Position numbers and translations under genes: made by a program
Shown here: positions 1 to 59,954 of the stretch, piece by piece
How the letters are laid out: each line of letters opens with the position of its first letter
Position numbering within the stretch: position 1 is the stretch's first letter
Assembly (NCBI GenBank): GCA_947628155.1
Contig: CANQYQ010000001.1
Span: 1-59,954 of the forward strand
Source: an uncultured Clostridia bacterium
GTDB lineage: Bacteria; Bacillota; Clostridia; UBA1381
Direction: 5' to 3'
DNA: 59,954 nt
The notes under the pieces: generated by a model
Told to the model about the DNA's origin: nothing
The model's database searches: none
What the model saw: the letters and a program-made list of their open reading frames with translations, nothing else

Positions 1-1254
1 GACGGGAATTTCTGTATGGACGGGCTCGTGTACCCGGACAGAACGCCGCATACGGGACTTTTGGAATACAAAAACGCAATCAGACCCGTTCGCGCGAGAT
101 TGGAAAACGGAAAAATCATATTTAAAAATATGATGGATTTCCTCTGTACCGACGACTTTGTTTACGCGAAATATACCGTTCTTCGCGACGGGGAGGCGGT
201 TGAGGCGGGCGGCCTCGATTTGCCGAGCGCCGCGCCGCATGAGGAATCGGAAATCAACCTCCCGTTTAATGATTTTTCAAACGGGGAATATTTTATAAAA
301 ATAGATTATCTGTGCAAAAAACAGGGAACGCGCGAAGCGGAGGCCGAGCATTTATTGGGTTTTGACGAGCTGTATCTGACGGGAGAATATAAGCTTCCCG
401 AACCGGCCCGCGAGGGACATATAAAGGTGTCGGAAACCGATACGAAAATCACCGTGAACGGTAATCATTTCTTCTATCGTTTTGACCGTCTGAGCGGCAA
501 TTTCGAGAAAATCAACGTATACGGCAATGACGTAATAAACCGCCCGATGGAATGGAACGTATTTCGCGCCCCGACCGACAACGACAGGTTCGTTCAGCCG
601 GATTGGAGAAGCTCTGGCTATGACCACGCGTATTCGGAGTGCCGGAAATCGAGCGTCGAATACGGCGATACGGTTATTATACGCGCGGATGTTTCGATCG
701 TGTCGGAGGGCAAGGCGCTGATCGTCAAAATCAACGCGGAGTGGGAGATATTCCCTGACGGCGCGGTCAAGCTGACATGCGAATGCGATAAAAATGAAAG
801 AATGCCGTTTCTGCCGCGCTTCGGCGTGAGAGCGTTTACGAATGTGAACGCGGTAACGTATTACGGCATGGGGCCGTATGAGAGCTACGAGGACAAGCAC
901 CTTAGCTCATACATCGGCAGATTCAGCTCGGATGTCGATTCGCTTCACGAGGACTACATAACGCCGCAGGAAAACGGCAGTCATTGCCTGTGCCGTTACG
1001 CGGAGTTTAACGCGGGAAATGTGAAGTGGACGGTGTACGGAAACGGATTTTCGTTTAACGCGTCGCGATACACACAGGAGGAATTGGATAAAAAGGCGCA
1101 CAATTTTGAGCTGAAGAAATCGGACGAAACTATAATCTGCGTCGATTACCGCATGGGCGGCATCGGCTCGAACAGCTGCGGACCGCTGCCGGCGGAAAAG
1201 TATCTGATAAACGACAAGCATTTTGAATATACGCAAATCTGGCGTTTTGAATAA
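1..1254 (+). CDS. beta-galactosidase (GH2 family), C-terminal portion; 5' end is outside the window
   Basis: Frame 1 is open from base 1. DGNFCMDGLVYPDRTPHTG resembles the LacZ 'FCMNGLV.ADRTPHP' segment. The ORF continues through a beta-galactosidase small-chain-type C-terminal domain to the stop at 1252-1254. Confidence 0.85.
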   Translation, partial: DGNFCMDGLVYPDRTPHTGLLEYKNAIRPVRARLENGKIIFKNMMDFLCTDDFVYAKYTVLRDGEAVEAGGLDLPSAAPHEESEINLPFNDFSNGEYFIKIDYLCKKQGTREAEAEHLLGFDELYLTGEYKLPEPAREGHIKVSETDTKITVNGNHFFYRFDRLSGNFEKINVYGNDVINRPMEWNVFRAPTDNDRFVQPDWRSSGYDHAYSECRKSSVEYGDTVIIRADVSIVSEGKALIVKINAEWEIFPDGAVKLTCECDKNERMPFLPRFGVRAFTNVNAVTYYGMGPYESYEDKHLSSYIGRFSSDVDSLHEDYITPQENGSHCLCRYAEFNAGNVKWTVYGNGFSFNASRYTQEELDKKAHNFELKKSDETIICVDYRMGGIGSNSCGPLPAEKYLINDKHFEYTQIWRFE

Positions 1255-1266
1255 TCGGAGGGAAAT

Positions 1267-1578
1267 ATGATAACAGGCAAGCAAAGAGCGTTTTTAAGAA
1301 AAATATCGCACGATTTAAGTCCGGTGTTCCAGATAGGCAAGGACGGCGTTACGGACGAGCTTTTGACGGGAATTTCGCAGGCGTTAAATAAGCGCGAGAT
1401 AGTTAAAATAAGTATACTCGAAACCGCGCTTTTGGATACGCGCGAGACGTGCGACGCCGTCGCGGCGAAGCTCGGCGCGGAGGCTGTGCAGGCGATAGGG
1501 AATAAATTTATAATCTACCGCCGCTCGGACGAGGAAAAATACCGCAAAATAGACCTGAAGAAGCTGACGGTTTTATGA
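1267..1578 (+). CDS. yhbY: YhbY/CRS1-type RNA-binding ribosome-assembly protein
   Basis: 103-aa ORF. MITGKQRAFLRK...PVFQIGKDGVTDELL...AL.KREIVKI is the typical YhbY signature. It is the first gene of the conserved yhbY-nadD-yqeK-rsfS cluster, and its stop overlaps the nadD ATG (ATGA). Confidence 0.85.
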   Translation: MITGKQRAFLRKISHDLSPVFQIGKDGVTDELLTGISQALNKREIVKISILETALLDTRETCDAVAAKLGAEAVQAIGNKFIIYRRSDEEKYRKIDLKKLTVL

Positions 1579-2189
1579 GAAAGATCGGATTGATGGGCGG
1601 TACGTTCGACCCGATACACATAGCGCATGTGGAAATCGCGAAATACGCGCGCGGACAGTATGGTTTAGACGAGGTAATATTTATGACGAGCGGCAGTCCG
1701 CCGCATAAAAAGGGCAAAAATGTGACGGACGCGGAAATACGGCTTGAAATGACGCGGCTCGCGATCGACGGCATAAGCGGATTTACCGCGTCGGATTACG
1801 AGGTCAACAAATCGGAGTATTCCTATTCGGTAAACACGTTAAAATGGCTGCGTGAGCAATATCCGGATGCGGAAATATATTTCCTTATCGGTGAGGATTC
1901 TCTTGATTATATCGACAAATGGTATTGCCCAAAGGAAATACTTGAATTATGCGTCGTATTGGTATATCCGCGCAAGAGCATGGACAGCCTAAGGCGTACG
2001 CTAAGCGAGAAGCAATCGCTTTTGGGCGGCGATATACGGATAATCGACGCGCCGGTGTATGACATATCGTCGACCTTGATACGCGAAAGGATAGCGGCGG
2101 GCGATGATGTGTCGGATATGCTTGATAAGCGGGTATACGAATATATTAAAGACAACGATCTCTACAGGGGTGAAGCGAATGAAGGATAA
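1575..2189 (+). CDS. nadD: nicotinate-nucleotide adenylyltransferase
   Basis: N-terminus GLMGGTFDPIHIAH (nucleotidyltransferase (H/T)xGH motif). 204 aa, in the conserved context. Confidence 0.9.
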   Translation: MRKIGLMGGTFDPIHIAHVEIAKYARGQYGLDEVIFMTSGSPPHKKGKNVTDAEIRLEMTRLAIDGISGFTASDYEVNKSEYSYSVNTLKWLREQYPDAEIYFLIGEDSLDYIDKWYCPKEILELCVVLVYPRKSMDSLRRTLSEKQSLLGGDIRIIDAPVYDISSTLIRERIAAGDDVSDMLDKRVYEYIKDNDLYRGEANEG

Positions 2190-2721
2190 ACTGAAAAAAG
2201 CGTTGAAGCCGAAGCGTTATCAGCATAGTCTGGGCGTGGCGAAAACAGCGCGGATATTGGCGCAAAAATACGGCGCGAACGTTGAAAAGGCATACATAGC
2301 CGGGCTTTTGCACGACTGTGCGAAGCTGCCGGATATAAAGGAGCAGATGAAGCTCGCGAAAAAATACGGCATGGAGTTTGACGAGGTAACGTTAAAATGC
2401 CCCGCTGTAATACACGCGCCGTTGGGCGCGCGCCACGCGAAGGAGGAATACGGGATCACCGATAAGGAGATCCTCGACGCGATCGAATACCACACCGTAG
2501 GCCGCGCAAACATGACGCTGATGGATAAAATAATATACGTCGCGGACATGATAGAACCGACCCGGGATTTCGACGGGGTAGAGAAGCTGCGGAAAATGGC
2601 GGATAAAAGTCTTGATAAGGTGCTTAAAGCCTGTTTAAAGCAGAGCATAATACATAACATTAAAAAGGATAGCGTGGTTCATCCGAACACGCTTGAAGCA
2701 TGGAATTATATAATGCGATAA
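2179..2721 (+). CDS. yqeK: HD-domain phosphohydrolase YqeK (bis(5'-nucleosyl)-tetraphosphatase family)
   Basis: YQHSLGVAKTA...AGLLHDCAK carries the HD-domain His/Asp residues. The start was moved to the in-frame ATG at 2179 (MKDKLKK), which overlaps the nadD stop. The longer ORF from 2104 lies inside nadD. Confidence 0.8.
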   Translation: MKDKLKKALKPKRYQHSLGVAKTARILAQKYGANVEKAYIAGLLHDCAKLPDIKEQMKLAKKYGMEFDEVTLKCPAVIHAPLGARHAKEEYGITDKEILDAIEYHTVGRANMTLMDKIIYVADMIEPTRDFDGVEKLRKMADKSLDKVLKACLKQSIIHNIKKDSVVHPNTLEAWNYIMR

Positions 2722-2733
2722 AGGAGGGTAATA

Positions 2734-3078
2734 ATGGAAAACGAAAGAGTTAAGATAATCACGGCGGCGCTCGAAAATAAAAAGGCGTCGGATATCGAGG
2801 TATTAGACGTATCGAAGCAGACGTCCCTGGGCGATTATTTTATAATCGCATCGTGTCAGTCGGCCATTCAGGTACGCGCCTGTGTTGACGAGATAGAGGA
2901 AAAGATGCTTGAGGCGGGATACCCGGCCAAGCATAAGGAGGGCTATCAGAGCGGCTCGTGGATATTGATCGACTACGGCGATATAATCGTACACGTAATG
3001 CAGCAGGAGGCGCGCGATTTCTATTCGATCGAACGTCTTTGGCAGGAAGCGGGCACGGTAAGAAACGGAGAAGAATAA
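2734..3078 (+). CDS. rsfS: ribosome silencing factor RsfS (iojap family)
   Basis: 114 aa. ...DIEVLDVSKQTSLGDYFIIASCQS...WILIDYGDIIVHVM...R.FY.IE.LW is a typical RsfS pattern. It sits directly upstream of leuS. Confidence 0.9.
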   Translation: MENERVKIITAALENKKASDIEVLDVSKQTSLGDYFIIASCQSAIQVRACVDEIEEKMLEAGYPAKHKEGYQSGSWILIDYGDIIVHVMQQEARDFYSIERLWQEAGTVRNGEE

Positions 3079-3098
3079 TTTTGTGAGGAGATAATACA

Positions 3099-5510
3099 AT
3101 GGACAGCTACAACTTTAAAAGCATCGAGAAAAAATGGCAGGACAAATGGGAGGACGCGGGCATTTTCCACGCGGTGAACGGCTCGGAGAAGCCTAAATTC
3201 TACACGCTTATCGAATTCCCGTACCCGTCGGGCGCGGGATTGCATGTAGGGCACCCGAGAAGCTATACCGCGCTTGACATAATCGCGAGAAAACGCCGTA
3301 TGGAGGGTTATAACGTGCTTTATCCCATCGGCTGGGACGCGTTCGGACTGCCTACGGAAAATTACGCGATAAAGAATAACGTTCACCCGCGTATCGTCAC
3401 GGCGGACAATATCGCCAACTTTACGCGTCAGCTTAAAATGCTCGGATTTTCGTTCGATTGGTCGCGCGAGGTAAACACCACCGACCCGAAATATTATAAA
3501 TGGACGCAGTGGATATTTTTACAGCTGTTTAAAAAAGGCCTTGCCTATAAGCAGGAAATGCCCATCAACTGGTGCACCGGCTGCAAGGTTGGTCTCAGTA
3601 ACGAGGAGGTCGTAAACGGCGTATGCGAGCGCTGCGGCAGCGAGGTCGTACAGAGAAGAAAGAGCCAGTGGATGCTCAAAATCACTGAATACGCGCAGAG
3701 ACTTATAGACGATCTTGACGAGGTAAATTACCTCGAAAAGATAAAGACGCAGCAGAAGAACTGGATAGGCCGCAGCGAGGGCGCGGAGGTAAAATTCACG
3801 CTGTCCACGGGCGACGAAATGGTAGTCTACACCACCCGCGCTGACACGCTTTTCGGCGCGACATACACCGTTATGTCACCCGAGCATCCGCTTATTGAAA
3901 AGATGAAGGATTCAATCACGAATTACGGCGAGGTCGAGGCGTATCAGAAGGCGGCGGCGAAAAAGAGCGAGTTTGAGAGAACGGAGCTTGCCAAGGATAA
4001 GACGGGCGTAAAGCTTGAGGGCATTTACGCGGTGAATCCCGCGAACGGCGAGCATCTTCCCGTATTCATTTCCGACTACGTGCTCGTGACCTACGGCACG
4101 GGTGCGATCATGGCCGTTCCCGCGCACGACAGCCGCGACTGGGATTTCGCCAAAAAGTTTGATCTCCCGATTATCGAAGTCGTAGCGGGCGGCGAGGACG
4201 TGCAGAAGGAAGCGTACACGGATGTGTACAAGGGCAAAATGGTAAACTCGGGATTCCTCACAGGTATGACCGTCAAGGAGGCCATTCCCGCCATGATAGA
4301 CTGGCTTGAAAAGGAGGGCCTCGGCAAGCGCAAGGTCAACTTCAAGCTTCGCGACTGGGTATTCTCGCGTCAGCGTTATTGGGGCGAGCCGATTCCACTC
4401 GTGCACTGCGACAAGTGCGGCTGGGTCGCGATACCCGAAAGCGAGCTGCCGCTCACGCTGCCCGAGGTCGAGCATTTCGAGCCGGGAGAAAACGGCGAAT
4501 CACCGCTTGCCAAGGCGACGGATTGGATAAAGACGACATGCCCCGAATGCGGCGGCGAAGCTCAAAGGGAAACCGACACGATGCCGCAGTGGGCGGGGTC
4601 GAGCTGGTACTTCCTCAGATATATGGACCCGCACAACGACGAGGCGCTCGCGTCAAAGGAGGCGCTCGATTACTGGTCGCCGGTCGACTGGTACAACGGC
4701 GGCATGGAGCACACGACGCTGCATCTGCTCTATTCGCGGTTCTGGCACAAATTTCTTTTCGATATCGGCGTAGTGCCGACAAAGGAGCCGTATATGAAGC
4801 GCACGTCGCACGGAATGATATTGGGCGAAAACAATGAAAAAATGTCCAAATCACGCGGCAACGTAGTAAATCCGGACGAGGTCGTAAACGAGTTCGGCGC
4901 GGACGCGTTCAGAACGTACGAGATGTTCATCGGCGCGTTCGATCAGTCAACGCCGTGGTCGCAGCAGGGATTAAAGGGTTGCTATAAATTCCTCGAACGC
5001 GTATGGAATTTGCAGTCAATCGTAAATGACGAAGCGGGTTACAGCGCCGATATGGAAAAGGCGATGCATAAGACGATAAAAAAGGTCGGCGAGGACTTCG
5101 AGCGCATGAAGTTCAATACCGCTATAGCGGCGATGATGGCGCTTGTTAACGATTTCACAAAGAAGGGTTCCGTCACAAAGGGCGAGTACATGACGTTCAT
5201 AACGCTTCTTAATCCCGTCGCGCCGCACATGACGGAGGAGCTGTGGCAAACATACGGCGGCGAGGGATTTTTGTCGATACAGCCGTGGCCTAAGTATGAC
5301 GAGGAAAAGACGGTTGACGACGAGGTGGAGATCGTCGTGCAGATAAACGGCAAGATCCGCGATAAGCTGACAGTTCCCGCCGATATAGACAAGACGGGTT
5401 TAGAGGAGCTCGCGCTTGCGAACGATAAGATAAAGGCGGCCGCAGAGGGCAAAACGATCGTGAAGGTAATAGCGATCCCCGGCCGGCTTGTAAACGTGGT
5501 AGTGAAATAA
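3099..5510 (+). CDS. leuS: leucine--tRNA ligase
   Basis: 803 aa with the class I HIGH motif ([13 protein letters not shown]), the KMSKS motif (EKMSKSRGN), a Zn-type CxxC..CxxC insertion and an editing domain. Confidence 0.97.
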
Positions 5511-5541
5511 GAATGAACGGTACGGACGCCGGCGCGTCCGA

Positions 5542-5610
5542 AAAAAACAGTAACATTTGATTTTTGGGAAACGGCGTGATGTTTGCCCGAAAACAATGTT
5601 ACTGTTTTGT
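5542..5610. terminator. putative bidirectional stem-loop between convergent leuS and the lonB-like gene
   Basis: AAAAAACAGTAACATT (5542-5557) pairs with AATGTTACTGTTTTGTT (about 5594-5610) across a long loop. A/T runs flank both sides. Confidence 0.4.
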
Positions 5611-5623
5611 TAAGAATGATTTT

Positions 5624-6556
5624 TTATTCCGGCTTCGCGACCGTGATATTTATTACGCTTTCATCGCGGTACGCGTCCGAACGCCGCGTAAAATGTCCGG
5701 CCTTTACGGCCCAGCGCGCATTTTTCAGCGTTACCGATGTCTGCCCGTCCATATCCGCGATATTGGCAAGCGTTTGTATCAGCTTAACCGCGTCACGCCC
5801 GTTCGCGGCATAGAGCGATATATAATCGCAAACACCGGAATCAAATATTTTATCCGTTTTCTTCGCCGCGCCCTCGACGATTTTTTTTATGTCGCAAAGC
5901 GTAAGCGGATTGAAAAATACCTCCGCGCAGCGTGAGCGGATCGCGGGCGCTATTTCATCCGGACGGCGCGTTGTCGCGCCGATAAGCCGGAAATCGGCGG
6001 GTATGCCGTTTTGGAAAATATCGTGGATGTAGAGCGGGATCTTTTTGTCGGAGGCTCTGTAATATGAGCTTTCAAGCATTACCCTTCTGTCCTCTAAAAC
6101 CTTCAGCAGCTTATTCATCTGTACCGGATGAAGCTCGCCTATTTCATCAAGGAAAAGTACACCTCCGTGCGCCTTTGATACCGCGCCCTCTCTGGGTTCA
6201 GGTATGCCCTTGACGCCAAGACAGCCCGCGCCCTGATAAATGGGGTCGTGCACCGAACCGATAAGCGGGTCGGCGATCGACCGCTCGTCAAACCGCATAA
6301 TTGTCGCGTCCGCTTCGATAAACGGCGCGTCGGGCATGAACGGCGTACCGACGCTTTGCTTCGCGGCCTCCATTGCCAGACGCGCCGCGGCGGTCTTTCC
6401 CACTCCCGGCGGCCCGTATATTATAACGTGCTGCGGATTTTTTCCGCACAGCGCGGCGCACAGCGCGCGTATGCCGTCGGCTTGCCCTACAATCTCCGAA
6501 AAGCTCTTCGGCCGCGCATCCTCCGTAAGCGGTTCGGTCAAATGAACGCGCCGCAT
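5624..6556 (-). CDS. LonB-like AAA+ ATPase, apparently degenerate (no S16 protease domain; N-terminal TM segment cut off by an in-frame TAA)
   Basis: SFSEIVGQADGIRALCAALCGKNPQHVIIYGPPGVGKTAAARL is the LonB-type Walker A region, and Walker B is VLFLDEIGEL. The ORF ends where the Lon protease domain would begin. See the finding covering 5624-6697. Confidence 0.7.
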   Translation of the reverse strand: MRRVHLTEPLTEDARPKSFSEIVGQADGIRALCAALCGKNPQHVIIYGPPGVGKTAAARLAMEAAKQSVGTPFMPDAPFIEADATIMRFDERSIADPLIGSVHDPIYQGAGCLGVKGIPEPREGAVSKAHGGVLFLDEIGELHPVQMNKLLKVLEDRRVMLESSYYRASDKKIPLYIHDIFQNGIPADFRLIGATTRRPDEIAPAIRSRCAEVFFNPLTLCDIKKIVEGAAKKTDKIFDSGVCDYISLYAANGRDAVKLIQTLANIADMDGQTSVTLKNARWAVKAGHFTRRSDAYRDESVINITVAKPE

Positions 6557-6755
6557 TCTGTTCAGCCGCTCCGCCTCCCTTTTTTGCTGCTCGTCATCCT
6601 TCTCCGAGACAGTGCGCTCGGATATAATGCGTTAAAAGAAATATATTCCCACAATCAGCGTCACCGCCAATTGTATAAAAGCGGTAATAGTGTCCATGTT
6701 ATGTCCCTCCGATTGTATTTTTAGCACCTTCGCGCGGATTATTCAGAAAAATGTC

Positions 6756-6784
6756 TTGACAAACATATGTTCGCGTGGTATAAT
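6756..6784 (+). promoter_or_regulatory. sigma-A type promoter with an embedded LexA (Cheo) box
   Basis: TTGACA (6756-6761), a 17-nt spacer, then TGgTATAAT (6776-6784). CAAACATATGTTCG (6760-6773) matches the Firmicute LexA consensus CGAACATATGTTCG at 13 of 14 positions. Confidence 0.6.
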
Positions 6785-6807
6785 ATGGGCATTAAGGCGG
6801 TGATAAA

Positions 6808-8088
6808 ATGGAAATACGTGAAAAGCTTAAAATACTTACGGACGCGGCAAAATACGACGCGTCGTGCTGTTCGTCCGGCTCGGCCCGAAAAAACATACCC
6901 GGCGGGATCGGCGACGCTGCGGCGTGCGGTATATGCCATACGTTTACCGCAGACGGGCGATGCGTATCCCTGCTTAAAATTCTGCTTACGAATTACTGTG
7001 TATATGACTGTCAGTACTGTGTGAACCGGTCTTCAAACGATGTGAAGCGCGCCGCGTTTACGCCGCGCGAGGCCGCGGAGCTGACGATTGAGTTTTACCG
7101 CAGAAACTATATTGAGGGCCTGTTTTTAAGCAGCGCGGTAGTGAAAAATCCCGATTATACAATGGAGCTGTTGATCAACGCGCTGTCGATTCTCCGTAAC
7201 GAATACCGCTTTAACGGATATATTCATGCCAAATCAATTCCCGGCGCGTCGGACGAGCTGGTGACGCGGCTGGGACTTTTGGCCGACCGAATGAGCGTCA
7301 ATATTGAGCTCCCGTCGGAAAAATCGCTTAATGAGTTCGCGCCGCAGAAAACGAAAAAGAATATACTGACCCCAATGCGGCAGATCAAGAATACCATTAC
7401 GCAGTCAAAGAAGGAGCTTGCCGTGTATGAGCACGCGCCGGTGTTTGCTCCGGCCGGTCAGAGTACGCAGATGATAATCGGCGCGACTCCGGAAACGGAT
7501 ATGAATATACTGCTGCTGACGGAGGGACTGTATAAAAATTACAGCTTGAAGCGTGTATTTTATTCATCGTATATCCCGATAGGTACAAATAAGCGGCTGC
7601 CCGCCGCCGCGCCGCCGCTGCTGAGAGAGCACAGGCTTTATCAGGCGGACTGGCTGCTAAGGTATTACGGTTTTGAGGCGAGAGAGCTTTTAGACGAGGC
7701 GCGCCCGAATTTTTCAAATATAATCGACCCGAAATGCGAATGGGCGCTCAGGCATCTTGAGCAATTCCCGATCGAGATAAACAGCGCGCCGTACGAAATG
7801 ATTTTGCGCGTGCCGGGAATAGGTGTGCGCTCGGCGAAAAAAATCGTACGCGCACGCCGCGTATCGCGGCTGAGCTTTGAGGATTTAAAGCGGATGCGCA
7901 TTTCGATGAAGCGCGCGAAATATTTTGTGACCTGCTCCGGCAGAACATACGGGAATATGTGGCTGCGCCAGGAAATCATAACGCCGATGACGCTCGCCGA
8001 TGCGGGCGCGGAGGGTTTCGGACAGCTGAGCTTGTTTGACGAGCCGACGAAAGGGGATGTGGTAAAATGCCTTACCGGAGAGATATAA
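6808..8088 (+). CDS. putative DNA modification/repair radical SAM protein (TIGR03916-like) with a C-terminal helix-hairpin-helix
   Basis: CVYDCQYC is a CxxxCxxC radical-SAM cluster motif. N-terminus ...LTDAAKYDASC. The C-terminal PGIGVRSAKKIVRARR is HhH-like. It is paired with a DUF4130-type gene, as expected for this family. Confidence 0.85.
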   Translation: MEIREKLKILTDAAKYDASCCSSGSARKNIPGGIGDAAACGICHTFTADGRCVSLLKILLTNYCVYDCQYCVNRSSNDVKRAAFTPREAAELTIEFYRRNYIEGLFLSSAVVKNPDYTMELLINALSILRNEYRFNGYIHAKSIPGASDELVTRLGLLADRMSVNIELPSEKSLNEFAPQKTKKNILTPMRQIKNTITQSKKELAVYEHAPVFAPAGQSTQMIIGATPETDMNILLLTEGLYKNYSLKRVFYSSYIPIGTNKRLPAAAPPLLREHRLYQADWLLRYYGFEARELLDEARPNFSNIIDPKCEWALRHLEQFPIEINSAPYEMILRVPGIGVRSAKKIVRARRVSRLSFEDLKRMRISMKRAKYFVTCSGRTYGNMWLRQEIITPMTLADAGAEGFGQLSLFDEPTKGDVVKCLTGEI

Positions 8089-8831
8089 TTTATCTTTACG
8101 ACGGTACGTTCGACGGACTGATGACGGCGGTATTCGCGTCGTTTGAGCATCATGAGATCCCGCTCGGTATTGAGATTGACGGCGAAATACAGCAGACGAT
8201 CGGCGCGGATTATTTCTATGCCGGAACCGACACCGAAAAATCGCGGCGCGTACAATCCGCGATTAGCGGGAAAATTTCCGCGTACGCTATGAAAAGCATA
8301 TATTTCACGTTCCTGTCGGATACGGCGGAAAAAGAAATGAAAATTCTCGCGTACATCTACCGCTGCTTTAAATATGGGAAAGGGGTAAATTCCCACTTGA
8401 ACGATAAATATGTCGCGGCGGTTCTGGACGCGGCGCGGTCTGTAGTGAACGAGGCGCATAAATTGAAGGGGTTTATTCGGTTCGCCGAGCTTGAGGGCGG
8501 GATTTTATACGGCGAGATATCGCCGCGCAGCCACGCTCTCCCATGCCTTGCTTCTCATTTTACAAGCCGATATCCCGGCCGGCCGTTTGTGATAAACGAC
8601 TTGACGCATGGGGAATGTCTGGTGTATAACGGGCACGAATGCGGCATCCGCGAAGCCGGCCGCGTGCCGTCGCTTAAATTCACGGAAAGCGAGATGGAAT
8701 ACAGGCGGCTGTGGAAGGAATTTTACGATACGGTTGAAATTAAGGAGCGGCATAACGAGAAATGCCGCATGACAAATATGCCTAAGCGCTATTGGAAGCA
8801 CCTTACGGAAATGGACGCGCGGCAAAAATAG
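8067..8831 (+). CDS. probable DNA metabolism protein (TIGR03915/DUF4130-like), partner of the radical SAM gene
   Basis: 254 aa. IYLYDGTFDGLMTAVF... is the typical N-terminus of this family. It overlaps the upstream radical SAM gene by 22 nt. No fused uracil-DNA-glycosylase-like domain is visible. Confidence 0.8.
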   Translation: MPYRRDIIYLYDGTFDGLMTAVFASFEHHEIPLGIEIDGEIQQTIGADYFYAGTDTEKSRRVQSAISGKISAYAMKSIYFTFLSDTAEKEMKILAYIYRCFKYGKGVNSHLNDKYVAAVLDAARSVVNEAHKLKGFIRFAELEGGILYGEISPRSHALPCLASHFTSRYPGRPFVINDLTHGECLVYNGHECGIREAGRVPSLKFTESEMEYRRLWKEFYDTVEIKERHNEKCRMTNMPKRYWKHLTEMDARQK

Positions 8832-8944
8832 GCGAATGATATGCCGGACTGTGCGCCGCGCGGTATATATGCGCGTTTGACTGTGCGCCGCGCGGTGTAT
8901 TACATACGCGGCTATATAACGGCGAGCCGGTTCCTTTTCAAGGT

Positions 8945-9769
8945 CTAAATTTCCTTCAGTACGGATCTCCTGTACGATGTGGGCGATTCCCCGAAAAAGG
9001 CGCGGAAGCAGCGGCTGAAATACAGCGCGTCGCCAAAGCCTACCTCGGCGGCGACCTCCGATACGGACATGAACGTGGTGCGCAGCAGCATGCCGGCATT
9101 ATTCATGCGCGCCCGTGTATGGTATTCCTGCATAGTCATGTTCTTTTCACGCTTAAATACCGCCGCCATATACTTATAGCTGAAGTGAAATTCGCGCTCC
9201 AGCTCCGCCGCCGAAAACGGCTTGCCGCAGCGCGATGATAAATACGCGCAGATTTTATCGGATAAAAGGTTTTTATCGGAGTTGTTATAAATCGCGATTT
9301 GCGTAAGCAGCTCAAATAATCTTATGTTTATATTCCAGAGCTTCATCGGATCGTCAGAGTAAAAATAATCCGTATATTCCTCTATCATGCTTTCAATACG
9401 GCTGTTTTTAAGTCCGGAAAGCTGTTTGGGCATCACCGCGTTTTTTTCAAACGCGGACGCGGCGCAGCTTTTGTTCATGCATTCGGGTTTTAGCACACTG
9501 TCACAAAAATGGATATAATACCAGCGAACGCCTTTGCTTATTTCGCGGCGACCGTAATGGCGAACCCCGCTTTTTAAAAACAACAGCTCTCCCGCCTCGA
9601 CAGCGTAATCCGTTTCGTCCTCCGTGATATAAATAGTACCGTCCGTGACATATATCAAAACATTAAAACCGGCGGTTCTGTCCATATGATAAAACGGTTC
9701 GGCGGCCGCAAGCAGTCCGCATTCCGAAAGCACGGGCGGACAGGTATTGGATAAAACGATTTCATTCAT
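8945..9769 (-). CDS. AraC-family transcriptional regulator (cupin sensor plus HTH)
   Basis: N-terminal cupin-like region (VEAGELLFLKSGVRHYG) and a C-terminal AraC HTH (...VSEVAAEVGFGDALYFSRCFRAFFGESPTSYR). It is divergent from the large glycosidase gene. Confidence 0.85.
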   Translation of the reverse strand: MNEIVLSNTCPPVLSECGLLAAAEPFYHMDRTAGFNVLIYVTDGTIYITEDETDYAVEAGELLFLKSGVRHYGRREISKGVRWYYIHFCDSVLKPECMNKSCAASAFEKNAVMPKQLSGLKNSRIESMIEEYTDYFYSDDPMKLWNINIRLFELLTQIAIYNNSDKNLLSDKICAYLSSRCGKPFSAAELEREFHFSYKYMAAVFKREKNMTMQEYHTRARMNNAGMLLRTTFMSVSEVAAEVGFGDALYFSRCFRAFFGESPTSYRRSVLKEI

Positions 9770-9899
9770 GACAATTCTCCATATTTAAGTGATTATTTTC
9801 TATTGTTATGGACTTATGAGAAGATTATAATACATATATAGGCAAATGTCAACATGGCTTGGGACAAATCGGCGAAATGGGTTTGGAAGGAGTGGAAAA

Positions 9900-12800
9900 A
9901 TGAGTATTAAAAGGATTACCGCCGCGGTATGCGCGGCGGCCGTGGCAGCGGCGGCGTTTGTCGTGCCGGTATCGGCCGCGTCGGCCGTATCGGATGAAGC
10001 GGGGTTTAATAACGCCATTGCTGCGGGCGGCGATTATGAGCTTTCGGCGGATATTTCGGCGGCGAACGCGGGGATCAACCAAACTCCGTCAACGGGTACG
10101 CTTGACGGCAAGGAGCATACGCTCACGAAAAAAAGTGATAAATGGGGCGACGCGGTGCTGTATCAAAATTGCAGCGGAAGCTGGACGTTTAAGAATCTGA
10201 CGATAGACGGAAACAAATCGGCAGGCACGTTTACCGACGCGGCGCTGTGGTACATGGCGGGGTCGGTAACATTCGACAATGTGACCATACAGAATTTCAA
10301 AACGTCAAACGCGGCGCGTTACGCGATTAACTGCAACAGCACCGCGAGCATGACGCTTAACAATGTGACGTTTAAGGATAACGAGAACGCGAACGCGGCG
10401 GTAACACCTTCCGATGTGTACATAGACGGCGGAACGCTCGCGCTTTCAGGAGACACCAAAGCGAACGTGTATTACGCGGGCGGCGCGATAGACGTATCGG
10501 GACTTACAAAAGGCTGCAGCGTCACGATCACGGCGGCGGACACGGATAAGTATAAATCGCTTAAATCGCTCGTCACGGCGGCGGCGGTTAAAATGACGGC
10601 GGACGACGGCGCGAGAACGGTAAGCTTTGCGGATTCCGGCGTGGAATGGGCATTGAGCGCGGAGCGGTCGAAATCGTCCGACGGTAAAGTTACCGTGTAC
10701 GCATCGGTATCGAATTTCACCGGCAGCGAAGCGACCGTGAGCGTGACGGCAGCCGCGTATGACGACGGCGCGGCGGGAGATACGCGGAGCGCGGACGTGA
10801 CCGTCGGGGCGAACGGTACAAAATCGGTTTCGATTGAGCTGAACGCATCGGACGAAAGCGTTATAAAGGTTAAGCTGACTTCATCGGGCAAGGATCTCAC
10901 GGATGAAATAACGGTAACCAAAATACGGGAGGACGGGCTGGTATTGTCATATGATTTTGACGATCCCGCCGACACAGCGTCACTTCTTCACGGCGGAGCA
11001 TCGATCGCGGGCGGTCAGGGCATATCCGGGAGCGCGCTGAGCCTTGACGGCACAAGCGGCTATATGCAGCTCCCCGACAATATACTTACCGAAAGCATGA
11101 CGGTTATGGCATGGGTTAAAACCGACGCCGTTCAGGACTGGGCGAGACTGTTCGACTTCGGTTCCGACACAAGCAATTATTTCTTTTACTCCCCTTCGAA
11201 CGGGCGCGTTGAATCGTGTCTTGGCGGAGCGAAGGATACAATGGACGTTACGCCGTTTACAAATACAGGAATATGGGAGCATCACGCGGTCGTGCGTTCG
11301 GCAGACCATGTTTGGCTCTACCGCGGCGGCAGTCTTGTAAGTGATAAAGCGTGCGCGAAATCGATCGCCGGTATTCCGAACACATCGAACTATATAGGCA
11401 AATCGCATTACGCGACGGACAAATACTTCAAGGGGACTATGGACGAGATGAAAATTTACAATAAAACCTGCACCGCCGGGGAAATCAAGGCGGAATACGA
11501 CAAATACGCGGCGCAGATAAGCACGGCCGCGGCTTATAAGGATTACGCCGACCTCGATTTCGGCACGACCGAGCTGACGGATGGCACGATCCTTCCGTCA
11601 AAGGGCGCCAACGGCAGCGATATTACATGGATGTGCTCCGACGCTTCCGTAATCGGCGCGGATATGACAATAACCGCTCCCGCCGCGGGAGAGGCGGATA
11701 AGCGTGTAACGCTTACGGCAACGATTAAAAACGGAAGCACTGTATATACAAAGGCGTTTGACGTGACGATCCTCGCCGCGCCGTCGATCACCGGACTTTC
11801 CGATTACAGCATGACGGATGTTGAAATGAAGGACGATTACCTTATAAACGGTACGGAAAAAATGGCCGCGTATCTGAACGATTTTGATATAAACAAGCTC
11901 GCGTCGGGATTCAGGCGCACGGCGGGACTGTCACAAACCTCAGACACGTACGGCGGCTGGGAAACAAGTCTTATCGCCGGTCACGCGGTAGGTCATTACA
12001 TGACCGCCGTCGCGCAGGGTTATAACAATACCGGCGACGAGGGATTGCTTAAAATGTCGAACGCGCTTATAGACGCGCTGTATGAAGCGCAGATCAAGGA
12101 GGACACGACCGTAAACGGCAATCCCGTAAAGAAGGGTTATCTGTTTGCGACCACAAATCCGTGGAGCGGCGGCAGGGTCGTAACGGGCGAAGGGCAGTTT
12201 GACAATATCGAAAATAATAAGGGAAATATCACAACAGAGGCGTGGGTGCCGTGGTACACGATGCATAAAATACTCGCGGGTCTTGTCGATACGTATAAGC
12301 TTACCGGCAACGAAAAGGCGCTCGAAATGGCCGACGCGCTCGGCACATGGGTTTACAACAGGGTCAAAAATTACGACGCGGCAATGCAGGCGCGCGTATT
12401 AAACATCGAGTACGGCGGCATGAACGACGCGCTTTACGAGCTGTACAAAATCACGAAAGACCCCAACCACGCTAAGGCGGCGCATATGTTTGATGAGATA
12501 AGCCTGTTCGACAGTCTGTATAACGGCGAGGACGTTTTGGCAAACAAGCACGCGAATACAACTATACCGAAAATTATCGGCGCGCTCAACCGCGTAAGAG
12601 CTATCGACGCGACGGGCGGTCAGCTTGAAAAGGACGCGCCCGACAGCGCGCATGACAGGGAATATTACCTCACTGTCGCGGAGAATTTCTGGGATATGGT
12701 CGTTAACGACCACTCGTACATCACCGGCGGCAACAGTGAGAACGAGCACTTCCGCGCGGCGCATACGGAAAACGCGTACCGCAATAACGTGAACTGCGAA

Positions 12801-14768
12801 ACGTGCAACACCTACAATATGCTAAAGCTCTCGCGCGAGCTGTATAAAATTACGGGAGAGAAGAAATATAAGGATTACTACGAGGGCACGTTCTTGAACG
12901 CAATCGTTTCGAGTCAGAACCCGGATACGGGTATGACGATGTACTTCCAGCCGATGGCGACGGGATATTTTAAGGTATATTCCACGCGCTGGAGCGACTT
13001 TTGGTGCTGCACCGGCTCGGGCATGGAGAATTTTACGAAGCTTACGGACAGTATTTATTACAAAAAGGATAATACGATAGTTGTAAATCAGTATATAAGC
13101 TCCGTGCTGACCGATACTGAGAACGGGATAAGGCTTACACAGGATTCGTCGCTGCCGGACGGGGATACGGCGAAATTGACAATCGAGCGTACGGATAAGG
13201 CCGCGTCGGATCGCGCATGGGCGTTGACGGCGCAAAAAACAGATGGCGGGAAAATAACCGGTACTATCACAAACAACAGCGGAAAGTCAAATAAGGCGGT
13301 CATTTATGCCGCGTCATATACCGCGAATAAGCTGACGGATGTGAAGAAGCTTGATTATACCATTGAAAACGGACAGACGCGGGAGTTTGAAACCGAGCTC
13401 AAAAACGGCGATGAGGTAAAGGTATTCCTCTGGGATGATAATCAAGCGCCGCTTGCCGACGCGGTAATTCCGGGTGAGCGGCAGGATGCCGGCCATACGG
13501 CGATAGCGCTGCGCGTGCCCGAATGGTGCGCGGCCGCGCCGATAATCAAGGTAAACGGCGAGGCTATTGAATATACGCGTTCGGCGGGCTACGTTACGAT
13601 AGACCGCGAGTGGAGCACGGGTGATACGGTCGAGATCACAATGCCGATGGAGATGCGCGCGTACGGACTTGCGGACAGCGATACGGTGACGGCGTTTAAA
13701 TACGGCCCGACTGTGCTGAGCGTCGGGCTGGGAGCGGGCGACACCGCGGAGGAAAGTCACGGTATGGCGGTCAGGAAGCCGAAAAATAAGGGCGACGTAA
13801 ACGAGTATGTTATAATCGACTCCGATTACGGTACGCGCGAAAAGTGGCTTGAACATATTAATGAGAACATGGTCAAAACCGACGGCAAGCTTGAATTTAC
13901 TATGCAAAATACCGATCAGGCGCTCGTGTTTACGCCGCATTATAGGCGTCACGGCGAACGCTACGGCATATATTGGTACGTGTCGGGCATGACCGAGGAG
14001 GAGCAGCAGGCGCAGATTTTAGCCGATAAGCAAAAGGGACGCGACGAGAATGTAATTATCGATTCAATTGAGCCGTCGCACGACCAGCAGGAGAACGGCC
14101 ACGGATATACGCAAGATAGATCCACCGGAGTAGAGGGTACGGGCGATATGGTAAATTACCGCGAAATCAAAAGCGGCGGATATGTAGATTACCAGATGGC
14201 GGTTAAAAAAGGCGTTAAGAATTATCTTTCGGTAACGTATCATTCAAGCGACGCCGGAAAGCAGATGACGATTTACGCCGGAGATGTGAAGCTTGCCGAC
14301 GTGACCGCGGGCGGTCAGAATGAAACGGTACGTTACGAGATCCCCGAGGCGGCCGTAAACGCGGCCGCGGCGTCAACGGCGGACACGATAAAGGGACGCG
14401 ACGCGCTGCATATTATATTCCGCGCGGACAAAAATACGGACGCGCCGAAAATATGCGGCACGGTCAAAATCGTGACCGATTACGGCACGAACGCTTCGCT
14501 TTCGGAGCTGACATTTGATAAGGGCGAGCTTTCGCCGGCGTTTAGTGCGGATACGGCGGAATATACGCTGAGTGTTCCGCCGGGTACGGAAAGCGTTAAT
14601 TTAAAAGCAGCTCCGGCGGACAAATACGGACTTGTGTATGTGAATGATATTCTGATAAACGACGCCGTGTCAAAGACCGTTCCCGTTTCGGAAGGGTTTA
14701 CGATCAGGGTTTACGCGGAGGATCATGAAACATCAAGGGAGTATACGATTACATTTGTAAAGCGGTAA
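9900..14768 (+). CDS. secreted multidomain glycoside hydrolase, GH127/GH146 (DUF1680, beta-L-arabinofuranosidase-like) core
   Basis: Start set at ATG 9900 (RBS GGAGTGG; signal peptide MSIKRITAAVCAAAVAAAAFVVPVSAASA). Domains by eye:
- N-terminal beta-helix-like region.
- LamG/concanavalin-like module (SALSLDG..YMQLP...ARLFDFG...GTMDEMKIY).
- Ig-like module.
- DUF1680 core with the Zn/catalytic Cys motifs CETCNTYNM and WCCTGSGMENF.
- C-terminal cadherin-like module (SLSELTFDKGELSPAFSADTAEYTLSV). Confidence 0.8.
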   Translation: MSIKRITAAVCAAAVAAAAFVVPVSAASAVSDEAGFNNAIAAGGDYELSADISAANAGINQTPSTGTLDGKEHTLTKKSDKWGDAVLYQNCSGSWTFKNLTIDGNKSAGTFTDAALWYMAGSVTFDNVTIQNFKTSNAARYAINCNSTASMTLNNVTFKDNENANAAVTPSDVYIDGGTLALSGDTKANVYYAGGAIDVSGLTKGCSVTITAADTDKYKSLKSLVTAAAVKMTADDGARTVSFADSGVEWALSAERSKSSDGKVTVYASVSNFTGSEATVSVTAAAYDDGAAGDTRSADVTVGANGTKSVSIELNASDESVIKVKLTSSGKDLTDEITVTKIREDGLVLSYDFDDPADTASLLHGGASIAGGQGISGSALSLDGTSGYMQLPDNILTESMTVMAWVKTDAVQDWARLFDFGSDTSNYFFYSPSNGRVESCLGGAKDTMDVTPFTNTGIWEHHAVVRSADHVWLYRGGSLVSDKACAKSIAGIPNTSNYIGKSHYATDKYFKGTMDEMKIYNKTCTAGEIKAEYDKYAAQISTAAAYKDYADLDFGTTELTDGTILPSKGANGSDITWMCSDASVIGADMTITAPAAGEADKRVTLTATIKNGSTVYTKAFDVTILAAPSITGLSDYSMTDVEMKDDYLINGTEKMAAYLNDFDINKLASGFRRTAGLSQTSDTYGGWETSLIAGHAVGHYMTAVAQGYNNTGDEGLLKMSNALIDALYEAQIKEDTTVNGNPVKKGYLFATTNPWSGGRVVTGEGQFDNIENNKGNITTEAWVPWYTMHKILAGLVDTYKLTGNEKALEMADALGTWVYNRVKNYDAAMQARVLNIEYGGMNDALYELYKITKDPNHAKAAHMFDEISLFDSLYNGEDVLANKHANTTIPKIIGALNRVRAIDATGGQLEKDAPDSAHDREYYLTVAENFWDMVVNDHSYITGGNSENEHFRAAHTENAYRNNVNCETCNTYNMLKLSRELYKITGEKKYKDYYEGTFLNAIVSSQNPDTGMTMYFQPMATGYFKVYSTRWSDFWCCTGSGMENFTKLTDSIYYKKDNTIVVNQYISSVLTDTENGIRLTQDSSLPDGDTAKLTIERTDKAASDRAWALTAQKTDGGKITGTITNNSGKSNKAVIYAASYTANKLTDVKKLDYTIENGQTREFETELKNGDEVKVFLWDDNQAPLADAVIPGERQDAGHTAIALRVPEWCAAAPIIKVNGEAIEYTRSAGYVTIDREWSTGDTVEITMPMEMRAYGLADSDTVTAFKYGPTVLSVGLGAGDTAEESHGMAVRKPKNKGDVNEYVIIDSDYGTREKWLEHINENMVKTDGKLEFTMQNTDQALVFTPHYRRHGERYGIYWYVSGMTEEEQQAQILADKQKGRDENVIIDSIEPSHDQQENGHGYTQDRSTGVEGTGDMVNYREIKSGGYVDYQMAVKKGVKNYLSVTYHSSDAGKQMTIYAGDVKLADVTAGGQNETVRYEIPEAAVNAAAASTADTIKGRDALHIIFRADKNTDAPKICGTVKIVTDYGTNASLSELTFDKGELSPAFSADTAEYTLSVPPGTESVNLKAAPADKYGLVYVNDILINDAVSKTVPVSEGFTIRVYAEDHETSREYTITFVKR

Positions 14769-14807
14769 TTTAGCAAATCGCGGCGGCCGCGCCGCTCGGA
14801 TATGGAA

Positions 14808-14835
14808 GGGACAGCCGTTTATCGGCTGTCCTTTG
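14808..14835 (+). terminator. rho-independent terminator of the glycosidase gene
   Basis: GGGACAGCCG-tttat-CGGCTGTCC followed by TTTG. Confidence 0.7.
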
Positions 14836-15180
14836 CGCAGGCTGTTATACCGACGCTTTTTTGACAGCGGGAGGCGCGATACGGATGAAAAATGCATTTT
14901 TTCCGTATAATAAAGGTATTTTGTGAATGGTTTACATGCGCGGGATAATATATAATACATACGCAATATGCTAATATTGTTGTTTTCATAAAAATCTCTC
15001 TCTCAAAAATATCGAATCAGCGCTCATGATTCGATATTTTTTCACGTTTTGTACCTTGGCAAGGAAAACAGACGGTTCGGCGAAGCACGCGTAATTTATC
15101 CGCCGCGGCTAAACCGCGGCGGAGCAATCGACTCTCGCGGCGATGATTCTCGTATCACGGTGCGAAAAATTAAGCAATAA

Positions 15181-15215
15181 AAATTGGGGTGCCGCTTTGA
15201 GCACTCCAATTTTAT
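15181..15215 (-). terminator. probable terminator of the small minus-strand gene
   Basis: On the minus strand, TTGGAGTGC-tcaaagcg-GCACCCCAA (one mismatch) is followed by TTTTTATT. Confidence 0.5.
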
Positions 15216-15223
15216 CGATGTGT

Positions 15224-15400
15224 TCAGCCGCGCATACCTACGGCGGTGTCAATGGCGCTCCCGATATTGCGGAACAGGCCTTCCGTCTTTTTCATGATCT
15301 TCTTGCGCTGTTTCGCCGTCGGCTGCTCCATCATAACTGCCGCCGCCGCGCCGAGTACCATACCTGTCGCCATGCCCTTCATAAATCCGGCGTAAGCCAT
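15224..15400 (-). CDS. small hypothetical membrane-associated protein (58 aa)
   Basis: Start set at ATG 15400, preceded by AGGAGGAA. The protein is MAYAGFMKGMATGMVLGAAAAVMMEQ... (one hydrophobic helix, then a basic amphipathic tail). No family was recognised. Confidence 0.5.
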   Translation of the reverse strand: MAYAGFMKGMATGMVLGAAAAVMMEQPTAKQRKKIMKKTEGLFRNIGSAIDTAVGMRG

Positions 15401-15567
15401 AACTGCATTCCTCCTTGATTTGACGCGCCGTGCCGGCCCGCCGTTATGCACGGCGGGTGATCAGGACGCTTTTTAATTGCGGTATTATTATTTGCCGAAT
15501 ATATAAATATAAAACAGACAATATTTTTTTTGAAATATAAATTTAATGTAAATTAGATTAATTTGTA

Positions 15568-15596
15568 TTGACTAAACCGCATATGTTATATATAAT
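15568..15596 (+). promoter_or_regulatory. putative sigma-A promoter upstream of the DUF1015 gene
   Basis: TTGACT (15568-15573), 17 nt, TATAAT (15591-15596), in an AT-rich intergenic region. Confidence 0.5.
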
Positions 15597-15646
15597 ATAT
15601 TTAACTATGTCCACATCTATGCAGATACCGGAAAGGGTGGTATTTT

Positions 15647-16969
15647 ATGGCGAACATTAAACCGTTCAGAGGGTACAGATATAATATTGACAAGGTGAAT
15701 ATGAGCGAGGTCGTATGCCCGTCGCTTTATAAGCTCACCGACGAAAGCCGCGCGCGGCTTTACGATATGAGCGAATATAACGCGGTGCGCTTGTATTCGG
15801 GCGAGGAGCGCATGACGGATAACGAGGTGAATAATAAATTCACGCGCGCGGCGGATGCGCTTAAGAAATGGATAAACGAGGATATACTTATCCGCGAGGA
15901 TAAGGAGGCTATATACCTCTATGAACAGACTGTTGACGTGCATGGTACGACGTATTCAAACCTGAATTTTATAACGCTTGTGGAGATCGAGGAATTGAAT
16001 GAGGGCAGTATTCGCCCATGTGAGGTCATGCACGAAACATCGCTGAAGGATTATTATGAAAAAATTAAGGCCACGGGCTTTGATATAAGTATGATAAGCT
16101 GTCTGTACATGGAGCGTGAAAAGGTGCTGTTAAATCTCATGAACGAGATAAGCGAGACAGAACCGGACTTTGAATTCCGTACAAACGATGAGGACAGCGT
16201 ACATGAGCGCGTGTGGATAATCACGTATAAGCCGACAATTGAGGCGATCGTAGAGCAGTTTAAGGATATGCAGCTCTATATTACCGACGGTCAGACACGC
16301 TATGAGGCGTGCTTGAGATACCGCAATTACATGAAGGCGAAGAATCCCAATCACACCGGCGACGAGCCGTATAATTATACGCTCGTTTCGCTGATGAACG
16401 CCAATTCCGACGGCCTTGTTATCATGCCCCTCCACCGCGAGGTGAAATGCCCGAGGGGATTTAAAGAGGATTTCTTTATCGCGGGGATCCAGGATCATTT
16501 TAAGATTGAGAAAATCATTGTCGATAACGACGAGGATATAATCGTTGACACGATGCGGAAGCAGATCGCGACCATGCGCACCGAAACGCGGATCGCGGTA
16601 TATTGCGGCGGCGATTATTTCTATCGGCTTACGCTTACCGATAAGGATTATATAAAAACGAACCTACTTCCGGAAATGTCCAAGGCGTACTGCGGACTTG
16701 ACGTTGTGGTTTTGAATAAGCTGGTATTGGAGGATCTGCTAAACGTCACCGAAGAAACATATCCCGAACGCGTGACCGAGGACAGAAGCAGGCACCAGTG
16801 CTACAAGGATTTGATCGAGGGGAAATGCGACGTGATATTCCTGCTAAATCCCGTAAAAACGGAGCAGATCAAGAACGTCACGGCGGTCGGCGAGAGACTC
16901 CCGCTTATGACGATAAGCGTGTTCCCAAAGCCGTCTGTCGGTACGATAATGAATTCCGTGGAGGAATGA
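15647..16969 (+). CDS. DUF1015 domain-containing protein
   Basis: 440 aa. The N-terminus MANIKPFRGYRYN is characteristic of the DUF1015 family. RBS GGAAAGGGTGG. Confidence 0.85.
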   Translation: MANIKPFRGYRYNIDKVNMSEVVCPSLYKLTDESRARLYDMSEYNAVRLYSGEERMTDNEVNNKFTRAADALKKWINEDILIREDKEAIYLYEQTVDVHGTTYSNLNFITLVEIEELNEGSIRPCEVMHETSLKDYYEKIKATGFDISMISCLYMEREKVLLNLMNEISETEPDFEFRTNDEDSVHERVWIITYKPTIEAIVEQFKDMQLYITDGQTRYEACLRYRNYMKAKNPNHTGDEPYNYTLVSLMNANSDGLVIMPLHREVKCPRGFKEDFFIAGIQDHFKIEKIIVDNDEDIIVDTMRKQIATMRTETRIAVYCGGDYFYRLTLTDKDYIKTNLLPEMSKAYCGLDVVVLNKLVLEDLLNVTEETYPERVTEDRSRHQCYKDLIEGKCDVIFLLNPVKTEQIKNVTAVGERLPLMTISVFPKPSVGTIMNSVEE

Positions 16970-16987
16970 AAAATTTGTAAAAAGGTA

Positions 16988-17016
16988 TTGACAACTAAGG
17001 ATTTTTCTGTTATAAT
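16988..17016 (+). promoter_or_regulatory. consensus sigma-A promoter of rplU-rpmA
   Basis: TTGACA (16988-16993), exactly 17 nt, TATAAT (17011-17016). This leaves a 5' UTR of about 90 nt before rplU. Confidence 0.65.
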
Positions 17017-17111
17017 AGCTCCCGACCGCATTGAGTAGGTCTTAAATTCACGCAATAAAAGCATGATACCTATAAGAGCGAGTCCTCAAAAAATTAAGAG
17101 GAGGTGTTACA

Positions 17112-17423
17112 ATGTACGCGGTAATCGTAACAGGCGGCAAGCAGTACAAGGTATCGGAGGGCGATACGCTTTTCGTGGAAAAGCTTGACGCTGCCGAAGG
17201 AGAAAGCGTAACATTTGACGAGGTTCTCGTAACCGGAGACGGCGAGAACGTCAATGTGGGCGCGCCGAAAATAGAGGGCGCGACAGTCGAGGCGAAGGTC
17301 GTAAAGAACGGCAAAGCCAAGAAGATCTACGTTTTCAAAATGAAGCGCAAGAAGAATGAGCGCAAGAAGAACGGCCACAGACAGCCGTATTCTAAGGTTG
17401 AAATTGTAAAGATAAATGCCTGA
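17112..17423 (+). CDS. rplU: 50S ribosomal protein L21
   Basis: [25 protein letters not shown] is a canonical L21 N-terminus. RBS AAGAGGAGG. Confidence 0.95.
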
Positions 17424-17460
17424 ATAAGATAGTTATCATTTAGTTTTGGAGGTGTTTTAA

Positions 17461-17715
17461 ATGGCTCATAAAAAAGGTATGGGAAGTACCAAGAACGGCC
17501 GTGACAGTGAGTCGAAGAGACTCGGCGCGAAGCGTGCCGACGGGCAGTTCGTTCTTGCGGGCAATATCCTTGTAAGACAGAGAGGAACAAAAATTCATCC
17601 GGGTCATAACGTAGGCATCGGCAGCGACGATACGCTGTTCGCCCTCATAGACGGCAAGGTAAAGTTCGAGAGAAAGGGCAGAGACAAGACTCAGTGCAGT
17701 GTTTATGCCGACTGA
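17461..17715 (+). CDS. rpmA: 50S ribosomal protein L27 (no N-terminal pro-peptide)
   Basis: [24 protein letters not shown] is canonical L27 and begins directly at the mature AHKKG motif. Confidence 0.95.
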
Positions 17716-17724
17716 TAAGAAATT

Positions 17725-17755
17725 AAAAAACCGCTGTATATACAGCGGTTTTTTT
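17725..17755 (+). terminator. rho-independent terminator after rpmA
   Basis: AAAAAACCGCTGTATATACAGCGGTTTTTTT is a perfect palindromic stem with a T-run. Confidence 0.85.
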
Positions 17756-17906
17756 GTAACGCGGATCATATGGGATTTATTTGGTTACAAATCCGCGCTC
17801 AAGGTGTAAAAATCCGGTCGATTTTACAGCATAATTCGTTAGTATTTGCATTTTTTGTCATTTATGGTATAATTAAATCATTACCGAGAGGGGAGGGGGA
17901 TACGCC

Positions 17907-19607
17907 TTGAAATGGCTGTTGAAATACATATCGCCGTATAAGCTGCGCATAGCGATTGAGCTTATAATAAAAACAATTGCCACATCTATGGATTTATGCA
18001 TACCATGGATTTTGGGCCATATAATCGACGTAGTGATCCCGTCCGCCTCGTCGGCGTATATTGCGATATGGGGCGTGCTGATGATCGTCTGCTCGGTGGT
18101 GTGCGTTGTCGGGAATATCGCCGCCAACCGTCTCGCGTCATCCGTCGCTCGCGATACGACAATGAGCATACGGCACGACCTTTTTTCAAAGATCATGTCG
18201 TTATCCTCCGAGCGCATGGATTATTTCACCGTTCCCTCGCTCGTGTCCAGGATAACAACCGATACGTATAACATAAACAGTATGACCGGTATGATACTTC
18301 GCCTAGGCATACGAGCGCCGATACTGCTGTTCGGGGGAATATTCATCACCTTGTCCATGGACGCGCCGCTCGCGGTCGTGTGGATAGCGGCGCTGCCGCT
18401 CGCGATAGGCGTTTTTATCGCGGTATCCGCGCACGGAATACCGCTTTTCACAACACTGCAGCAGTCCATCGACGATATGGTCCAGGTAATACGCGAAAAT
18501 ATATCCGGCGTGCGCGTGATAAAGGCACTGTCAAAAACGGAATACGAAAAGGGCCGCTTTTCGCGTGTGAACGAGCGCGTATCATTAAACGAACAGAGGG
18601 CTAACGTTGCGATGGGTATCACAAATCCCGCGATTAATGTGTTGCTGAATCTCGCGCTGTCAATAGTGATTTTTATAGGCGCGTACCGCGTCAGCGGCGG
18701 AAAAACGGGCGTGGGAACGCTTGTCGCGTTTACGTCGTACTTTACGGTTATATTAAACGCGGTGATGGGAATAACGAGGATATTTGTCGTTATCTCCAAG
18801 GCCGCCGCGTCATCGAAGCGTATAGGCGAGGTGTTGTATGACAAGGCGACTCTCGGCCGCGAGGAGCTGCCGGACAGCGGCGGCGCGTTTATACGATTCG
18901 ATAACGTGCGCTTTTCCTACAATAAGCGCAAGGATAATCTGAGCGGTATAAGCTTCAGCCTCCGCAAGGGTGAGTCGCTCGGCGTTATCGGCGCGACGGG
19001 CTCGGGTAAGACGACGCTGATAAATATGCTTATGCGCTTTTATGATGCGGACAGCGGCGGTGTGTACATAGATGGTAAAAATATACGCTCCTACGATAAC
19101 GATGACCTTCGCTCCAAATTCGGCACGGTGTTCCAGAACGATATACTTTTCGCCGACAGCATAAGAAACAACATAAGCTTCGGGCGCGATATCCCGGAAA
19201 ACGCGATAATTGACGCGCTTAAATGCGCGCAGGCGTATGAGTTTACGAAAAAACTGCCGCGCGGTATTGACACGGTTTTAAATCCCAAGGGCAATGACCT
19301 TTCCGGCGGGCAGAAGCAGCGGTTATTGATTGCGCGCGCGATAGCGGCGCGGCCGGAAATACTTGTGCTCGACGACTCCTCGTCCGCGCTCGATTATAAG
19401 ACCGACGCGGCGCTTCGTCACGCGCTGCGCGAGCGCTACGCCGGCACTACGCTTATTGTAATCGCCCAGCGTATAAGCTCGGTCAAGGATATGGATAAGA
19501 TTATTTTCCTCGATAACGGCAAAATCGAGGGCATAGGTACGCATGCGGAGCTGATGCAAAGCTGCGCGATGTATAAGGAAACCGCTGATTTGCAAATGGG
19601 TGTGTAA
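17907..19607 (+). CDS. ABC exporter permease/ATPase, half-transporter with non-catalytic Walker B (LDD)
   Basis: TTG start 6 nt after GGGAGGGGGA. Six-TM domain plus NBD. Motifs: Walker A GATGSGKTT, signature LSGGQKQR, Walker B ILVLDDSSSALD (Asp in place of the catalytic Glu). Confidence 0.9.
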   Translation: MKWLLKYISPYKLRIAIELIIKTIATSMDLCIPWILGHIIDVVIPSASSAYIAIWGVLMIVCSVVCVVGNIAANRLASSVARDTTMSIRHDLFSKIMSLSSERMDYFTVPSLVSRITTDTYNINSMTGMILRLGIRAPILLFGGIFITLSMDAPLAVVWIAALPLAIGVFIAVSAHGIPLFTTLQQSIDDMVQVIRENISGVRVIKALSKTEYEKGRFSRVNERVSLNEQRANVAMGITNPAINVLLNLALSIVIFIGAYRVSGGKTGVGTLVAFTSYFTVILNAVMGITRIFVVISKAAASSKRIGEVLYDKATLGREELPDSGGAFIRFDNVRFSYNKRKDNLSGISFSLRKGESLGVIGATGSGKTTLINMLMRFYDADSGGVYIDGKNIRSYDNDDLRSKFGTVFQNDILFADSIRNNISFGRDIPENAIIDALKCAQAYEFTKKLPRGIDTVLNPKGNDLSGGQKQRLLIARAIAARPEILVLDDSSSALDYKTDAALRHALRERYAGTTLIVIAQRISSVKDMDKIIFLDNGKIEGIGTHAELMQSCAMYKETADLQMGV

Positions 19608-19640
19608 ATTTTAGTTTATGTGCGTAACGCTTGCGGCAGC

Positions 19641-20076
19641 GCTCTGCTAAGGCCCCCTTGTCAAAGAGGACTGGCGCGCGTAGCGCGACTGGGGGATTCC
19701 GCAATTACAGCAAATCGCTGCAATATGCGATATTCTGTAAAAATGAATCCCTCCACCCTTTCGATTTGCAAGCAAATCGAGTGGGTCCCCCTCCCTTTGA
19801 CAAGGGAGGCTAACGCCCGCCATATGCGATTTTGTGTGTGGAATCGCATTTCGTAGGGGCGGTCATCGGCCGCCCGTATTCCGTAACGTCGTATGGTATG
19901 CGGCGGGCGGCGAATCGCCGCCCCTAAGAAAGGCCCCCTTGTCAAAGAGGACTGGCGCGCGTAGCGCGACTGGGGGATTCCGCAATTACACCAAATCGTC
20001 GTAATATGCAGTATTCTGTAAAAATGAATCCCTCCACCGCCTTCGGCGGTCCCCCTCCCTTTAACAAGGGAGGCTA
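19641..20076. repeat. mosaic hairpin-rich intergenic repeat cluster (two MITE-like units plus linker hairpins)
   Basis: Two near-identical units, 19649-19812 and 19930-20076. Each is bounded by inverted CCCCTTGTCAAAGAGG / CCTCCCTTTRACAAGGG arms around a conserved core, GGGGATTCCGCAATTACA..AATATGC..TATTCTGTAAAAATGAATCCCTCC. GC-rich hairpins lie between them. The same family occurs at 37476-37930. Confidence 0.8.
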
Positions 20077-20146
20077 CACTCCCCACAGCCAAAAGCGCAT
20101 AAACATACATTTATATTATAAAATAAATCGAAAGGAGGAACCGCAC

Positions 20147-21919
20147 ATGGCACGGCGCGGATTAAGCGATAAAACCGACAAACCAAAGGACATAAAATAC
20201 GTCATAAAGCGGCTGTGGGGTTATCTTGCCTGCCACAAGCTTTCGCTTTTCGCGGCCTTTTTGCTCACGGGCGCTGGCAATATCTGCGCGCTTATCGGCC
20301 CGAATTTATCCGGCCGCGCGATCGACGCGATCCACCCGTCGGGCGGTACGGACTTTAAGGCGGTCGGATTTTATGTCGTGCTCATGATAATCCTATACAT
20401 ATTATCGTCCGCGCTGTCGTATCTGTTGTCGGTGCTCATGATCCACATCACGCGCAAAATCGTGTATGCCATGCGCCGCGACGCGTTCAACAGCCTCGCG
20501 TCGCTAAAGGTCAACTACTTCGATTCCAATTACGCCGGCGACATTATCAGCAAGCTTTCCTACGATATCGATACCGTTAACACATCGCTGTCCTCCGACC
20601 TCGTGCAGATACTCGCGAGCACTATAACGATAGTCGGCGCGTTCGTCATGATGGTATCCATATCTCCGGTTCTCGTGACGGTATTTGTCGTAACGATACC
20701 GCTGTCGGTATTTGTGACGGGTTTTATCGCTAAAAGAGTGCACCCGCTGTTTAAAAAGCGTTCCGCCGCCTTGGGCGATTTAAACGGATACGCGGAGGAA
20801 ATGATAACGGGTCAGAAAACGATACGCGCGTATTCGAGCGAGGACGAGATGATCGGTCGGTTTGATATTAAAAACGAAACGGCCTGCCGCTCGTTTTACA
20901 ATGCCGATTACTACGGCAGCATGGCCGGCCCGTCTATGGGTTTTATAAATAACCTGTCGCTATCGCTTATCAGCATATTCGGCGCGGTGCTTTACCTTTT
21001 CGGGAATATCAGCATCGGCTCGATATCGTCGTTCGTGCTGTATTCGCGTAAATTCGCCGGGCCGATAAACGAGCTTGCCAATATCATAAACGAGCTTCAA
21101 TCCTCGTGCGCGGCGGCGGAACGCGTGTTCCGTTTGATCGACGAGGAAAAGGAGGACGCAAATGATGTTGTTGACGAAAGCGCGGTCATAAACAGCACCG
21201 ATACCGCTTTGTCGCACGTAAAATTCGGCTATGTTCCCGGGCGGACGATAATCCACGATTTAAGCCTTGACGTTAAGGAGGGCGCGCTTATCGCCGTGAC
21301 CGGCCCCACAGGCGCGGGAAAAACCACGCTTATAAACCTTTTAATGCGGTTTTACGACCCCGACGGCGGCAGCATAAAAATCGACGGCATAAATATACGA
21401 TCCGTGAGCCGCTCCGATTTGCGCCGTCTTTACGCGATGGTATTACAGGATACATGGCTTTTCAACGGCACGGTATATGAAAATATCGCCTACGCCAAGC
21501 CCGACGCGTCCAAGGACGAGGTGATCGCGGCGGCAAAGGCGGCGAAGATCCACGAATTTATCGAACGCCTCCCCGACGGCTACGACACCGTTTTAAGCGA
21601 AAACGGCATAAATATTTCAAAGGGCCAAAAACAGCTTCTGACGATCGCGCGCGCTATGCTGTGCGACGCGAAAATGCTCATATTGGACGAGGCGACCTCG
21701 AACGTCGATACGCGCACCGAACAGTATATATCGAACGCCATGCGTTCGCTTATGAACGATAAAACCTGCTTCGTTATCGCGCACAGGCTCTCGACAATCA
21801 AAAACGCCGACGTGATACTCGTGGTAAACGACGGCGATATCGTGGAAAAGGGTACGCACGATGAATTGATGAAGAAACAAGGCGCGTATTATCAGATGTA
21901 TATGTCGCAGTACCGATAA
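20147..21919 (+). CDS. ABC exporter permease/ATPase, half-transporter with canonical Walker B and degenerate signature
   Basis: Start set at ATG 20147 (RBS AAAGGAGG at 20131-20138). The longer ORF from 20006 translates the repeat element. Motifs: Walker A GPTGAGKTT, Walker B MLILDEATSNVD, signature ISKGQKQ instead of LSGGQ. Confidence 0.9.
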   Translation: MARRGLSDKTDKPKDIKYVIKRLWGYLACHKLSLFAAFLLTGAGNICALIGPNLSGRAIDAIHPSGGTDFKAVGFYVVLMIILYILSSALSYLLSVLMIHITRKIVYAMRRDAFNSLASLKVNYFDSNYAGDIISKLSYDIDTVNTSLSSDLVQILASTITIVGAFVMMVSISPVLVTVFVVTIPLSVFVTGFIAKRVHPLFKKRSAALGDLNGYAEEMITGQKTIRAYSSEDEMIGRFDIKNETACRSFYNADYYGSMAGPSMGFINNLSLSLISIFGAVLYLFGNISIGSISSFVLYSRKFAGPINELANIINELQSSCAAAERVFRLIDEEKEDANDVVDESAVINSTDTALSHVKFGYVPGRTIIHDLSLDVKEGALIAVTGPTGAGKTTLINLLMRFYDPDGGSIKIDGINIRSVSRSDLRRLYAMVLQDTWLFNGTVYENIAYAKPDASKDEVIAAAKAAKIHEFIERLPDGYDTVLSENGINISKGQKQLLTIARAMLCDAKMLILDEATSNVDTRTEQYISNAMRSLMNDKTCFVIAHRLSTIKNADVILVVNDGDIVEKGTHDELMKKQGAYYQMYMSQYR

Positions 21920-21936
21920 AAAATATGCGTATCGCG

Positions 21937-22446
21937 TTAAAACTCAATACCCCTCCTTGCCGTAACGCCCCTATCATACGGGTGCTTTACGGCTTTTATC
22001 TCGCTCACGTAATCCGCCGCCTCGATAAATTTTTCATCGGGATCTCTTCCGGTAAGTATCAATTCAACGCTGTCGGGGCGGTTAAACACGATATCGTCCG
22101 CGGCCTCGCGGTCGATAAATCCGTAGTTATAAGCGGCGAAAAACTCGTCGATTATCAGCATATCAACATTGTCCATACGCTTCTTCGCATCGCGCAAAAG
22201 CTCGCTGTGACATTCGATAACGCGTTTTTTATCCTCATTGCTCATATTAAATGTAAAACCATAGTCTTTATCGCATCGCGTCACGCTGATATTTGGGATA
22301 AGCGCGAGCGATTTTAATTCCGACGTCGGCGCGCCCTTTAAAAGCTGCACGATATGTACCCGCATACCGTTTCCCGCGGCGCGCAACGCCGATCCGAGCG
22401 CGGCGGTCGTTTTGCCCTTGCCGTCTCCGCAGTAAATTTGAAGCAT
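21937..22446 (-). CDS. cobO: cob(I)yrinic acid a,c-diamide adenosyltransferase (ATP:corrinoid adenosyltransferase, CobO/BtuR type)
   Basis: MLQIYCGDGKGKTTAALGSALRAAGNGMRVHIVQLLKG is the typical CobA/CobO P-loop region. 169 aa, and the last gene of the cob operon. Confidence 0.88.
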   Translation of the reverse strand: MLQIYCGDGKGKTTAALGSALRAAGNGMRVHIVQLLKGAPTSELKSLALIPNISVTRCDKDYGFTFNMSNEDKKRVIECHSELLRDAKKRMDNVDMLIIDEFFAAYNYGFIDREAADDIVFNRPDSVELILTGRDPDEKFIEAADYVSEIKAVKHPYDRGVTARRGIEF

Positions 22447-23927
22447 TATAACCCCTCCCGTAAAATTTTATAAACCAAATCCATATTAAGACTGTCTTCT
22501 ACCGCGTCAGCCAAAATATCATACTGACGCTCCTTGTATTCGCGCACACCGACCGCGTTATCGATGTATTTAACGCCCTTTCTTTCACATAACGCCTTTA
22601 TGACCGCGCCCAAGATATCCGCGCTGTCGAATATACCGTGTACATATGTGCCGTAAACATTGCCACGCGCCGCGCCGCCCGCGCTCCCGTCCGCGTATAT
22701 TATAAGCGGCCTTTCCTTTGATACCGTTTCTCCCATATGTATTTCATAACCCTCGAACGCCGCGCCGCCAAACCCTTTAAAAATCCCGCCGCACCGCGAT
22801 ATTTTCCCGCGCACGCGTACGCGCTTTTTTTCCTCGCGGAATACCGTTTCCGTATCGAGAAGTCCCATACCGGTTATGCTTCCGCCGCCCTCGGCATTAT
22901 GCGGGTCGGATATTTTTTTGCCGAGCATCTGATATCCGCCGCATATACCAAACATTGGAGTACCGCTTTTGACCCGCTCCCTTGCCGCGTCCTCCAGACC
23001 GCTTTCCCGCAGCCATAGCATGTCCGCGATCGAGCTTTTCGTCCCCGGCAGTATTATCAGATCCGGAGCTCCCAATTCATTTTTACCCGTAACATACCTT
23101 ACCGACACATTTTTAAATTGATCGAACGCGTCAAAATCCGTAAAATTTGAAATTCGCGGCAGACGTATAACGGCTATGTCGATCTCTCCCGCGCTTTTGC
23201 GTTCAAGCTTTTCCGATAAGCTGTCCTCCGCGCCGATATCGCAGTCAATATACGGTACTGTACCGACCACGGGGATTTGACCGCGCCCTTCGAGGAATTT
23301 AATACCGTCGGTAAAAAGCGACCTGTCGCCGCGAAATTTGTTTACTATAAGTCCTTTAATCATGCCTCTTTCGTCCGCGTCCAGTAAATCCAGCGTGCCC
23401 AAAAGCTGCGCGAACACACCGCCGCGGTCGATATCGCCAATCAGCAGCACGGGCGATTTTACGGCTTTTGCCAATCCCATGTTAACAATATCGTCTTTTT
23501 TTAGATTCATCTCCGCCGGACTGCCCGCGCCCTCTATCACGATTATATCATACGATTTTTCAAGCTCGCGGTACGCGCTTATAATTTGCGGCATAAGCTC
23601 TTTTCGGTATTTAAAATATTTTGCCGCGCGCATATTTCCGACGGGAACGCCGTTTACTATCACCTGCGACCCGTTATCCGCCGTCGGTTTTAACAGGATC
23701 GGGTTCATCAGTACGCTCGGCTCGGTTTTTGCCGCTTCGGCCTGTACAGCCTGAGCGCGCCCCATTTCAAACCCGTCACGCGTAACATATGAATTTAGCG
23801 CCATATTCTGCGATTTAAACGGGGCGCATAAGTATCCGTTCCGCATAAAAATACGGCACAGCGCGGCTGTCAGCAGGCTTTTGCCGACGTTTGACATCGT
23901 GCCCTGCAGCATAATTGAAAGCGCCAT
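22446..23927 (-). CDS. cbiP: cobyric acid synthase
   Basis: 493 aa. N-terminus LMLQGTMSNVGKSLLTAALCRIF (CobQ/CbiP ATPase domain) and a C-terminal GATase domain (GICGGYQMLG, ...YEIHMG). Confidence 0.95.
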   Translation of the reverse strand: MALSIMLQGTMSNVGKSLLTAALCRIFMRNGYLCAPFKSQNMALNSYVTRDGFEMGRAQAVQAEAAKTEPSVLMNPILLKPTADNGSQVIVNGVPVGNMRAAKYFKYRKELMPQIISAYRELEKSYDIIVIEGAGSPAEMNLKKDDIVNMGLAKAVKSPVLLIGDIDRGGVFAQLLGTLDLLDADERGMIKGLIVNKFRGDRSLFTDGIKFLEGRGQIPVVGTVPYIDCDIGAEDSLSEKLERKSAGEIDIAVIRLPRISNFTDFDAFDQFKNVSVRYVTGKNELGAPDLIILPGTKSSIADMLWLRESGLEDAARERVKSGTPMFGICGGYQMLGKKISDPHNAEGGGSITGMGLLDTETVFREEKKRVRVRGKISRCGGIFKGFGGAAFEGYEIHMGETVSKERPLIIYADGSAGGAARGNVYGTYVHGIFDSADILGAVIKALCERKGVKYIDNAVGVREYKERQYDILADAVEDSLNMDLVYKILREGL

Positions 23928-23930
23928 TAT

Positions 23931-24959
23931 TCACATTCCCCTCATAATTTTTTTGACCGCGCCGATCAACGCCGCGTTTTCGCGCCTTAACCGCACAGCC
24001 GTTCTGAAATACGTATTATCAAGTCCCGCGAGATCCGCGCACGGGCGCACCGCGATTTTCTCCTTAAGCAATAATTTATCGAGCGGCAGACCGCACCGGA
24101 ACAATATAAAATTCGCGTCCGACGGATATACCTTAAGTCCGAAATTTCTCATTTCGGCCGTAAGATATTGCCGTTCCGCTTCGATCACCCGCGCCGTTTT
24201 TTTAAGATACTCCTTATCCCTTAACGCCGCCGCGCCCGCTGTCTGCGCCGGTACGGACACGCTCCAGCACGGCCCCGTGTCCTCAATTCGCCGTATCAGT
24301 TCCGTATTGCCGCACAGCGCGTACCCCAGACGCAGTCCCGCGAGGGCGTAATTTTTAGTAAATGCTTTAATAATTACGGTATTTTTATCCGTTCCCGACA
24401 TGTATTTTTCCTTGTCAATAACAAAATCCATAAAGCATTCGTCGATCACCGGTAAAATCCCGTTTTCCACGCACCGCCGCCGTATCGCCGCCGTTATTTC
24501 CGGTTTTATAACACGCCCCGTAGGATTATTCGGATTGCATATAAAAAGCATATCCGCGTCATGTATTTGTGTTAATACCGCGTCCGTGACTTCAAAGCCG
24601 TTTTCCTCACTCAGCATGATCGCGGTTATTTTACAGTCCTCTTTTGTCAGCGCGCGCTCGTATTCGGAAAATGTCGGACCGATGATAATCGCCCTGTTCG
24701 GCTTTACAGTCCGAACGAGCCTGTAAATTATGTCCGACGCGCCGTTCCCGCACGCTATATTATCCGTTTCCACACCCTCGCTTTTTGCGATCGCGCGCTT
24801 TAACTCGCGGCACTCCGTATCAGGGTATCGCTCAAACGCGCTTATATTATCGCGAAGCGCCCGCCTCACATTATCCGGCATCCCGAGCGGATTAATATTC
24901 GCCGAAAAATCATAAAGGATCTCACGCGAATAAATATCGCCGCCATGAATAAATTTCAT
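23931..24959 (-). CDS. cobD: threonine-phosphate decarboxylase (class I/II aminotransferase fold)
   Basis: Start set at ATG 24959 (MKFIHGGDIY..., ATGA overlap with the cbiB stop). Motifs: ...FSANINPLG..., NPNNPTG, and the PLP Lys region KAFTKNYALAGLRLGY. Confidence 0.88.
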   Translation of the reverse strand: MKFIHGGDIYSREILYDFSANINPLGMPDNVRRALRDNISAFERYPDTECRELKRAIAKSEGVETDNIACGNGASDIIYRLVRTVKPNRAIIIGPTFSEYERALTKEDCKITAIMLSEENGFEVTDAVLTQIHDADMLFICNPNNPTGRVIKPEITAAIRRRCVENGILPVIDECFMDFVIDKEKYMSGTDKNTVIIKAFTKNYALAGLRLGYALCGNTELIRRIEDTGPCWSVSVPAQTAGAAALRDKEYLKKTARVIEAERQYLTAEMRNFGLKVYPSDANFILFRCGLPLDKLLLKEKIAVRPCADLAGLDNTYFRTAVRLRRENAALIGAVKKIMRGM

Positions 24960-26488
24960 AAAATCACCAACCCCGCTAAAACCGCTCTCACTGCTATCGA
25001 AAACGCGAGACAGATCCATGAGGTTATATACATCAGCCTGTCGGCGCGCCGTATATCCTCATTTTCGACCGGGTGTATATCGTCGCCTATAGTCGGTTTT
25101 TTATAAAGCGCTCCGGAATAATACGCTTCACCCGCCAGTTCGATATCAAGCGCGCCCGCGCAAACCGATTCCGTTTGCGCGGCGTTCGGCGACGCGTGAG
25201 AGCGTCTGTCGCGCCGCCATATTCTTTTTGCGTTTTCCCCGTCAAACCCCAACATATACGCCGCCGCTATCATCATAACCGCCGTCAGCCGCGACGGAAT
25301 GTAATTCAGAACATCGTCAATTTTCGCCGCGGCGTATCCGAATTTTATGTATTTCTCGTTTTTATAACCGACCATCGAATCCATGGTATTTGCCGCCTTG
25401 TACACAAATCCCCCCGCTGCGCCGAGGAGCGCCGTGTAAAGCATCGGCGCGCACACCCCGTCGGACGTGTTTTCCGCGACCGTTTCAACCGCCGCCTTGA
25501 TGATACCCGCTTCATCGAGCTTATCCGTATCGCGCCCGACTATCATGGACACCGCTTTCCGCGCCGCCTCTATATCGCCGCTCCTTAACGCGACGTATAC
25601 CTTCATGCTCTCCGTTTTAAGACTCTTCGCCGCTATAGTGTAAAAGCACATCACGCTCTCGGCCGCCGCGCCGAGCCAAATGTTAATGCGGTACAGCGGT
25701 ATCAAGATCGCCGTCGGTACGGCCGCCGATAATATCAGCATAATCGCCGCCATGACCGCGCCCGCCGCCTTTTCTTTCCTTTTGAAAATCCGCCGCAGCG
25801 CGCGCTCCAATTCCGTTATCGTTTTCCCCATAAGCCGAACGGGGTGGGGGAGACGATACGGATCGCCTATTATTAAATCGAGAATGAATCCCGTAAAAAG
25901 CGGTGTGACCGCTATTAATACGCTCATTCGATCACGCCCCTTATAACGATTTTCTCCCCATCCCAATCCGCTCTGTAGCCGCGTCCGTTTTTTTTGCATA
26001 TACTCATAAAAGCCTTTTTGGGGCACGGCGTATTTTTCCATAATCGCCATAATCGTACCGCCGTGAACGACGAACGCCGCGCTTTTCGCGTTAGCGCAAT
26101 CACGCGCCGCCGTTAAAAACGCGTCCGCGCAGCGGCGCGAAAAAGCTTCCCCGCTCTCGCCGTTCGGCACGGGAAGCGCGCCGCCGCTTTTAAGCCACGA
26201 TTCATAATCCGGATTGCCGCATAATTCCTCGTATGATTTACCCTCGAAATCGCCGAAATCACATTCACGTAAATTATCGTAAATACGCGGCTTTTGATTG
26301 GGATAAATAATCTTCGCCGTCTCTATGCACCGCCGCATCGGACTGCAGATAACAATATCCGCCGGCGGATATACGCGCGATTTTATTTGCTCTCGCCCCT
26401 CGCCGCAAAGCGGCTCGTCGGTGCGCCCGATATAGCGTCTTAATGAATTGCCGCGCGTCATTCCATGACGTATAAAAACCAGTCTCAT
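24956..26488 (-). CDS. cbiB: continuous ORF joining alpha-ribazole phosphatase (CobC, 26488 to about 25990) to adenosylcobinamide-phosphate synthase (CbiB, 25927-24956); junction at an A8 run
   Basis: Start set at ATG 26488 (MRLVFIRHGMTRGN, the histidine-phosphatase RHG motif; ATGA overlap with the upstream gene). The CbiB part starts MSVLIAVTPLFTGFILDLIIGDPYRLPHPVRLMG. The link between them looks like a frameshift product. See the finding at 25924-26000. Confidence 0.8.
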   Translation of the reverse strand: MRLVFIRHGMTRGNSLRRYIGRTDEPLCGEGREQIKSRVYPPADIVICSPMRRCIETAKIIYPNQKPRIYDNLRECDFGDFEGKSYEELCGNPDYESWLKSGGALPVPNGESGEAFSRRCADAFLTAARDCANAKSAAFVVHGGTIMAIMEKYAVPQKGFYEYMQKKRTRLQSGLGWGENRYKGRDRMSVLIAVTPLFTGFILDLIIGDPYRLPHPVRLMGKTITELERALRRIFKRKEKAAGAVMAAIMLILSAAVPTAILIPLYRINIWLGAAAESVMCFYTIAAKSLKTESMKVYVALRSGDIEAARKAVSMIVGRDTDKLDEAGIIKAAVETVAENTSDGVCAPMLYTALLGAAGGFVYKAANTMDSMVGYKNEKYIKFGYAAAKIDDVLNYIPSRLTAVMMIAAAYMLGFDGENAKRIWRRDRRSHASPNAAQTESVCAGALDIELAGEAYYSGALYKKPTIGDDIHPVENEDIRRADRLMYITSWICLAFSIAVRAVLAGLVIL

Positions 26489-26856
26489 TTGATCCTCACC
26501 GCCGTACCGCAGATTATTCTCTCGACCCTTTCCGCGCATTTTGCAATATAGCAGCCGGTCTCGCCGACCCTTTCGCGCCACATGCGCTCCGCTTTATCGA
26601 CCGGTACGATCCCGCCGCCGATTTCGTTCATGATTATGATTATTTTTGGATTTTCACGAATAATTTTTCCAGTTATTTCAAGCGGGTTTTGTCCGCTGTC
26701 TATAACGCGCCTTATAAACTCATGAAAATCGCTTACGCATTCCGCGCCTATAATATCCTCCGTATCGGCGCTGGCGCCGTCGATTATTTTGACGCCGTAT
26801 TTTTCCGCCGCGTATCTTTTCTTTCCCTGATACGCGCCGCCGATTATAAAAATCAT
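26485..26856 (-). CDS. short CobU-like paralog (adenosylcobinamide kinase/guanylyltransferase family, central region missing)
   Basis: 123 aa. The C-terminal half, IIMNEIGGGIVPVDKAERMWRERVGETGCYIAKCAERVERIICGTAVRIK, matches the canonical CobU NEVGxGIVP...G.P..IK pattern. The N-terminal P-loop is degenerate (GGAYQGKK). RBS AGGAGGA. Confidence 0.6.
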   Translation of the reverse strand: MIFIIGGAYQGKKRYAAEKYGVKIIDGASADTEDIIGAECVSDFHEFIRRVIDSGQNPLEITGKIIRENPKIIIIMNEIGGGIVPVDKAERMWRERVGETGCYIAKCAERVERIICGTAVRIK

Positions 26857-26865
26857 CTCATCCTC

Positions 26866-27624
26866 CTACATGACCCACTCCGAAACGGCGGCCGCTATAA
26901 GCAGCGCAAGCTCGCACACCTGCACAAGCCACCCCGCCGTATCGCCCGTAATGCCGCCGAAGCTCCGTTTTGATGTAAAATAACACACCGCTGCCGCTAT
27001 AACCGCCGCTACCGCCATAACCGTTGCCGCGCGTAATGACCACGTGGAAATTGCCGCCGCCGCAAGCATAATATACATCGCCGATGTGATTCTCACCGAC
27101 ATGATATGCGCGGCCGACGAAAATTCAAATAACAGTCCGTCCTTTTTTGCGCATTTAAAGCACGTTATCGTAAGCGCAGCAATTGAGCGCGAAATTATAT
27201 AAGAGCATGCCGTCATGACCGCCCCACCGAATGTATCGATCTCCGTCATAAACCCGAAATACAGCATGAAATACGCCGCCGCGCCTATCACGGCGAACGC
27301 GCCCGTATGCGGGTCATTCATGATCTCAAGCTTCCTTTCCCGGTCCGCGTGCGAGGACAGCGCGTCGCACACATCTATCAAGCCGTCAAAATGGATGCCG
27401 CCGCTTATAAGCACCGGCAGCACCGCCGAAACCGCCGCGAAGCAAACGCGCCCTATCCCGAGCCTGACGCAAACCAAACGCCACAGCATAAACGCCACCC
27501 CTATGACCGCGCCCACAAGCGGGAAAAAGCACAGCGCGTATTTGCGGTTCTCTGCCGTCCACTCGACCTGCGGCACGGGAATCGCCGAATACATTGAAAA
27601 CGCTGTCAAAAACGATTTTATCAT
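26866..27624 (-). CDS. cobS: adenosylcobinamide-GDP ribazoletransferase (cobalamin synthase)
   Basis: 252-aa polytopic membrane protein. ...FSMYSAIPVP...FPLVG...GGIHFDGLIDVCDAL...GGITGDTAG are CobS hallmarks. Confidence 0.92.
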   Translation of the reverse strand: MIKSFLTAFSMYSAIPVPQVEWTAENRKYALCFFPLVGAVIGVAFMLWRLVCVRLGIGRVCFAAVSAVLPVLISGGIHFDGLIDVCDALSSHADRERKLEIMNDPHTGAFAVIGAAAYFMLYFGFMTEIDTFGGAVMTACSYIISRSIAALTITCFKCAKKDGLLFEFSSAAHIMSVRITSAMYIMLAAAAISTWSLRAATVMAVAAVIAAAVCYFTSKRSFGGITGDTAGWLVQVCELALLIAAAVSEWVM

Positions 27625-28142
27625 AACGGCATTTCCCCCTTCAGTATAACGGGGATCCCGTAAACCGCCTCGATCACGCAGTCCGCCATATCCGCGATAC
27701 GCGAATTGATCTTTCCGATATTTTTTATATACTCCATCGTTTGAGCTTCATATTTGATCCCGTCCGCGCCGACCTGACTTGTCACGATTATAAGCGCCTC
27801 CGCCATATCCGCGAGATGCTCGATCCCGCTTATGATCCTTATATCCGCGTCCGCTTGCCCCGCGCCCGAAAACATCTCGTTCGCCAACAGGTTCCCGATA
27901 CATTCTATCAGCACGGCGCATCCGGGCTCTATGTCCGCGCCGCCGATATCGGTATACCTCTCGATTGTAACAAATCCCTTTCCCGCGCGCATGTTTTTGT
28001 GACGCGCGATCGCCTCGCGCGCGTCCGCGCCGTAAGGAACCATGGCCGCGATATAAAAACGCGGCAAATTATACGATACCGCGATTTCCTCCGCGATTTT
28101 CGATTTCCCGTTTTTGCTTGCGCCCGTAATTAAAATAATCAT
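27621..28142 (-). CDS. cobU: adenosylcobinamide kinase / adenosylcobinamide-phosphate guanylyltransferase (divergent CobU)
   Basis: 173 aa. P-loop ITGASKNGKSKIAE, His-containing EAIARHKNMR segment, LIECIGNLLANEMF. ATGA overlaps with both cobT and cobS. Confidence 0.8.
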   Translation of the reverse strand: MIILITGASKNGKSKIAEEIAVSYNLPRFYIAAMVPYGADAREAIARHKNMRAGKGFVTIERYTDIGGADIEPGCAVLIECIGNLLANEMFSGAGQADADIRIISGIEHLADMAEALIIVTSQVGADGIKYEAQTMEYIKNIGKINSRIADMADCVIEAVYGIPVILKGEMPL

Positions 28143-29179
28143 AGCTCCATATACCTCTCCATCGGCAGCTCGCTGAATTTGTGCGCGCCGTTATATACCG
28201 CGAGCGCCCCGTCCAAAAGCGGCAGCAGCATCACACCGCCCGTACCCTCGCCGTAGCGCATATCCGCGCATATCACCGGTTTTAGTCCAATATATTCGAG
28301 GATTTTTCCGCCCGCCGACTCGCCCGATACATGAGACGCGAGCATGTAATGCTTCACCGGCGGATTTATTTTAACGGCGGCCGCCGCCGATACCGCTGAA
28401 ATAAACCCGTCGATAATAACCGGAATTTTATAAACCGCGCCGCCGAGGAACAACCCCGTCATACCCGCGATATCGAGTCCACCTATCTTCGCGGTAAGCT
28501 CCGCAGCTCTGTCCGCGTCGGGTGCGTTCACCGCTATCGCCCGCCTTATCACGTCGATTTTCCGTGCCAATCCCGCGTCGTCAAGGCCCGCACCGCGTCC
28601 GGTGACGCGTTCGGGCGGCAAATCAAGCAAAACGGACGCCATCGCCGACGCGGTCGTCGTATTGCCTATGCCCATTTCTCCCGCGATAATAATTTTCACA
28701 CCGCTAATCATTAAATCCCGGACAATATCCATACCCGCCGCAATCGCGCTCTCCGCCTCCGCTACGCTCATTGCCGGACCTCTTGTGATATTCGCCGTGC
28801 CATACCTCGTCTTTTTCCGCACCGTACCCGGCACATCCGTTATCATGCCGATATCTGCCGCCGTTACGCCCGCGCCGTATACATTCGCCAGCCGATTTAT
28901 TCCCGATACGCCGTCCGCGATCGACCTCGCGACAATTGCCGTCACCGCGCTGGTCGTCTGCGTTACGTTTTCCTCCGTCACGCCGTTGTCCGCGCACATT
29001 ATTACAGCTTCGCGGCGGTCGAGCCGGATGTTCTCGTCTCCGGTAATTCCGGAAATTTTTATGATCGCGTCCTCCAGCAGCCCAAGCCCGCGGATCGGCT
29101 TGGCCACATTGTTCCACCGCTTCCTCGCGCGGGTCATTGCCGCCGCGTCGGGCGGGGTAATTAATTTTATTCTTTCCAT
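28139..29179 (-). CDS. cobT: nicotinate-nucleotide--dimethylbenzimidazole phosphoribosyltransferase
   Basis: Start set at ATG 29179 (MERIKLITPPD; RBS GGGGAG). Motifs: ...KPIRGLGLLEDA..., GEMGIGNTTTASA, and C-terminal YGEGTGG, all typical of CobT. Confidence 0.92.
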   Translation of the reverse strand: MERIKLITPPDAAAMTRARKRWNNVAKPIRGLGLLEDAIIKISGITGDENIRLDRREAVIMCADNGVTEENVTQTTSAVTAIVARSIADGVSGINRLANVYGAGVTAADIGMITDVPGTVRKKTRYGTANITRGPAMSVAEAESAIAAGMDIVRDLMISGVKIIIAGEMGIGNTTTASAMASVLLDLPPERVTGRGAGLDDAGLARKIDVIRRAIAVNAPDADRAAELTAKIGGLDIAGMTGLFLGGAVYKIPVIIDGFISAVSAAAAVKINPPVKHYMLASHVSGESAGGKILEYIGLKPVICADMRYGEGTGGVMLLPLLDGALAVYNGAHKFSELPMERYMEL

Positions 29180-30621
29180 CTTGCGTACTCCCCGCATGTG
29201 TTTACAAAATTTACCGCCGTATCCGTATTTGCCCAAAAATGAAGATGGGGAAATCCCGCATACAGTGTCTTTGACGCGTGCGCGCATACATAATCGCCGC
29301 CGCGCGCTCTTTGCGCCGTAAACGCGCTGCCGCAGTCATAAGCGTTCCAGTAGTGGAACTCGCGCGAACGGATTTTTTCACCCCTTTTGCACAGAAGATT
29401 ATCCTCCCTCGCCGTCAGGGTAACGTACCCGAACCGCTGTAATTTATCAGTTTTGTACGCGTCGGTATCTATAACCCCGGCCATATCATACCGCCTTTTA
29501 TCCGCGCCCTCGAGCGTTTTACAAAGATACATAAATCCGCCGCACTCCGCTATCGTCGGCAGTCCGCCGTTAATTTTCGCTCTTATACCGTAAAGCATCG
29601 CCGTATTATCCGATAGAGCCGCCGCGTGAAGCTCCGGATATCCGCCGCCTATTATAAGTCCGCTTATGCCGTCCGGCAGTTTCTTGTCCGCAAGCGGTGA
29701 AAATTTTATAATTTCACATCCCAAAGAACGCAGCAAATCAAAATTATCCTCGTAGTAAAAGCAGAATGCTTTGTCATACGCGACAGCTATTTTAATCGGC
29801 CCGCGCGGCGGCATTGTACCGGGGACACTAAAATCGTCACACGCGCCTTTCGCGGAGCCGCTGAAATTGCCCGTCATCACGGGGACACTAAAATCGACGC
29901 CCGTTTTTGCATCGGGGACACTAAAACTCTCCGCCATGGGGACACTAAACCGCGCGCTTCCGGATTCGTTTGCGCAGCGGATCATATCGTCTATCCTAAG
30001 CGTTTTATCCGCCGTGCGGGCAAGAATATCAAGCTTTAATTGCAGGTTCTTGATTTCGTCCGCCGCGACAAGTCCGAGGCGGCGGCTTTCTATTGAATAT
30101 TCGGCGTTGTACGGCAAGTATCCGAAATATTGTGTGCCAAGCTCATCGCACATTTGCGCTGCCGCCGCTTCAAGGCTTTCGGGCAGCCGGTTAAAAATAA
30201 ATCCGGCGATGATGTTCGGCGTTTTGTACGTTAAAAACCCCTTCATCACCGCGCCTAATGATTCGCTCATACCCTTGCAGTCGATAACGATCACCGCCCG
30301 CGTTCCGGTACCGGCCGCCAGAGCGTGCGCCGAGGCCGTTCCGTTAACGCCGTCGTAGAAGCCCATGACCCCCTCGATCACGGAGATTTCGCCGGCGTTT
30401 TTTTGAAGCAGATAATTTACGGTGTTCTTATCGCACAGCCACGTATCAAGATTTCGCGATTTCGCGCCGATAACGCGGCTGTGGAACATCGGGTCGATAT
30501 AGTCCGGCCCGCATTTAAAGGCGGTAACGTCCATGCCGCGGTTTTTAAGCGCCTGTAAAACGGCGCATGTTACAGTCGTTTTGCCGCAGCCGCTGTGTGT
30601 GCCGGCGATCATAATTCTCAT
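29167..30621 (-). CDS. cbiA: cobyrinate a,c-diamide synthase, with an unusual FSVP-repeat insert in the interdomain linker
   Basis: Start set at ATG 30621 (MRIMIAGTHSGCGKTTVTCAVLQAL; ATGA overlap with the cbiET stop). The C-terminal GATase domain has AECGGFMYL. The insert is encoded by 29821-29949. Confidence 0.92.
   Translation of the reverse strand: MRIMIAGTHSGCGKTTVTCAVLQALKNRGMDVTAFKCGPDYIDPMFHSRVIGAKSRNLDTWLCDKNTVNYLLQKNAGEISVIEGVMGFYDGVNGTASAHALAAGTGTRAVIVIDCKGMSESLGAVMKGFLTYKTPNIIAGFIFNRLPESLEAAAAQMCDELGTQYFGYLPYNAEYSIESRRLGLVAADEIKNLQLKLDILARTADKTLRIDDMIRCANESGSARFSVPMAESFSVPDAKTGVDFSVPVMTGNFSGSAKGACDDFSVPGTMPPRGPIKIAVAYDKAFCFYYEDNFDLLRSLGCEIIKFSPLADKKLPDGISGLIIGGGYPELHAAALSDNTAMLYGIRAKINGGLPTIAECGGFMYLCKTLEGADKRRYDMAGVIDTDAYKTDKLQRFGYVTLTAREDNLLCKRGEKIRSREFHYWNAYDCGSAFTAQRARGGDYVCAHASKTLYAGFPHLHFWANTDTAVNFVNTCGEYARWKE
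29821..29949 (+). repeat. four same-strand copies of GGGGACACTAAA(A) inside cbiA
   Basis: Copies start at 29821, 29881, 29914 and 29938, with spacings of 60, 33 and 24 nt. On the coding (minus) strand each reads TTT AGT GTC CCC, which is F-S-V-P. Confidence 0.9.
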
Positions 30622-31814
30622 CGTCTGCCTCCTTGTATAATGAAGATTGGATTTTGCGCGTCCATCATCGTGTGATCGCCGATTTTTTTTGTTCGCGTAA
30701 CGGCAATTTGTATTATATCGCACGGCAGCCCAAGCGAACCGAACGCGGCGCGGCATTGTTCAAGCGTTTCAAGCGATATTGCCGGCGCGGCGATTTGAAC
30801 GCGCGGATTTTTTCGGAATGCCGCGTTTATTACCTCGCCGATCTCACCGCCCGAGCCGCCGATAAACACGCGGTCGGGAGCGGGAAGTGAGGATATCGCC
30901 AAAGCCGCGTCGGAATGCAATATTTCAATGTTGTCGCACCCAAATTTTTTTCGGTTTTCATCTGTAAGCCTGACAGCTTCATCGCTTTTATCGATCGCGT
31001 AAACCGTGCCGTCGGAGCAGCGCAGCGCCATTTCGACGGAGACAGAGCCGGTGCCGCAGCCGATATCCCAGCAAATATCGGTTTGCCCTATGCCGAGCTT
31101 CGACACGCAAACCGCGCGTATTTCCGATTTTGTCATAGGAACGCCGCCGCGTATAAATTCGCCGTCCGGTATGCCTGTTCTCACTCCGTGCTCATAATCG
31201 GGATTTTCCACGAGCAGCACGCATAAATTATCGGTTTTTTCGTTGACAAAATCCGCCGCTTTGCCCGTTAAAATCCGTTCGTTTTCCATAGCTAAATTTT
31301 CACCTATGCGGATTTTTACATTTTCCATGCCGTATTCGCAAAGCCGTGCGCAGACGGCGGCGGCGGTTATACTGCCGCCGAGCAGGAAAAAGGTCAATTT
31401 ATTCGCGCGTACGCCGCGTGCGATGTTGGCCGTTTTCCCGTGCAGACTGATGAATTTTGCGTTTTGCCACGGCAGCCTGAGTTTTGCGAGGAAATATGAC
31501 GGAGAGGAGATCCCGGGTATAATTTCAACATCATAACGGGACAGACGGTCGGCAAGCCCGTCCGCGCCGCTGTAGAAGCCGGTGTCGCCGGACATAGCTA
31601 CCGCGATATTTTCATATCCGCAGCCGAATATATATTCCGCGATCTCGTCTTGCTTATATGATTCGAACGTCGGCTTGCCTGTAATCGCGAGCATATCAAT
31701 AACGCGCCGCGCGCCTATTATGACCTCCGCGGCGGTCAGCGCGGAATTTGCCGCGGCGGTCAGCGCCGCGTGCCCGTCCATGCCGACGCCGATAATTTTA
31801 ATTTGCTTGCCCAT
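30618..31814 (-). CDS. cbiET: cobalt-precorrin-7 C5-methyltransferase / cobalt-precorrin-6B C15-methyltransferase (decarboxylating), fused CbiE-CbiT
   Basis: 398 aa. The N-terminal tetrapyrrole methylase domain has IKIIGVGMDG and SGDTGFYSG. The C-terminal SAM methyltransferase domain has DIGCGTGSVSVE. Confidence 0.9.
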   Translation of the reverse strand: MGKQIKIIGVGMDGHAALTAAANSALTAAEVIIGARRVIDMLAITGKPTFESYKQDEIAEYIFGCGYENIAVAMSGDTGFYSGADGLADRLSRYDVEIIPGISSPSYFLAKLRLPWQNAKFISLHGKTANIARGVRANKLTFFLLGGSITAAAVCARLCEYGMENVKIRIGENLAMENERILTGKAADFVNEKTDNLCVLLVENPDYEHGVRTGIPDGEFIRGGVPMTKSEIRAVCVSKLGIGQTDICWDIGCGTGSVSVEMALRCSDGTVYAIDKSDEAVRLTDENRKKFGCDNIEILHSDAALAISSLPAPDRVFIGGSGGEIGEVINAAFRKNPRVQIAAPAISLETLEQCRAAFGSLGLPCDIIQIAVTRTKKIGDHTMMDAQNPIFIIQGGRR

Positions 31815-32553
31815 TGTATTCCTCCAGAAGCTGTTTTGCTTTGTTTACGTCTATTCCGTCTTCGGCCGGGCGCGTAATGATGAGCGCCGTAACGCCAAGC
31901 TCCTTTGAGGCGGCTATTTTTTCGTCATAGCCGCCGAGCCTGCCGCTGTCCTTTGTCACGATGAATTTTGCGCCCGCTCGCCTCAGATGCGCGATATTTT
32001 TCCGAATTGAAAACGGCCCTTTTTCGGCGATGATTTTATCAAAGCCGTACGCGGCGCATTTTTCGTAAATTCCGTCCGCGTCCAGTACGCGTACCGTGCA
32101 CCGCAGGGAAAAGCCGTTTACGGCGCGAAAGCGCGGAAGCTCCTTGCTGCCTGTCGTCAGCAGTATATTTCCGCCGTGATTATTCAGATACTCGACCACG
32201 GATGGGATATCGTTAAAAAAAATCCCGTCGCCGCGCTTTGCCGTCGTTTCGCGCAGTACGCGGATATATGCCGCGCCCGTTTGAGAACATGCCCGCCGTA
32301 TATTTTCCGTTGCCTCGACCGCATACGGATGAGTCGCGTCAAAAACCGGATCGATATCGTTTTTCGCGATAAATTCCGCCATTTCCGCGGCCGTTTTCCG
32401 TCCCGTTACGGCGTGTATATACGGTGATTTTATAAGCTGCGCCGCGCCGTAGTCCGTAGCCGAGCTCACATACGCGCCGATACGCTTTTTTGCGCAGAAC
32501 CGCGCTAGCTGCCCCCCTTCGGCAGTACCGCCGAAAATCAGTATTTTACACAT
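31798..32553 (-). CDS. cbiJ: cobalt-precorrin-6A reductase
   Basis: Start set at ATG 32553 (MCKILIFGGTAEG). THPYA motif (DATHPYAVEAT) and C-terminal TKDSG are typical of CbiJ/CobK. Confidence 0.88.
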   Translation of the reverse strand: MCKILIFGGTAEGGQLARFCAKKRIGAYVSSATDYGAAQLIKSPYIHAVTGRKTAAEMAEFIAKNDIDPVFDATHPYAVEATENIRRACSQTGAAYIRVLRETTAKRGDGIFFNDIPSVVEYLNNHGGNILLTTGSKELPRFRAVNGFSLRCTVRVLDADGIYEKCAAYGFDKIIAEKGPFSIRKNIAHLRRAGAKFIVTKDSGRLGGYDEKIAASKELGVTALIITRPAEDGIDVNKAKQLLEEYNGQAN

Positions 32554-33274
32554 TTTTATATCCTCTCGGCGTAACCATTCTTCCGTTGATAATTTTCGTC
32601 TCACCGCTGCCGATAAATACGGTCGTGAACATATCCGCGTCAGCGGAGCTTAGTTGCTCAAGCGTAAGTATGCGTGCCGTTTCGCCGTCTCTGCCGATAT
32701 TTTTCACTATGCCGCAGACGGTGGTTTTATCACGGTATTCAAGCAGAATCTCACAGGCGCGGGCAAGGTGAGTTTTCCGCTTGCTTGACGCGGGATTGTA
32801 CAGCGCGATTGCGAAGCCGCCCCGCGCCGCCCCGCGCAGACGCTGTTCGATCACGTTCCGAGGCGTAAGCAAATCGGATAGGCTGATGACCGCGAAATCG
32901 TTTGTCAGCGGCGCGCCCAAAAGCGCCGCGCCGCTTAACGCCGCCGTGACGCCAGGTATAATCTCGACCTCGGCGCCGGGATATTTTTGCGCAAGCGAGA
33001 GCGCGGGCGAGGCCATGCCGTAAACTCCCGCGTCGCCGCTGCAGACCAAAGACACGGTTTTGCCGCCCGCCGCCGCGTTAAACGCAAGCATAATGCGTTT
33101 GCGTTCGCCGCGCATGGGTGTGGTTATAAATTCCTTATTGGGAAAAATTCGTCTCACAAGCTCCGCGTAAACGGTGTATCCGACTATGATATCGCTTTTT
33201 TCAAGCGCCGCTCTCGCGGCAATCGTCATCCCGGCTTCGCCGCCCGGACCTATTCCGACTATATACAGCTTCAT
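32546..33274 (-). CDS. cbiH: cobalt-factor III / precorrin-3B C17-methyltransferase
   Basis: MKLYIVGIGPGG..., SGDAGVYGMA, IIPGVTAA are tetrapyrrole methylase motifs. Its position next to cbiG fits CbiH. Confidence 0.92.
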   Translation of the reverse strand: MKLYIVGIGPGGEAGMTIAARAALEKSDIIVGYTVYAELVRRIFPNKEFITTPMRGERKRIMLAFNAAAGGKTVSLVCSGDAGVYGMASPALSLAQKYPGAEVEIIPGVTAALSGAALLGAPLTNDFAVISLSDLLTPRNVIEQRLRGAARGGFAIALYNPASSKRKTHLARACEILLEYRDKTTVCGIVKNIGRDGETARILTLEQLSSADADMFTTVFIGSGETKIINGRMVTPRGYKNV

Positions 33275-34285
33275 CTATAATTCCCTCGCAAAATCAATAA
33301 GTACATCCTCCTCGGCCGCCGCGAAGGTCATGCCGCCGCGCGCCGTTTTTTTGATGATTATCCTCCCGCCGCCGCAGACAGCGGCTCTTTCGCATACGTT
33401 ATCCGTGCCGGTGATTTTTTTCACAAATTCCGAGCCGATAAATTCACCCGGCGCGGCGTTTAATTCACGCGCCGAATGAAATATGAGCGGAATTTTATTT
33501 TTTCGGCAAAATTCAATAACGGCAGGCTCGTCCTTTTTTAAATCTATCGTATGCACTCCGCCTATTCTGTAAAGCGGCAGATTATTCTGAGCCATGGTAT
33601 CCCGTATAAATTCCGAAAGCCTTTTGGGATCTGTGCCGCGCTTACAGCCTATGCCGACGGAAATGTTTTTCGGAATGAGCCGCAGCGTTATATCAAACGG
33701 TTTTTTATCCTCGCGGCCTATGTAAATCCCGACCCGCGTGTTTTTGCCGAAATATTGCTCCGGTATGTTTATTGCCGTATGATCGCATACAAGACCGATT
33801 TTTTCACCGTCCAGAACCGCCGCCGCGATTTCCTTTGCCGCGCTCACATCGCTTATATGAAGGCTGTTAGCCATGGCAAAGCTGTCGGGAGAAAATTTGC
33901 CGCCGGAATCAGTAGCGGTTGTTATCACCGGAACCGCCCCGATAATTTGGGCGATTTTTTTCGCGAGTGCGTTCGCGCCGCCGACGTGGCCGGACAAAAT
34001 CGGCACGGCGAATCTGCCGGAATCGTCGATTACGATTACAGCCGGGTCGGTCATCTTCGACACGATATGCGGCGCGGCGGCGCGGACGGCGATCCCGCAC
34101 GCGCAGATGAAAACCAGCGCGTCGTATTTTGAAAATATATCGCCTACAAGCTTTTTTAAATCGGAAAAGACCTCCGCGCCGTCCGCGTGCTTGTAAAACA
34201 TATAACGCTCACATTCGATTGAGTCAGCAATTTTTCGTGATAATTTTCCGCCGTTTTCCGTGATTGAAATAATAGCCGCTTTCAT
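33275..34285 (-). CDS. cbiG: cobalt-precorrin-5A hydrolase
   Basis: 336 aa. ...LVFICACGIAVRAAAP...VIVIDDSGRFAVPILSGHVGGAN... and C-terminal VGIGCKRG are CbiG N- and C-domain signatures. Confidence 0.9.
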   Translation of the reverse strand: MKAAIISITENGGKLSRKIADSIECERYMFYKHADGAEVFSDLKKLVGDIFSKYDALVFICACGIAVRAAAPHIVSKMTDPAVIVIDDSGRFAVPILSGHVGGANALAKKIAQIIGAVPVITTATDSGGKFSPDSFAMANSLHISDVSAAKEIAAAVLDGEKIGLVCDHTAINIPEQYFGKNTRVGIYIGREDKKPFDITLRLIPKNISVGIGCKRGTDPKRLSEFIRDTMAQNNLPLYRIGGVHTIDLKKDEPAVIEFCRKNKIPLIFHSARELNAAPGEFIGSEFVKKITGTDNVCERAAVCGGGRIIIKKTARGGMTFAAAEEDVLIDFAREL

Positions 34286-35037
34286 CCTTCCGCCTTCCTG
34301 AACCCTGTTTCAAAACCCGCGTCATAGAGCCTTGAGAGCAAATGATCATTGCCCAGAAAATTCCCGACGCATATAAGCGCGGTTTTTGTTATGCCGTGCT
34401 CCTTTGCCGTTTTATCAAGTGTATCCACCGTGCAGCGGCATATTTTCTCATCCCTCCATGTCGCCTTGTACACGATCGCCGCGGGTGTGTTTTTATCATA
34501 GCCGCCGCGGATCAATTCCTCGGACAGCATGCGCGTTTTTGCCGCGCTTAAAAATATAACCATAGTCGCGTTATGCGCGGCAAGCGCGGCTATGCTCTCG
34601 CGTTCAGGTACGCTTGTCCGTCCCGCCGCGCGCGTTATGATAACCGTTTGTGATACTCCGGGAAGCGTGTATTCCGCCTTCAAGGCTGCCGCCGCGCCGC
34701 TCAACGAGCTTACGCCCGGGCATATTTCATATTCTATGCCGAGATTGTTAAGCGCGTCCGCTTGCTCGCGTATCGCTCCGTAGAGCGATGGGTCGCCCGA
34801 GTGAAGCCGAACCGTCATTTTGCGCGCGGCTTCGGCGCGCGTTATAACATTAATTACATCGTCAAGCGTCATAAACGCGCTGTTGTGAATTTCGCAGCCC
34901 GGTTTTGCGTATTTAAGCAGCTCGGGGTTTACAAGCGAACCGGCGTAGATTATAACGTCCGCGTCCGCGATAAGCCTCGCGCCGCGTATAGTTATCAAAT
35001 CGGTCGCGCCGCAGCCCGCGCCAACAAAATTAACCAT
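34282..35037 (-). CDS. cbiF: cobalt-precorrin-4 C11-methyltransferase
   Basis: MVNFVGAGCGATDLITIRGARLI...RLHSGDPSLYGA...ICPGVSS are CbiF/CobM motifs. Confidence 0.93.
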   Translation of the reverse strand: MVNFVGAGCGATDLITIRGARLIADADVIIYAGSLVNPELLKYAKPGCEIHNSAFMTLDDVINVITRAEAARKMTVRLHSGDPSLYGAIREQADALNNLGIEYEICPGVSSLSGAAAALKAEYTLPGVSQTVIITRAAGRTSVPERESIAALAAHNATMVIFLSAAKTRMLSEELIRGGYDKNTPAAIVYKATWRDEKICRCTVDTLDKTAKEHGITKTALICVGNFLGNDHLLSRLYDAGFETGFRKAEG

Positions 35038-36166
35038 TGTATTCCTCCGTGATTTTTTGTATCATCTCCGCCGCTTCGGGTGTTTGACCTATTACGCCGA
35101 ATTTGTCCGAAAACACCAGCGCCCCAGTTTTTATATTTCCGTTCGCGCGCAAGCCGAGATAATACCGTATACGGCTCATGAGGATTTTTGATGTTTTATC
35201 CAAGATCCCCGCGTCCTTGATAATCGACAGGGCGGCGTCGGCGGTCGCGCAGCCGGGGATCTCCCTTAGAGCTTCGATCTCCGCGCCCGCCATTAGTGCG
35301 CACGTGACAAGCACGTCCATTCGCGCGTCGCCGCGCGACGAATGCGTGTTCATAATTCCCGCGCCCAGCTTTACAAGCTTGCCGATATGTCCGACAATTA
35401 GCGCGCCGCCGAAACCGAGTTCTGCCGCCGTATCGATCGCCTCACCGATGAAATTGGAGCATGTAACACATTTCCCGGCAGCGAACGGCATATGTGTTTT
35501 CAAAAAGCCGCTGCCGTAATTCCCTATTGTGAGAACAAGGTTTTTTATTCCCTCCGCGCGGCGCATTTTCATTTCCGTACGCATCGTTGCGATAATGGCG
35601 TCATTGCTCATCGGCTCGACAATACCGGTCGTGCCGATAATTGAAATGCCGCCTGTTATGCCCATGCGGGGGTTATACGTTTTTTCCGCGGCGCGCGCGC
35701 CGCCGGGGACGAAAATCGTTATTTTTATTCCGCCGGTGTAATTATTTGCCGCGCATTCTTCCGCGACCGCCTCGGTTATCATTTTTCGCGGTACGCTGTT
35801 AATGGCTGCCGCGCCGACCGGCTGGTCGAGTCCGGCTTTGGTGACGATGCCCACGCCTTCGCCGCCATGTATTTCTATACCGTGCGTGGATTTTTCGGCC
35901 CGCGCGTATATAAGCAGACCGTCCGTGGCGTCGGGATCGTCGCCGCCGTCTTTTCTGACGGCGCATACGGCGCCGTTATCGGAAATGTACGCGTCGGAAA
36001 TATCAAGCGACAATGGTATGCCCTTCGGCGTGATAAGCACGGCGGAATCGGGGAATTTGCCGCCTAAAAGCGCGGCTGCCGCCGCCTTTGCCGCCGCGGC
36101 CGCGCATGAGCCGGTCGTGTATCCGCGGCGCAGCCGCTTGCCGTATTTGTATATGTAATTATCCAT
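35030..36166 (-). CDS. cbiD: cobalt-precorrin-5B C1-methyltransferase
   Basis: ...LRRGYTTGSCAAAAAKAA...GGDDPDATDG...GIVEPMS... is the typical CbiD pattern. 378 aa. Confidence 0.93.
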   Translation of the reverse strand: MDNYIYKYGKRLRRGYTTGSCAAAAAKAAAAALLGGKFPDSAVLITPKGIPLSLDISDAYISDNGAVCAVRKDGGDDPDATDGLLIYARAEKSTHGIEIHGGEGVGIVTKAGLDQPVGAAAINSVPRKMITEAVAEECAANNYTGGIKITIFVPGGARAAEKTYNPRMGITGGISIIGTTGIVEPMSNDAIIATMRTEMKMRRAEGIKNLVLTIGNYGSGFLKTHMPFAAGKCVTCSNFIGEAIDTAAELGFGGALIVGHIGKLVKLGAGIMNTHSSRGDARMDVLVTCALMAGAEIEALREIPGCATADAALSIIKDAGILDKTSKILMSRIRYYLGLRANGNIKTGALVFSDKFGVIGQTPEAAEMIQKITEEYNG

Positions 36167-36218
36167 TGTTATGACCTTTATGGGAAATTTTAGTTTTGGG
36201 CCGTACAGACCGATAAAT

Positions 36219-36863
36219 TCATCTCTTAGTGTCGTGTATCATATACAGCAGAGAGTTGCATATCGCGGCGGCGACGGGGCTGCCGCCCTTTCTGCCGTTT
36301 GACACGATATACGGCGCGCCGCTCGCTTTAATCAGTTCCTTTGCCCGCGTGACGTTCACGAATCCAACCGGCACGCCAATCACAAGCGAGGGGGAAATGC
36401 CGCCGCTCTGTGTGAGACCGCGCAGGCGAATGAGCGCTGTCGGGGCGTTGCCTACGGCGAAAATTATATTCTTGTTCCCGTAAAGCTTTGCCGCCTTGTC
36501 CATGGCCGCGGCGGCGCGCGTGGTTCCGTTTGCCGCCGCCCGCTCCGCCACGTCGGGATCGGCCATGAAGCAGTGCGCCTCGCAGTTAAGCGAATATAGC
36601 GCGCGTTTGTTTATGCCGGACAGCGCCATATTCGTGTCAGTCACGATAACCGCGCCGCTTTGTAATGCGGCGATGCCGCGTTTTACGGCATTTTCGGAAA
36701 ACTCCAGGCTTTTAACATAATCAAAATCGGCGGTTGTGTGAATAACGCGCTTGAGCACGGTTCTTTCCGTATCCGTAAGCCACGGTGTTTCGCCTATTTC
36801 CGATTCAATTATTTCCATGCTCCGCCGTTCAATATCGGCGGGACGGATATTTTCAGCTTTCAT
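36219..36863 (-). CDS. cbiC: cobalt-precorrin-8 methylmutase
   Basis: ...VIHTTADFDY..., FAVGNAPTAL, GVPVGFV and GGSPVAAA are CbiC/CobH hallmarks. 214 aa. Confidence 0.93.
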   Translation of the reverse strand: MKAENIRPADIERRSMEIIESEIGETPWLTDTERTVLKRVIHTTADFDYVKSLEFSENAVKRGIAALQSGAVIVTDTNMALSGINKRALYSLNCEAHCFMADPDVAERAAANGTTRAAAAMDKAAKLYGNKNIIFAVGNAPTALIRLRGLTQSGGISPSLVIGVPVGFVNVTRAKELIKASGAPYIVSNGRKGGSPVAAAICNSLLYMIHDTKR

Positions 36864-37395
36864 TTGACCGTTTCCTTTTCCAAATAAATATTACCGCCGC
36901 CAAGACCGCGATTACCGCGGCAGCCGCCGCAATCGCCGCCGGAATCGCGGCCTTCCTGCCAAACGCATTCTTCGGCAGGCCGGATGATTCAAACACAAGC
37001 GTCCTGTCGTACCATTTTTGCTTTTTTATACTCCACGCGGCGCAGTCGATTTCCGTGTCGAGTGCTTCGACCGGAACGGTGTATGTATATTTGCCGCCGC
37101 TGTTTTCGGTGAAATATATACATTCGCTGTCGGGAGCGGCGGACGCTTCAGCGCCTGTGCCCATAAACAGCTTTTCATAGCCCTTGCCGCTTAATGTCAT
37201 TGCCGCCCGCATTTTTCCGCCGGCGATGGTAAGAGTGCAGTCCGCTATACGAAACATCGATGAGCTTGATGTTACGGTAATAGGGTATTCGCCGTCGTTA
37301 AGCTCATCGGCGTATATCGGCCGCTTTTGCGCCGCTATGCATACGGATTGCAGCATCAGCAGCGCCGCGCACAGGCATAATATGATTTTTTTCAT
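36853..37395 (-). CDS. hypothetical exported, C-terminally membrane-anchored protein (paralog of 41789-42211)
   Basis: Start set at ATG 37395 (RBS GGAGGAG). Signal peptide MKKIILCLCAALLMLQSVCIAAQ, a soluble domain of about 120 aa, then a C-terminal TM (AAIPAAIAAAAAVIAVLAAVIFIW) and a basic tail (KRKRSNES). Confidence 0.65.
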   Translation of the reverse strand: MKKIILCLCAALLMLQSVCIAAQKRPIYADELNDGEYPITVTSSSSMFRIADCTLTIAGGKMRAAMTLSGKGYEKLFMGTGAEASAAPDSECIYFTENSGGKYTYTVPVEALDTEIDCAAWSIKKQKWYDRTLVFESSGLPKNAFGRKAAIPAAIAAAAAVIAVLAAVIFIWKRKRSNES

Positions 37396-37475
37396 ATGCT
37401 CCTCCATTAGATTTATGTTTATATGGTCGCGCCGGTTCGGCGATTTGTTAACAATGCTGCGAAAAAAGTTCCGGT

Positions 37476-37930
37476 AACGCCCGCCGTATACGAAATCAAT
37501 CACTTGCGCCCCTTGTTAAAGGGGGAGGCTAACGCCCGCCGTATGCGATTTTCGCTCACGGGAACGCTCTGCTTGCGCCCCTTGTTAAAGGGGAGGCTAA
37601 CGACCGCCATGTGCAATTTCGCTCACGGGGACGCTCTGCTTGCGCCCCTTGTTAAAGGGGAGAGGGCCAACGAAGTTGGCGAGGGGATTCCGCAATCACA
37701 CCAAATCGCTGCAATATGCGATATTTTGCAAAAATGAATCCCTCCGTCATTTGCTCCCTGCGGTCGCAAATGCCACCTCCCTTTGACAAGGGAGGCTAAC
37801 ACTCGCCGTATGCGAAATCACTCACGGGGACGCTCTGCTTACGCCCCTTGTTAAAGGGGAGGCTAACGCCCGCCGTATTCCATATCGTGTTACGGAACAC
37901 GGGCGGCCGATGGCCGCCCCTACGGTGTTT
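37476..37930. repeat. mosaic intergenic repeat cluster inside the cob supra-operon (same family as 19641-20076)
   Basis: Four copies of a 60-70-bp unit, TTGCGCCCCTTGTTAAAGGGGAGGCTAACGCCCGCCGTATGCGA...CTCACGGGGACGCTCTGC, start at 37504, 37573, 37640 and 37849. One MITE-like unit (about 37640-37798) carries the GGGGATTCCGCAAT...GAATCCCTCC core. The terminal hairpin GGGCGGCCGATGGCCGCCC is the reverse complement of 19856-19876. Confidence 0.8.
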
Positions 37931-37960
37931 CCCATACGCAAAAGCGCGGCAAACTAAAAT

Positions 37961-38860
37961 CTATTTCCCCGACGCGGCGATTGCGTCGGCGACATGGTTT
38001 ACATAAATCGTCTGAATTTCCGGAAATTCGCCCATACCGCTCAATACGCATTCAACATCGAAGCCGGCCTTTTCAAACTCAGTTTTCCAGGAGCCGTCCT
38101 CGTCGCCGGCCATATCGTTATTGGCATGGTCGCCGGCGACGACCATGAGCGGTTCAAGCACAACCTTTTTATAGCCTCCGGCCTTTACTGCCGCTATCGT
38201 ATCTTCAAGCGTCGGAGTCGATTCGACCGTGCCGATAAAATAATTGCTTTGGCCCTTGCCGGTAAACTCTTGCTGAAGCTTTGTATATGCCTCATTCGCT
38301 TCATGCTCCGTGCCGTGACCCATAAATACGATTGCCGTTCCGTCTGAATTATACTGTGATGTTTCGGCAGTGAGCGCGTCCGCGACCGCGCTGTAGTCCT
38401 TATCGGAGGACAGGAGCGGTTTGCCCATAACGATCGTGTCGAATGAATCCTTGTACGAATCCGCCGCGGCCGCCAAATCATCATATTCAAATCCGCTCAT
38501 AACATGCGTCGGCTGAACGACGACGTCCTTAACCCCATCGGCGGCAAGTCTGTCGAACGCCTCCTCAACATTGTCAATCTCGAGCCCGTCGCGCTCCTTC
38601 AGCTTGTCGATTATGATTTGACTTGTAAACGCGCGGCGGACGTCATAGTCGGGGTACGCGTCCGAGATTGCGTTTTCAACGGCGCCGATGGTTTTATCGC
38701 GGCTGTCGTTATAGCTTGTGCCGAAGCTTACGACGAGAATAGCGGGTTTTTCACCGCCCGCCTCGGCGCCGGGATCATCGGCTGTTTGCTGCCCGCCGCA
38801 GCCCGATAATGCAAGCGCTCCCAAAAGAACGGAGCAGATAAGTAATTTCTTGGTTTTCAT
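37961..38860 (-). CDS. cbiK: CbiK-type sirohydrochlorin cobaltochelatase homolog with a lipoprotein signal peptide (extracytoplasmic)
   Basis: MKTKKLLICSVLLGALALSGC is a lipobox, followed by a low-complexity linker. The CbiK fold signatures are ILVVSFGTSY, VVQPTHVMSGFEY, FMGHGTEH and LMVVAGDHANND. Both catalytic-type His residues are present. Confidence 0.85.
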   Translation of the reverse strand: MKTKKLLICSVLLGALALSGCGGQQTADDPGAEAGGEKPAILVVSFGTSYNDSRDKTIGAVENAISDAYPDYDVRRAFTSQIIIDKLKERDGLEIDNVEEAFDRLAADGVKDVVVQPTHVMSGFEYDDLAAAADSYKDSFDTIVMGKPLLSSDKDYSAVADALTAETSQYNSDGTAIVFMGHGTEHEANEAYTKLQQEFTGKGQSNYFIGTVESTPTLEDTIAAVKAGGYKKVVLEPLMVVAGDHANNDMAGDEDGSWKTEFEKAGFDVECVLSGMGEFPEIQTIYVNHVADAIAASGK

Positions 38861-38875
38861 AATAATGTCTCCTTT

Positions 38876-39628
38876 TTAATTTTTAAAATATTGTGCGTAC
38901 AAATCACGCGGCAGGCCGAATAATCCGCATAAAACATCGGGAGTGAAAATATCCGGCGGCGCGCCCGCCTTGAATATTCCGCCGTTTTTTATACAAATTG
39001 TATAATCGGAAATTATCCTTGCCATGTCAAGCTCATGTATTGATACGACCGCCGCGATTTTTTCATCATTCACAAGCGCGCGGAGCGTTTCCAGAAACGC
39101 GATTTTGTGGTGAATGTCAAGATATGAGGTCGGTTCGTCGAGAAGCAGGATCTTCGGTTCTTGACATATCGCTTTCGCGAGCATCACCCTTTGCCGCTGC
39201 CCGTCGCTTATTTGCGAAAAATCCGTGTCCGCAAAGTCTGCGGTTTCGGTTGCAAAAATCGCTTTATCGACAGCGCGTTTATCGTTTTGTGTAAGCCGCC
39301 CCAGCCGTCCCGTGTGCGGATAGCGTCCCGTTTCCACAACCTCACGGCAGGTCATAAGCTCCGCTCCGACACGCTCCGTAAGCATCACGGCAAGCTGCTT
39401 GGCGCGCTCGTTCGGCGTGATGCGTTCCGCGCCGCGTCCGTTAATAAGCACCGTTCCGCCGCGTTTTTTTAGCGTTCCGGCAAGCGTTTTTAAGAGAGTG
39501 GATTTGCCCGAGCCGTTAGGCCCGATAACAGTCATTATTTCGCCGCCGTCTACGCTGAAGGAAATATGCGACGCGACTGTGTGAGAATAGCCGATCGCTA
39601 AATCCCGAACCTCAAGATATTTTGTTAT
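38876..39628 (-). CDS. ABC transporter ATP-binding protein (FepC/BtuD-type) with an apparent non-canonical ATA start
   Basis: Walker A GPNGSGKST, signature ISDGQRQR, Walker B ILLLDEPTSYLD. The reading frame is open back to 39628, and the N-terminal ITKYLEVRDLAIGYSH...ISFSVDGGEIM segment is required for an NBD. The only in-frame ATG (39535) sits just before Walker A. AGGAGGG lies 6 nt upstream of ATA 39628. Confidence 0.75.
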   Translation of the reverse strand: MTKYLEVRDLAIGYSHTVASHISFSVDGGEIMTVIGPNGSGKSTLLKTLAGTLKKRGGTVLINGRGAERITPNERAKQLAVMLTERVGAELMTCREVVETGRYPHTGRLGRLTQNDKRAVDKAIFATETADFADTDFSQISDGQRQRVMLAKAICQEPKILLLDEPTSYLDIHHKIAFLETLRALVNDEKIAAVVSIHELDMARIISDYTICIKNGGIFKAGAPPDIFTPDVLCGLFGLPRDLYAQYFKN

Positions 39629-40629
39629 ACTCTATCCCTCCTTTGTCTGAGCATGGCGGCGATCACCGCCGGCGCTCCGAAAATTGCCGTGACCGTGCTT
39701 ATACTAAGCTCCGTCGGCGCGAATGCCGTCCGAGATATTAAATCGCACAGCATACAGAATACGCTGCCGCCCAAGAAGCACGACGGTATGAGAACGACCG
39801 GCTTTGATGTTTTAAGCGCCGTCCTCACAATGTGCGGCACTGCTATGCCGACGAATGAAATCGGCCCGGCGAACGCCGTAACGCATGCCGACAGCAGTCC
39901 GGAAAGAAGTATAAGCGCGGCGCGGAGCGGCTTGATTCTTACGCCTAAATTTTGCGCGTAGCTTTCTCCCAGACGATATGCGCCTATCGGTTTTGCCAAA
40001 AGTAGCGTGAGCGCCAATCCGGACGCCGTGACGACGGCGCTCGCCCGTACATTGTCCATATTCATGCCGGAAAACGTGCCCAGCGACCAGCTGCGAAGAT
40101 TGACTATATCGGAATCCGCCGCGAAGGTTACGACGAAATCGGTCATCGCCGAGCAAATATAGCCTATCATTACGCCGCATACCACAAGCGTTGACATTGA
40201 GCCGACGCTGCGTGATACCGTAAGCACCAATGCCAGTGACGCGAGAGAGCCGATAAACGCGGCGCTTATTAACGCGCCCGATGTGAGCGCGGCGCGGCTT
40301 TCAGCCGCCGCGACCATTATAAGCGCGACAGTGAGCTTCGCGCCGGAGGATACGCCGAGCACAAACGGTCCGGCTATGGGGTTACGGAAGAACGTCTGCA
40401 AAAGATATCCGGACAGGGACAGCGCCCCGCCCAATATAAGCGCGGCCATTGCGCGCGGCACGCGGATCTTCATAATTATATCCGACGCGGTATCCGCGCC
40501 GCCGCGAAATAATATTTTTAATGCTTCCGCCGGTGATATGTCCGCGCCGCCTATCGTGAGATTTAGATACAGCGCGGCCAGCAGGGCGGCGCTTAACACT
40601 GTAAATACGGCGGCGTATCTTAGCTTCAT
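39625..40629 (-). CDS. FecCD-family ABC permease (BtuC-like)
   Basis: 334-aa polytopic protein with a typical FecCD pattern (...RVPR..AALILGGALSLSG...QTFFRNPIAGP...GPISFVGIAVPHI.R). Confidence 0.9.
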   Translation of the reverse strand: MKLRYAAVFTVLSAALLAALYLNLTIGGADISPAEALKILFRGGADTASDIIMKIRVPRAMAALILGGALSLSGYLLQTFFRNPIAGPFVLGVSSGAKLTVALIMVAAAESRAALTSGALISAAFIGSLASLALVLTVSRSVGSMSTLVVCGVMIGYICSAMTDFVVTFAADSDIVNLRSWSLGTFSGMNMDNVRASAVVTASGLALTLLLAKPIGAYRLGESYAQNLGVRIKPLRAALILLSGLLSACVTAFAGPISFVGIAVPHIVRTALKTSKPVVLIPSCFLGGSVFCMLCDLISRTAFAPTELSISTVTAIFGAPAVIAAMLRQRRDRV

Positions 40630-41792
40630 TTGACATCGCTCCTCTCAAGCCGAAACAGATATACGGGCGGATGACTTTCGGTATCGCCGGCGAAGACCGC
40701 GCGAAGATCCTCCAATACCGCGCCGAGATCCATCGTTTCCTGATACAGACTTTCGCGGGTGCACCATACATCCCCGGTACGGACGGCTTTGAAATCCGCG
40801 AGAAGCTCATTTTTCGCAATCATTTCATCAATTGAGTGCACCTCGCCGCCTATTGTGCTGTTGTATATTATAATATCCGCGTCCTTGGCCGTTTTGTAAA
40901 ATTCCTCCGGCTCAAGCTTGATAGTGGATAACCGGTCGTCGTTTTCGAGATGGGTAAATACATTGCGGCCGCCCGCCATTTCCATCATCCGTGATACGTA
41001 GTCGCTTGATTTGCGGGTCACGGCTTGTCCGCTGCCGTTTATGTAAAAGAACGCGGCGGTTTTTCCGGTGTCGGCGCACGACGCCGCCTCAAGCCGCTCC
41101 GCCTGTTCCTTCATCAGTATATCGGCCTTATCCGCCTCGTCTAAAATTTCGGCATATACGCGGATCCACTCGCTTCGCCCGAGCGGGTGCGTTTCGTAGC
41201 TTGAATAATCGGTGAGCACGGTTATCCCCAAATCCTCCAGCTTCTCCTTTACATCGGGCGCGTAGTCGATCATTGTGGACTGTATCGATAAATCACAGCC
41301 GTTTGTAAGCAGCATTTCGTAATCCGGCGCGCTGTAATTGCCGGCGTAGAGCATATCGCCGCTCTCCATCGCCCTTCGCGCGTAATCGATGTACCATTCG
41401 TCCGCCTCGGAACCGGAAAATTTAATCGCATTGCCGCGCCCGAGCGAGTCGAACAAATCCATTGCGGCGGTGGCGGCAAGGTATATATTGCCTATCGGAC
41501 GATTGATTATTTTTATGTCATCGTCGATCCCGTCCGGCGCGCCCGCGCCCTCGGGAACAATTAAGAACCGATCTCCGTTCCCGATATAGATCATGGAATA
41601 TCCTTCATCGCAGCGGTCAATTGTAAATTGCTCCGCATATGCCGTACAGACTCGTTCGGTAAATCGTATGCCGTCAATTTCATAAGGGATTTCGGGAACT
41701 CCGCGTTTCGGCGCGCATCCAAATAAGGTCATTATGCCGAATATGAGCGCGGCTTTGCATAATAAAGCCGCCGTTGTTTTTATTATTTTCAT
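40626..41792 (-). CDS. ABC substrate-binding lipoprotein (class III periplasmic-binding fold, BtuF/FhuD-like)
   Basis: Start set at ATG 41792 (ATGA overlap with the upstream stop). Signal/lipobox MKIIKTTAALLCKAALIFGIMTLFGC. Its position upstream of the FecCD permease and ATPase fits this role. Confidence 0.85.
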   Translation of the reverse strand: MKIIKTTAALLCKAALIFGIMTLFGCAPKRGVPEIPYEIDGIRFTERVCTAYAEQFTIDRCDEGYSMIYIGNGDRFLIVPEGAGAPDGIDDDIKIINRPIGNIYLAATAAMDLFDSLGRGNAIKFSGSEADEWYIDYARRAMESGDMLYAGNYSAPDYEMLLTNGCDLSIQSTMIDYAPDVKEKLEDLGITVLTDYSSYETHPLGRSEWIRVYAEILDEADKADILMKEQAERLEAASCADTGKTAAFFYINGSGQAVTRKSSDYVSRMMEMAGGRNVFTHLENDDRLSTIKLEPEEFYKTAKDADIIIYNSTIGGEVHSIDEMIAKNELLADFKAVRTGDVWCTRESLYQETMDLGAVLEDLRAVFAGDTESHPPVYLFRLERSDVK

Positions 41793-42211
41793 TTTGAGCG
41801 TCTCCGTTTCATCCAAACCGCGGCTGCCGCGATAATTACGGCCGCCGAAATCCCGCCGATAAGAATGACGTTCGGCGCGGTATCCGCGGCCTTGATCGAG
41901 GCGCTGTCGAACCGAAGCGAATATTCAATCATATGCGGCTCGCTCATAGCCGTTGTTTCGGCGAGCACGGGAATATCCGTATCCGCCGCCGGGATCTCCA
42001 CCTTAAACCGCGAATTTCCGCCCGTATTTATGGGATAATATCCGTGCCCGTCTATTTCCATATAATCATAATTCGGGCTGCTCCATTCAATCACGGCGGC
42101 CGCGCGGCCGTCCTTGATTTCCATATCCGCGGGAGATTTTATTTGTGCCCTTCCGCTGCCGCCGGTCAGTGTTACATCAATTGTATAGCTGCCGTCCGCT
42201 GAATTTTCCAT
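41789..42211 (-). CDS. hypothetical C-terminally membrane-anchored protein, first gene after the B12 riboswitch (paralog of 36853-37395)
   Basis: Start set at ATG 42211 (RBS GGAGGA). MENSADGSYTIDVTLTGGSG... has no recognisable signal peptide. C-terminal TM VILIGGISAAVIIAAAAVW plus a basic tail MKRRRSK. Confidence 0.6.
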   Translation of the reverse strand: MENSADGSYTIDVTLTGGSGRAQIKSPADMEIKDGRAAAVIEWSSPNYDYMEIDGHGYYPINTGGNSRFKVEIPAADTDIPVLAETTAMSEPHMIEYSLRFDSASIKAADTAPNVILIGGISAAVIIAAAAVWMKRRRSK

Positions 42212-42270
42212 AATATGATCCTCCAAAATAAAAACGCCTTTACCATAAGTAAAAGCGCAGCAAAAAACAC

Positions 42271-42300
42271 ATCCGCGAAATACGGATTTTTCCGGGTGTA
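42271..42300 (-). terminator. candidate riboswitch expression-platform terminator
   Basis: On the minus strand: AAAAATCCG-tatttcg-CGGAT-gtg-TTTTTT, between the B12 box and the first start codon. Confidence 0.45.
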
Positions 42301-42321
42301 CCGCCAATTACTCGTGGCTTT

Positions 42322-42520
42322 TTTCGTACCGAACAAAGGGCAGGTCTCCCGGCTCATACATCAGGCGTTTCAAAAGAGCCTTCCCGGTTTTACCCAGTGG
42401 CGTAATTCTCCGAAACTACGTAATCACGGTGACGAGTTCGCGCGGGATTTTCACCCGCTTCCCTTTTCACCTGAACCAACTCCGGAAACTCCGGAATCTC
42501 AGGCACCCTTCGTCATTATT
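42322..42520 (-). promoter_or_regulatory. cobalamin (B12) riboswitch
   Basis: The minus strand reads ...GGTTCAGGTGAAAAGGGAAGCGGGTGAAAATCCCGCGC...GCCACTGGGTAAAACCGGGAAGGC...GAGCCGGGAGACCTGCC. These are the conserved GGUGAAAAGGGAA / GUGAAAAUCC core and a B12 box (AGCCGGGAGACCTGCC). Confidence 0.88.
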
Positions 42521-42533
42521 TAATTGTGAATGT

Positions 42534-42562
42534 ATTATACCACACGATCCGAAAATTGTCAA
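42534..42562 (-). promoter_or_regulatory. consensus sigma-A promoter driving the riboswitch and cob supra-operon
   Basis: On the minus strand: TTGACA (42562-42557), a 17-nt spacer, TATAAT (42539-42534). Confidence 0.65.
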
Positions 42563-42577
42563 TGATTTCCGCGCATG

Positions 42578-42597
42578 AAAAAAGAGCGCTGCCGCTC
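42578..42597 (-). terminator. weak candidate terminator after spo0A
   Basis: On the minus strand: GAGCG-gcag-CGCTC followed by TTTTTT, about 50 nt after the spo0A stop. Confidence 0.4.
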
Positions 42598-42646
42598 CTC
42601 TTTCATACTTATATTTAATCTTGGCGCCGGGGGATTCCTCATTGTT

Positions 42647-43420
42647 TTACTTAATCTGTAATCTAATACGGTCGGCCACCATAGCGATGAACTCCGAATT
42701 TGTAGGCTTTCCCTTACCGGTATGGATGGTGTACCCGAATATTTCGTTCATAGTCTCAGGCTTGCCTCTGCTCCACGCAACCTCAATAGAATGGCGGATG
42801 GCTCGTTCAACGCGGCTTGCGGTCGTATTATAAGCCTTTGCGATATCGGGGTAAAGCTGTTTGGTGATGAAATTCAGCAGATCCATATTTTCCACAACCA
42901 TCATAATCGCGCTGCGGATGTACTGATATCCTTTGATGTGTGCGGGAACTCCGAGTTCATGGATGAATTCCGTTACAATAGTCTCAAGGTCGTAGTCCTT
43001 ATTTTGGGGCAGGGCCTCAGGGACGCTTGCTTTTGACGGCTTTACCGCATGCGTGAATTCACGGATCGTGTCGCACACTCTTTCGGGTGACTGAGGCTTT
43101 AACAGGTAATAATCAGCGCCGAGGTTAAGCATAGTCTCAACCGTTCTTACAAGCGTTGAAATCGAATATACTATAACGATTGGTTTTTTCGGAAATTCCG
43201 CTGTTCGGAGACGTTTTAATACGCCTATCCCGTCAAGCTCCGGCATTACCATATCAAGTATCAAAACATCCGGCTCGATTTCCTTGATACGCGCTAACGC
43301 TTCATTCCCGTTTTCGGCTGTCGTAACTTCCATATCGGGCTGTGCGCCGATATACTCAGACAGCTCTTTTGTCAGTTCCCGGTTGTCATCTGCGACTAAT
43401 ACAGATATTAAGTTATTCAT
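42647..43420 (-). CDS. spo0A: sporulation master regulator Spo0A
   Basis: Receiver domain (VLVADDN...[14 protein letters not shown]). The Spo0A-specific C-terminal DNA-binding domain has [19 protein letters not shown] and [15 protein letters not shown]. Confidence 0.95.
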
Positions 43421-43676
43421 GGATTTAATCCCCCTTTGATTTATTTATACAAGGAATTATTGACGGTTGTCCGCTAAATAATCCCTTAATATACAATATA
43501 TTACCATATAATGGAAATAAAATCAAGGGTTTTTGGAAAAAAATTCCATTTCGTGCAATTATTTGTGACTTTTTTGTCTTTATTCCTATTATATCACTTT
43601 AATGATATAATGCGGTAACAATATGACAACTTTACGCTTACATTTGGATTACGTAATTAATACAAAAAATGCGGAA

Positions 43677-43686
43677 TTTGTCGAAA
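43677..43686. promoter_or_regulatory. consensus Spo0A box upstream of spo0A
   Basis: TTTGTCGAAA contains the 0A-box core TGTCGAA. It lies about 260 nt upstream of the spo0A start, in the AT-rich leader region. Confidence 0.4.
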
Positions 43687-43783
43687 CAAGGCGAAGTACA
43701 TAAACCGCGGCCGCCGTTTTACCCGTCGGCGCTGTCCCCGCGAGGGCATGTTCCGCAGCCGTTTTTTAGCCGAGCGGCGGCGA

Positions 43784-44017
43784 TTAATTTGTCACCGTCA
43801 CCGGTACGCCAAACACTGCCGAGAGCGCCGCCTCCTCATGTTTTCGTACCCACTCGCGGCGGCTGACATTGCCGAACTTCTCATTGTCGAAATATTCGTC
43901 GATCGGTATCATCTGCGGCGCGATCCGCTCACTATACGTTTTTCCGTTCAAGTTTTCGGGTATTGATTTCACCCGTATGTACGCATTGACCGTATATTTC
44001 GTTTCTTTACGTGCCAT
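43784..44017 (-). CDS. small hypothetical protein (77 aa)
   Basis: Start set at ATG 44017, preceded by GGAGGTGG. The protein is MARKETKYTVNAYIRVKSIPENLNGKTYSERI.... No family was recognised. Confidence 0.5.
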   Translation of the reverse strand: MARKETKYTVNAYIRVKSIPENLNGKTYSERIAPQMIPIDEYFDNEKFGNVSRREWVRKHEEAALSAVFGVPVTVTN

Positions 44018-44283
44018 TCGCACCACCTCCGTTTTTATCCTATGCCCGGGCCGCATGGGCAAGCAGCAAAAGTAAAGCTGTGCATGTACTATTTTAATTT
44101 TGACATCAGTCTGATCCCATTTCCTTCATATTTTAAAATCTGCGGGAAATGCCGTTGATCCCCGCGTCGGCGTACCGCGCCGGACATCCGCTTTATCGGC
44201 ATAACGATCGATCTAAACCACGCCCGCACATGATAATAGGGAATTGTAATTGAAAAATATTTAAGAAAATTAAAAAAAAAGGG

Positions 44284-44364
44284 TTGACAAACAAATACGA
44301 CAGGTGTAATATATAGATAAAGCATATATGACAGATGTCGTATATGCAAATACGACGGTCGTAG
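44284..44364 (+). promoter_or_regulatory. promoter plus repeated ATACGAC/GTCGTAT operator-like half-sites upstream of the blaI-like gene
   Basis: TTGACA (44284-44289), 17 nt, TAATAT (44307-44312). ATACGAC occurs at 44295 and 44350, and GTCGTAT at 44337. Palindromes: GTCGTAT-atgcaa-ATACGAC and ATACGAC-g-GTCGTA. Confidence 0.55.
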
Positions 44365-44398
44365 GATATAGTGATCATGATTACAAGGAGGCAAAAAC

Positions 44399-44785
44399 GT
44401 GGAACACTTCAAAAAGCTGCCGGACGCGGAGCTTGAGATTATGAAGGTGGTCTGGCACAATGCCAACCCTATCGCGACGAGCGAAATAAAGCGCATAATC
44501 GACGCGGAGGGCATAAACCAATGGACGCAGTCAACGATGCAGACGCTTATAAACAGGCTTATCGGCAAAGGATTTTTAGCGAAAGACAAGCGCGGGAAGG
44601 AGTATATATATACCGCGCTTGTGAACGAAACGGAATATGCGGAGGTTGAAAACGAGTTATTCCTTAAAAAGATGTACGGGAACTCCGTCACAAGCTTCAT
44701 GCGCGCCCTTTTCGACAGCCGCAAAATAAGCGACGCTGACATTGACGAGCTGGAAAAGCTGTTTAAGGAAAAGAGAAATGACTGA
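44399..44785 (+). CDS. BlaI/MecI/CopY-family transcriptional repressor
   Basis: GTG start after AAGGAGG. LPDAELEIMKVVW......TSEI.......W...T..TLINRL..KGFL is a typical winged-helix penicillinase-repressor pattern. 128 aa. Confidence 0.9.
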   Translation: MEHFKKLPDAELEIMKVVWHNANPIATSEIKRIIDAEGINQWTQSTMQTLINRLIGKGFLAKDKRGKEYIYTALVNETEYAEVENELFLKKMYGNSVTSFMRALFDSRKISDADIDELEKLFKEKRND

Positions 44786-47258
44786 TTTTTTAAAGCAATT
44801 ATTCATTCAAACCGCCGTGTCGTCGGCGAAAATGTCGGTGATCGTCATACTGCTTTTATGCCTGACAATTCCCGTGACGAAGCGCTACCGCGCGGGCTGG
44901 CGATATTATTCATGGCTTGCGGTAATGCTAGTGTTTATGATACCGTTTTCTATGCTCGGCATAAGCTTTAAGGCGGAGAATCGGGCGCTTACTCAGAACG
45001 CGGTAAAAACGGGCGAATGGATAAGAGCTCACACGCCGATGTACGAAGTGACGGAGGAAAATCCGTTCTATTGGGAAACCGATGACGGAGAGCCGGCGTC
45101 ACCGGCTTCGGAGCCGACGGCGACTTACCGCAGACAGATCGATATAACGCTGATTTTATCTATAGTATGGCTTATCGCGGCGGTGATATTTTTTGCGGAG
45201 CATATACGGCGGTATATCGTCTTTTTGTCGGCGGTGAAGCGGAGATCGGAGCCGGTTGAGGACGGGGAAATACTATCGGCGCTTTCTGAGGAAAAACGGC
45301 GCATGGGGATCAATGCGGAGATCCCCGCGCGTGTATCCCCTGTAATAAACACGCCGATGCTCACGGGGGTATTCAGGCCGCTGCTGCTTCTGCCGCAAAG
45401 CGGGTTTGATTTTGACGAGCTGTGTCTTATATTTTGCCATGAGCTGACGCATTATAAGCGGCGCGACATTTGGTACCAGTTCATAATTCTCATATTCCTG
45501 TCGCTTCATTGGTTTAATCCGTTTGCCTACGTTATGGCGAAGGCGGCGGAGCTGGACGGCGAAACGTCGTGCGATGAGGCGGTGCTTGACCACAGACCGT
45601 ATGAAACACGGGTGTTTTACGGTGAAATGCTTTTGAAATTTTTAAGGATAAGCAATCAGAAACGGTCATATATGACCACGACGTTTTTTGGAGGTAAAAA
45701 GGATATGAGTAAGAGATTAACATTAATTGCAAGCAAAACGGTAAGGAAAAAGGGTACGGCGGCAATGGCCGCGCTTCTGACCGTGACGATCGGAGCGTCG
45801 GTTACAGCCGCCGCGGCGCAGCCGTGGGATGAGGAAATGCTGAAATACTTTAACGATCCCACGCAGGAATTAATGGACATGGTTGACGAAAATGTGGCAC
45901 GTCCGCAGGCGAGAGCCGAGAACAACGGAACGGTCGTTGAAATTCGTCAGACGATAATTGACGAGCACCAGTTCGCGGTATTGTTTGACGTAACGGCGCC
46001 GGAGGGTACGGATCTGACGGGAGACACATATCCGGGCTTCCTCAGTATAACCTGTGATCCAATCGGCTCGGACAGCAAATACTGCGGCGGCGGCGGTCCG
46101 CGCGAAAGAATAAGCGTTGAGGGAAATAAAGCTGCGTATGTTTATACCGGATATTTAGTGGACACCGAATCGTCCCTGCCGGAAACAGCGGCGTCATATG
46201 AGATGCGGTTTTCCTTCAATAACATATACCGAAATATTCCGGGAGTGAAGGAGGAGGATAACGAGCCTATCGCGGAGTGTACCTTTGACTTCCCATGGGA
46301 GGTGCAATATACCGATATATCGGTCGATTACGCGCCGGAGGTACCCGTAACTCTGTCGGACGGAACACGATCGACGGTTAAGCAGATAGAAATATCGCCG
46401 CTGTCCGCGGTTGTATATTTAACAAATGCCGGACAGACTCTCAACCTCAGCACCGATATTGCGAAAGCGGCGCTTCATATGAAGGACGGTACCGACATTA
46501 TCCTTGGTTCCGAATCGGATGACAATGGGATGGGATTATTCAGACCGGAGAATCATTCCGTAATTCTGGACGGCGACGCGGACGCAAATCTGTTTATGCC
46601 CATACTGATGATCGGGCGGCTGTTTAACAGGATTATCGACGTTTCGGAATGCGAGAGCGTCACTATAGGCGGCACGACGATACGTCTTGATGAGATGAGT
46701 CCGGTAAACAGAGTAGATATAAACTACGATCCGATCATATCCGATTGGGCGAGGAACGATATAAAGGACGCGATTTCGAGGAATATTATCGGCCTTTATG
46801 ACGGTGAAGGTGATTTTACCCAAAATGTTACGCGCGTAAATTTCTGCTCGTACGCATACCGTGTGCTTGTGATAAACAAAAGCATGGAGGAGAAGGATTA
46901 TTTCAAGATATATGAAAATCCGTACGAGGACGCGCTCAGCAATGAGGCAATTGCCTTTTATCATGCGGGTATCATGACCGGCAAGGGCGAAAAGACCTTT
47001 GCGCCGGAGGATCATTTGACGCGTGAGGAAGCGGCGGCGATTATATACCGCATGATGGAGTATATGAAAAAACCGCTTGACAGTACGGCGGCTCCCGAAT
47101 ACGAGGACGCGGACGAAATTTCCGATTGGGCGAAAAACGCGGTGGCCGCGGTCAGCGCGGCGGGGATCATGTCCGGAGACGGCGTGAAGTTCGATCCAAA
47201 GGGAGAATATACAATTGAACAAGCTGTCGCGACGCTTTTGAGGTTAATAGAAAATTAA
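44778..47258 (+). CDS. BlaR1/M56-family membrane metalloprotease sensor with a large non-PBP extracellular region and C-terminal SLH-like repeats
   Basis: Start set at ATG 44778 (overlaps the blaI-like stop). N-terminal TM helices and the HExxH motif in FCHELTHYKRRD. An additional TM follows (AAMAALLTVTIGASVTAAAA), then about 350 aa of an unrecognised domain. The C-terminus has SDWARNDI.../SDWAKNAVAAVSAAGIMSGDG..FDP SLH-type repeats. Confidence 0.85.
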   Translation: MTDFLKQLFIQTAVSSAKMSVIVILLLCLTIPVTKRYRAGWRYYSWLAVMLVFMIPFSMLGISFKAENRALTQNAVKTGEWIRAHTPMYEVTEENPFYWETDDGEPASPASEPTATYRRQIDITLILSIVWLIAAVIFFAEHIRRYIVFLSAVKRRSEPVEDGEILSALSEEKRRMGINAEIPARVSPVINTPMLTGVFRPLLLLPQSGFDFDELCLIFCHELTHYKRRDIWYQFIILIFLSLHWFNPFAYVMAKAAELDGETSCDEAVLDHRPYETRVFYGEMLLKFLRISNQKRSYMTTTFFGGKKDMSKRLTLIASKTVRKKGTAAMAALLTVTIGASVTAAAAQPWDEEMLKYFNDPTQELMDMVDENVARPQARAENNGTVVEIRQTIIDEHQFAVLFDVTAPEGTDLTGDTYPGFLSITCDPIGSDSKYCGGGGPRERISVEGNKAAYVYTGYLVDTESSLPETAASYEMRFSFNNIYRNIPGVKEEDNEPIAECTFDFPWEVQYTDISVDYAPEVPVTLSDGTRSTVKQIEISPLSAVVYLTNAGQTLNLSTDIAKAALHMKDGTDIILGSESDDNGMGLFRPENHSVILDGDADANLFMPILMIGRLFNRIIDVSECESVTIGGTTIRLDEMSPVNRVDINYDPIISDWARNDIKDAISRNIIGLYDGEGDFTQNVTRVNFCSYAYRVLVINKSMEEKDYFKIYENPYEDALSNEAIAFYHAGIMTGKGEKTFAPEDHLTREEAAAIIYRMMEYMKKPLDSTAAPEYEDADEISDWAKNAVAAVSAAGIMSGDGVKFDPKGEYTIEQAVATLLRLIEN

Positions 47259-47532
47259 CCCGTGAAAAGTCTCCGTTTTCGAGGCTTTTTCGACAGGCTG
47301 TATACTCATCATAAGCGGCGCAAAGGAGCGGCACGGTCAAGGGCAAAATGAACAAGCCATCGCTTGTCCCTGACACGGCCGCTTCTTTGCGTTTTCCAAA
47401 ATCCGTTTTAAAACGCTTCCCGATGATTATGAGCGCGAACGCAAGCAGCGGCATAGCCGAAGCTATGCCGCTGCCGTAAAGTCAAAACATTACTGTTTTA
47501 CGGGAAGCGTCTTAAAAGCCGTTCCCTTTTGT

Positions 47533-48906
47533 CTATTCCTCCTCATCATCGGAGCTGCCGGCCGGTTCTGTGACAGACGTACCGTCGACCGATGTGCGGG
47601 TCGTACTGCCCGTGCGCTGTTCGTTAATAATCGAACCGTTGCCCGTAAGACCCGATGAACTATCAGATTCATCAGATTCGTCGGAATCCGATGAGCCTGA
47701 CGAACTCGATGAGCCTGACGAACCCGATGAGCTCGATGAGCCTGACGAACTCGATGAGCCTGACGAACCCGACGAGCTTGACGAACCCGATGAGCTTGAC
47801 GAATCTGACGAGCTGTCGTCATCATATGATGAATCAATATATGCCGATGAGCTGTAGTCCTCGCCGCTGCCATCAGAATCCTCGCTGTCGGTATAATCGG
47901 AGTATGTACCATCGCCCGTCATGGACGGGTCGGAGGATGGTGTGGGTTCAAGATACGGCATTTCATCAAGGCGCTTGAACACATAGCCCTCGGATATCAG
48001 GTATTCGATAATTGAGCTCAATCCCTCCGCTGTCGCTGTTTTGGCCGCGGCGTCATGCATAAGCACGACCGTGCTTGAATCGGTATCGAGATTGCTCTGG
48101 AGATATTCCAAAAGCTCCTGTGAGTTTTTCTTTCGGCCCTCCGCGTCGCCGTTCAGTGAGTTCCAGTCAATATAATAGAAGCCGTTGGCGGCAAGCGTGT
48201 TTTTGTATACCTGCTTCTCGGACGCGTGATCGCCCGCGTTGTAGCTGCCGCCCGGGAAACGAAACAGCTTCATATGGTGGTCGCCGTTTGTGATATTTGA
48301 TATTATCTCCTCTGTTTCCTGGACCTCGCTCATAAACGATTCCTCGGTCGCATATAATGTCTCATAGTTATGACCGTTGGAGTGATTTGCTATAAGATGT
48401 CCCTCCTCATATACTCGGCGCGCGAGATCGGGATAAGAATTAATGGACGTTCCGAGCATGAAAAACGTCGCCTTAATATTGTATCGGCGCAGTGTATCAA
48501 GGATAATCGGAGTGGTGTTCTCCGCCGGACCGTCGTCAAATGTCAGGTACGCGGTTTTTTCCGCGCCTTGTTCGTCCAGATCCATGATTATATCAAGAAG
48601 GTCATTTTCCTCTTCCGCCGGAGGCAGAAGCGTCGCCGCGCTCGGAACGGGAGTAGGAGCGAGAGGATCGATCGTCGGCTGAGCCGTAACTTCCGCCGTA
48701 TCCGTATCCGCGTTTACCGCTTCGCTGCCGTTTTTATTGCGGCACGAAACAAACGCCAGTATAATAAGCGCTATTACCGCTATAAAAATCACAAACAGCA
48801 ATAACGCGCGTATTCTTTTCTTACGCCGTCTCTCGCGGCGTCTGCGCTCCGCTCTGCGCGCTTCAAGACTTCTTGGTTTGTTTTGATTTGTCTGATTAGC
48901 AGCCAC
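47533..48906 (-). CDS. membrane-anchored polysaccharide deacetylase (CE4) with a Ser/Asp-rich C-terminal tail
   Basis: Basic N-terminus and one TM (ALLLFVIFIAVIALIILAFV). NodB domain (YLTFDDGP..., HSNGHNY, LMHD). The tail is SSSDSSSSSGSSSSSGSSGSSSSSG.... The start is ambiguous. GTG 48906 has a GGGGGA RBS, whereas the ORF-track TTG at 48930 has none. Confidence 0.82.
   Translation of the reverse strand: MAANQTNQNKPRSLEARRAERRRRERRRKKRIRALLLFVIFIAVIALIILAFVSCRNKNGSEAVNADTDTAEVTAQPTIDPLAPTPVPSAATLLPPAEEENDLLDIIMDLDEQGAEKTAYLTFDDGPAENTTPIILDTLRRYNIKATFFMLGTSINSYPDLARRVYEEGHLIANHSNGHNYETLYATEESFMSEVQETEEIISNITNGDHHMKLFRFPGGSYNAGDHASEKQVYKNTLAANGFYYIDWNSLNGDAEGRKKNSQELLEYLQSNLDTDSSTVVLMHDAAAKTATAEGLSSIIEYLISEGYVFKRLDEMPYLEPTPSSDPSMTGDGTYSDYTDSEDSDGSGEDYSSSAYIDSSYDDDSSSDSSSSSGSSSSSGSSGSSSSSGSSSSSGSSGSSSSSGSSDSDESDESDSSSGLTGNGSIINEQRTGSTTRTSVDGTSVTEPAGSSDDEEE
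47660..47815. repeat. imperfect 18-bp tandem repeats encoding the poly-Ser/Gly/Asp tail
   Basis: The plus strand reads GATGAGCCTGACGAACTC / GATGAGCCTGACGAACCC / GATGAGCTC / GATGAGCCTGACGAACTC / GATGAGCCTGACGAACCC / GACGAGCTTGACGAACCC / GATGAGCTTGACGAATCT.... Confidence 0.8.
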
Positions 48907-49051
48907 TGTAATTCCCCCATTTTTCAACAAATATCGTGTACATATTTTATTATATACTACTTTTTCAAAAAATTCAACATTAATTTATACATATTTGAAA
49001 ATATATTCCGCATATATATGAAATATAACAAAAAAACGGGAGGTTATAAAA

Positions 49052-49924
49052 ATGAAAAACATTATTGCCGCGGCGGCCGCGGCCGCGATGCTCGGATGCG
49101 CGGGCTGTGCCGTTTCCACATATGAGCCGGCCGCGTATCAATCGTACAGCGAGCTGTCGTCAGAGGCTGTAAACTGGGGATTTGTAAGGCGCAAGAACGC
49201 CGAACCGGAGGTGCTGCGCCGGGATGTCGATATGCTTGAGGCGTACGGCGGATACTATATAGACGAAACGCGCCCCAAGGCGCTCTATCTTACATTTGAC
49301 GAGGGTTATGAAAACGGATATACGGCAAAAATTCTCGATATATTGCAGGCGGCGAAGGTTCCAGCGGCGTTTTTCGTGACAGGGCCGTATCTGGAAAATC
49401 AGCCGGAGCTTATAGAGCGCATGATACGTGAGGGCCATATCGTCGGGAATCATACTATAAATCATATCAATATGCCGTCCGCGTCGGCCGAGGACATAAA
49501 ATCCGAGCTTGACGGACTTAACAAGATGTGTATGGAGAAATACGGCTGTGAAATGAAATATGTGCGCCCGCCGGAGGGGAGCTTTTCGGAAAAATCGCTT
49601 GCCGTATCGCGTGATATGGGTTATAAAACGATATTATGGAGCTTTGCTTACAAGGACTGGGATGTCAATACGCAGCAGGGCGCGCAATACGCGTTTGATA
49701 ACGTTGTTCCGTATCTCCATGACGGCGCGATATTGCTTCTCCACGCCGTATCCTCCGACAACGCCGCCGCGCTTGAGGATATTATAAATTACGCTAAGGA
49801 GCAGGGTTACGAATTTCGTTCCCTTAATGAGCTTGGGGAAACGGGGGCGAGCGCCGCGCCGGAAAACGGTTTGATGACGGCGTATTCGCGGCGGACGCAA
49901 TATTTTTGCAAAAAATCTTCATAA
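49052..49924 (+). CDS. pdaA: delta-lactam-biosynthetic de-N-acetylase (PdaA-like CE4 sporulation deacetylase), lipoprotein
   Basis: Lipobox MLGCAGC. ...VNWGFVRRKN...LYLTFDEGYENGYT...FFVTGPY...GHIVGNHT.NH...VRPPEG.FSE..L...R.MGY.T..WS.AY.DW......GA.YA.......H.GAILLLHAVS..NA.AL is closely PdaA-like by eye. Confidence 0.82.
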   Translation: MKNIIAAAAAAAMLGCAGCAVSTYEPAAYQSYSELSSEAVNWGFVRRKNAEPEVLRRDVDMLEAYGGYYIDETRPKALYLTFDEGYENGYTAKILDILQAAKVPAAFFVTGPYLENQPELIERMIREGHIVGNHTINHINMPSASAEDIKSELDGLNKMCMEKYGCEMKYVRPPEGSFSEKSLAVSRDMGYKTILWSFAYKDWDVNTQQGAQYAFDNVVPYLHDGAILLLHAVSSDNAAALEDIINYAKEQGYEFRSLNELGETGASAAPENGLMTAYSRRTQYFCKKSS

Positions 49925-50005
49925 CCACTTTATTTTTCCGGCAAACGGGTGTATAATGAAAACAACAGGATAAATTCAGGTAATCCACAAGAAGGAGATA
50001 AGATT

Positions 50006-52813
50006 ATGGATATCAGCTTTGATTTCGGAAGCAAGCCCCCCGCAGACGGGTACATAAAAATCACGGGACGCACGATCTATAATGAGGAGCGCGGCTACGG
50101 CATATTGCGCCGCGCGCAGGCAATGCTCAGGACGAGCGGCGAAAACCCCATTATGCGTGATTTTCTGATAATGGATCAGAACGCGTTTAAGGTAAAAATC
50201 CCTAACGGGATGTACAAGATCCGTATCGCGCTGGGTGATTATGAGGATGAGGGCGACGTTACTACGGTGTTCAAGATAAACGGCGAGGAGCAGCACTCAT
50301 GGGTGCACGACAGCACGGTTATCGAGCGTTTTCACGAGGTCGAGGTAACGAACGGCGAGATTTTGTTTGAGTTTTCCGGCAAGCATCCGGCGCTTAACGC
50401 GATCGATATCGCCCAGAAGCGATGGCTTAAAATGACGCCGGTCGAGTGGAGCGCATGCGCGAAGCCGGAATGCCCGTCCATTACGCTTACATGGCCTCCG
50501 GTCGAAGGTTCGCACGGTTATCAGATTACGCGCCGCAATATGCGCAATAATGAGCATGATATAGTAAGGAATGTATACACCGAAAGCTATACGGATACAA
50601 ACGTGCATTTGTGCAAGAGGTATGAATACAATGTGTATCCGCTCTATTCCAACAAGTTCCGCGGCTCAAACCACTGCACGGTTATGGCCGAGGTCGTTGA
50701 CGGCGGCGAGGTAAAGGGCGAAATTACGAACCTTGAGGCGGTGACCCGCCTTAAATCGGTCACACTTTTATGGGACAGCACATATGACGCGGCGTTTTAC
50801 AATATTTATCAGAAAGCGCCCTACGGCAAGGAAAAGCTTATCGGCACTACGCGCGAATGCCGCTTTATTGACGCGGATGTTGATACCGTCGTTCCGTTTA
50901 CATACGCGGTGGAGGCGTGCACTCCGCACGGATATTCGCCGAAATATGAGGTCGAAAGCTACGTGTTCGACAAGCCGATGAAAAGGAAGATGGAAACTCT
51001 GAGCCGCGCTCTTATCGCGGTGCCGACGAAGGACGGCGTATTTTTAAGCTGGCGCCTGCAGGCGTATGAATATAAGCTCGGCATGAGCTTTGTGCTGTTC
51101 AGAAACGGTAAAAAAATCACCGGCGTGATCGGCGGCGCGACAAACTATCTCGATAAGGACGGCAAGCGGGGCGATACATATACCGTAAAGGCCGTATTAA
51201 ACGGCAAAATGGAAAAAGAAGGATACAGCGCCAAGGTATGGGAGCATGAGTATCTGTCGATACCGCTTGACAAGCCGGCCGATTTCATATCGCCGCGCGG
51301 ACGCGTGCATGAATACACGGCCAACGACGCATCGATCGCGGATCTGGACGGCGACGGCGAATACGAAATTGTGCTGCGCTGGGACGCGAACGGCAAGGAT
51401 AATTCGCATAAGGGCTTCAGCGGAAACTGTATTCTTGACGCGTATAAGCTCGACGGCACGAAGCTTTGGCGAATCGATTTGGGCAGAAATATCCGCGCCG
51501 GTCAGCATTATACGCAGTTCATGGTTTACGACTTCAACAACGACGGCAAGGCGGAATTAATATGCAAAACCGCCGACGGCACGGTTGACGGCGTGGGCAA
51601 CGTTATAGGCACGGCGTCCGCCGATTACCGCAACAGCGATGGGTTTATTCTCGAGGGCCGCGAATTTTTGACGATGTTCCGCGGCGATACCGGAGAGATC
51701 ATGGATACGGTCGAATACGACCCGCCGCGCGGCAATGTCGCGGATTGGGGCGACAGCTGGGGCAATCGCTGCGACCGCTACCTTGCGTGCGTTGCGTATC
51801 TTGACGGCGTTAACCCGAGCGTTGTTATGTGCCGCGGCTATTACGACCACGGCAGACCGACATATCTTGTGGCGTGGGATATTATCGACAACAAGCTTGT
51901 AAAACGCTGGAAATTCGTCGCGGATCATACGCATAATATCGAATATACATTCCAGGGCAACCATAATCTCGGCGTGGGAGACGTTGACGGCGACGGCAAG
52001 GATGAGATAATTTACGGCTCTATGGCGGTCGATCACGACGGTACGGGTATGTACACGACCGGGCTTATGCACGGCGACTGTATTAACGTAGGCAAATTCC
52101 GCCCCGACGGCGATGGCCTTGACTGCTTCCAGATACATGAGGAAATGGAGGCGGAATACGGCTTTGAGGTCCACGACCCGGCTACGGGCGAGATCAAATG
52201 GGGAAGGTTCACCGGACGCGATACCACGCGCGGCCTGTGCGCGAAAATCGATCCGCGCTATCCGGGCAACCAGTGCTGGGTAATGGACGACGGCATATAT
52301 ACCATGGATGGCGAATTGATTAACGAAAAAGGCCCGGAGTCGATAAACTTCGCGATATGGTGGGACGGCGACCTTATCCGCGAGCTGCTCGACCATGAAT
52401 TTGATGACACGATCCGCTGCGGACGGCCTAAAATATACAAGTGGGATTATGAGAACAACAAGCTCAAAACGATACTCGACCCCGTCGGGACATTGTCCAA
52501 TAACTGGAAGAAGGGTACGCCCTGTATTCAGGCGGATATATTCGGCGATTGGCGCGAACAGGCGGTATGGAGAAATTACGATGATACAGAGCTTCGTATT
52601 TATACCTCGACAGATATAACCGAGCATAGGTTCTATACGCTTATGCATGACCCCGTGTACCGCTTGTCGGTTGCGTGGCAGAATACGGCGTATAACCAGT
52701 GCACACAGACGGGCTTCTATATCGGACCGGATATGAAGGAAATCCCCGTGCCGGATAATGATTATGTGCGCGGCGAAATTCTCCCCGAATTTACGGAAGA
52801 AATCGACGAATAA
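50006..52813 (+). CDS. rhamnogalacturonan lyase (PL11, YesW/YesX-like beta-propeller) with an N-terminal CBM-like module and two FN3-like modules
   Basis: Start set at ATG 50006 (RBS GAAGGAG). The core has ANDASIADLDGDGEYEIVLRWD, YKLDGTKLWRIDLGRNIRAGQHYTQFMVYDFNNDGKAE and GDVDGDGKDEIIYGS, which are FG-GAP/YesW hallmarks. No signal peptide is seen. Confidence 0.85.
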   Translation: MDISFDFGSKPPADGYIKITGRTIYNEERGYGILRRAQAMLRTSGENPIMRDFLIMDQNAFKVKIPNGMYKIRIALGDYEDEGDVTTVFKINGEEQHSWVHDSTVIERFHEVEVTNGEILFEFSGKHPALNAIDIAQKRWLKMTPVEWSACAKPECPSITLTWPPVEGSHGYQITRRNMRNNEHDIVRNVYTESYTDTNVHLCKRYEYNVYPLYSNKFRGSNHCTVMAEVVDGGEVKGEITNLEAVTRLKSVTLLWDSTYDAAFYNIYQKAPYGKEKLIGTTRECRFIDADVDTVVPFTYAVEACTPHGYSPKYEVESYVFDKPMKRKMETLSRALIAVPTKDGVFLSWRLQAYEYKLGMSFVLFRNGKKITGVIGGATNYLDKDGKRGDTYTVKAVLNGKMEKEGYSAKVWEHEYLSIPLDKPADFISPRGRVHEYTANDASIADLDGDGEYEIVLRWDANGKDNSHKGFSGNCILDAYKLDGTKLWRIDLGRNIRAGQHYTQFMVYDFNNDGKAELICKTADGTVDGVGNVIGTASADYRNSDGFILEGREFLTMFRGDTGEIMDTVEYDPPRGNVADWGDSWGNRCDRYLACVAYLDGVNPSVVMCRGYYDHGRPTYLVAWDIIDNKLVKRWKFVADHTHNIEYTFQGNHNLGVGDVDGDGKDEIIYGSMAVDHDGTGMYTTGLMHGDCINVGKFRPDGDGLDCFQIHEEMEAEYGFEVHDPATGEIKWGRFTGRDTTRGLCAKIDPRYPGNQCWVMDDGIYTMDGELINEKGPESINFAIWWDGDLIRELLDHEFDDTIRCGRPKIYKWDYENNKLKTILDPVGTLSNNWKKGTPCIQADIFGDWREQAVWRNYDDTELRIYTSTDITEHRFYTLMHDPVYRLSVAWQNTAYNQCTQTGFYIGPDMKEIPVPDNDYVRGEILPEFTEEIDE

Positions 52814-52904
52814 TTACAAATTTGTGCAAAATATATCATTTATATTACAAATTGGTTACATCTTTGTGTAATATATAAAAAATAAAAAATTTTACAAAAT
52901 TTTG

Positions 52905-52933
52905 TTGACCTTTTTGAAAAATTAGGATAAAAT
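52905..52933 (+). promoter_or_regulatory. putative sigma-A promoter of rsmD-coaD
   Basis: TTGACC (52905-52910), 17 nt, TAAAAT (52928-52933), in an AT-rich spacer. Confidence 0.45.
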
Positions 52934-52960
52934 ATATAAGTATAATGCGGAGGATAATAT

Positions 52961-53503
52961 ATGAGGATAATAGCCGGCGAACGGCGCGGGCGCAAGCTCG
53001 CGGAATTTGCGGGGGACGATGTTCGTCCCACTACCGACAGGGTGAAGGAATCGGTATTTAACATTATCCGGATGTTTATCCCATCCGCCTCTGTGCTTGA
53101 TTTATTTGCCGGAAGCGGCGCGCTGAGCTTTGAAGCGCTCTCGCGCGGCGCAAAAAGCGCGTGCTGTGTAGACATTGACCCGCGCTCGGCCGGCATAGTA
53201 AAGAAAAACGCGGAGCTTACGGGATATACCGACAGGTGTGATGTGCAAATCTGCTCGTGCTTCGATTTTCTTGAGAAAACGGACAAGCGGTTTGATATAA
53301 TTTTCCTCGACCCGCCGTACAACAAAGGGTATATTGAGCCGGTGCTCGGGAAGATCCGTGAAAAAAACGTCTTAAATGACGGCGGGGTTGTTGTTTTGGA
53401 GAGCGACGGAACGGATTTTCACGGCGGGGCGGACGGATTTTCGATATACCGTCAGCGCAGATACGGCCGCACGTATATCACCGTGTACATTCAGGAAGGA
53501 TAA
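52961..53503 (+). CDS. rsmD: 16S rRNA (guanine966-N2)-methyltransferase
   Basis: [13 protein letters not shown].....[16 protein letters not shown]...[20 protein letters not shown]...FLDPPY is the canonical RsmD pattern. Confidence 0.9.
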
Positions 53504-53510
53504 TCAACAA

Positions 53511-53990
53511 ATGAAGGTTGCGGTTTATCCGGGCAGCTTTGACCCGGTAACTAACGGTCATCTTGATATAATAGAGCGTTCGAGCAAGGTATGCGATAAA
53601 GTAGTTGTGGGCGTGCTGAACAATTCAAACAAAACCCCGCTGTTTGACGCTTCGGAACGAGTGGACATGCTTAAGGATGTAACAAGTCATCTCCCAAACG
53701 TCGAGGTGGACAGCTTTTCGGGACTGCTGGTTGATTTCGCGGCGTCTCACGGCGCGAAGGTTATAGTAAAAGGGTTGCGGACGGTCGCGGATTTTGAATA
53801 CGAATTTCAGATGGCGCTGCTTAATAAGACGCTTAATCAGGAAATCGAAACGATGTTCATGATGACAAATTCGAAATATTCCTATATAAGCTCCAGTATG
53901 GTCAAGGAGCTTGCGGGTTTTAACGGAGACTTGACGGGACTTGTTCCCGCGCAAATAATAAATAAAATAAAGGAAAAATATACCGGTTGA
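53511..53990 (+). CDS. coaD: phosphopantetheine adenylyltransferase
   Basis: Start set at ATG 53511. [24 protein letters not shown] is the canonical CoaD N-terminus. 159 aa. Confidence 0.95.
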
Positions 53991-54006
53991 AAGGGTGGTT
54001 TAAGTA

Positions 54007-54462
54007 ATGGATATGGAAATGGATATCATGGAAATTATCGACATGATGGAGGAGACGATTGATAAAGCGTCCTCTGTTCCGCTTACCGGCAAGGTAATGC
54101 TTGACAAGGAGGAGCTTCTTGACTACATTCAGGAGATACGTCTTCTGTACCCGGATGAGCTTAAGGAAGCAAAATGGGTAAAGGAAGAGCGGCAGAGGAT
54201 CTTATCCGAGGCCGAGAGCAGAGCCGAGGCGATAAGAAAGAGCGCCGAGGAAACCCAGATGCAGCTTATTGACGAGCATGAGATTACAAAATGCGCGTAC
54301 GATAAGGCGAATGAGCTTGTTAATAACGCCACATCGAAAGCTATGGACATCAAGACCGATACCGACCAGTATGTTGACGATATATTAAATGACGTTGAGC
54401 ACCGCCTTGACCTTCTCATCCGCAAGGTTCGCGAGGACAGAGGGTATTTTAATAACAACTGA
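54007..54462 (+). CDS. hypothetical coiled-coil protein (ATP-synthase-b/H-like heptad-rich)
   Basis: 151 aa, acidic and Met-rich at the N-terminus, with a long predicted coiled coil (EERQRILSEAESRAEAIRKSAEETQ...). No catalytic motif. The exact start among several Met codons is uncertain. Confidence 0.55.
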   Translation: MDMEMDIMEIIDMMEETIDKASSVPLTGKVMLDKEELLDYIQEIRLLYPDELKEAKWVKEERQRILSEAESRAEAIRKSAEETQMQLIDEHEITKCAYDKANELVNNATSKAMDIKTDTDQYVDDILNDVEHRLDLLIRKVREDRGYFNNN

Positions 54463-54479
54463 TTTAATACGACAATGCG

Positions 54480-54509
54480 CAGAGCCGGATTTTTGTTCGG
54501 CTCTGTTTG
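54480..54509 (+). terminator. rho-independent terminator upstream of fhs
   Basis: CAGAGCCG-gatttttgtt-CGGCTCTG followed by TTTG. Confidence 0.75.
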
Positions 54510-54530
54510 AGTTTAAAGGAGGAATTTAAA

Positions 54531-56198
54531 ATGTTATCCGATATAGAAATCGCGCAGGCGGCGAAAATGAATCATATACGCGACGTCGCGGCGTCCTTGG
54601 GTATAGATGAGGACGAGCTTGAATATTACGGCAAGTACAAGGCAAAGCTTGGCGTTGACGTATGGAAGAAATTTGGCAGTAATAAAGACGGCAAGCTTGT
54701 GCTCGTTACGGCGATCAATCCCACCCCCGCGGGCGAGGGCAAGACCACGACAACTATAGGCTTGGGCGACGCCCTGTCGCGCATGGGTAAAAAATGCGTG
54801 CTCGCGCTGCGCGAGCCGTCTCTCGGCCCGGTCATGGGTGTTAAAGGCGGCGCGGCCGGCGGCGGTTACAGCCAGGTCGTGCCTATGGACGATATAAACC
54901 TGCATTTTACGGGCGATATGCACGCGATAACAGCGGCAAATAATTTGCTGTCGGCAATGATCGACAATCATATCCATCAGGGCAACGAGCTCGATATTGA
55001 CGTTACGAATATAGTATGGAAGCGCGTGGTCGACACTAATGACCGCGCTTTGAGGAAAATAGTAGTCGGCATGGGCGGACATATAAACGGTGTACCACGC
55101 GAGGACGGGTTTATGATCACGGTCGCGTCGGAGGTTATGGCGATATTGTGCCTCGCGAGCGATATGGACGATTTGAAGCGCCGGTTCGGCGAGATTATAA
55201 TCGGTTATAACCGTGCCGGTCAGCCGGTCAAGGCGTCGGATCTGCACGCCGAGGGCGCTATGGCCGCGCTTATGAAGGACGCGATTCACCCGAATCTTGT
55301 TCAAACGCTTGAGCATACGCCGTGCCTTATCCACGGCGGGCCGTTCGCGAATATCGCGCATGGCTGCAACAGCGTCCAGGCGACGACCCTCGCGATGAAG
55401 ATGGCCGACTACACGATCACCGAGGCGGGTTTCGGCGCCGATTTGGGCGCGGAGAAGTTTATGGATATAAAGTGCCGCATGGCCGGAATTAAGCCAGACG
55501 CGGTGGTCATTGTCGCGACGGTGCGCGCGCTTAAATATAACGGCGGCGTGAAAAAGACCGATTTAAAAGCGCCGAATCTTGACGCGCTTAAAAAGGGAAT
55601 TGTAAATCTTGAAAAGCATATTGAAAATATGAAGAGGTTTGGCGCGCCCGTGGTCGTCGCGGTCAATCGTTTCGATACGGACAGCGATGAGGAGCTGAGA
55701 TATATAATCGACCGCTGCGCTGAACTCGGCGCGGACTGCGCCCTTTCGGAGGTGTTCGCAAAGGGCGGCGAAGGCGGATTGGAGCTTGCCCAAAAGGTAC
55801 TCGCGGCAATGGAAACGCCGTCGGAATATCATCCGGTTTACGATGTCAACGACAGCATAACCGATAAAATCAACGCGATTGTAACAAAAATTTACGGCGG
55901 CGCGGGAGTTGAGTATTCGGCTAAGGCGAAAAAGGCAATAAAGAAGCTTGAAGAGCTCGGCCTTGACAAAAAACCCGTCTGCATAGCGAAAACGCAATAC
56001 TCCCTTTCCGATGACCAAACACTTTTGGGCCGCCCCGAGGAATTCACGGTCAATGTGAGCGAAATACGCGTATCGAACGGCGCGGGATTTATCGTGGCGG
56101 AAACGGGAAATATTATGGTAATGCCCGGGCTTCCGAAGGTTCCGGCCGCGAACAATATAGATATTGACAGCGACGGCGTAATTTCCGGCTTGTTCTGA
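54531..56198 (+). CDS. fhs: formate--tetrahydrofolate ligase
   Basis: Start set at ATG 54531 (RBS AAGGAGG lies inside the longer TTG-initiated ORF). [11 protein letters not shown]......[17 protein letters not shown]... is canonical FTHFS. 555 aa. Confidence 0.96.
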
Positions 56199-56200
56199 TA

Positions 56201-56293
56201 GGGGACACTAAATCCATGGGGACACTAAATTATATCTCAAACGATCCCGAAGACACAAAAAAAATCGCGTCGGATTTTTCGGGGACACTAAAA
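56201..56293 (+). repeat. three same-strand copies of GGGGACACTAAA at the fhs/tsaE junction and in the 5' end of tsaE
   Basis: Copies at 56201-56212 (intergenic, 2 nt after the fhs TGA), 56218-56229 (tsaE codons 2-5, read G-T-L-N) and 56281-56293 (read G-T-L-K). The 12-mer is identical to the one in cbiA. Confidence 0.9.
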
Positions 56294-56656
56294 CCCGGAA
56301 GCGTGGTATGCCTTTACGGCGGTCTTGGCGCGGGAAAAACCGCGTTTGTGCAGGGCCTCGCTAAGGGCCTGGGCGTGACGGAATATATTACCAGTCCGAC
56401 GTTTACAATTGTGAACGTGTATGAAAGCGGACGCGTGCCGCTGTATCATTTTGATATGTATCGGCTTGCCGACTGTGACGAGGCGTATGAGATAGGGTAC
56501 GAGGAATACGTTTACGGCGGCGGAATAAGCGTTATGGAATGGCCGGAAAACGTTGCGGATATTTTGCCGGAGAGCCGTTATGATATAACGATCTCAAAGG
56601 ATGATGGCCGCGGCACGGATTTTAGGAAAATAGACATTATAAAGGTAGGAAAATGA
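56216..56656 (+). CDS. tsaE: tRNA t6A37 biosynthesis ATPase TsaE
   Basis: LYGGLGAGKTAFVQGLAKGLG..SPTFT.VN.Y......YHFDMYRL are TsaE/YjeE hallmarks. 146 aa. Confidence 0.9.
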   Translation: MGTLNYISNDPEDTKKIASDFSGTLKPGSVVCLYGGLGAGKTAFVQGLAKGLGVTEYITSPTFTIVNVYESGRVPLYHFDMYRLADCDEAYEIGYEEYVYGGGISVMEWPENVADILPESRYDITISKDDGRGTDFRKIDIIKVGK

Positions 56657-57357
56657 GGATTTTAGCGATAGATACCGCCGCGCAGACCGCGTCGGCGGCG
56701 GTCATTGACGGCGGCTCCGTTATGGCGGAGTGCTCGATAAATCATAAAAAAACGCATTCACAGAAGCTGATGGTTATTATTGAGCGCATGATGAGCGATT
56801 TGGAGCTTGACATATCGGATATCGATTTGTTCGCGGCGGCGGAAGGCCCGGGTTCGTTTACTGGACTCCGCATAGGCATAGCGACGGTTAAAGCGCTTGC
56901 GCACAGTGTGAATAAGCCGGTAATCGGCGTATCCACGCTTGAGGGACTTGCATATAATATGCCGTACACGAACGGAATAATTGTTCCGATTATGGACGCG
57001 CGCAATAATCAGGTTTTCAACGCCGCGTACGAATGGTCGGACGGCGTATTACAAGAAATCACAGCCCCTAACGTTTGCACGATCGACGAGTGCGTCGCGC
57101 GCACGCGGGGCAAAAACGCGGTATTCACCGGCGATGGGGTGAATATACACGCGGATAAAATAAAGGAATCCGAAATTGCTCCCGTTAACGCGCGCCTGAA
57201 CCGTGCGTCGTCGATCGCGGCGGCGGCGCTTGTAAAGGCAGAAAACGGCGGCGCTGTGCGTTATACGGAGCTTGTTCCCAAATACCTGCGGCTGTCGCAG
57301 GCGGAGCGGGAGCTTAAAAAACGCAATGCATTAAATACGGAAGGAGAACGGAAATGA
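56653..57357 (+). CDS. tsaB: tRNA t6A37 biosynthesis protein TsaB
   Basis: MRILAIDTA......HS..LM..I........DIDLFAAAEGPGSFTGLRIG.A..KALA is canonical TsaB. It overlaps the tsaE stop. Confidence 0.9.
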   Translation: MRILAIDTAAQTASAAVIDGGSVMAECSINHKKTHSQKLMVIIERMMSDLELDISDIDLFAAAEGPGSFTGLRIGIATVKALAHSVNKPVIGVSTLEGLAYNMPYTNGIIVPIMDARNNQVFNAAYEWSDGVLQEITAPNVCTIDECVARTRGKNAVFTGDGVNIHADKIKESEIAPVNARLNRASSIAAAALVKAENGGAVRYTELVPKYLRLSQAERELKKRNALNTEGERK

Positions 57358-57788
57358 TAGGAATAGGATCGGATCATGCGGGCTTTGAGCTTAAGGGATA
57401 CATAATCGAGCATTTGAAGGAACGCGGAATCGAGGTAAAGGACTACGGAGTATATAATGAGGACAGTGTGGATTATCCCGATTGCGCCGTGCCGGTATGC
57501 GAAGCGGTATTATCGGGCGAATGCGAGCGCGGGATATTGATATGCGGCACGGGAATAGGCATATCAATATCCGCGAATAAAATAAAGGGCATACGCGCGG
57601 CGCTGTGCGGCGACGTATTCAGCGCGGCTATGGCAAAGGAGCATAACGACGCGAACGTGATATGTCTCGGCGGCAGGGTCGTCGGCCGTGAGCTGGCGTA
57701 TATGATTGTTGACGCGTGGCTCGACCGTGAGCATTTGGGCGGCAAGCACGCGCGCCGCGTCGCGAAAATTCACGCACTGGAGCAATAA
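57354..57788 (+). CDS. rpiB: ribose-5-phosphate isomerase B
   Basis: IGIGSDHAGFELK......ILICGTGIGISISANK.KGIRAALC.D...A...KEHNDANV..LGGRV is canonical RpiB/LacAB. 144 aa. Confidence 0.93.
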   Translation: MIGIGSDHAGFELKGYIIEHLKERGIEVKDYGVYNEDSVDYPDCAVPVCEAVLSGECERGILICGTGIGISISANKIKGIRAALCGDVFSAAMAKEHNDANVICLGGRVVGRELAYMIVDAWLDREHLGGKHARRVAKIHALEQ

Positions 57789-57805
57789 TATTATTATGGC
57801 ATTTT

Positions 57806-57836
57806 AAAGGGGGTATTTACACATGCCCCCTTTGTA
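57806..57836 (+). terminator. probable terminator after rpiB
   Basis: AAAGGGGG-tatttacacat-GCCCCCTTT followed by a T-rich tract. Confidence 0.5.
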
Positions 57837-57934
57837 TTATTTTATATAAACAGGTGATTTATCAATATATAACATTTTATCATATATCTAAAAAGGCAAT
57901 AATTTTTGATAAATTATCCGATTATCTTCACATA

Positions 57935-58471
57935 TTAAAATCGTATCATGTATTTATTAAATCTTTGTGAAACAAATATGTCAATATGATGTAAAAAATA
58001 TTCGTTTTTGCCTTTGTATGCGGACGGAGAATACACACGCGTGTTGCTATCAACATATTTTTCATCGCAGTCCCACAGCCTTCCGAGTATTTGTTCTGAC
58101 GAAAGGACAATATCGGGATTTTTCATAAACATACAAAGCAGCCTATATTCGCCCGCCGTCAAATCGATGCGTTCACCGTTCTTATATACCTCGCCCTTTA
58201 ACAGCTTTATGGTTATCCCGTTTGAGCTAAGCTCCGTATCGTTTCTAAACCCGCCGCTTCTGCAAAGTGCCGCGTTTATCCGCGACATCAAAACCGATAG
58301 CTTAAACGGCTTTGTAATATAGTCGTCGCCGCCGATGTCAAGACCCATTATAATATCCGTTTCCTCGTCCGCGGCGGTCAGAAATATGATCGGCACTTTA
58401 GACGCTTCACGGATTTTTTTTGCAAATGTCAAACCCGCTGCCCTCGGGGAGCGATACGTCCAAGCTTTCAA
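57935..58471 (-). pseudogene. remnant of an OmpR-family response regulator (receiver N-terminus missing, C-terminus degenerate)
   Basis: The sequence retains ...KIREASKVPIIFLTAADEETDIIMGLDIGGDDYITKPF (receiver beta4-alpha5) and the winged-helix region LTAGEYRLLCMFMKNPDIVLSSEQIL..LWD. There is no phospho-acceptor Asp region and no ATG. The ORF starts right after the pspC terminator. The tail after YVDSNT does not resemble the usual ...TV.IRRLR.K.. motif. Confidence 0.6.
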
Positions 58472-58474
58472 CGC

Positions 58475-58503
58475 AAAACGGCATAGACGCGCTATGCCGT
58501 TTT
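58475..58503 (-). terminator. rho-independent (bidirectional) terminator after the pspC-domain gene
   Basis: AAAA-CGGCATAG-acgcg-CTATGCCG-TTTT. Confidence 0.75.
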
Positions 58504-58554
58504 GCCAAAAAACTATTCCGTTGTTTTATCAATACCGCCTTTTATGCCCGGAAA

Positions 58555-58746
58555 TCAGTCCTGTCCGCGCATAGGTATAATAATCGCGGCTAGGAAATAA
58601 GCAATTACAAACGTTCCGCACGCGGAAAGCGTCAGCGCCGCGGCGGCGAGCCGAATAAGGGTGGGGTCAACGTCAAAATATTCGGCTATGCCGCCGCACA
58701 CGCCGCTTATCATTTTTTCCGTAGGGCTTCTGTATAAACGTTTCAT
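58555..58746 (-). CDS. PspC-domain membrane protein
   Basis: 63 aa. KRLYRS...KMISGVCGGIAEYFDVDPTLIRL is the PspC-domain signature, followed by one TM. Confidence 0.85.
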   Translation of the reverse strand: MKRLYRSPTEKMISGVCGGIAEYFDVDPTLIRLAAAALTLSACGTFVIAYFLAAIIIPMRGQD

Positions 58747-58892
58747 ATCGCATCCCTCCCAAATTGATTCCTGAGTTTATTTTATCACAATAAATCGGGT
58801 TTTTCAACAATATAAGAAAAATTTACAAATCCCGCCCGGAGCTGCCGCGTACGTGTTATAAACGCCCGGCGCGAAGACGGGTTTGGGTCTTT

Positions 58893-59660
58893 TTATTTTT
58901 GCTCCGGCGCGCTCGATTCGGGCTGCGGCGTGTCGGGGGCGGCGGGTGTCGTAAACGATTCTATCGAGCCACGCTTTTCCGTATCGCCTATTTTGGCATA
59001 CTGCTGGAAATAATATGTGGTTTCCGGCTGCAGAACAACCTTTGTATCGGCGATGATATCAAACCATATTTCAAATGACGGATAGTCGTAGAGCTTCATC
59101 GGATCTTTCCGGCGCGCGACCTTTATCATCTCGTCCGGCGACGTGCCGAAATACATTCCCGCCTCGTCCGGCTTTGTTTCAAAATCACTTATGCGGACAA
59201 ACAGCTTCGCGTTGTCGTATGTGAGGTCACGGACCTCCTTTTCCGTTTCAACGGTAACATTCGCCTCGGGAATGCTCTCAAGCGTTGTAAATGACTTGAT
59301 CTCACCTTTGACGTCCTTGCCGTCCACACGCGCGTATGCCTGATAATAATATGTGGTGTTCGGTTCAAGAAGCTCTCCCGTCTCGATGGCTATATCGAAA
59401 TCGACGTCGATTTTTGGCGCTTGGGCAAGGTTCCCCGGGTGCTCGTCCATTATCGCCTTCTTCATATCGTCCTCCGATGTGCCAAGAAAAATTCCGGCAT
59501 ACGACGGCATTTCTTTATAGTCGCTTATATATCCGTTTACAATAGCGTCGTTGTCGGTTATGCCCGATACTTCGCGTGTTTCCACATTTGCCTTTGGCGA
59601 ACAGCCCGCCGCCGCAAGCATTGCCGCCGCGCACGCAAGCGCGAATAATAATTTTCTCAT
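58893..59660 (-). CDS. hypothetical lipoprotein with an internal tandem duplication (two modules of about 110 aa)
   Basis: Start set at ATG 59660 (RBS GAGGAGGGG). Lipobox MLAAAGCS. The two modules share ...G.YFGTS.DEM.K.......L.P.TTYY.Q.YA......K.G.I.SFTT. Pro/Glu-rich C-terminus. Confidence 0.72.
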   Translation of the reverse strand: MRKLLFALACAAAMLAAAGCSPKANVETREVSGITDNDAIVNGYISDYKEMPSYAGIFLGTSEDDMKKAIMDEHPGNLAQAPKIDVDFDIAIETGELLEPNTTYYYQAYARVDGKDVKGEIKSFTTLESIPEANVTVETEKEVRDLTYDNAKLFVRISDFETKPDEAGMYFGTSPDEMIKVARRKDPMKLYDYPSFEIWFDIIADTKVVLQPETTYYFQQYAKIGDTEKRGSIESFTTPAAPDTPQPESSAPEQK

Positions 59661-59805
59661 GCTGTGTTTTCCCCTCCTCATGGGTTTGTTTCTACTATAA
59701 TATCACATTTCAACGCGTTTTTCAATTATATTTTAGTATTTTATGGGACTGTTCATAATATGTTTAAAATAAATTAAAATATTTCAAAAAATTTAAAAAA
59801 AGATG

Positions 59806-59834
59806 TTGACAAATTAAAAAACATATGGTATCAT
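59806..59834 (+). promoter_or_regulatory. sigma-A type promoter upstream of the tRNA gene
   Basis: TTGACA (59806-59811), 17 nt, TATCAT (59829-59834) preceded by TGG. Confidence 0.55.
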
Positions 59835-59861
59835 ATTATCCGTGCTTAGGAAAGCACGTAT

Positions 59862-59937
59862 GCGTGATTAGCTCAGCTGGTAGAGCACCTGACTCTTAAT
59901 CAGGGTGTCCAGGGTTCGAACCCCTGATCGCGTACCA
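59862..59937 (+). tRNA. tRNA-Lys (anticodon CTT), CCA encoded
   Basis: 76-nt cloverleaf by hand. Acceptor GCGTGAT/ATCGCGT (with G1-U72 and U4-G69 wobble pairs), D arm GCTC-AGCTGGTA-GAGC, anticodon arm CCTGA-CTCTTAA-TCAGG, T arm CAGGG-TTCGAAC-CCCTG, then A-CCA. Confidence 0.88.
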
Positions 59938-59954
59938 AACCCTTGAAAACCTTG

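Follow-up and report, generated by a model that had tools for sequence, protein, structure and literature searches.

Within the window, the 59,954-nt stretch of Clostridia DNA analysed here, the enzyme CbiA carries the peptide Phe-Ser-Val-Pro (FSVP) four times in the linker between its two domains, each time written with the same 12 nucleotides, GGGGACACTAAA, on the opposite strand. The locus raises the question of what this word is, how it came to be repeated and what keeps it exact. The four blocks are copies of a 12-base DNA word common to a group of gut Clostridia. The word occurs seven times in the window, always on the + strand although cbiA is a - strand gene and tsaE, host of the second cluster, a + strand gene (Table 1), and six of the seven copies lie inside ORFs. 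A mean of 0.01 copies per window is expected and none of 100 dinucleotide-preserving shuffles gave seven, which upholds the claim of a preliminary description that the copies, confined to one strand, lie far above chance. The same description had read the four cbiA copies as in frame, with spacings of 60, 33 and 24 nt, and this was borne out. When two mismatches were allowed in the window search, one further match appeared, at chance level.

Table 1. Host genes, copies of the 12-mer and duplicated blocks in the window
Feature	Position	Strand	Basis
cbiA, cobyrinate a,c-diamide synthase, 484 aa, host gene	29167..30621	-	ORF, domain and homologue searches
CbiA disordered interdomain linker, residues 219-275	29797..29967	-	Homologue alignment, AlphaFold2
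12-mer copy 4, FSVP residues 264-267	29821..29832	+	
Block B, 60 nt, FSVPVMTGNFSGSAKGACDD, diverged duplicate of block A	29833..29892	-	Shuffle p = 0.001-0.005
Decayed fifth copy GGAGCCGCTGAA, reads FSGS on the coding strand, 7/12 motif positions matched; block-B counterpart of copy 2	29854..29865	+	
12-mer copy 3, FSVP residues 244-247, start of block B	29881..29892	+	
Block A, 57 nt, FSVPMAESFSVPDAKTGVD, putative source unit of the duplication	29893..29949	-	
12-mer copy 2, FSVP residues 233-236	29914..29925	+	
12-mer copy 1, FSVP residues 225-228, on native F-x-x-P of homologues, antisense to cbiA	29938..29949	+	
Intercistronic 12-mer copy between fhs and tsaE, 2 nt past the fhs stop codon; orthologous to copies in loci L061 and L006	56201..56212	+	
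tsaE, host gene of the second cluster	56216..56656	+	
12-mer copy over the tsaE start codon (MGTLN); its orthologue in L061 and L006 lies in the 5' UTR and abuts the ATG	56218..56229	+	
12-mer copy within tsaE (GTLK), same-length overwrite of native codons; aligned L061 has CACAAACGCTGA	56281..56292	+	

The product of cbiA belongs to the CbiA/CobB family, with an N-terminal nucleotide-binding domain (PF01656, residues 3-176), a C-terminal GATase_3 domain (PF07685, residues 277-465) and listed homologues down to E = 1e-208. Its cob operon forms a minus-strand block between + strand genes. Alignment with 13 homologues leaves about 38 extra columns in the window protein between the P-loop and glutamine amidotransferase domains, where the insert had been placed beforehand; these homologues lack it, and it is lineage-specific. 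The 119 other proteins among the best 120 matches are 440-478 aa long; the preliminary description had correctly called this CbiA longer than usual, and its excess of 25-30 aa was an underestimate, the measured value being about 36-41 aa. In the AlphaFold2 model (mean pLDDT 84.6, pTM 0.84) the insert is predicted as coil, residues 236-272 falling below pLDDT 50. As a disordered tether between folded domains, the insert probably leaves the enzyme unaffected.

The history of the insert can be read in part from its own sequence. A homologue at 67% identity has TTT ACC GCG CCG (FTAP) where the window has the first FSVP. Blocks A and B align at p = 0.001-0.005 by shuffling, contrary to the earlier view that the sequences between copies are unrelated and slippage of a longer unit is excluded, and it is this alignment that makes the decayed fifth copy visible. 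As far as the cbiA insert is concerned, the repeat thus consists of head-to-tail units of common descent; Tandem Repeats Finder did not detect the cbiA blocks, their divergence being too high. An independent ENA assembly of another strain carries the identical four-copy insert, and the assembly artefact that had been considered is therefore excluded. An exact-protein look-up of the window CbiA gave no match, and its 90% cluster gave protein P0121. The best match among close CbiA relatives in metagenomes was only 53% identical, and the motif was present in only one of 80 loci around other CbiA homologues; since these relatives are distant and 79 of the 80 loci lack the motif, the stepwise history of the insert is not traceable through them.

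The second cluster lies downstream of fhs, which ends at 56198. The two copies at the tsaE junction correspond to an orthologous intercistronic array in three species, in which the spacers have diverged; copy 56218 has been absorbed into the tsaE coding sequence through a start-codon shift in the window genome. The TsaE protein is recorded on three contigs from three sources. Three observations, namely that copy 56281 has the same length as the codons that it replaces, that FTAP underlies the first FSVP and that the junction copies are orthologous, indicate together that individual copies originate in place by substitution, while the paired blocks of cbiA indicate that clusters grow through local duplication. 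A short insertional oligonucleotide, which had been listed among possible sources, is contradicted for several copies, such as 56281 and the first FSVP on F-x-x-P. Gene conversion as a source of copies and a protein- or RNA-binding site tolerated in coding DNA, from the same list, are both viable.

A single copy of GGGGACACTAAA is not self-complementary, and shuffled sequence folds at least as well as the window clusters do (z = +1.7); inverted pairs of the 12-mer are absent from the window, their hairpin form being seen in relatives only. A longer conserved unit had been suspected from a prefix shared by the copies; this prefix, CCAT, is not significant, and outside the 12-mer there are weak preferences only, for A at -2, C/T at -1, A/G at +1 and T/C at +2. 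The element can be written as [C/T]-R-GGGACACTAAA-R, with an invariant core of 11-12 nt. CRISPR arrays have repeats of 23-50 nt and spacers of uniform length. A CRISPR array was rejected here, the repeats being 12-13 nt, the spacers 2-48 nt and the copies within housekeeping ORFs.

A scan for the pair pattern, with each species represented by a single genome, collected at least 114 stretches, and these loci were chosen for motif pairs, which inflates cluster sizes and some conservation figures. At least 18 Clostridia species (species representatives) contain the 12-mer, in metagenome-assembled genomes from rabbit, goat, chicken and human with G+C contents from 43 to 54%. The loci of relatives, collected as they were for motif pairs, hold 416 exact copies in 861 kb. 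There is roughly one additional cluster per 10 kb in the relatives, and a genome may, by extrapolation, contain hundreds of copies. The collected stretches and the window together contain 423 exact copies, 109 with one mismatch (62 of them the A-variant at position 1) and 49 with two mismatches, the last figure being close to the chance prediction. Of 213 comparisons of orthologous sites between species, 200 gave an exact copy where 61 were expected, and copies in CobM, which had not been used to collect loci, were exact in 18 of 18 against 9.8 expected, the test as a whole still being affected by how the loci were collected. A synonymous-site test was discarded as circular, conditioned as it was on exact motifs in all species. 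Three collected loci, L095 (Tepidisphaeraceae), L107 (Doudnabacteria) and L111 (Magnetococcales), proved to be longer tandem repeats that are not related to the element and include the word by coincidence. Viral contigs gave no pairs and no hairpins, with single 14-mer matches once per contig and without clustering; the 12-mer is not phage-borne. Clade-wide abundance and the terminator hairpins of relatives are both invisible from the window alone.

Roughly half of all copies fall within genes or ORFs, and the sites at which copies concentrate are linkers between domains, protein N-termini, the spacers between cistrons and gene 3' ends; the linkers occupied in relatives include those of MutL (4-5 copies), UxaA and CbiA. 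All four stop-free frames are used, giving GDTK (128), GTL[KN] (73), FSVP (18) and LVSP (9). The peptide GDTK was found 122 times against 4.6 expected, 115 of the 122 being written as GGGGACACTAAA, and the codons within the motif include the rare GGG, ACT and CTA. The use of four reading frames and of rare codons, together with the non-coding copies, means that the force acts on nucleic acid and not on protein, as the preliminary description had suspected when it treated the word as a DNA-level entity and not a peptide repeat: the word is kept letter-for-letter whatever peptide it encodes.

In relatives the word also forms an inverted pair of 26 nt, GGGGACACTAAA-NN-TTTAGTGTCCCC, which makes a bidirectional terminator-like hairpin and is usually accompanied by 1-3 extra direct copies. 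Within the collected loci there are 39 convergent pairs at one fixed offset against 8 divergent pairs, mostly placed between convergent genes with A-rich and T-rich flanks, and the hairpin has a free energy of about -30 kcal/mol and z-scores of -4.5 to -5. The tandem arrays consist of 2-5 copies with 2-6-nt spacers unrelated in length and sequence. Copies are strongly polar: among those in ORFs of 200 aa or more, 177 are sense and 10 antisense, and the ratio is 18 to 1 for intergenic arrays between co-directional genes, a setting in which coding cannot be the cause. A clade-wide, hyper-abundant 12-nt element, conserved at the nucleic-acid level and seated at sites tolerant of change, is a description of which we are highly confident. 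Neither the word in Clostridia nor the force behind it appears to have been described so far; a literature search for the 12-mer sequence returned unrelated primer matches only.

We favour, with a probability of roughly 0.35-0.4, a drive of the uptake or conversion type as the agent that maintains the 12-mer. A sequence-specific force at the DNA level would repeatedly turn sites into the exact word or preserve them as such, the candidate being a molecular drive like that of DNA uptake sequences (DUS/USS), in which homologous recombination follows biased uptake or biased conversion. On this view the hairpin form would have been recruited afterwards to serve as a terminator, and we infer that strand polarity is secondary, arising through coding tolerance, the geometry of terminator and U-tract, and use of the motif as a Shine-Dalgarno-like sequence. 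For CbiA, the native F-x-x-P of the linker may have drifted or been driven to TTTAGTGTCCCC, after which an adjacent copy would have appeared, the 57-nt two-copy block would have been duplicated by slippage between 12-13-nt direct repeats, and the spacers would have diverged by about 40% as four copies stayed perfect and one decayed. Literature searches brought up no report of uptake sequences in Firmicutes or Clostridia, and to our knowledge sequence-specific uptake has been described for Neisseriaceae and Pasteurellaceae only. It is conceivable, with the odds somewhat against it, that GGGGACACTAAA is the recognition word of a genome-wide sequence-specific system new to Gram-positive gut anaerobes, either the first DNA-uptake-sequence system outside Proteobacteria or a new strand-polar DNA or transcript system using tandem 12-nt arrays, with the inverted pair as the standard terminator of the clade.

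Hallmarks published for uptake sequences are inverted pairs at terminators, copies in coding DNA that ignore the reading frame and occupy poorly conserved positions, and an excess of copies in genes for genome maintenance (PMC2817400; PMC2346458; bioRxiv 10.1101/2025.10.24.684340). The 12-mer resembles them in its shortness (9-12 nt), in not being a palindrome, in exceeding expectation by orders of magnitude and in being common to the related species and genera of a family-level clade; in its inverted pairs, which in relatives take the form of intrinsic terminators; in its intragenic copies, found in any open frame at poorly conserved positions (the CbiA, MutL and UxaA linkers and the TsaE N-terminus); in the apparent origin of copies in place by substitution; in the occupation of genome-maintenance genes, here the MutL linker; and in phage DNA without the word. 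It differs in that the hosts are Gram-positive anaerobes, which are not known to have uptake specificity, in a density about ten-fold lower than the published value of roughly 1 per kb, and in being clumped, whereas DUS/USS are spread out. The polarity also departs from that of known uptake sequences, which have 'no general orientation bias' and an intragenic bias of about 2:1 (PMC2346458).

Other repeats share some of these properties. HIP1, GCGATCGC, of cyanobacteria is hyper-abundant, conserved at the nucleotide level in coding regions, clade-wide and of no established function (PMC5861425), and to that extent the 12-mer is like it; HIP1, however, is an 8-bp palindrome tied to methyltransferase sites, whereas the word described here is asymmetric, 12 nt long and marked by polarity, arrays and a terminator hairpin. 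In-frame intragenic repeats such as the Rickettsia palindromic elements are 100-150-bp palindromic insertions in housekeeping proteins. They resemble the 12-mer as in-frame repeat DNA tolerated at surface or linker positions, and differ from it in that the present unit, of 12 nt, in many cases replaces codons that were already there.

Among the rival explanations the most probable, though still unlikely, is a cis element acting at the level of the transcript, in which GGGGACACUAAA in the mRNA or non-template strand would bind a trans-acting RNA-binding protein or pair with a small RNA. Arrays would provide avidity and the inverted copy a terminator or 3'-end hairpin, with possible roles in termination, mRNA stability, processing or translation initiation. 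Co-directionality with transcription, in coding and non-coding copies alike, is as this account would have it, and so is the placement of arrays in 5' leaders, intercistronic spacers and 3' UTRs; at 7-8 loci the last copy adjoins the start codon with GGGGA at Shine-Dalgarno distance, the variable 14-18 nt spacing suits a flexible single strand, and clumping is a prediction of cooperative binding. The four cbiA copies, however, are antisense to the mRNA and yet perfect, with spacers about 40% diverged, and a force on sense transcripts alone is therefore insufficient. Protein-RNA sites are seldom letter-perfect over 11-12 nt at so many places and in several genera; where one arm of a hairpin has degenerated, no compensating change is seen; and Rfam has no family over the 12-mer arrays at gathering thresholds, relaxed searches giving spurious miRNA, CsrB and MicA matches far below the cut-offs.

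Less probable again is a replication-polar DNA motif, like Chi for AddAB or KOPS/SRS for FtsK/SpoIIIE, which would be kept on the leading strand and appear as 'sense' through gene co-orientation. The window itself is suggestive, with all seven copies on the + strand across genes of both orientations, including the minus-strand block of the cob operon, and at four-fold degenerate sites the + strand genes have a slightly greater GC skew (0.177 against 0.138), a difference that is not significant. The antisense fraction of about 5% that would be predicted, assuming about 15% lagging-strand genes and an approximately 3.4-fold lower tolerance of antisense peptides, agrees with the roughly 5% observed, and absence from viral contigs is as expected of a self-marker. 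Against these points, a core of 11-12 nt exceeds the known Chi (5-8 nt) and KOPS/SRS (8 nt) words, weakly selected polar motifs do not exceed expectation more than 1000-fold while leaving almost no one-mismatch variants, and very many inverted pairs and tandem arrays are foreign to both systems. Orientation flips with gene strand within 9 kb (L022 versus L020), and both orientations occur inside one operon at L045; the loci, at 8 kb, are too short to tell gene strand from replication strand by block majority.

A tiny mobile or insertional element spreading by copy-and-paste is very unlikely, whether it resembled REP/REPIN sequences and moved by means of a RAYT (REP-associated Y1 transposase) or was a minute repeat of the MITE type. 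The 26-nt inverted pair does match REP elements in size, copy number, clustering and location at gene 3' ends and between convergent genes (PMC3116915; PMC3733652), and the CbiA cluster involves net inserted DNA. The REP unit, however, is an imperfect palindrome of 20-40 nt in extragenic DNA, whereas the unit repeated here is a non-palindromic half-site that forms no hairpin by itself, only the inverted pair of relatives being palindromic; roughly every second copy sits in frame within a gene, and several are same-length substitutions. Array spacers bear no relation to one another, the consensus contains no GTAG or CGTC tag, and viral contigs lack clusters. A tblastn search of 0.9 Mb with an IS200 TnpA sequence as query, a weak test, found neither a RAYT nor any Y1 transposase.

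Selection on the FSVP (or GDTK) peptide in the linker, for which the in-frame spacing and the position of the first FSVP on the conserved F-x-x-P might speak, is effectively refuted by the frame-independence of the word, which yields four peptides as well as non-coding copies, and sits poorly with its invariant synonymous positions and rare codons, the predicted disorder of the segment and the homologues without the insert. An assembly or sequencing artefact, or chance, has nothing in its favour beyond the oddity of the pattern and is effectively refuted by the shuffles, the second assembly and the orthologous copies in other species from other sequencing projects, to which the three sources of TsaE can be added.

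Hyper-abundant, exactly conserved oligonucleotides are rare, and the understood cases serve DNA uptake, transposition by domesticated transposases, or the guidance of recombination and segregation. If uptake specificity is the explanation of the 12-mer, natural transformation with self-recognition would exist in uncultured gut anaerobes, with a bearing on gene flow in the microbiome; if the system acts instead on RNA or on replication, the word would represent a novel type of cis code. The 12-mer can in either case be used as a taxon-specific sequence tag, is a source of in-frame variation in linker length (CbiA, MutL, UxaA) and causes mis-annotation of start codons.

The 12-mer GGGGACACTAAA occurs in the window as seven exact matches, every one on the plus strand, against a mean of 0.01 in dinucleotide-preserving shuffles, none of 100 of which reached seven. 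This bears out the preliminary description, which had placed the seven same-strand copies far above chance. In a k-mer census of the window it exceeds all other 12-mers in repeat number, and permitting two mismatches adds a single further match, as expected by chance. Locally, the feature is a probably harmless linker expansion in cbiA together with an intercistronic array at the fhs-tsaE junction. More broadly, these copies are the visible tip of a clade-wide, hyper-conserved 12-mer system that is apparently undescribed; a literature search for GGGGACACTAAA returned unrelated primers and nothing else.

Positions of the 12-mer copies, the cbiA insert blocks and a second repeat family in the window
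Feature	Position	Strand	Sequence	Remark
cbiA copies	29821, 29881, 29914, 29938	+	GGGGACACTAAA	exact match
fhs-tsaE junction copies	56201, 56218, 56281	+	GGGGACACTAAA	exact match
Block A of cbiA insert	29893-29949		FSVPMAESFSVPDAKTGVD	aligns with block B
Block B of cbiA insert	29833-29892		FSVPVMTGNFSGSAKGACDD	aligns with block A
Decayed fifth copy	29854-29865		TTCAGCGGCTCC / GGAGCCGCTGAA	reads FSGS; block-B counterpart of copy 2
Second repeat family	19649-20076			two copies near 19.6-20.1 kb
Second repeat family	37455-37883			4-5 tandem copies, 37.5-37.9 kb, inside cob region

One genome per species was scanned for two copies 3-33 nt apart, a pattern expected by chance about 0.1 times, and at least 114 stretches were recovered. 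Those in L095, L107 and L111 (Tepidisphaeraceae, Doudnabacteria and Magnetococcales) came from longer unrelated tandem repeats containing the 12-mer and were removed, leaving pairs in at least 18 species of gut Clostridia with G+C contents of 43-54%, which among the matches listed include ten rabbit MAGs, a goat MAG, Hominilimicola and Candidatus Ornithomonoglobus. In the loci collected from the listed matches, 861 kb in all, there are 416 exact copies, and clusters additional to the one that led to each block's collection occur about once per 10 kb. With the window included, the same set contains 423 exact and 109 one-mismatch copies, 62 of the latter being AGGGACACTAAA, and 49 two-mismatch copies, close to the chance prediction. 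Flanking positions show weak preferences, giving the unit [C/T]-R-GGGACACTAAA-R, and the shared CCAT prefix noted earlier carries no meaning. Around other CbiA homologues, 1 of 80 loci (483 kb) contains the 12-mer, which marks the element as specific to one clade of the Clostridia.

A sequence-specific force acting at the level of nucleic acid holds the 12-mer exact, in any frame and in noncoding DNA. Among the matches listed all four stop-free frames are in use (GDTK 128, GTL[KN] 73, FSVP 18, LVSP 9), and 66 of 89 spacings between 21 and 40 nt are multiples of three. Across about 248,000 codons GDTK was observed 122 times against 4.6 expected from composition, and 115 of these 122 are spelled GGGGACACTAAA despite its rare codons (GGG 5.9, ACT 4.2 and CTA 1.6 per thousand); this spelling and the use of four frames effectively exclude selection on the peptide. 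Of 213 comparisons between a copy in one species and its orthologous site in another, 200 show the exact 12-mer, against 61 expected from gene-average divergence, a figure partly inflated by ascertainment since loci were chosen for 12-mer pairs; for CobM, which lay outside the basis of collection, 18 of 18 are exact against 9.8 expected. The hosts are ordinary housekeeping genes, including the UxaA interdomain segment, M20 peptidase, HypD/E, U32 peptidase, xylulokinase and most cob genes. The disordered linker of MutL carries four to five sense copies (GDTK) in several species (L008, L027, L041, L068, L080, L079), with near-copies reading RDTK and EDTK and with gains and losses between species by point substitution, and in two rabbit MAGs a sense-strand GDTK directly precedes the native TNFTPP of the CbiA linker. 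New copies come about by substitution, and duplication enlarges the clusters.

The gene cbiA, which encodes a cobyrinate a,c-diamide synthase, lies on the minus strand, so that each copy is translated as FSVP (residues 225, 233, 244 and 264), between the nucleotide-binding domain (residues 3-176) and GATase_3 (277-465) as bounded by Pfam. The protein has 484 aa, compared with 440-478 aa in the 119 other proteins among the best 120 hits, the nearest of which is 67% identical and 443 aa long, and the homologue alignment places about 38 additional columns precisely at the linker. The in-frame interdomain insert reported previously therefore stands, as does the greater length of this CbiA, its size now being about 38 columns instead of 25-30 aa. 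An F-x-x-P is kept at that linker position in most homologues; the 67%-identical protein has SAKPIS-FTAP, with FTAP (TTT ACC GCG CCG) aligned to the first FSVP, which places the first copy on a native F-x-x-P. The sequences between copies had been considered unrelated; blocks A and B do align, with a score matched by just 0.1-0.5% of shuffles when the leading motif is left out. This alignment and the decayed counterpart of copy 2 mark the insert as a block of two copies that was duplicated long ago, plausibly by slippage between 12-13-nt direct repeats; Tandem Repeats Finder did not detect it. Since duplication the spacers have diverged by about 40%, and the four copies are still perfect. The changes in the decayed fifth copy include synonymous ones, showing that single copies can escape whatever holds the others exact. 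An AlphaFold2 model (mean pLDDT 84.6, pTM 0.84) folds both domains confidently and renders residues 219-275 as coil, with pLDDT below 50 at residues 236-272, so that the insert is probably a longer tether harmless to the enzyme.

An assembly artifact, one of the explanations first offered for the insert, is effectively excluded by an independent assembly. The 90% cluster of the CbiA protein has a second member, P0121, from ENA assembly ERZ27249032, whose contig (L195) matches the window over the entire insert, with the same four copies and spacers. Aligned over 1864 nt, L195 1-1923 and window 28741-30595 show 55 mismatches and 8 gaps; cbiA is identical over its last ~400 codons, insert included, and strongly diverged over its first ~85, so the contig comes from another strain or a mosaic. 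This contrast suggests a recombination breakpoint between strains inside cbiA. The TsaE protein is on record from three contigs of three sources.

The fhs-tsaE junction was compared by aligning the window with L006 and with L061 (rabbit MAG Lapin-008_bin65), the closest relative available there (amino-acid identity 95% for Fhs, 71% for TsaE). Two junction copies are orthologous across all three, with diverged spacers; L006 has three junction copies. The last junction copy adjoins the ATG in L061 and L006, and the window junction (56201-56229) is 5 nt shorter, the tsaE start being shifted to an ATG just upstream so that this last copy now encodes MGTLN. The copy at 56281 is a same-length overwrite of native tsaE codons, the aligned site in L061 being CACAAACGCTGA with 7 of 12 positions different, which shows that a copy can form in place and needs no insertion. 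Arrays lie upstream of start codons in L003, L006, L017, L061, L064, L073, L082 and L029; at 7-8 loci an intercistronic array ends with a copy directly against the start codon (GGGGACACTAAA(A)ATG), so that GGGGA lies at Shine-Dalgarno distance. Start shifts of the tsaE type may cause mis-annotation of start codons.

In relatives, inverted pairs of the 12-mer form a terminator-like hairpin, canonically an A-rich flank, GGGGACACTAAA, NN, TTTAGTGTCCCC and a T-rich flank. Among the matches listed, 39 pairs are convergent at one fixed offset and 8 divergent. Most hairpin-form pairs sit between convergent genes and fold at about -30 kcal/mol (z-scores -4.5 to -5), and a terminator-pattern scan picked up the one example tested, from L012. 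One side of a hairpin usually bears 1-3 additional direct copies at 14-18-nt spacing, invariably adjacent to the arm that shares their orientation, a placement that would keep a U-tract for transcription in both directions. Direct arrays lacking a hairpin occupy intercistronic spacers and 5' leaders. The clusters in the window lack an inverted partner, and their folding is no better than that of shuffled sequence; nowhere does the window contain a hairpin-type copy.

We favor an uptake-type or conversion-type molecular drive, at a probability of roughly 0.35-0.4 and by analogy with known systems, because over-representation exceeds 1000-fold with very few one-mismatch variants, as for drive or copying mechanisms such as DUS/USS (DNA uptake sequences of Neisseriaceae and Pasteurellaceae) and REP. 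The clumping of copies and their strand polarity are real counter-arguments; polarity and array geometry would come from secondary filters acting on the drive. Among the matches listed, ORFs of at least 200 aa contain 177 sense and 10 antisense copies; the only credible antisense hosts are cbiA of the window and a pair of cob genes in L045. Amino-acid composition alone predicts about 3.4:1, and in intergenic arrays flanked by co-directional genes, where coding plays no part, the ratio is 18:1. Polarity could follow transcription or replication, the 8-kb loci being compatible with both, and the skew difference in the window is not significant. The rival accounts of the force retain considerable weight. 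A transcript-level cis element is less likely than the drive; the window itself favors a DNA-level force, because its four antisense copies are perfect and all seven lie on one strand across oppositely oriented genes. A replication-polar motif is less probable again: an assumed ~15% of genes on the lagging strand, combined with the 3.4-fold difference in tolerance, predicts the observed antisense share of ~5%, but the over-representation is unlike that of Chi, KOPS and similar words under weak selection. A tiny mobile element is improbable, copy-and-paste insertion being disfavored because some coding copies are of the substitution type.

The 12-mer belongs in kind with hyper-abundant short dispersed repeats, and it may, tentatively, mark a recognition system of a truly new sort in Gram-positive gut anaerobes. 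Among known systems DUS/USS come nearest, with the same word length and clade-wide sharing, with coding copies in any frame where conservation is low (PMC2817400) and with occurrence in genome-maintenance genes (PMC2346458); over 90% of inverted uptake sequences lie within predicted terminators (bioRxiv 10.1101/2025.10.24.684340), and 12-mer pairs are likewise terminator-like. DUS/USS have no general orientation bias and are dispersed in spacing, whereas the 12-mer is polar and clustered; given these two differences in defining or typical features we do not class it as a DUS, and a role in enhanced uptake would be by analogy. HIP1 is similarly hyper-abundant in coding DNA and obscure in function, but is an 8-bp palindrome (PMC5861425). 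REP/REPIN elements resemble the hairpin form in size, location and copy number (PMC3116915; PMC3733652); the 12-mer differs in that its unit is a non-palindromic half-site, half of its copies are intragenic and it has no GTAG/CGTC tag. A tblastn search with an approximate IS200 TnpA query found no Y1 transposase in 0.9 Mb of loci, no Rfam family matched the arrays, and viral contigs yielded no 12-mer clusters.

The window also holds a second, unrelated intergenic repeat family, with units of 67-109 nt in which the palindromes CCCCTTGTTAAAGGGG and CCCTTTGACAAGGG precede GGAGGCTAACGCCCGCCGTATGCGA-like tails. A tandem repeat at 47689-47814 with nested periods of 18, 27, 36 and 45 nt (CGATGAGCCTGACGAAC...) is apparently coding, in the region of a minus-strand ORF (47536-48984). 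A cobalamin riboswitch (42322-42525, minus strand, 103.5 bits) lies ahead of the minus-strand cob operon containing cbiA, and L048 of rabbit MAG Lapin-001_bin71, one of the motif-rich genomes, carries an OLE RNA (417 bits) and a THF riboswitch, at 681-1346 (-) and 7373-7485 (+).

Follow-up and report, generated by a model that had tools for sequence, protein, structure and literature searches.

The window analysed here, a 59,954-nucleotide stretch of DNA from an uncultured Clostridia bacterium, contains a long minus-strand gene cluster that begins at a sigma-70-type promoter (42534-42562) with 12 of 12 consensus matches (TTGACA, a 17-nt spacer, and TATAAT, with a TG extension). The promoter is followed by the only riboswitch within the window, a cobalamin aptamer (RF00174; 42322-42525) that spans the full model (1-189) and scores 103.5 bits (E = 7.7e-25) against a gathering score of 31.5. 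A pattern scan revealed an expression platform (42234-42287) immediately 5' of the ribosome binding site of the first gene, consisting of two terminator-like hairpins (42287-42271 and 42258-42234) with a U-tract after each, and we infer from these elements that the hairpin pair acts as a B12-dependent terminator. Downstream of the riboswitch lie, in order, the genes for a small protein termed A, a substrate-binding lipoprotein, a FecCD-family permease, an ATPase, and a CbiK-type lipoprotein, then a repeat cluster, a second small protein, B, and approximately 15 cbi/cob genes. The original prediction had placed the promoter, riboswitch, small proteins, importer, CbiK, repeats, and cbi genes at these same positions, and each was recovered there. 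High intracellular B12 would be expected to make the riboswitch stop transcription before A and so switch off the whole ~20-kb unit, with transcription presumably reading through the repeat cluster.

Protein A (140 aa; 41789-42211) is preceded by a GGAGG ribosome binding site 8 nt 5' of its ATG at 42211 and is composed of a NEAT-fold domain (residues ~5-108), a transmembrane helix (~114-134 by hydropathy), and a KRRRSK tail. Protein B (180 aa; 36853-37395), whose open reading frame overlaps the start of cbiC by 11 nt at its stop, has a signal peptide (1-22), a NEAT-fold domain (~30-140), a transmembrane helix (~150-173), and a KRKRSNES tail. The anticipated architecture, in which both proteins end in a single helix and a KR-rich tail and only B carries an N-terminal signal peptide, was thus recovered. 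No signal peptide is present in A of the window or in A across a whole clade, and so surface exposure of A in this organism is deduced from its orthologues and fusions, which would give it an N-out topology. A sortase signal is absent from the A/B system. The two proteins had been aligned by eye, and their relatedness was confirmed by pairwise BLASTP (E = 1e-4; 24% identity over 113 columns) and by hhalign comparison of the profiles of both families, cut down to the domain regions and with fusion proteins taken out (probability 97.4%, E = 9.3e-12, 100 columns). By sequence, A and B are homologous.

Although the domain shared by A and B had been assigned to an unknown family, it is recognisable as a diverged NEAT fold from AlphaFold models (pLDDT of 84.5 for A, exceeding 90 inside the domain, and 89.4 for B) and Foldseek searches. 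All 50 matches listed for A are NEAT domains (IsdX1, E = 3e-5, TM 0.70), while the best matches for B are IsdX1 (1.1e-4), Hbp2, IsdA, and Shp; the best PDB matches of both are all NEAT haem binders, with Shp among those for B. Fold search thus groups both proteins with the tetrapyrrole-binding surface proteins of the NEAT/Shp class, one of the folds that had been put forward for them, and not with a family that has nothing to do with tetrapyrroles. The Pfam NEAT family (PF05031) partly captures family A, matching 12 of 35 members (best E = 5.6e-9), and neither A nor B of the window reaches its threshold. On the evidence of the models, A and B are very distantly related to the NEAT domains with which Staphylococcus catches haem.

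The YxxxY haem-ligating motif is missing from both families; the position of its axial Tyr is occupied by Lys125 in B and varies within family A. Residues invariant in A (G17, G18, G20, S26, P27, W43, S45, Y48, D49, M51, T86, A88, M89, S90, P92, H93, and Y97) and in B (S43-S46, M47, F48, M62, G70, G72, Y73, S122, W128, Y129, D130, R131, and F135; C118, A119, and A120 are nearly invariant, at 90% or more) map on the models to two elements of the NEAT ligand pocket. The first is the lip after strand 1, which reads GGSGRA in A and SSSSMF in B, and the second is the beta7-beta8 hairpin, TxAMSxPHxxxY in A and CAAWS...WYDR in B. Met89 and His93 of A are potential metal ligands among these pocket residues.

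The substrate-binding lipoprotein (40626-41792; Peripla_BP_2, 3.3e-28) contains an LFGC lipobox and an N-terminal extension of ~70 aa, and the likeliest start codon of its gene, ATG 41792, shares an ATGA with the stop of A. It has only weak NCBIfam matches (IsdE, 3.9e-4), and no sequence match to any PDB structure, including the solved BtuF and IsdE structures, was found. The permease (39625-40629; Pfam 1e-75) is BtuC-like, BtuC being its best NCBIfam match at 198 bits, under the cut-off of 334. As a conserved N-terminus continues in frame upstream of its first ATG, the ABC ATPase (38876-39628; Pfam ABC_tran) probably starts at ATA 39628, which has an AGGAGG, overlaps the permease stop codon, and yields a protein of 250 aa whose best NCBIfam match, a corrinoid ABC transporter ATPase, is also under cut-off. 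None of the three components reaches an NCBIfam BtuFCD equivalog cut-off.

The class II chelatase (37961-38860; Pfam CbiK, 1.7e-89) is an exported lipoprotein with an LSGC lipobox that resembles CbiK from S. enterica (E = 1e-55), FetB from P. gingivalis (E = 1e-54, in an alignment that spans the signal peptide), and the periplasmic CbiK of D. vulgaris (CbiKP; E = 7e-45). Its active site is intact as judged by sequence, with catalytic H182, E213, and H245 invariant in 74 of 74 module CbiKs. Co-occurrence makes this chelatase an obligate partner of B, as 72 loci encode both and 5 encode neither; the original prediction had correctly listed an exported CbiK and had underrated it. FetB is exported, has Co/Mn chelatase activity and, like CbiKP, binds metalated porphyrins (PMC13065792).

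Five repeat copies of ~67 nt each lie between cbiK and B (37455-37883), and their core motif occurs nowhere else in the window; relatives with the same gene order have a cbiK-B gap of 4 nt. Pfam and NCBIfam scans assigned the co-directional genes that follow B (21937-36863) to B12 synthesis, in the order cbiC, D, F, G, H, J, ET, A, cobT, U, S, cobC-cbiB, cobD, cobQ, and cobO. The same scans detected no cbiL, cytoplasmic cbiK/cbiX, or cobalt transporter in the window operon.

A genome scan found a relative encoded in at least 598 of 600 stretches, from which the best 80 loci, one per species genome, were compared. A, B, and CbiK occur together in 72 of these 80, followed by the binding protein, permease, and ATPase wherever the contig is long enough. 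Two aspects of the predicted co-conservation hold: the genes almost invariably adjoin a Peripla_BP_2/FecCD/ABC importer, and 71 of the 77 loci that could be tested carry a B12 riboswitch immediately 5' of the genes on the same strand. A and B usually form one exported B-A (lipo)protein, with 62 B-A single polypeptides among the best 80 loci, and two-domain reading frames with at least 15 residues before the first domain have an N-terminal hydrophobic segment (70 of 71) and often a lipobox (52 of 71). Further fusions comprise five CbiK-B-A, four B-A-binding-protein, and one A-binding-protein polypeptides, along with multi-domain arrays in which the binding-protein domain is last. CbiK, B, A, and the binding protein follow one another in this order in every case, and the fusions to the binding protein and to exported CbiK tie all parts of the module together. 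The other co-directional neighbours are B12-synthesis genes (TP_methylase 16, CbiB 9, CobC 7, CobU 6), and the 25 commonest neighbour families include no haem-uptake or haem-degradation family, cobalt transporter, or cytoplasmic cbiK/cbiX.

Building directly on the fold and homology of A and B, the riboswitch, the gene order shared with other species, the fusion proteins, and the export signals carried by B, CbiK, and the binding protein, we favour, with moderate confidence, a model in which these proteins and the FecCD/ABC importer constitute a B12-repressed system for capture and protein-to-protein relay of a cobalt-tetrapyrrole, the cargo and direction of transfer being putative. The proposal that A and B are surface capture proteins beside an importer is supported by their NEAT/Shp fold, co-conservation, and fusions, albeit not as members of an unknown family; each of the computational checks suggested with it gave a favourable result. 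A and B would be attached to the cytoplasmic membrane on its outer side, and cargo would pass from exported CbiK to B, A, the binding protein, and the permease/ATPase. We infer from context alone that the ligand is a corrinoid, most likely a complete or incomplete one (cobamide, cobinamide, or cobyric-acid-type), with a precursor tetrapyrrole or another metalloporphyrin as alternatives; once imported, it could feed the cob/cbi enzymes encoded downstream. Corrinoids are imported by type II ABC importers under B12 riboswitches (PMC6593275). Several points count against a corrinoid. A chelatase with an invariant site would have no obvious job if the cargo already holds cobalt, and an organism that apparently makes its own B12 has no obvious need for uptake, even though B12 producers often carry riboswitch-controlled importers. 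To our knowledge, NEAT domains are known solely as binders of haem, metalloporphyrins, or haemoglobin, and a complete cobamide, which includes the nucleotide loop, takes up more space than haem.

The chelatase would have a clear role if the module instead salvaged precursor and cobalt together, a reading that we consider unlikely. Surface CbiK would insert Co2+ into a scavenged metal-free tetrapyrrole, of the sirohydrochlorin/factor II type or a metal-free corrinoid, and B and A would carry the product to the importer for entry into the pathway at CbiL. The invariant H/E/H site, the joint gain and loss of CbiK and B, the CbiK-B-A fusions, the cobalt chelatase activity of FetB, and the absence of cytoplasmic cbiK/cbiX and cobalt transporters from the window operon and from the 25 commonest neighbour families are all consistent with this, as are 'tetrapyrrole precursor salvagers', mainly host-associated Firmicutes whose uptake route is unknown (PMC6461909). 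However, cbiL is missing from the operon too, so that cbiK, cbiL, and hem genes may sit elsewhere, as is common; one locus (L006) has a second, signal-less CbiK; A-only modules without CbiK beside cobQ-cobT-cobU-cobS (L020, L035, L060) fit late corrinoid salvage; and free gut sirohydrochlorin is not documented in the literature covered.

In NEAT domains without YxxxY, the binding partner is often a protein and not haem (PMC4143258), and one or both domains of the module could likewise be docking modules with no small ligand, like IsdH-N1/N2 and IsdB-N1 on haemoglobin, with B holding CbiK or an external B12 carrier protein and A docking on the binding protein. While the strict B-CbiK coupling and the adjacency of A to the binding protein in fusions suit such a role, it is improbable given that the invariant residues, including Met89 and His93 of A, gather at the pocket and that fusion to a partner would render pure docking redundant. 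Haem, or another iron or manganese porphyrin, as cargo would make the B12 riboswitch link secondary, which we regard as very improbable. The NEAT fold, the IsdE match of the binding protein, the binding of Co-protoporphyrin by IsdA (3qzp, among the Foldseek matches of A), and the metalloporphyrin-binding homologues FetB and CbiKP, whose genes presumably both adjoin ABC importers, point towards haem, but the missing axial Tyr, the riboswitch at nearly every testable locus, the 25 commonest neighbour families, which are led by B12 synthesis and include no haem-uptake or haem-degradation family, and the absent sortase signal argue against it. Finally, the missing signal peptide and well-backed start site of A could mean that in its clade A is tail-anchored and takes cargo from the importer in the cytoplasm, a reading to which we give very little credence, as the KR-rich tail predicts a C-in, N-out orientation, orthologues with signal peptides or lipoboxes share the helix and tail, A belongs to an exported B-A lipoprotein in most genomes, and the acidic N-domain (18 D/E versus 8 K/R) suits N-tail translocation.

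The corrinoid relay that we prefer has partial parallels in known systems. Like the Isd, IsdX, and Shp-HtsA (SiaA) haem relays of Staphylococcus, Bacillus anthracis, Listeria, and Streptococcus, the module has eight-stranded NEAT beta-sandwiches, one to many per protein, that are tethered at the surface, encoded beside a Peripla_BP_2 lipoprotein and a FecCD/ABC importer, and proposed to pass a tetrapyrrole along successive domains until it reaches the binding protein. In contrast to those relays, it lacks YxxxY, replaces the SxxxxY lip with GGSGRA or SSSSMF, is anchored by a transmembrane helix or lipid rather than sortase LPXTG, is under a B12 riboswitch rather than iron control, has an exported chelatase as obligate partner, neighbours cbi/cob genes rather than haem oxygenases, and occurs in strictly anaerobic commensals. 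By analogy, the module may well be the corrinoid counterpart of these haem relays. FetB/IhtB and CbiKP are likewise CbiK homologues with catalytic residues kept, and the lipoprotein signal peptide of FetB aligns, but no NEAT partner has been described for them and their proposed roles are in haem, iron, or Mn-porphyrin rather than B12, in Gram-negative envelopes. The 'Clostridial group' of anaerobe NEAT domains also lacks YXXXY and conserves a Met within a lengthened beta7-beta8 loop, although most of these domains belong to LPXTG proteins of Clostridium sensu stricto and were read as haem binders; the Eggerthella and C. methylpentosum outliers of that study, which lack both motifs, probably belong to the A/B family, and B12 and riboswitches are nowhere mentioned there (Honsa et al. 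2014; PMC4143258). Operon-2 of Dehalobacter restrictus, up 346-fold under corrinoid starvation, combines riboswitch-controlled FecCD-type transporters with a cobaltochelatase, but the latter is class I CobN/ChlID, accompanied by CbiZ, and NEAT-fold proteins and exported CbiK are absent (PMC4285132).

Uptake loci under B12 riboswitches in Bacteroides also encode accessory surface proteins, the B12-binding lipoproteins BtuG, BtuH, BtuJ, and BtuK, whose proposed task is to take up cobamides at the surface and hand them on to the transporter (PMC13616437), but these act at the outer membrane with TonB-dependent BtuB, and neither Pfam nor fold search links them to A or B. The same review describes Gram-positive extracellular capture as 'entirely uncharacterized' (PMC13616437); the searchable literature likewise leaves such capture of B12 uncharacterised and yielded no link between NEAT domains and B12. 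Hundreds of gut anaerobes share the module described here, whose probable role is the capture of B12-type molecules at the surface of Gram-positive cells.

Although the original prediction placed A (140 aa; 41789-42211) and B (180 aa; 36853-37395) in no recognisable family, structural modelling shows that both adopt the NEAT fold. AlphaFold modelled A (pLDDT 84.5, with the domain itself above 90) and B (pLDDT 89.4) confidently, and Foldseek matched both to haem binders of the NEAT/Shp class, whose fold is an eight-stranded immunoglobulin-like β-sandwich of ~120 aa. All 50 PDB matches listed for A are NEAT domains, including IsdX1 with an E-value of 3e-5 and a TM-score of 0.70 on the target, and the top matches for B are IsdX1 (1.1e-4), Hbp2, IsdA, and Shp. 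At the sequence level, neither protein matched the Pfam NEAT model (PF05031; gathering score 32.8 bits) even at an E-value of 1; 12 of 35 homologues of A matched it, with a best E-value of 5.6e-9, and homologues of B scored below threshold at 14-20 bits. When profiles were compared with PDB sequences, the A profile found NEAT domains of IsdX1 and IsdX2 as its best matches (E-values of 0.045-0.23) and the B profile found no NEAT chain. Direct Pfam and NCBIfam matches of A and B to CsgH, Orbi_VP7, and C-terminal sorting domains were all under cut-off and were discarded as noise. A and B are thus NEAT-fold domains, but diverged ones. Their alignment by eye reflected real homology, with a pairwise BLASTP E-value of 1e-4; hhalign comparison of domain-trimmed profiles for families A and B, with B-A fusion proteins removed because the A part would otherwise align to itself, gave a probability of 97.4% and an E-value of 9.3e-12 over 100 columns. 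At 90% identity, relatives of A form 403 clusters and relatives of B form 748.

The motifs that line the NEAT pocket are altered in both families. With the register of strand β8 set by the shared ...FD end (reference IsdX2-N5, SMNYHHFYDVQIQFD), the YxxxY motif, comprising the axial tyrosine ligand and the hydrogen-bonding tyrosine, is absent from A and B; the two positions are held by E91, in a variable column, and I95 in A, and by K125 and Y129 in B. The residues that A keeps invariant on this face are instead M89, H93, and Y97. The SxxxxY motif of the 3-10 helix lip is likewise found in neither protein: the lip of A is GGSG(R/K)A, two residues shorter, with a serine that aligns with the conserved serine and no tyrosine, and that of B is an invariant SSSSMF. 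The invariant residues of each family fall on two elements of the NEAT pocket, namely the strand-1 lip and the β7-β8 hairpin (TxAMSxPHxxxY in A and CAAWS...WYDR in B), which suggests that families A and B hold conserved yet different predicted ligand pockets. Clostridial NEAT domains without YXXXY have already been catalogued by Honsa et al. (2014), including outlier domains of Eggerthella and C. methylpentosum without both motifs, for which an alternative role of unidentified kind was proposed and B12 was never mentioned (PMC4143258).

Pattern scanning together with Rfam, Pfam, and NCBIfam searches bore out the predicted operon layout, all of it on the minus strand. An extended sigma-70-type promoter (TTGACA-17-TATAAT, 12/12 matches; 42562-42534) precedes a cobalamin riboswitch that matches the full-length RF00174 model (42322-42525; 103.5 bits versus a gathering score of 31.5 bits, E-value 7.7e-25) and has a putative expression platform downstream. 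Two terminator-like hairpins with U-tracts (42287-42271 and 42258-42234) were found by pattern scan upstream of the ribosome-binding site of A, a GGAGG located 8 nt 5' of its ATG at 42211. Following A are a Peripla_BP_2 lipoprotein, whose likely start codon at 41792 overlaps the stop codon of A as ATGA, a FecCD permease, an ABC ATPase, an exported CbiK, a repeat cluster, and B, whose stop codon overlaps the start of cbiC. The genes cbiC, cbiD, cbiF, cbiG, cbiH, cbiJ, cbiET, cbiA, cobT, cobU, cobS, cobC-cbiB, cobD, cobQ, and cobO follow (21937-36863; Pfam and NCBIfam); hem genes are absent from the entire 60-kb window. As the RF00174 element is the only riboswitch in the window, the ~20 kb looks like a single B12-controlled unit, in which transcription is assumed to read through the repeats; the pattern scan found no minus-strand terminator in that cluster. 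It comprises five copies of a ~67-nt repeat (core CCCCTTGTTAAAGGGGAGGCTAAC) between cbiK and B (37455-37883), the core being absent from the rest of the window, and is a recent insertion within the operon since cbiK and B are just 4 nt apart in relatives sharing the gene order of the window. One ORF of the operon (24956-26581) joins a CobC-like histidine-phosphatase domain to CbiB. Immediately 5' of the operon is spo0A (42647-43420), and nearby is a BlaR1-type M56 peptidase with SLH domains (44742-47258). The source organism belongs to the Clostridia, forms spores, and degrades plant polysaccharides; GH127 and RGL11 enzymes are encoded elsewhere in the window.

The importer was assigned by Pfam to the general type II families FecCD and Peripla_BP_2. 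Its lipoprotein, which had been called BtuF-like, is a Peripla_BP_2 protein with no BtuF match in NCBIfam and no PDB sequence match. BtuC was the best NCBIfam model for the permease, at 198 against an equivalog cut-off of 334, and the ATPase scored 199.6 against a cut-off of 537 for the corrinoid ATPase model. The conserved N-terminus of the ATPase (LEVRDLAIGY...GGEIM) lies in frame 5' of the first ATG (39535-39634, minus strand), in a frame that opens behind a TAG and is devoid of ATG, GTG, and TTG codons; an AGGAGG is followed by an ATA at 39628 that overlaps the stop codon of the permease, so either an AUA start codon or a base error accounts for this start.

As predicted, A and B each end in a single hydrophobic helix and a basic tail (KRRRSK in A and KRKRSNES in B), and hydropathy indicates a signal peptide in B and none in A. 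Whereas NEAT proteins of the Isd/Shp type are attached to the wall by sortase through LPXTG or are secreted, the anchor here is a transmembrane helix with a KR tail in the window and a lipobox in most relatives; no LPXTG occurs in A or B, and weak NCBIfam matches to C-terminal sorting domains are not significant. A conserved (L/I)PxxA after the B domain was rejected as a sortase signal, as B-A fusions without the helix keep it and it thus belongs to the domain itself. An alternative TTG start for A at 42307, which would add 32 aa, was also rejected, as the extension overlaps the terminator hairpins and does not resemble a signal peptide, the GGAGG stands before the ATG at 42211, and orthologues begin at the same point. 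A whole clade of A proteins, from the window and from loci L001, L004, L007, L009, L020, L059, L060, and L062 of other species, has the C-terminal helix and KR tail without a signal peptide. Sister orthologues have signal peptides or lipoboxes, most of them as part of exported B-A lipoproteins, which suggests that A lost its signal peptide on more than one occasion.

When one genome per species was scanned with the A profile, 598 of the 600 stretches retrieved encoded a relative, placing the family in at least 598. The best 80 of these, each a 20-kb locus from a different species genome, were examined and derive from Oscillospiraceae, Lachnospiraceae, Faecalibacterium, Gemmiger, Blautia, Roseburia, Christensenellaceae, Erysipelotrichales, and Coriobacteriia. 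A profile search of 1.84 billion representatives recovered 1,684 family members at 50% identity (1,354 at an E-value of ≤1e-10), whose source-database names, where given, are 'hypothetical protein' or a mislabel. The predicted association with a Peripla_BP_2 lipoprotein and FecCD/ABC importer holds in the window and in essentially all of the best 80 loci. With a model built from eight riboswitches, a same-strand riboswitch was located directly upstream in 70 loci, and Rfam added an AdoCbl-type element in L031; the B12 riboswitch is therefore co-conserved in 71 of the 77 loci whose upstream region is present, again as expected. The model found none in L081, which is not informative on this point because the contig starts ~1 kb before its giant NEAT gene. 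Other co-directional operon neighbours are B12-synthesis genes, and the 25 commonest neighbour families include no cobalt transporter. At L017 (7396-7752) and L078 (7279-7932), a back-to-back pair of B12 riboswitches on opposite strands separates the module from a divergently transcribed cbi operon, the L017 pair consisting of one AdoCbl-II and one classical cobalamin type.

Most often the riboswitch is followed by exported CbiK, B-A, binding protein, permease, and ATPase; the window and five relatives (L001, L002, L004, L007, and L009) carry a circular permutation of this order, in which B and A are split, each with its own transmembrane anchor. The architectures found are B-A (49), B-A-TM (4), CbiK-B-A (5), B-A-binding protein (4), and A-binding protein (1), along with 13 loci that have separate B and A-TM genes. 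The order is invariably CbiK, B, A, binding protein, and arrays of up to ~8 domains close with a binding-protein domain. Giant proteins in which four to eight NEAT-like domains of the A/B type are joined to a C-terminal domain resembling the binding protein include P0262 (1605 aa; L081, 1092-5909), whose gene is followed by those for Peripla_BP_2, FecCD, ABC, and CbiD, as well as P0244, P0270, P0290, and P0334. Among 71 ORFs containing both domains and at least 15 residues before the first, an N-terminal hydrophobic segment is present in 70 and a lipobox in 52.

The CbiK of the window is an exported class II chelatase. It scores 300 bits against Pfam CbiK, carries the lipobox LSGC, and aligns with S. 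enterica CbiK (E-value 1e-55), D. vulgaris periplasmic CbiK (7e-45), and P. gingivalis FetB (1e-54), with the signal peptide of FetB aligning as well. In alignments with solved chains of CbiK, FetB, and CbiKP, H182, E213, and H245 fall on the GHG, VE, and DHA motifs and presumably correspond to H145, E175, and H207 of the S. enterica enzyme. Every one of the 74 CbiK copies from the modules retains this catalytic His/Glu/His, and nearly all begin with a signal-peptide-like N-terminus. FetB is a porphyrin-binding surface chelatase with Co and Mn activity (PMC13065792). Among the best 80 loci, A, B, and CbiK occur together in 72 and A occurs without the others in five; of the three apparent exceptions to B-CbiK pairing, two lie at contig edges and one is probably a weak cross-hit, and B and CbiK are gained and lost as a pair. 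In several module CbiKs (L006, L014, L017, L029, L044, L071, and L074), the signal peptide is separated from the chelatase domain by an extra conserved segment of ~60-90 aa (…AALIDAIYVQERT…C…AKAAWDALTDAQKELV…DTGDASKD). In the Eggerthellaceae locus L006, an exported CbiK (434 aa; 8137-9441) with an extra N-terminal domain occurs alongside a signal-less CbiK (263 aa; 16171-16962) and a second B-A-TM gene.

We consider it reasonably probable that the module constitutes an Isd-like relay of a cobalt tetrapyrrole on the external side of the membrane of Gram-positive anaerobes. Cargo would pass from CbiK to B, A, the binding protein, and the permease, a path proposed from the colinearity of genes and fusions, and B12 would shut the module off via transcription termination. 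Within this relay, complete or late corrinoids are the most likely cargo, favoured by the riboswitch and the cob/cbi neighbours, by A-only modules that adjoin cobQ-cobT-cobU-cobS, and by the established function of type II importers under riboswitch control (PMC6593275, PMC4285132). The module shares the Peripla_BP_2 lipoprotein and FecCD/ABC importer with Isd-like relay loci, and here direct fusions to the binding protein exist. The proposed analogy to BtuG and BtuH of Bacteroides can be one of function only and not of homology, as it would be for BtuJ: A and B have no Pfam match to these families, and no chain named BtuG, BtuH, or BtuJ is among the 50 Foldseek matches listed for either model, which NEAT domains lead.

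The main rival to the relay, to which we give a distinctly smaller share of belief, is extracellular insertion of cobalt into a scavenged metal-free macrocycle. This would explain the invariant active site of CbiK, the coupling of B to CbiK, and an operon without a cytoplasmic chelatase or cobalt transporter, and it would fit the 'tetrapyrrole precursor salvagers' described by Shelton et al. (PMC6461909); Pfam and NCBIfam found no cbiL, cytoplasmic cbiK/cbiX, or cobalt transporter in the cbi/cob operon. A related scheme that we regard as rather doubtful is an extracellular tetrapyrrole workshop, in which surface CbiK would metalate or demetalate a scavenged macrocycle while CbiK-docked B and binding-protein-docked A channel the cobalt tetrapyrrole to the importer. 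Were this true, cobalt and ring would be acquired together, the 'tetrapyrrole precursor salvagers' would have their missing route of uptake, and NEAT domains would gain a non-haem ligand class. Haem uptake, to which the NEAT fold itself points, is less likely: Isd-like relay loci have iron/Fur control and a haem-degrading enzyme, whereas this module has a B12 riboswitch, and no haem-uptake or haem-degradation (including haem oxygenase) families are among the 25 commonest neighbour families. Also less likely are a pure docking role for A and B, whose families keep invariant pocket residues, and a cytoplasm-facing A, as might be read from its missing signal peptide; its N-terminal domain is acidic (18 D/E versus 8 K/R), and we infer an N-out topology as the consistent reading.

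Competition for B12 and its analogues shapes gut communities, and to our knowledge the capture machinery is known in detail for Bacteroidota only. A September 2026 review described extracellular cobamide capture in Gram-positive Firmicutes as 'entirely uncharacterized' (PMC13616437), and our literature search found no published link of NEAT domains to B12, corrinoids, or CbiK. NEAT relays that feed a type II importer are already known, as is an exported CbiK adjoining such an importer; the combination of B12 regulation, altered pocket motifs, and an obligate chelatase partner is not known to have been described before. The obligate exported chelatase raises a second question, namely what job a cobalt chelatase has outside the cell. 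The family is large. Corrinoid binding by A and B, if it occurs, would give NEAT domains a second ligand class, extend the Isd relay principle to vitamins, and provide a concrete candidate for corrinoid acquisition by dominant Gram-positive gut anaerobes.

Follow-up and report, generated by a model that had tools for sequence, protein, structure and literature searches.

A lipoprotein of the CbiK cobaltochelatase family was found in an uncultured Clostridia bacterium as part of a cobalamin riboswitch-led module, whose other members are two paralogous proteins of predicted NEAT fold (here called anchA and anchB), a binding protein that is likewise a lipoprotein, and the permease and ATPase of an importer. 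Since bacteria organised in this way are without the early half of the B12 pathway, the module probably imports a half-made B12 precursor. On balance, it appears somewhat probable that this surface relay captures a tetrapyrrole precursor from outside, probably with cobalt insertion at the surface, and passes it into the cell to feed a truncated cbi pathway. Our inferences concern the cargo, the place and direction of metal insertion and the order of hand-off. The window, i.e. the whole stretch of 59,954 nucleotides that was analysed, contains the module and the truncated operon, and their features are collected in Table 1.

Table 1. Module, regulatory elements and neighbouring operon in the window
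Feature	Position	Strand	Basis or remarks
Sigma-70-type consensus promoter	42534..42562	minus	TTGACA-17 nt-TATAAT; predicted, read from sequence
Cobalamin riboswitch aptamer	42322..42525	minus	RF00174, 103.5 bits, E 7.7e-25, full-length match
Short hairpin followed by T-run	42262..42290	minus	Likely expression-platform terminator of the riboswitch, as suggested by the sequence
anchA	41789..42211	minus	140 aa, NEAT-like, C-terminal membrane anchor; GGAGG then ATG at 42211
Substrate-binding lipoprotein (Peripla_BP_2)	40626..41792	minus	Pfam PF01497, E 3.3e-28
FecCD/BtuC-type permease	39625..40629	minus	Pfam FecCD, E 1e-75
ABC ATPase	38876..39628	minus	Corrinoid ABC ATPase model from residue 4, 220 bits, below cut-off
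Lipoprotein CbiK gene	37961..38860	minus	Signal peptide, lipobox LSGC (Cys21), linker, complete class II chelatase domain
Cluster of 60-70-bp repeats between cbiK and anchB	37504..37930	none	Seen in sequence
anchB	36853..37395	minus	180 aa; signal peptide, NEAT-fold domain, C-terminal membrane anchor (predicted model and fold search)
Truncated cbi/cob operon	21937..36863	minus	cbiC, D, F, G, H, J, ET, A; cobT, U, S; cobC-cbiB; cobD; cbiP; cobO (Pfam and NCBIfam)

The riboswitch heads a series of tightly coupled genes reaching down to cbiK, and the start codon of anchA lies 3' of the putative riboswitch terminator. The likely start of the binding protein (ATG 41792) overlaps the anchA stop (ATGA); its N-terminus, MKIIKTTAALLCKAALIFGIMTLFGC, includes a lipobox, and the protein had no NCBIfam match and no close or informative solved relative. 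The ATPase frame opens at ATA 39628, over the permease stop, where AGGAGGG is followed by ATAA. A simple scan of the repeat cluster detected no minus-strand promoter or terminator. The cbi/cob operon lacks cbiL, cobA, sirC, hem genes and a cytoplasmic chelatase. The initial annotation had placed cbiK between a BtuFCD-type importer and cbiC, under B12-riboswitch control. The riboswitch was confirmed, and the interval on the cbiC side was found to hold, besides the repeat cluster of about 430 bp, the exported anchB. As to the importer, the best-scoring models of the permease and the ATPase are of B12 type, but none of its components reached equivalog level: the best NCBIfam match of the permease was BtuC (198 bits for a cut-off of 334) and the ATPase reached 220 bits with the corrinoid ATPase model, whose cut-off is 537.

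The cbiK product has 299 residues and begins with MKTKKLLICSVLLGALALSGC, followed by a linker rich in Gly, Ala, Glu and Pro. This N-terminus fits the lipoprotein pattern [LVI][ASTVI][GAS]C after a positively charged n-region and a hydrophobic core (MKTKK / LLICSVLLGALA / LSGC, with the cysteine at position 21), and a strong ribosome-binding site (AGGAG) is located 8 nt 5' of the ATG. A start codon downstream of the signal was ruled out, as no in-frame ATG, GTG or TTG exists from the lipobox to beta-strand 1 (ILVVSFGT). Because no alternative start is available before this point and the next methionine (around residue 121) already lies within the chelatase domain, re-calling the start cannot remove the signal. 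The lipobox cysteine was present in 104 of 107 aligned close homologues, a motif scan found the lipobox in 106 of 120 homologues, and the lipoprotein-processing enzyme Lgt is encoded in the source genome G000 (G000:C7, 236 bits). These data support the prediction that CbiK is an exported, membrane-tethered lipoprotein.

Judged by its sequence, the protein is a true member of the class II chelatase family with intact catalytic residues and a predicted activity. Its match with Pfam CbiK (PF06180) scored 300.1 bits for a cut-off of 26.2 and covered residues 40-294, i.e. profile positions 2-261 of 262, whereas its score against the NCBIfam equivalog of the biosynthetic sirohydrochlorin cobaltochelatase (NF047852; 269.8 bits) was below the threshold of 400. 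Alignment to the Salmonella enzyme (PDB 1qgo) equated the catalytic and metal-binding His182, Glu213 and His245 with His145, Glu175 and His207 of that protein; the three residues were invariant in 107 of 107 homologues, among which 93 alignment columns were at least 95% identical. The protein can be aligned along the full length of both Salmonella CbiK and P. gingivalis FetB (PDB 9b86). Bit scores were 192 with the cytoplasmic Salmonella enzyme, 189 with FetB and 157 with CbiK(P) of Desulfovibrio vulgaris, and thus favoured no special relationship with exported types. In a quick IQ-TREE run from which FetB, CbiK(P) and Salmonella CbiK were absent, a strongly supported branch separated the exported clade from the signal-less CbiKs of Firmicutes; one signal-less member (locus L113), adjoining cbiL, stood at the base of the exported clade. 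Sub-threshold matches of some long homologues to PF25290 were spurious, these proteins being tandem CbiK-CbiK. Several statements of the initial annotation were thereby borne out, namely that cbiK is the only chelatase-type gene of the cluster (Pfam and NCBIfam assignments agree), that it carries a lipoprotein signal and a linker, that both active-site histidine contexts (FMGHGTEH and VVAGDHANND) are kept, and that the protein is exported rather than cytoplasmic, given the conserved signal and the split from signal-less relatives. A true start beyond the lipobox and signal-less orthologues, which it had named as evidence to the contrary, are not borne out by the sequence.

The initial annotation had not recognised the two flanking proteins as NEAT-fold domains. 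The predicted model of anchB (pLDDT 90.4) is a NEAT fold, an eight-stranded beta-sandwich. Its best Foldseek matches were NEAT/Shp haem-binding domains, nearly all of the top 40 being NEAT. With VIA-align, the top 10 were all NEAT/Shp, with Z scores of 10.2, 9.4 and 9.0 to Hbp2 and IsdC (the best being Hbp2 NEAT) before a fall to 5.4. anchA is a paralogue of anchB (hhalign probability 99.6%, E 2e-23), has no N-terminal signal peptide in the source genome and ends in KRRRSK. Neither protein of the window matched Pfam NEAT (PF05031), and relatives yielded E values of 0.012 and 0.043 (14.7-16.5 bits for a cut-off of 32.8). The haem-ligand motif YxxxY was absent at the last strand, which reads KWYDR in anchB and HMIEY (HxxxY) in anchA. 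Complex prediction for mature CbiK with the anchB domain gave a score of 0.09 for a mark of 0.32, which speaks neither for nor against an interaction of the two.

Close relatives of the exported CbiK are encoded in at least 507 species genomes. Of 80 loci, 79 have anchB directly 3' of the lipoprotein CbiK, with fusion of the two in at least 11; anchA adjoins the module in 71 of the 80, and the binding protein, permease and ATPase are usually alongside. Fusions in some species also joined anchB to anchA and anchA to the binding protein. A cobalamin riboswitch lies directly 5' of the module in all seven loci tested from other species (8/8 with the window), and across loci the module lies among cbi genes or is linked with them. 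One relative, G236, has exactly the gene order of the window. In other species anchB comes immediately after cbiK; in the window the repeat cluster separates the two. No description of the module itself was found in the literature searched; a paper on corrinoid starvation in Dehalobacter and a review on cobalt had no bearing on exported CbiK.

The distribution of the module follows that of ring synthesis and not that of B12 auxotrophy, another point beyond the initial annotation. cbiH was present in 50/50 module genomes, as against 39 of 199 (20%) high-quality genomes of the class. Among the latter, exported-type CbiK occurred in 6 of 39 cbiH-positive and in none of 160 cbiH-negative genomes (Fisher p 4e-5, with genomes treated as independent of phylogeny). 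Whole-genome searches of the source genome found no hemB, hemC, cobA, cbiL, CbiX, CobN, SirC-like gene or second CbiK. All of six relatives with a completeness of 97-100% and an exported protein as sole CbiK (G025, G236, G114, G265, G221 and G273) were devoid of hemB and of a true cobA. Incompleteness of the metagenome-assembled genome was rejected as the cause of the missing early pathway, as these six show the same pattern. cbiL was missing in three of the seven (G000, G025 and G236). Two genomes with a signal-less CbiK besides the exported one (G015 and G244) possessed cobA.

The 50 module genomes were reached through their loci, so that absences among them are to be read with their completeness not being established. 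No other CbiK or CbiX was found in 33 of them, including all 17 that lack cbiL, and a separate signal-less CbiK occurred in 15, as it did in G015. CobN was present in 2 of 40 genomes whose only CbiK is of the exported type. CbiM was found in 9 of 53 genomes, but full producers are likewise without it, so that the count says nothing on whether insertion of cobalt outside the cell makes its import dispensable. Genomes with only the exported CbiK retain cbiH through cbiC, yet have no visible feed for these enzymes. Seventeen of the 50 have the full production pathway including a cytoplasmic chelatase, and the module is therefore at most accessory in them. Nine others possess hemB, cobA and cbiL, yet neither CbiK nor CbiX in a cytoplasmic form.

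As the early pathway is absent here and in near-complete relatives, extracellular tetrapyrrole handling is favoured over a cytoplasmic role. The initial annotation had proposed handling of corrinoids, cobalt or tetrapyrroles outside the cell, and the missing hemB, hemC, cobA and cbiL now favour the tetrapyrrole option. It had also looked to a second, signal-less cbiK or cbiX elsewhere in the genome, which the whole-genome search did not reveal. The lack of any other chelatase had been counted against export if combined with a pathway working in the cytoplasm; the former was observed, the latter was not, given the same missing genes.

Known systems offer partial parallels. The closest case is IhtB/FetB of P. 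gingivalis, a complete CbiK domain with a signal beside an ABC importer, which aligns to the window protein from the signal peptide onward. In the ihtABCDE locus, the gene of this exported lipoprotein has those of a binding protein, a permease and an ATPase as neighbours (PMC12094164). FetB has a demonstrated Co/Mn chelatase activity outside the cytoplasm; it neither chelated iron nor catalysed the reverse reaction, removal of metal, and its substrate was a porphyrin analogue instead of sirohydrochlorin (PMC13065792). It was studied for haem, iron and Mn-porphyrin rather than B12 supply. It is a Gram-negative outer-membrane lipoprotein working with the TonB receptor IhtA, whereas the window module belongs to a cell without outer membrane and has two NEAT-fold proteins instead. 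CbiK(P) (PDB 2xvx) is a signal-bearing paralogue beside a cytoplasmic CbiK and shares the catalytic residues; it is soluble, periplasmic and without known NEAT partners, while the window protein is predicted to be lipid-anchored and has Asp in place of the haem ligand His96 (FEYDD versus EEFHG). Both IhtB/FetB and CbiK(P) were initially described as haem binders (PMC12094164, PMC13065792). Salmonella CbiK, of the same family and fold, is the best solved match (residues 38-294), but it is cytoplasmic and signal-less, and the window protein falls below the equivalog cut-off, in a separate strongly supported clade.

The proposed route resembles the Isd, IsdX and Hbp systems of Staphylococcus, Bacillus anthracis and Listeria, in which surface-tethered NEAT domains hand a tetrapyrrole on to a binding protein of lipoprotein type and thence to a type II ABC importer; anchB reached Z scores of up to 10.2 with the NEAT domains of Hbp2, IsdC and IsdX1. 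It differs from them in its sub-threshold Pfam similarity, the lack of YxxxY, its B12 riboswitch control, the inclusion of a chelatase, and attachment through a C-terminal membrane helix or a lipobox in place of sortase anchoring. On the side of the pathway, Shelton et al. (2019) described genomes with corrin-ring genes and without early precursor genes, and showed dependence on an outside precursor for ALA (PMC6461909). In the part of that article citing Roper et al. (2000), the corrin pathway of P. gingivalis is given as lacking precorrin-2 synthesis (PMC6461909). Module genomes resemble these salvagers in having kept ring enzymes and lost early genes, and no uptake route is named there (PMC6461909). 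Their losses extend further, to cobA, the chelatase and sometimes cbiL, and because steps as late as these are missing they would need a precursor far more elaborate than ALA.

In the mechanism that we favour, anchA, anchB, the lipoprotein CbiK, the lipoprotein binding protein and the BtuCD-like importer would jointly acquire an external tetrapyrrole. The most likely cargo would be an isobacteriochlorin-stage precursor, of sirohydrochlorin or factor II/III type, or its cobalt complex. At the cell surface, CbiK may insert Co2+, or bind the cobalt complex and hand it on. Once brought in by the importer, the metallated ring would enter a cytoplasmic cbi pathway beginning at CbiH (CbiL in relatives), which would have neither precursor synthesis nor a chelatase of its own, and plentiful B12 would turn the module off through the riboswitch. 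More tentatively, as a bolder version that we hold possible without expecting it, hundreds of gut and rumen Clostridia may insert cobalt extracellularly: the NEAT-like relay would catch metal-free isobacteriochlorin (sirohydrochlorin or factor II/III) leaked by neighbours, CbiK would load Co2+ at the membrane surface, and the ABC importer would bring ring and metal to a cbi pathway shorn of everything before CbiL or CbiH. Some observations fit less well. Where cbiL is lacking, the intermediate taken up would have to be C20-methylated (factor III or cobalt-factor III), and its high availability in the gut seems unlikely. A simple salvage model leaves unexplained the nine genomes in which hemB, cobA and cbiL occur without a cytoplasmic chelatase. 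Ordinary corrinoid importers, too, are typically under the control of a B12 riboswitch, which counts against a precursor as cargo. The same holds for the permease and ATPase, which score best against B12-type models. The presence of the module in full producers, and the porphyrin-type substrate and missing reverse activity of FetB, also weigh on this side.

The most serious alternative is corrinoid capture, in which the module would be a Gram-positive counterpart of Bacteroides BtuG/H/J, the NEAT-like proteins and the CbiK-fold lipoprotein binding cobamides, cobinamide or cobyric acid for a BtuFCD-type importer, with CbiK as a binder and not an enzyme. Riboswitch control, the BtuC and corrinoid ATPase models as best matches, the occurrence of the module in full producers, and a chelatase pocket naturally suited to a cobalt tetrapyrrole are all consistent with it, and for Bacteroides it is established that cobamides pass along relays of surface lipoproteins (PMC13616437). 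We nevertheless consider it rather unlikely: auxotrophs would gain most from such a system, yet the module was found in none of about 160 cbiH-negative high-quality genomes and every module genome has cbiH. Moreover, a mere binder does not account for three invariant catalytic residues, nor for the retention of cbiH through cbiC in genomes with no means of feeding these enzymes. Restriction to ring-synthesising genomes would also suit acquisition of cobalt only, with the exported CbiK as a surface Co2+ metallochaperone or carrier loader and an importer supplying cobalt for ring synthesis. B12-regulated cobalt transporters are typical of cbi clusters (PMC7689651), and CbiM is scarce in these genomes, though also missing from full producers. 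This explanation is improbable, as it leaves the source of the ring and its metallation unaccounted for in genomes without hemB, cobA and a cytoplasmic chelatase, and the cargo of NEAT-fold domains and type II importers consists of large planar chelates, not free ions.

Acquisition of haem or iron by an Isd- or Iht-like system, where the NEAT-like proteins would bind haem and CbiK would strip it of its metal or exchange this, is suggested by the fold of the partner protein and by the original descriptions of IhtB/FetB and CbiK(P). It appears very improbable in view of control by a cobalamin riboswitch instead of an iron regulator at all eight loci, the linkage to cbi genes, the replacement of the CbiK(P) haem ligand, the missing YxxxY in anchB (HxxxY in anchA) and the inability of FetB to chelate iron or to work in reverse (PMC13065792). 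Finally, CbiK might be a plain cytoplasmic biosynthetic enzyme, its signal being an annotation artefact or a signal-less isoform working inside the cell; it is the sole chelatase found in the source genome, and a signal-less protein beside cbiL sits at the base of its clade. This is scarcely credible for a gene with no in-frame alternative start 5' of the domain, a lipobox kept in nearly all homologues, a score of 270 bits where the equivalog requires 400, and separate signal-less CbiKs in G015 and in 15 of the 50 module genomes; besides, the source genome could not make the substrate.

Predictions of B12 producers in gut communities score CbiK as biosynthetic and usually disregard the location of the protein. 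If the only chelatase of many Clostridia is indeed extracellular and their pathways start at CbiH or CbiL, these organisms would not be independent B12 producers, since they would rely on other organisms for an intermediate, and an uncharacterised uptake route for early tetrapyrrole intermediates would exist. Models of cobamide cross-feeding would have to change, the exchange of early B12 intermediates being undescribed. It would also explain 'incomplete' corrin pathways without precorrin-2 synthesis, as first noticed in P. gingivalis in 2000, and NEAT-type relays would gain a non-haem cofactor among their ligands. The DNA sequencing runs listed for the locus are rabbit-gut metagenomes, probably the source sample; RNA runs were absent from that list. 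Cultured carriers of the module include Roseburia yibonii BX0805, Lachnoclostridium sp. An14 and strains 1XD42-1, 1XD21-13 and DFI.7.65.

The lipoprotein CbiK (class II chelatase family) of the window was confirmed to carry a lipoprotein export signal, in agreement with the initial annotation. Its reading frame encodes 299 residues with the N-terminus MKTKKLLICSVLLGALALSGCGGQQTADDPGAEAGGEKPAILVVSFGTS, matches the Pfam CbiK model over residues 40-294 (300 bits) and contains both of the CbiK motifs previously quoted; Lgt is encoded in the same genome. A true start downstream of the lipobox and orthologues devoid of signal had both been envisaged, and neither was borne out. AGGAG lies 8 bases 5' of the ATG, after the lipobox Cys21 no in-frame ATG, GTG or TTG occurs before the CbiK domain reaches its first strand, and the next Met is found only deep within this domain, so that the signal belongs to any full-length product. 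A homologue search of 5.8 billion proteins gave thousands of matches, the best 120 of which shared 55-72% identity with the window protein. A motif scan detected the lipobox in 106 of these 120, the others being fragments, tandem CbiK-CbiK proteins or sequences whose start was mis-called. Among the 107 full-length members that were aligned, the lipobox Cys was kept in 104, the catalytic residues His182, Glu213 and His245 (His145, Glu175 and His207 of Salmonella CbiK) were invariant, and 93 columns were at least 95% identical.

In a quick maximum-likelihood tree, a long branch (SH-aLRT 100) separated the lipoprotein clade from signal-less Firmicute CbiKs. The base of the clade was occupied by a signal-less CbiK adjoining cbiL (L113, G074:C185:2590-3348), which has either reverted secondarily to the cytoplasm or preserves the condition ancestral to the clade. 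One sub-group of exported CbiKs (L024:10635-11777, L122, L123 and L125) had an additional conserved stretch of some 90 residues (AKLIDAIYVQERTDETD...DPDYFGRDTGDA) inserted after the lipobox and ahead of the chelatase domain, and the protein of genome G273 (L124) displayed a far larger N-terminal extension together with four NEAT-like domains.

Features of the module and the adjoining cobalamin genes in the window, in order of transcription
Feature	Position	Strand	Remarks
Consensus promoter	42534-42562	minus	
Cobalamin riboswitch	42322-42525	minus	
anchA	41789-42211	minus	140 aa
Binding protein	40626-41792	minus	lipoprotein; ATG overlaps anchA stop
Permease	39625-40629	minus	FecCD/BtuC-type
ATPase	38876-39628	minus	frame opens at ATA codon
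Lipoprotein CbiK	37961-38860	minus	
Repeat cluster	37504-37930		about 430 bp, between cbiK and anchB
anchB	36853-37395	minus	180 aa; signal peptide, domain, C-terminal anchor
cbiC D F G H J ET A, cobT U S, cobC-cbiB, cobD, cbiP, cobO	21937-36863	minus	

Close relatives of the window CbiK were found in at least 507 GTDB species (one genome per species), and 80 loci were examined. An anchB homologue directly followed CbiK in 79 of them. Most loci continued with anchA and the genes for the binding protein, permease and ATPase, or kept the gene order of the window. Genome G236 matches the window's order exactly. The parts of the module are moreover linked to one another by fusions: at least 11 species have CbiK-anchB, many have anchB-anchA, at least six have anchA-binding protein and four have tandem CbiK-CbiK. 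A cobalamin riboswitch lay immediately upstream of the module in all seven other loci tested. The lipoprotein CbiK was absent from the four same-genus genomes (G001-G004), one of them 99% complete, and the module is thus variable within the genus.

An hhalign comparison (probability 99.6%, E 2e-23) shows the two membrane-anchored proteins flanking the importer and CbiK, anchA and anchB, to be paralogues. For anchB, an AlphaFold model based on an alignment of 20 sequences (pLDDT 90.4) retrieved from the PDB with Foldseek almost only haem-binding NEAT/Shp domains (best E 1.9e-4), including IsdX1, IsdX2, Hbp2, IsdA and IsdC. An independent all-against-all structural search gave Z scores of 10.2 to the Hbp2 NEAT domain and 9.4 to IsdC; the top ten matches were all NEAT or Shp, after which Z fell to 5.4. 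At the sequence level the resemblance was below the Pfam threshold, and the canonical YxxxY is absent (KWYDR in anchB, HMIEY in anchA). In fold both proteins are like NEAT domains, yet they lie outside the Pfam family as defined. In genomes with the gene order of the window (the window itself, L028, L031, L033, L041 and L076), anchA has no N-terminal signal peptide and carries only a membrane helix at its C-terminus, which bears a basic tail, its domain being of about 110 residues; orthologues in other genomes are lipoproteins.

In the window's genome (86% complete), a whole-genome search detected no CbiX, cbiL, cobA, hemB, hemC, CobN or SirC-like gene, which excludes a SirC-type alternative there. 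The second, signal-less cbiK or cbiX which the initial annotation proposed to look for was not found either, apart from a divergent, membrane-associated CbiK-like paralogue of 314 aa (G000:C95:7168-7764; L002:1498-2442, minus strand). This protein has a membrane-helix-like N-terminal region and altered catalytic positions (GKGTAHH; DA replacing DH), stands outside any B12 context, where its neighbours are a sirtuin and a radical-SAM-like gene, and is conserved throughout the four genomes of the same genus, from which the lipoprotein CbiK is missing. Assembly incompleteness was ruled out as the cause of the missing early genes, the same gaps being present in six genomes that are 97-100% complete.

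CbiK forms and early pathway genes in near-complete genomes with an exported CbiK
Genomes	Completeness	CbiK	hemB	True cobA	cbiL
G025, G236	97%	exported only	absent	absent	absent
G114, G265, G221, G273	99-100%	exported only	absent	absent	present
G015	97%	exported and signal-less	present	present	present
G244	100%	exported and signal-less		present	

The sole cobA-model match of G265 did not reach the family cut-off and has cbiL and cbiH on either side; it is thus most likely cbiF. Among 50 module-bearing genomes, whose completeness is unknown, cbiH was present in all, hemB in 23, cobA in 27, cbiL in 33 and a second, signal-less CbiK or separate CbiX in 17. Absence of cbiL, recorded in 17 genomes, was confined to the 33 without cytoplasmic chelatase (Fisher p 1.3e-4, not phylogeny-corrected). 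CobN occurred in only 2 of the 40 searched genomes with exported CbiK only, and CbiX or CobN is excluded as a general alternative chelatase across the genomes searched. In genomes whose sole chelatase is the exported CbiK, the steps making the chelatase substrate are gone, and the near-complete genomes show the early pathway to be genuinely missing. Of 53 genomes with the module (G000, G015 and G025 among them), only 9 had the cobalt transporter component CbiM (ECF), which was absent even from full de novo producers.

An importer of finished B12 is expected to be commonest in organisms unable to make the ring. Among 199 genomes sampled from the class with balancing by family, all of them at least 95% complete, 39 had cbiH, and exported-type CbiK occurred in 6 of these 39 and in none of the 160 others (p 4e-5, not phylogeny-corrected). 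The module is found only where ring-contraction enzymes exist, and follows ring synthesis, not auxotrophy. Together with the loss of the substrate-making steps, this is most simply read as supply of the chelatase substrate from outside by the module. The NEAT-like domains would catch a putative tetrapyrrole outside the cell, the surface CbiK would insert cobalt into it or bind the cobalt complex, and the ABC system would then import this complex. Two observations weigh against such salvage: genomes without cbiL would require an intermediate already methylated at C20, and nine module genomes possess hemB, cobA and cbiL, yet no cytoplasmic CbiK or CbiX. For these reasons, and as the cargo is one that we entirely infer, import of a precursor is held to be only slightly favoured, plain corrinoid capture by the module is rather unlikely, and small shares fall to the remaining readings.

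Chelation at the cell surface would have a precedent in FetB (IhtB) of P. gingivalis, an exported lipoprotein of the CbiK family whose gene adjoins those of an ABC importer (PMC12094164; PMC13065792). In vitro, FetB metallated a porphyrin analogue with Co and with Mn, and it is required for extracellular Mn-protoporphyrin production (PMC13065792). According to a passage in Shelton et al. (PMC6461909, citing Roper et al. 2000), P. gingivalis has a corrin pathway without precorrin-2 synthesis. The window CbiK is likewise an exported CbiK-family lipoprotein next to an ABC importer, but its system is Gram-positive, NEAT-assisted and B12-switched; it is a Gram-positive counterpart of the IhtB/FetB system. 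The extracellular handling proposed in the initial annotation is supported. Our literature search found no paper joining NEAT domains with cobalamin and no description of exported CbiK in Gram-positive bacteria, and a 2026 review regards surface cobamide capture in Firmicutes as uncharacterised (PMC13616437). The system makes the old puzzle of corrin pathways lacking precorrin-2 synthesis testable in cultured isolates.

Several features of the window deserve mention. At 39625-39640, the importer ATPase begins without a canonical start codon: ATA 39628 opens its frame and overlaps the permease stop, as ATAA instead of the usual ATGA of coupled genes, 8 bases 3' of AGGAGGG. When read from this codon, the protein agrees with ABC ATPase models from residue 4 onwards. 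The gap between cbiK and anchB holds 4-5 copies of a 60-70-bp GC-rich repeat, and a simple scan of its coding strand found no promoter or terminator; in other species, unlike in the window, the two genes are adjacent or fused. A single 541-aa ORF (24956-26581) combines a CobC-type phosphatase domain with CbiB, which may be a true fusion or an assembly frameshift. A Spo0A gene neighbours the cluster and marks a spore-forming Firmicute.
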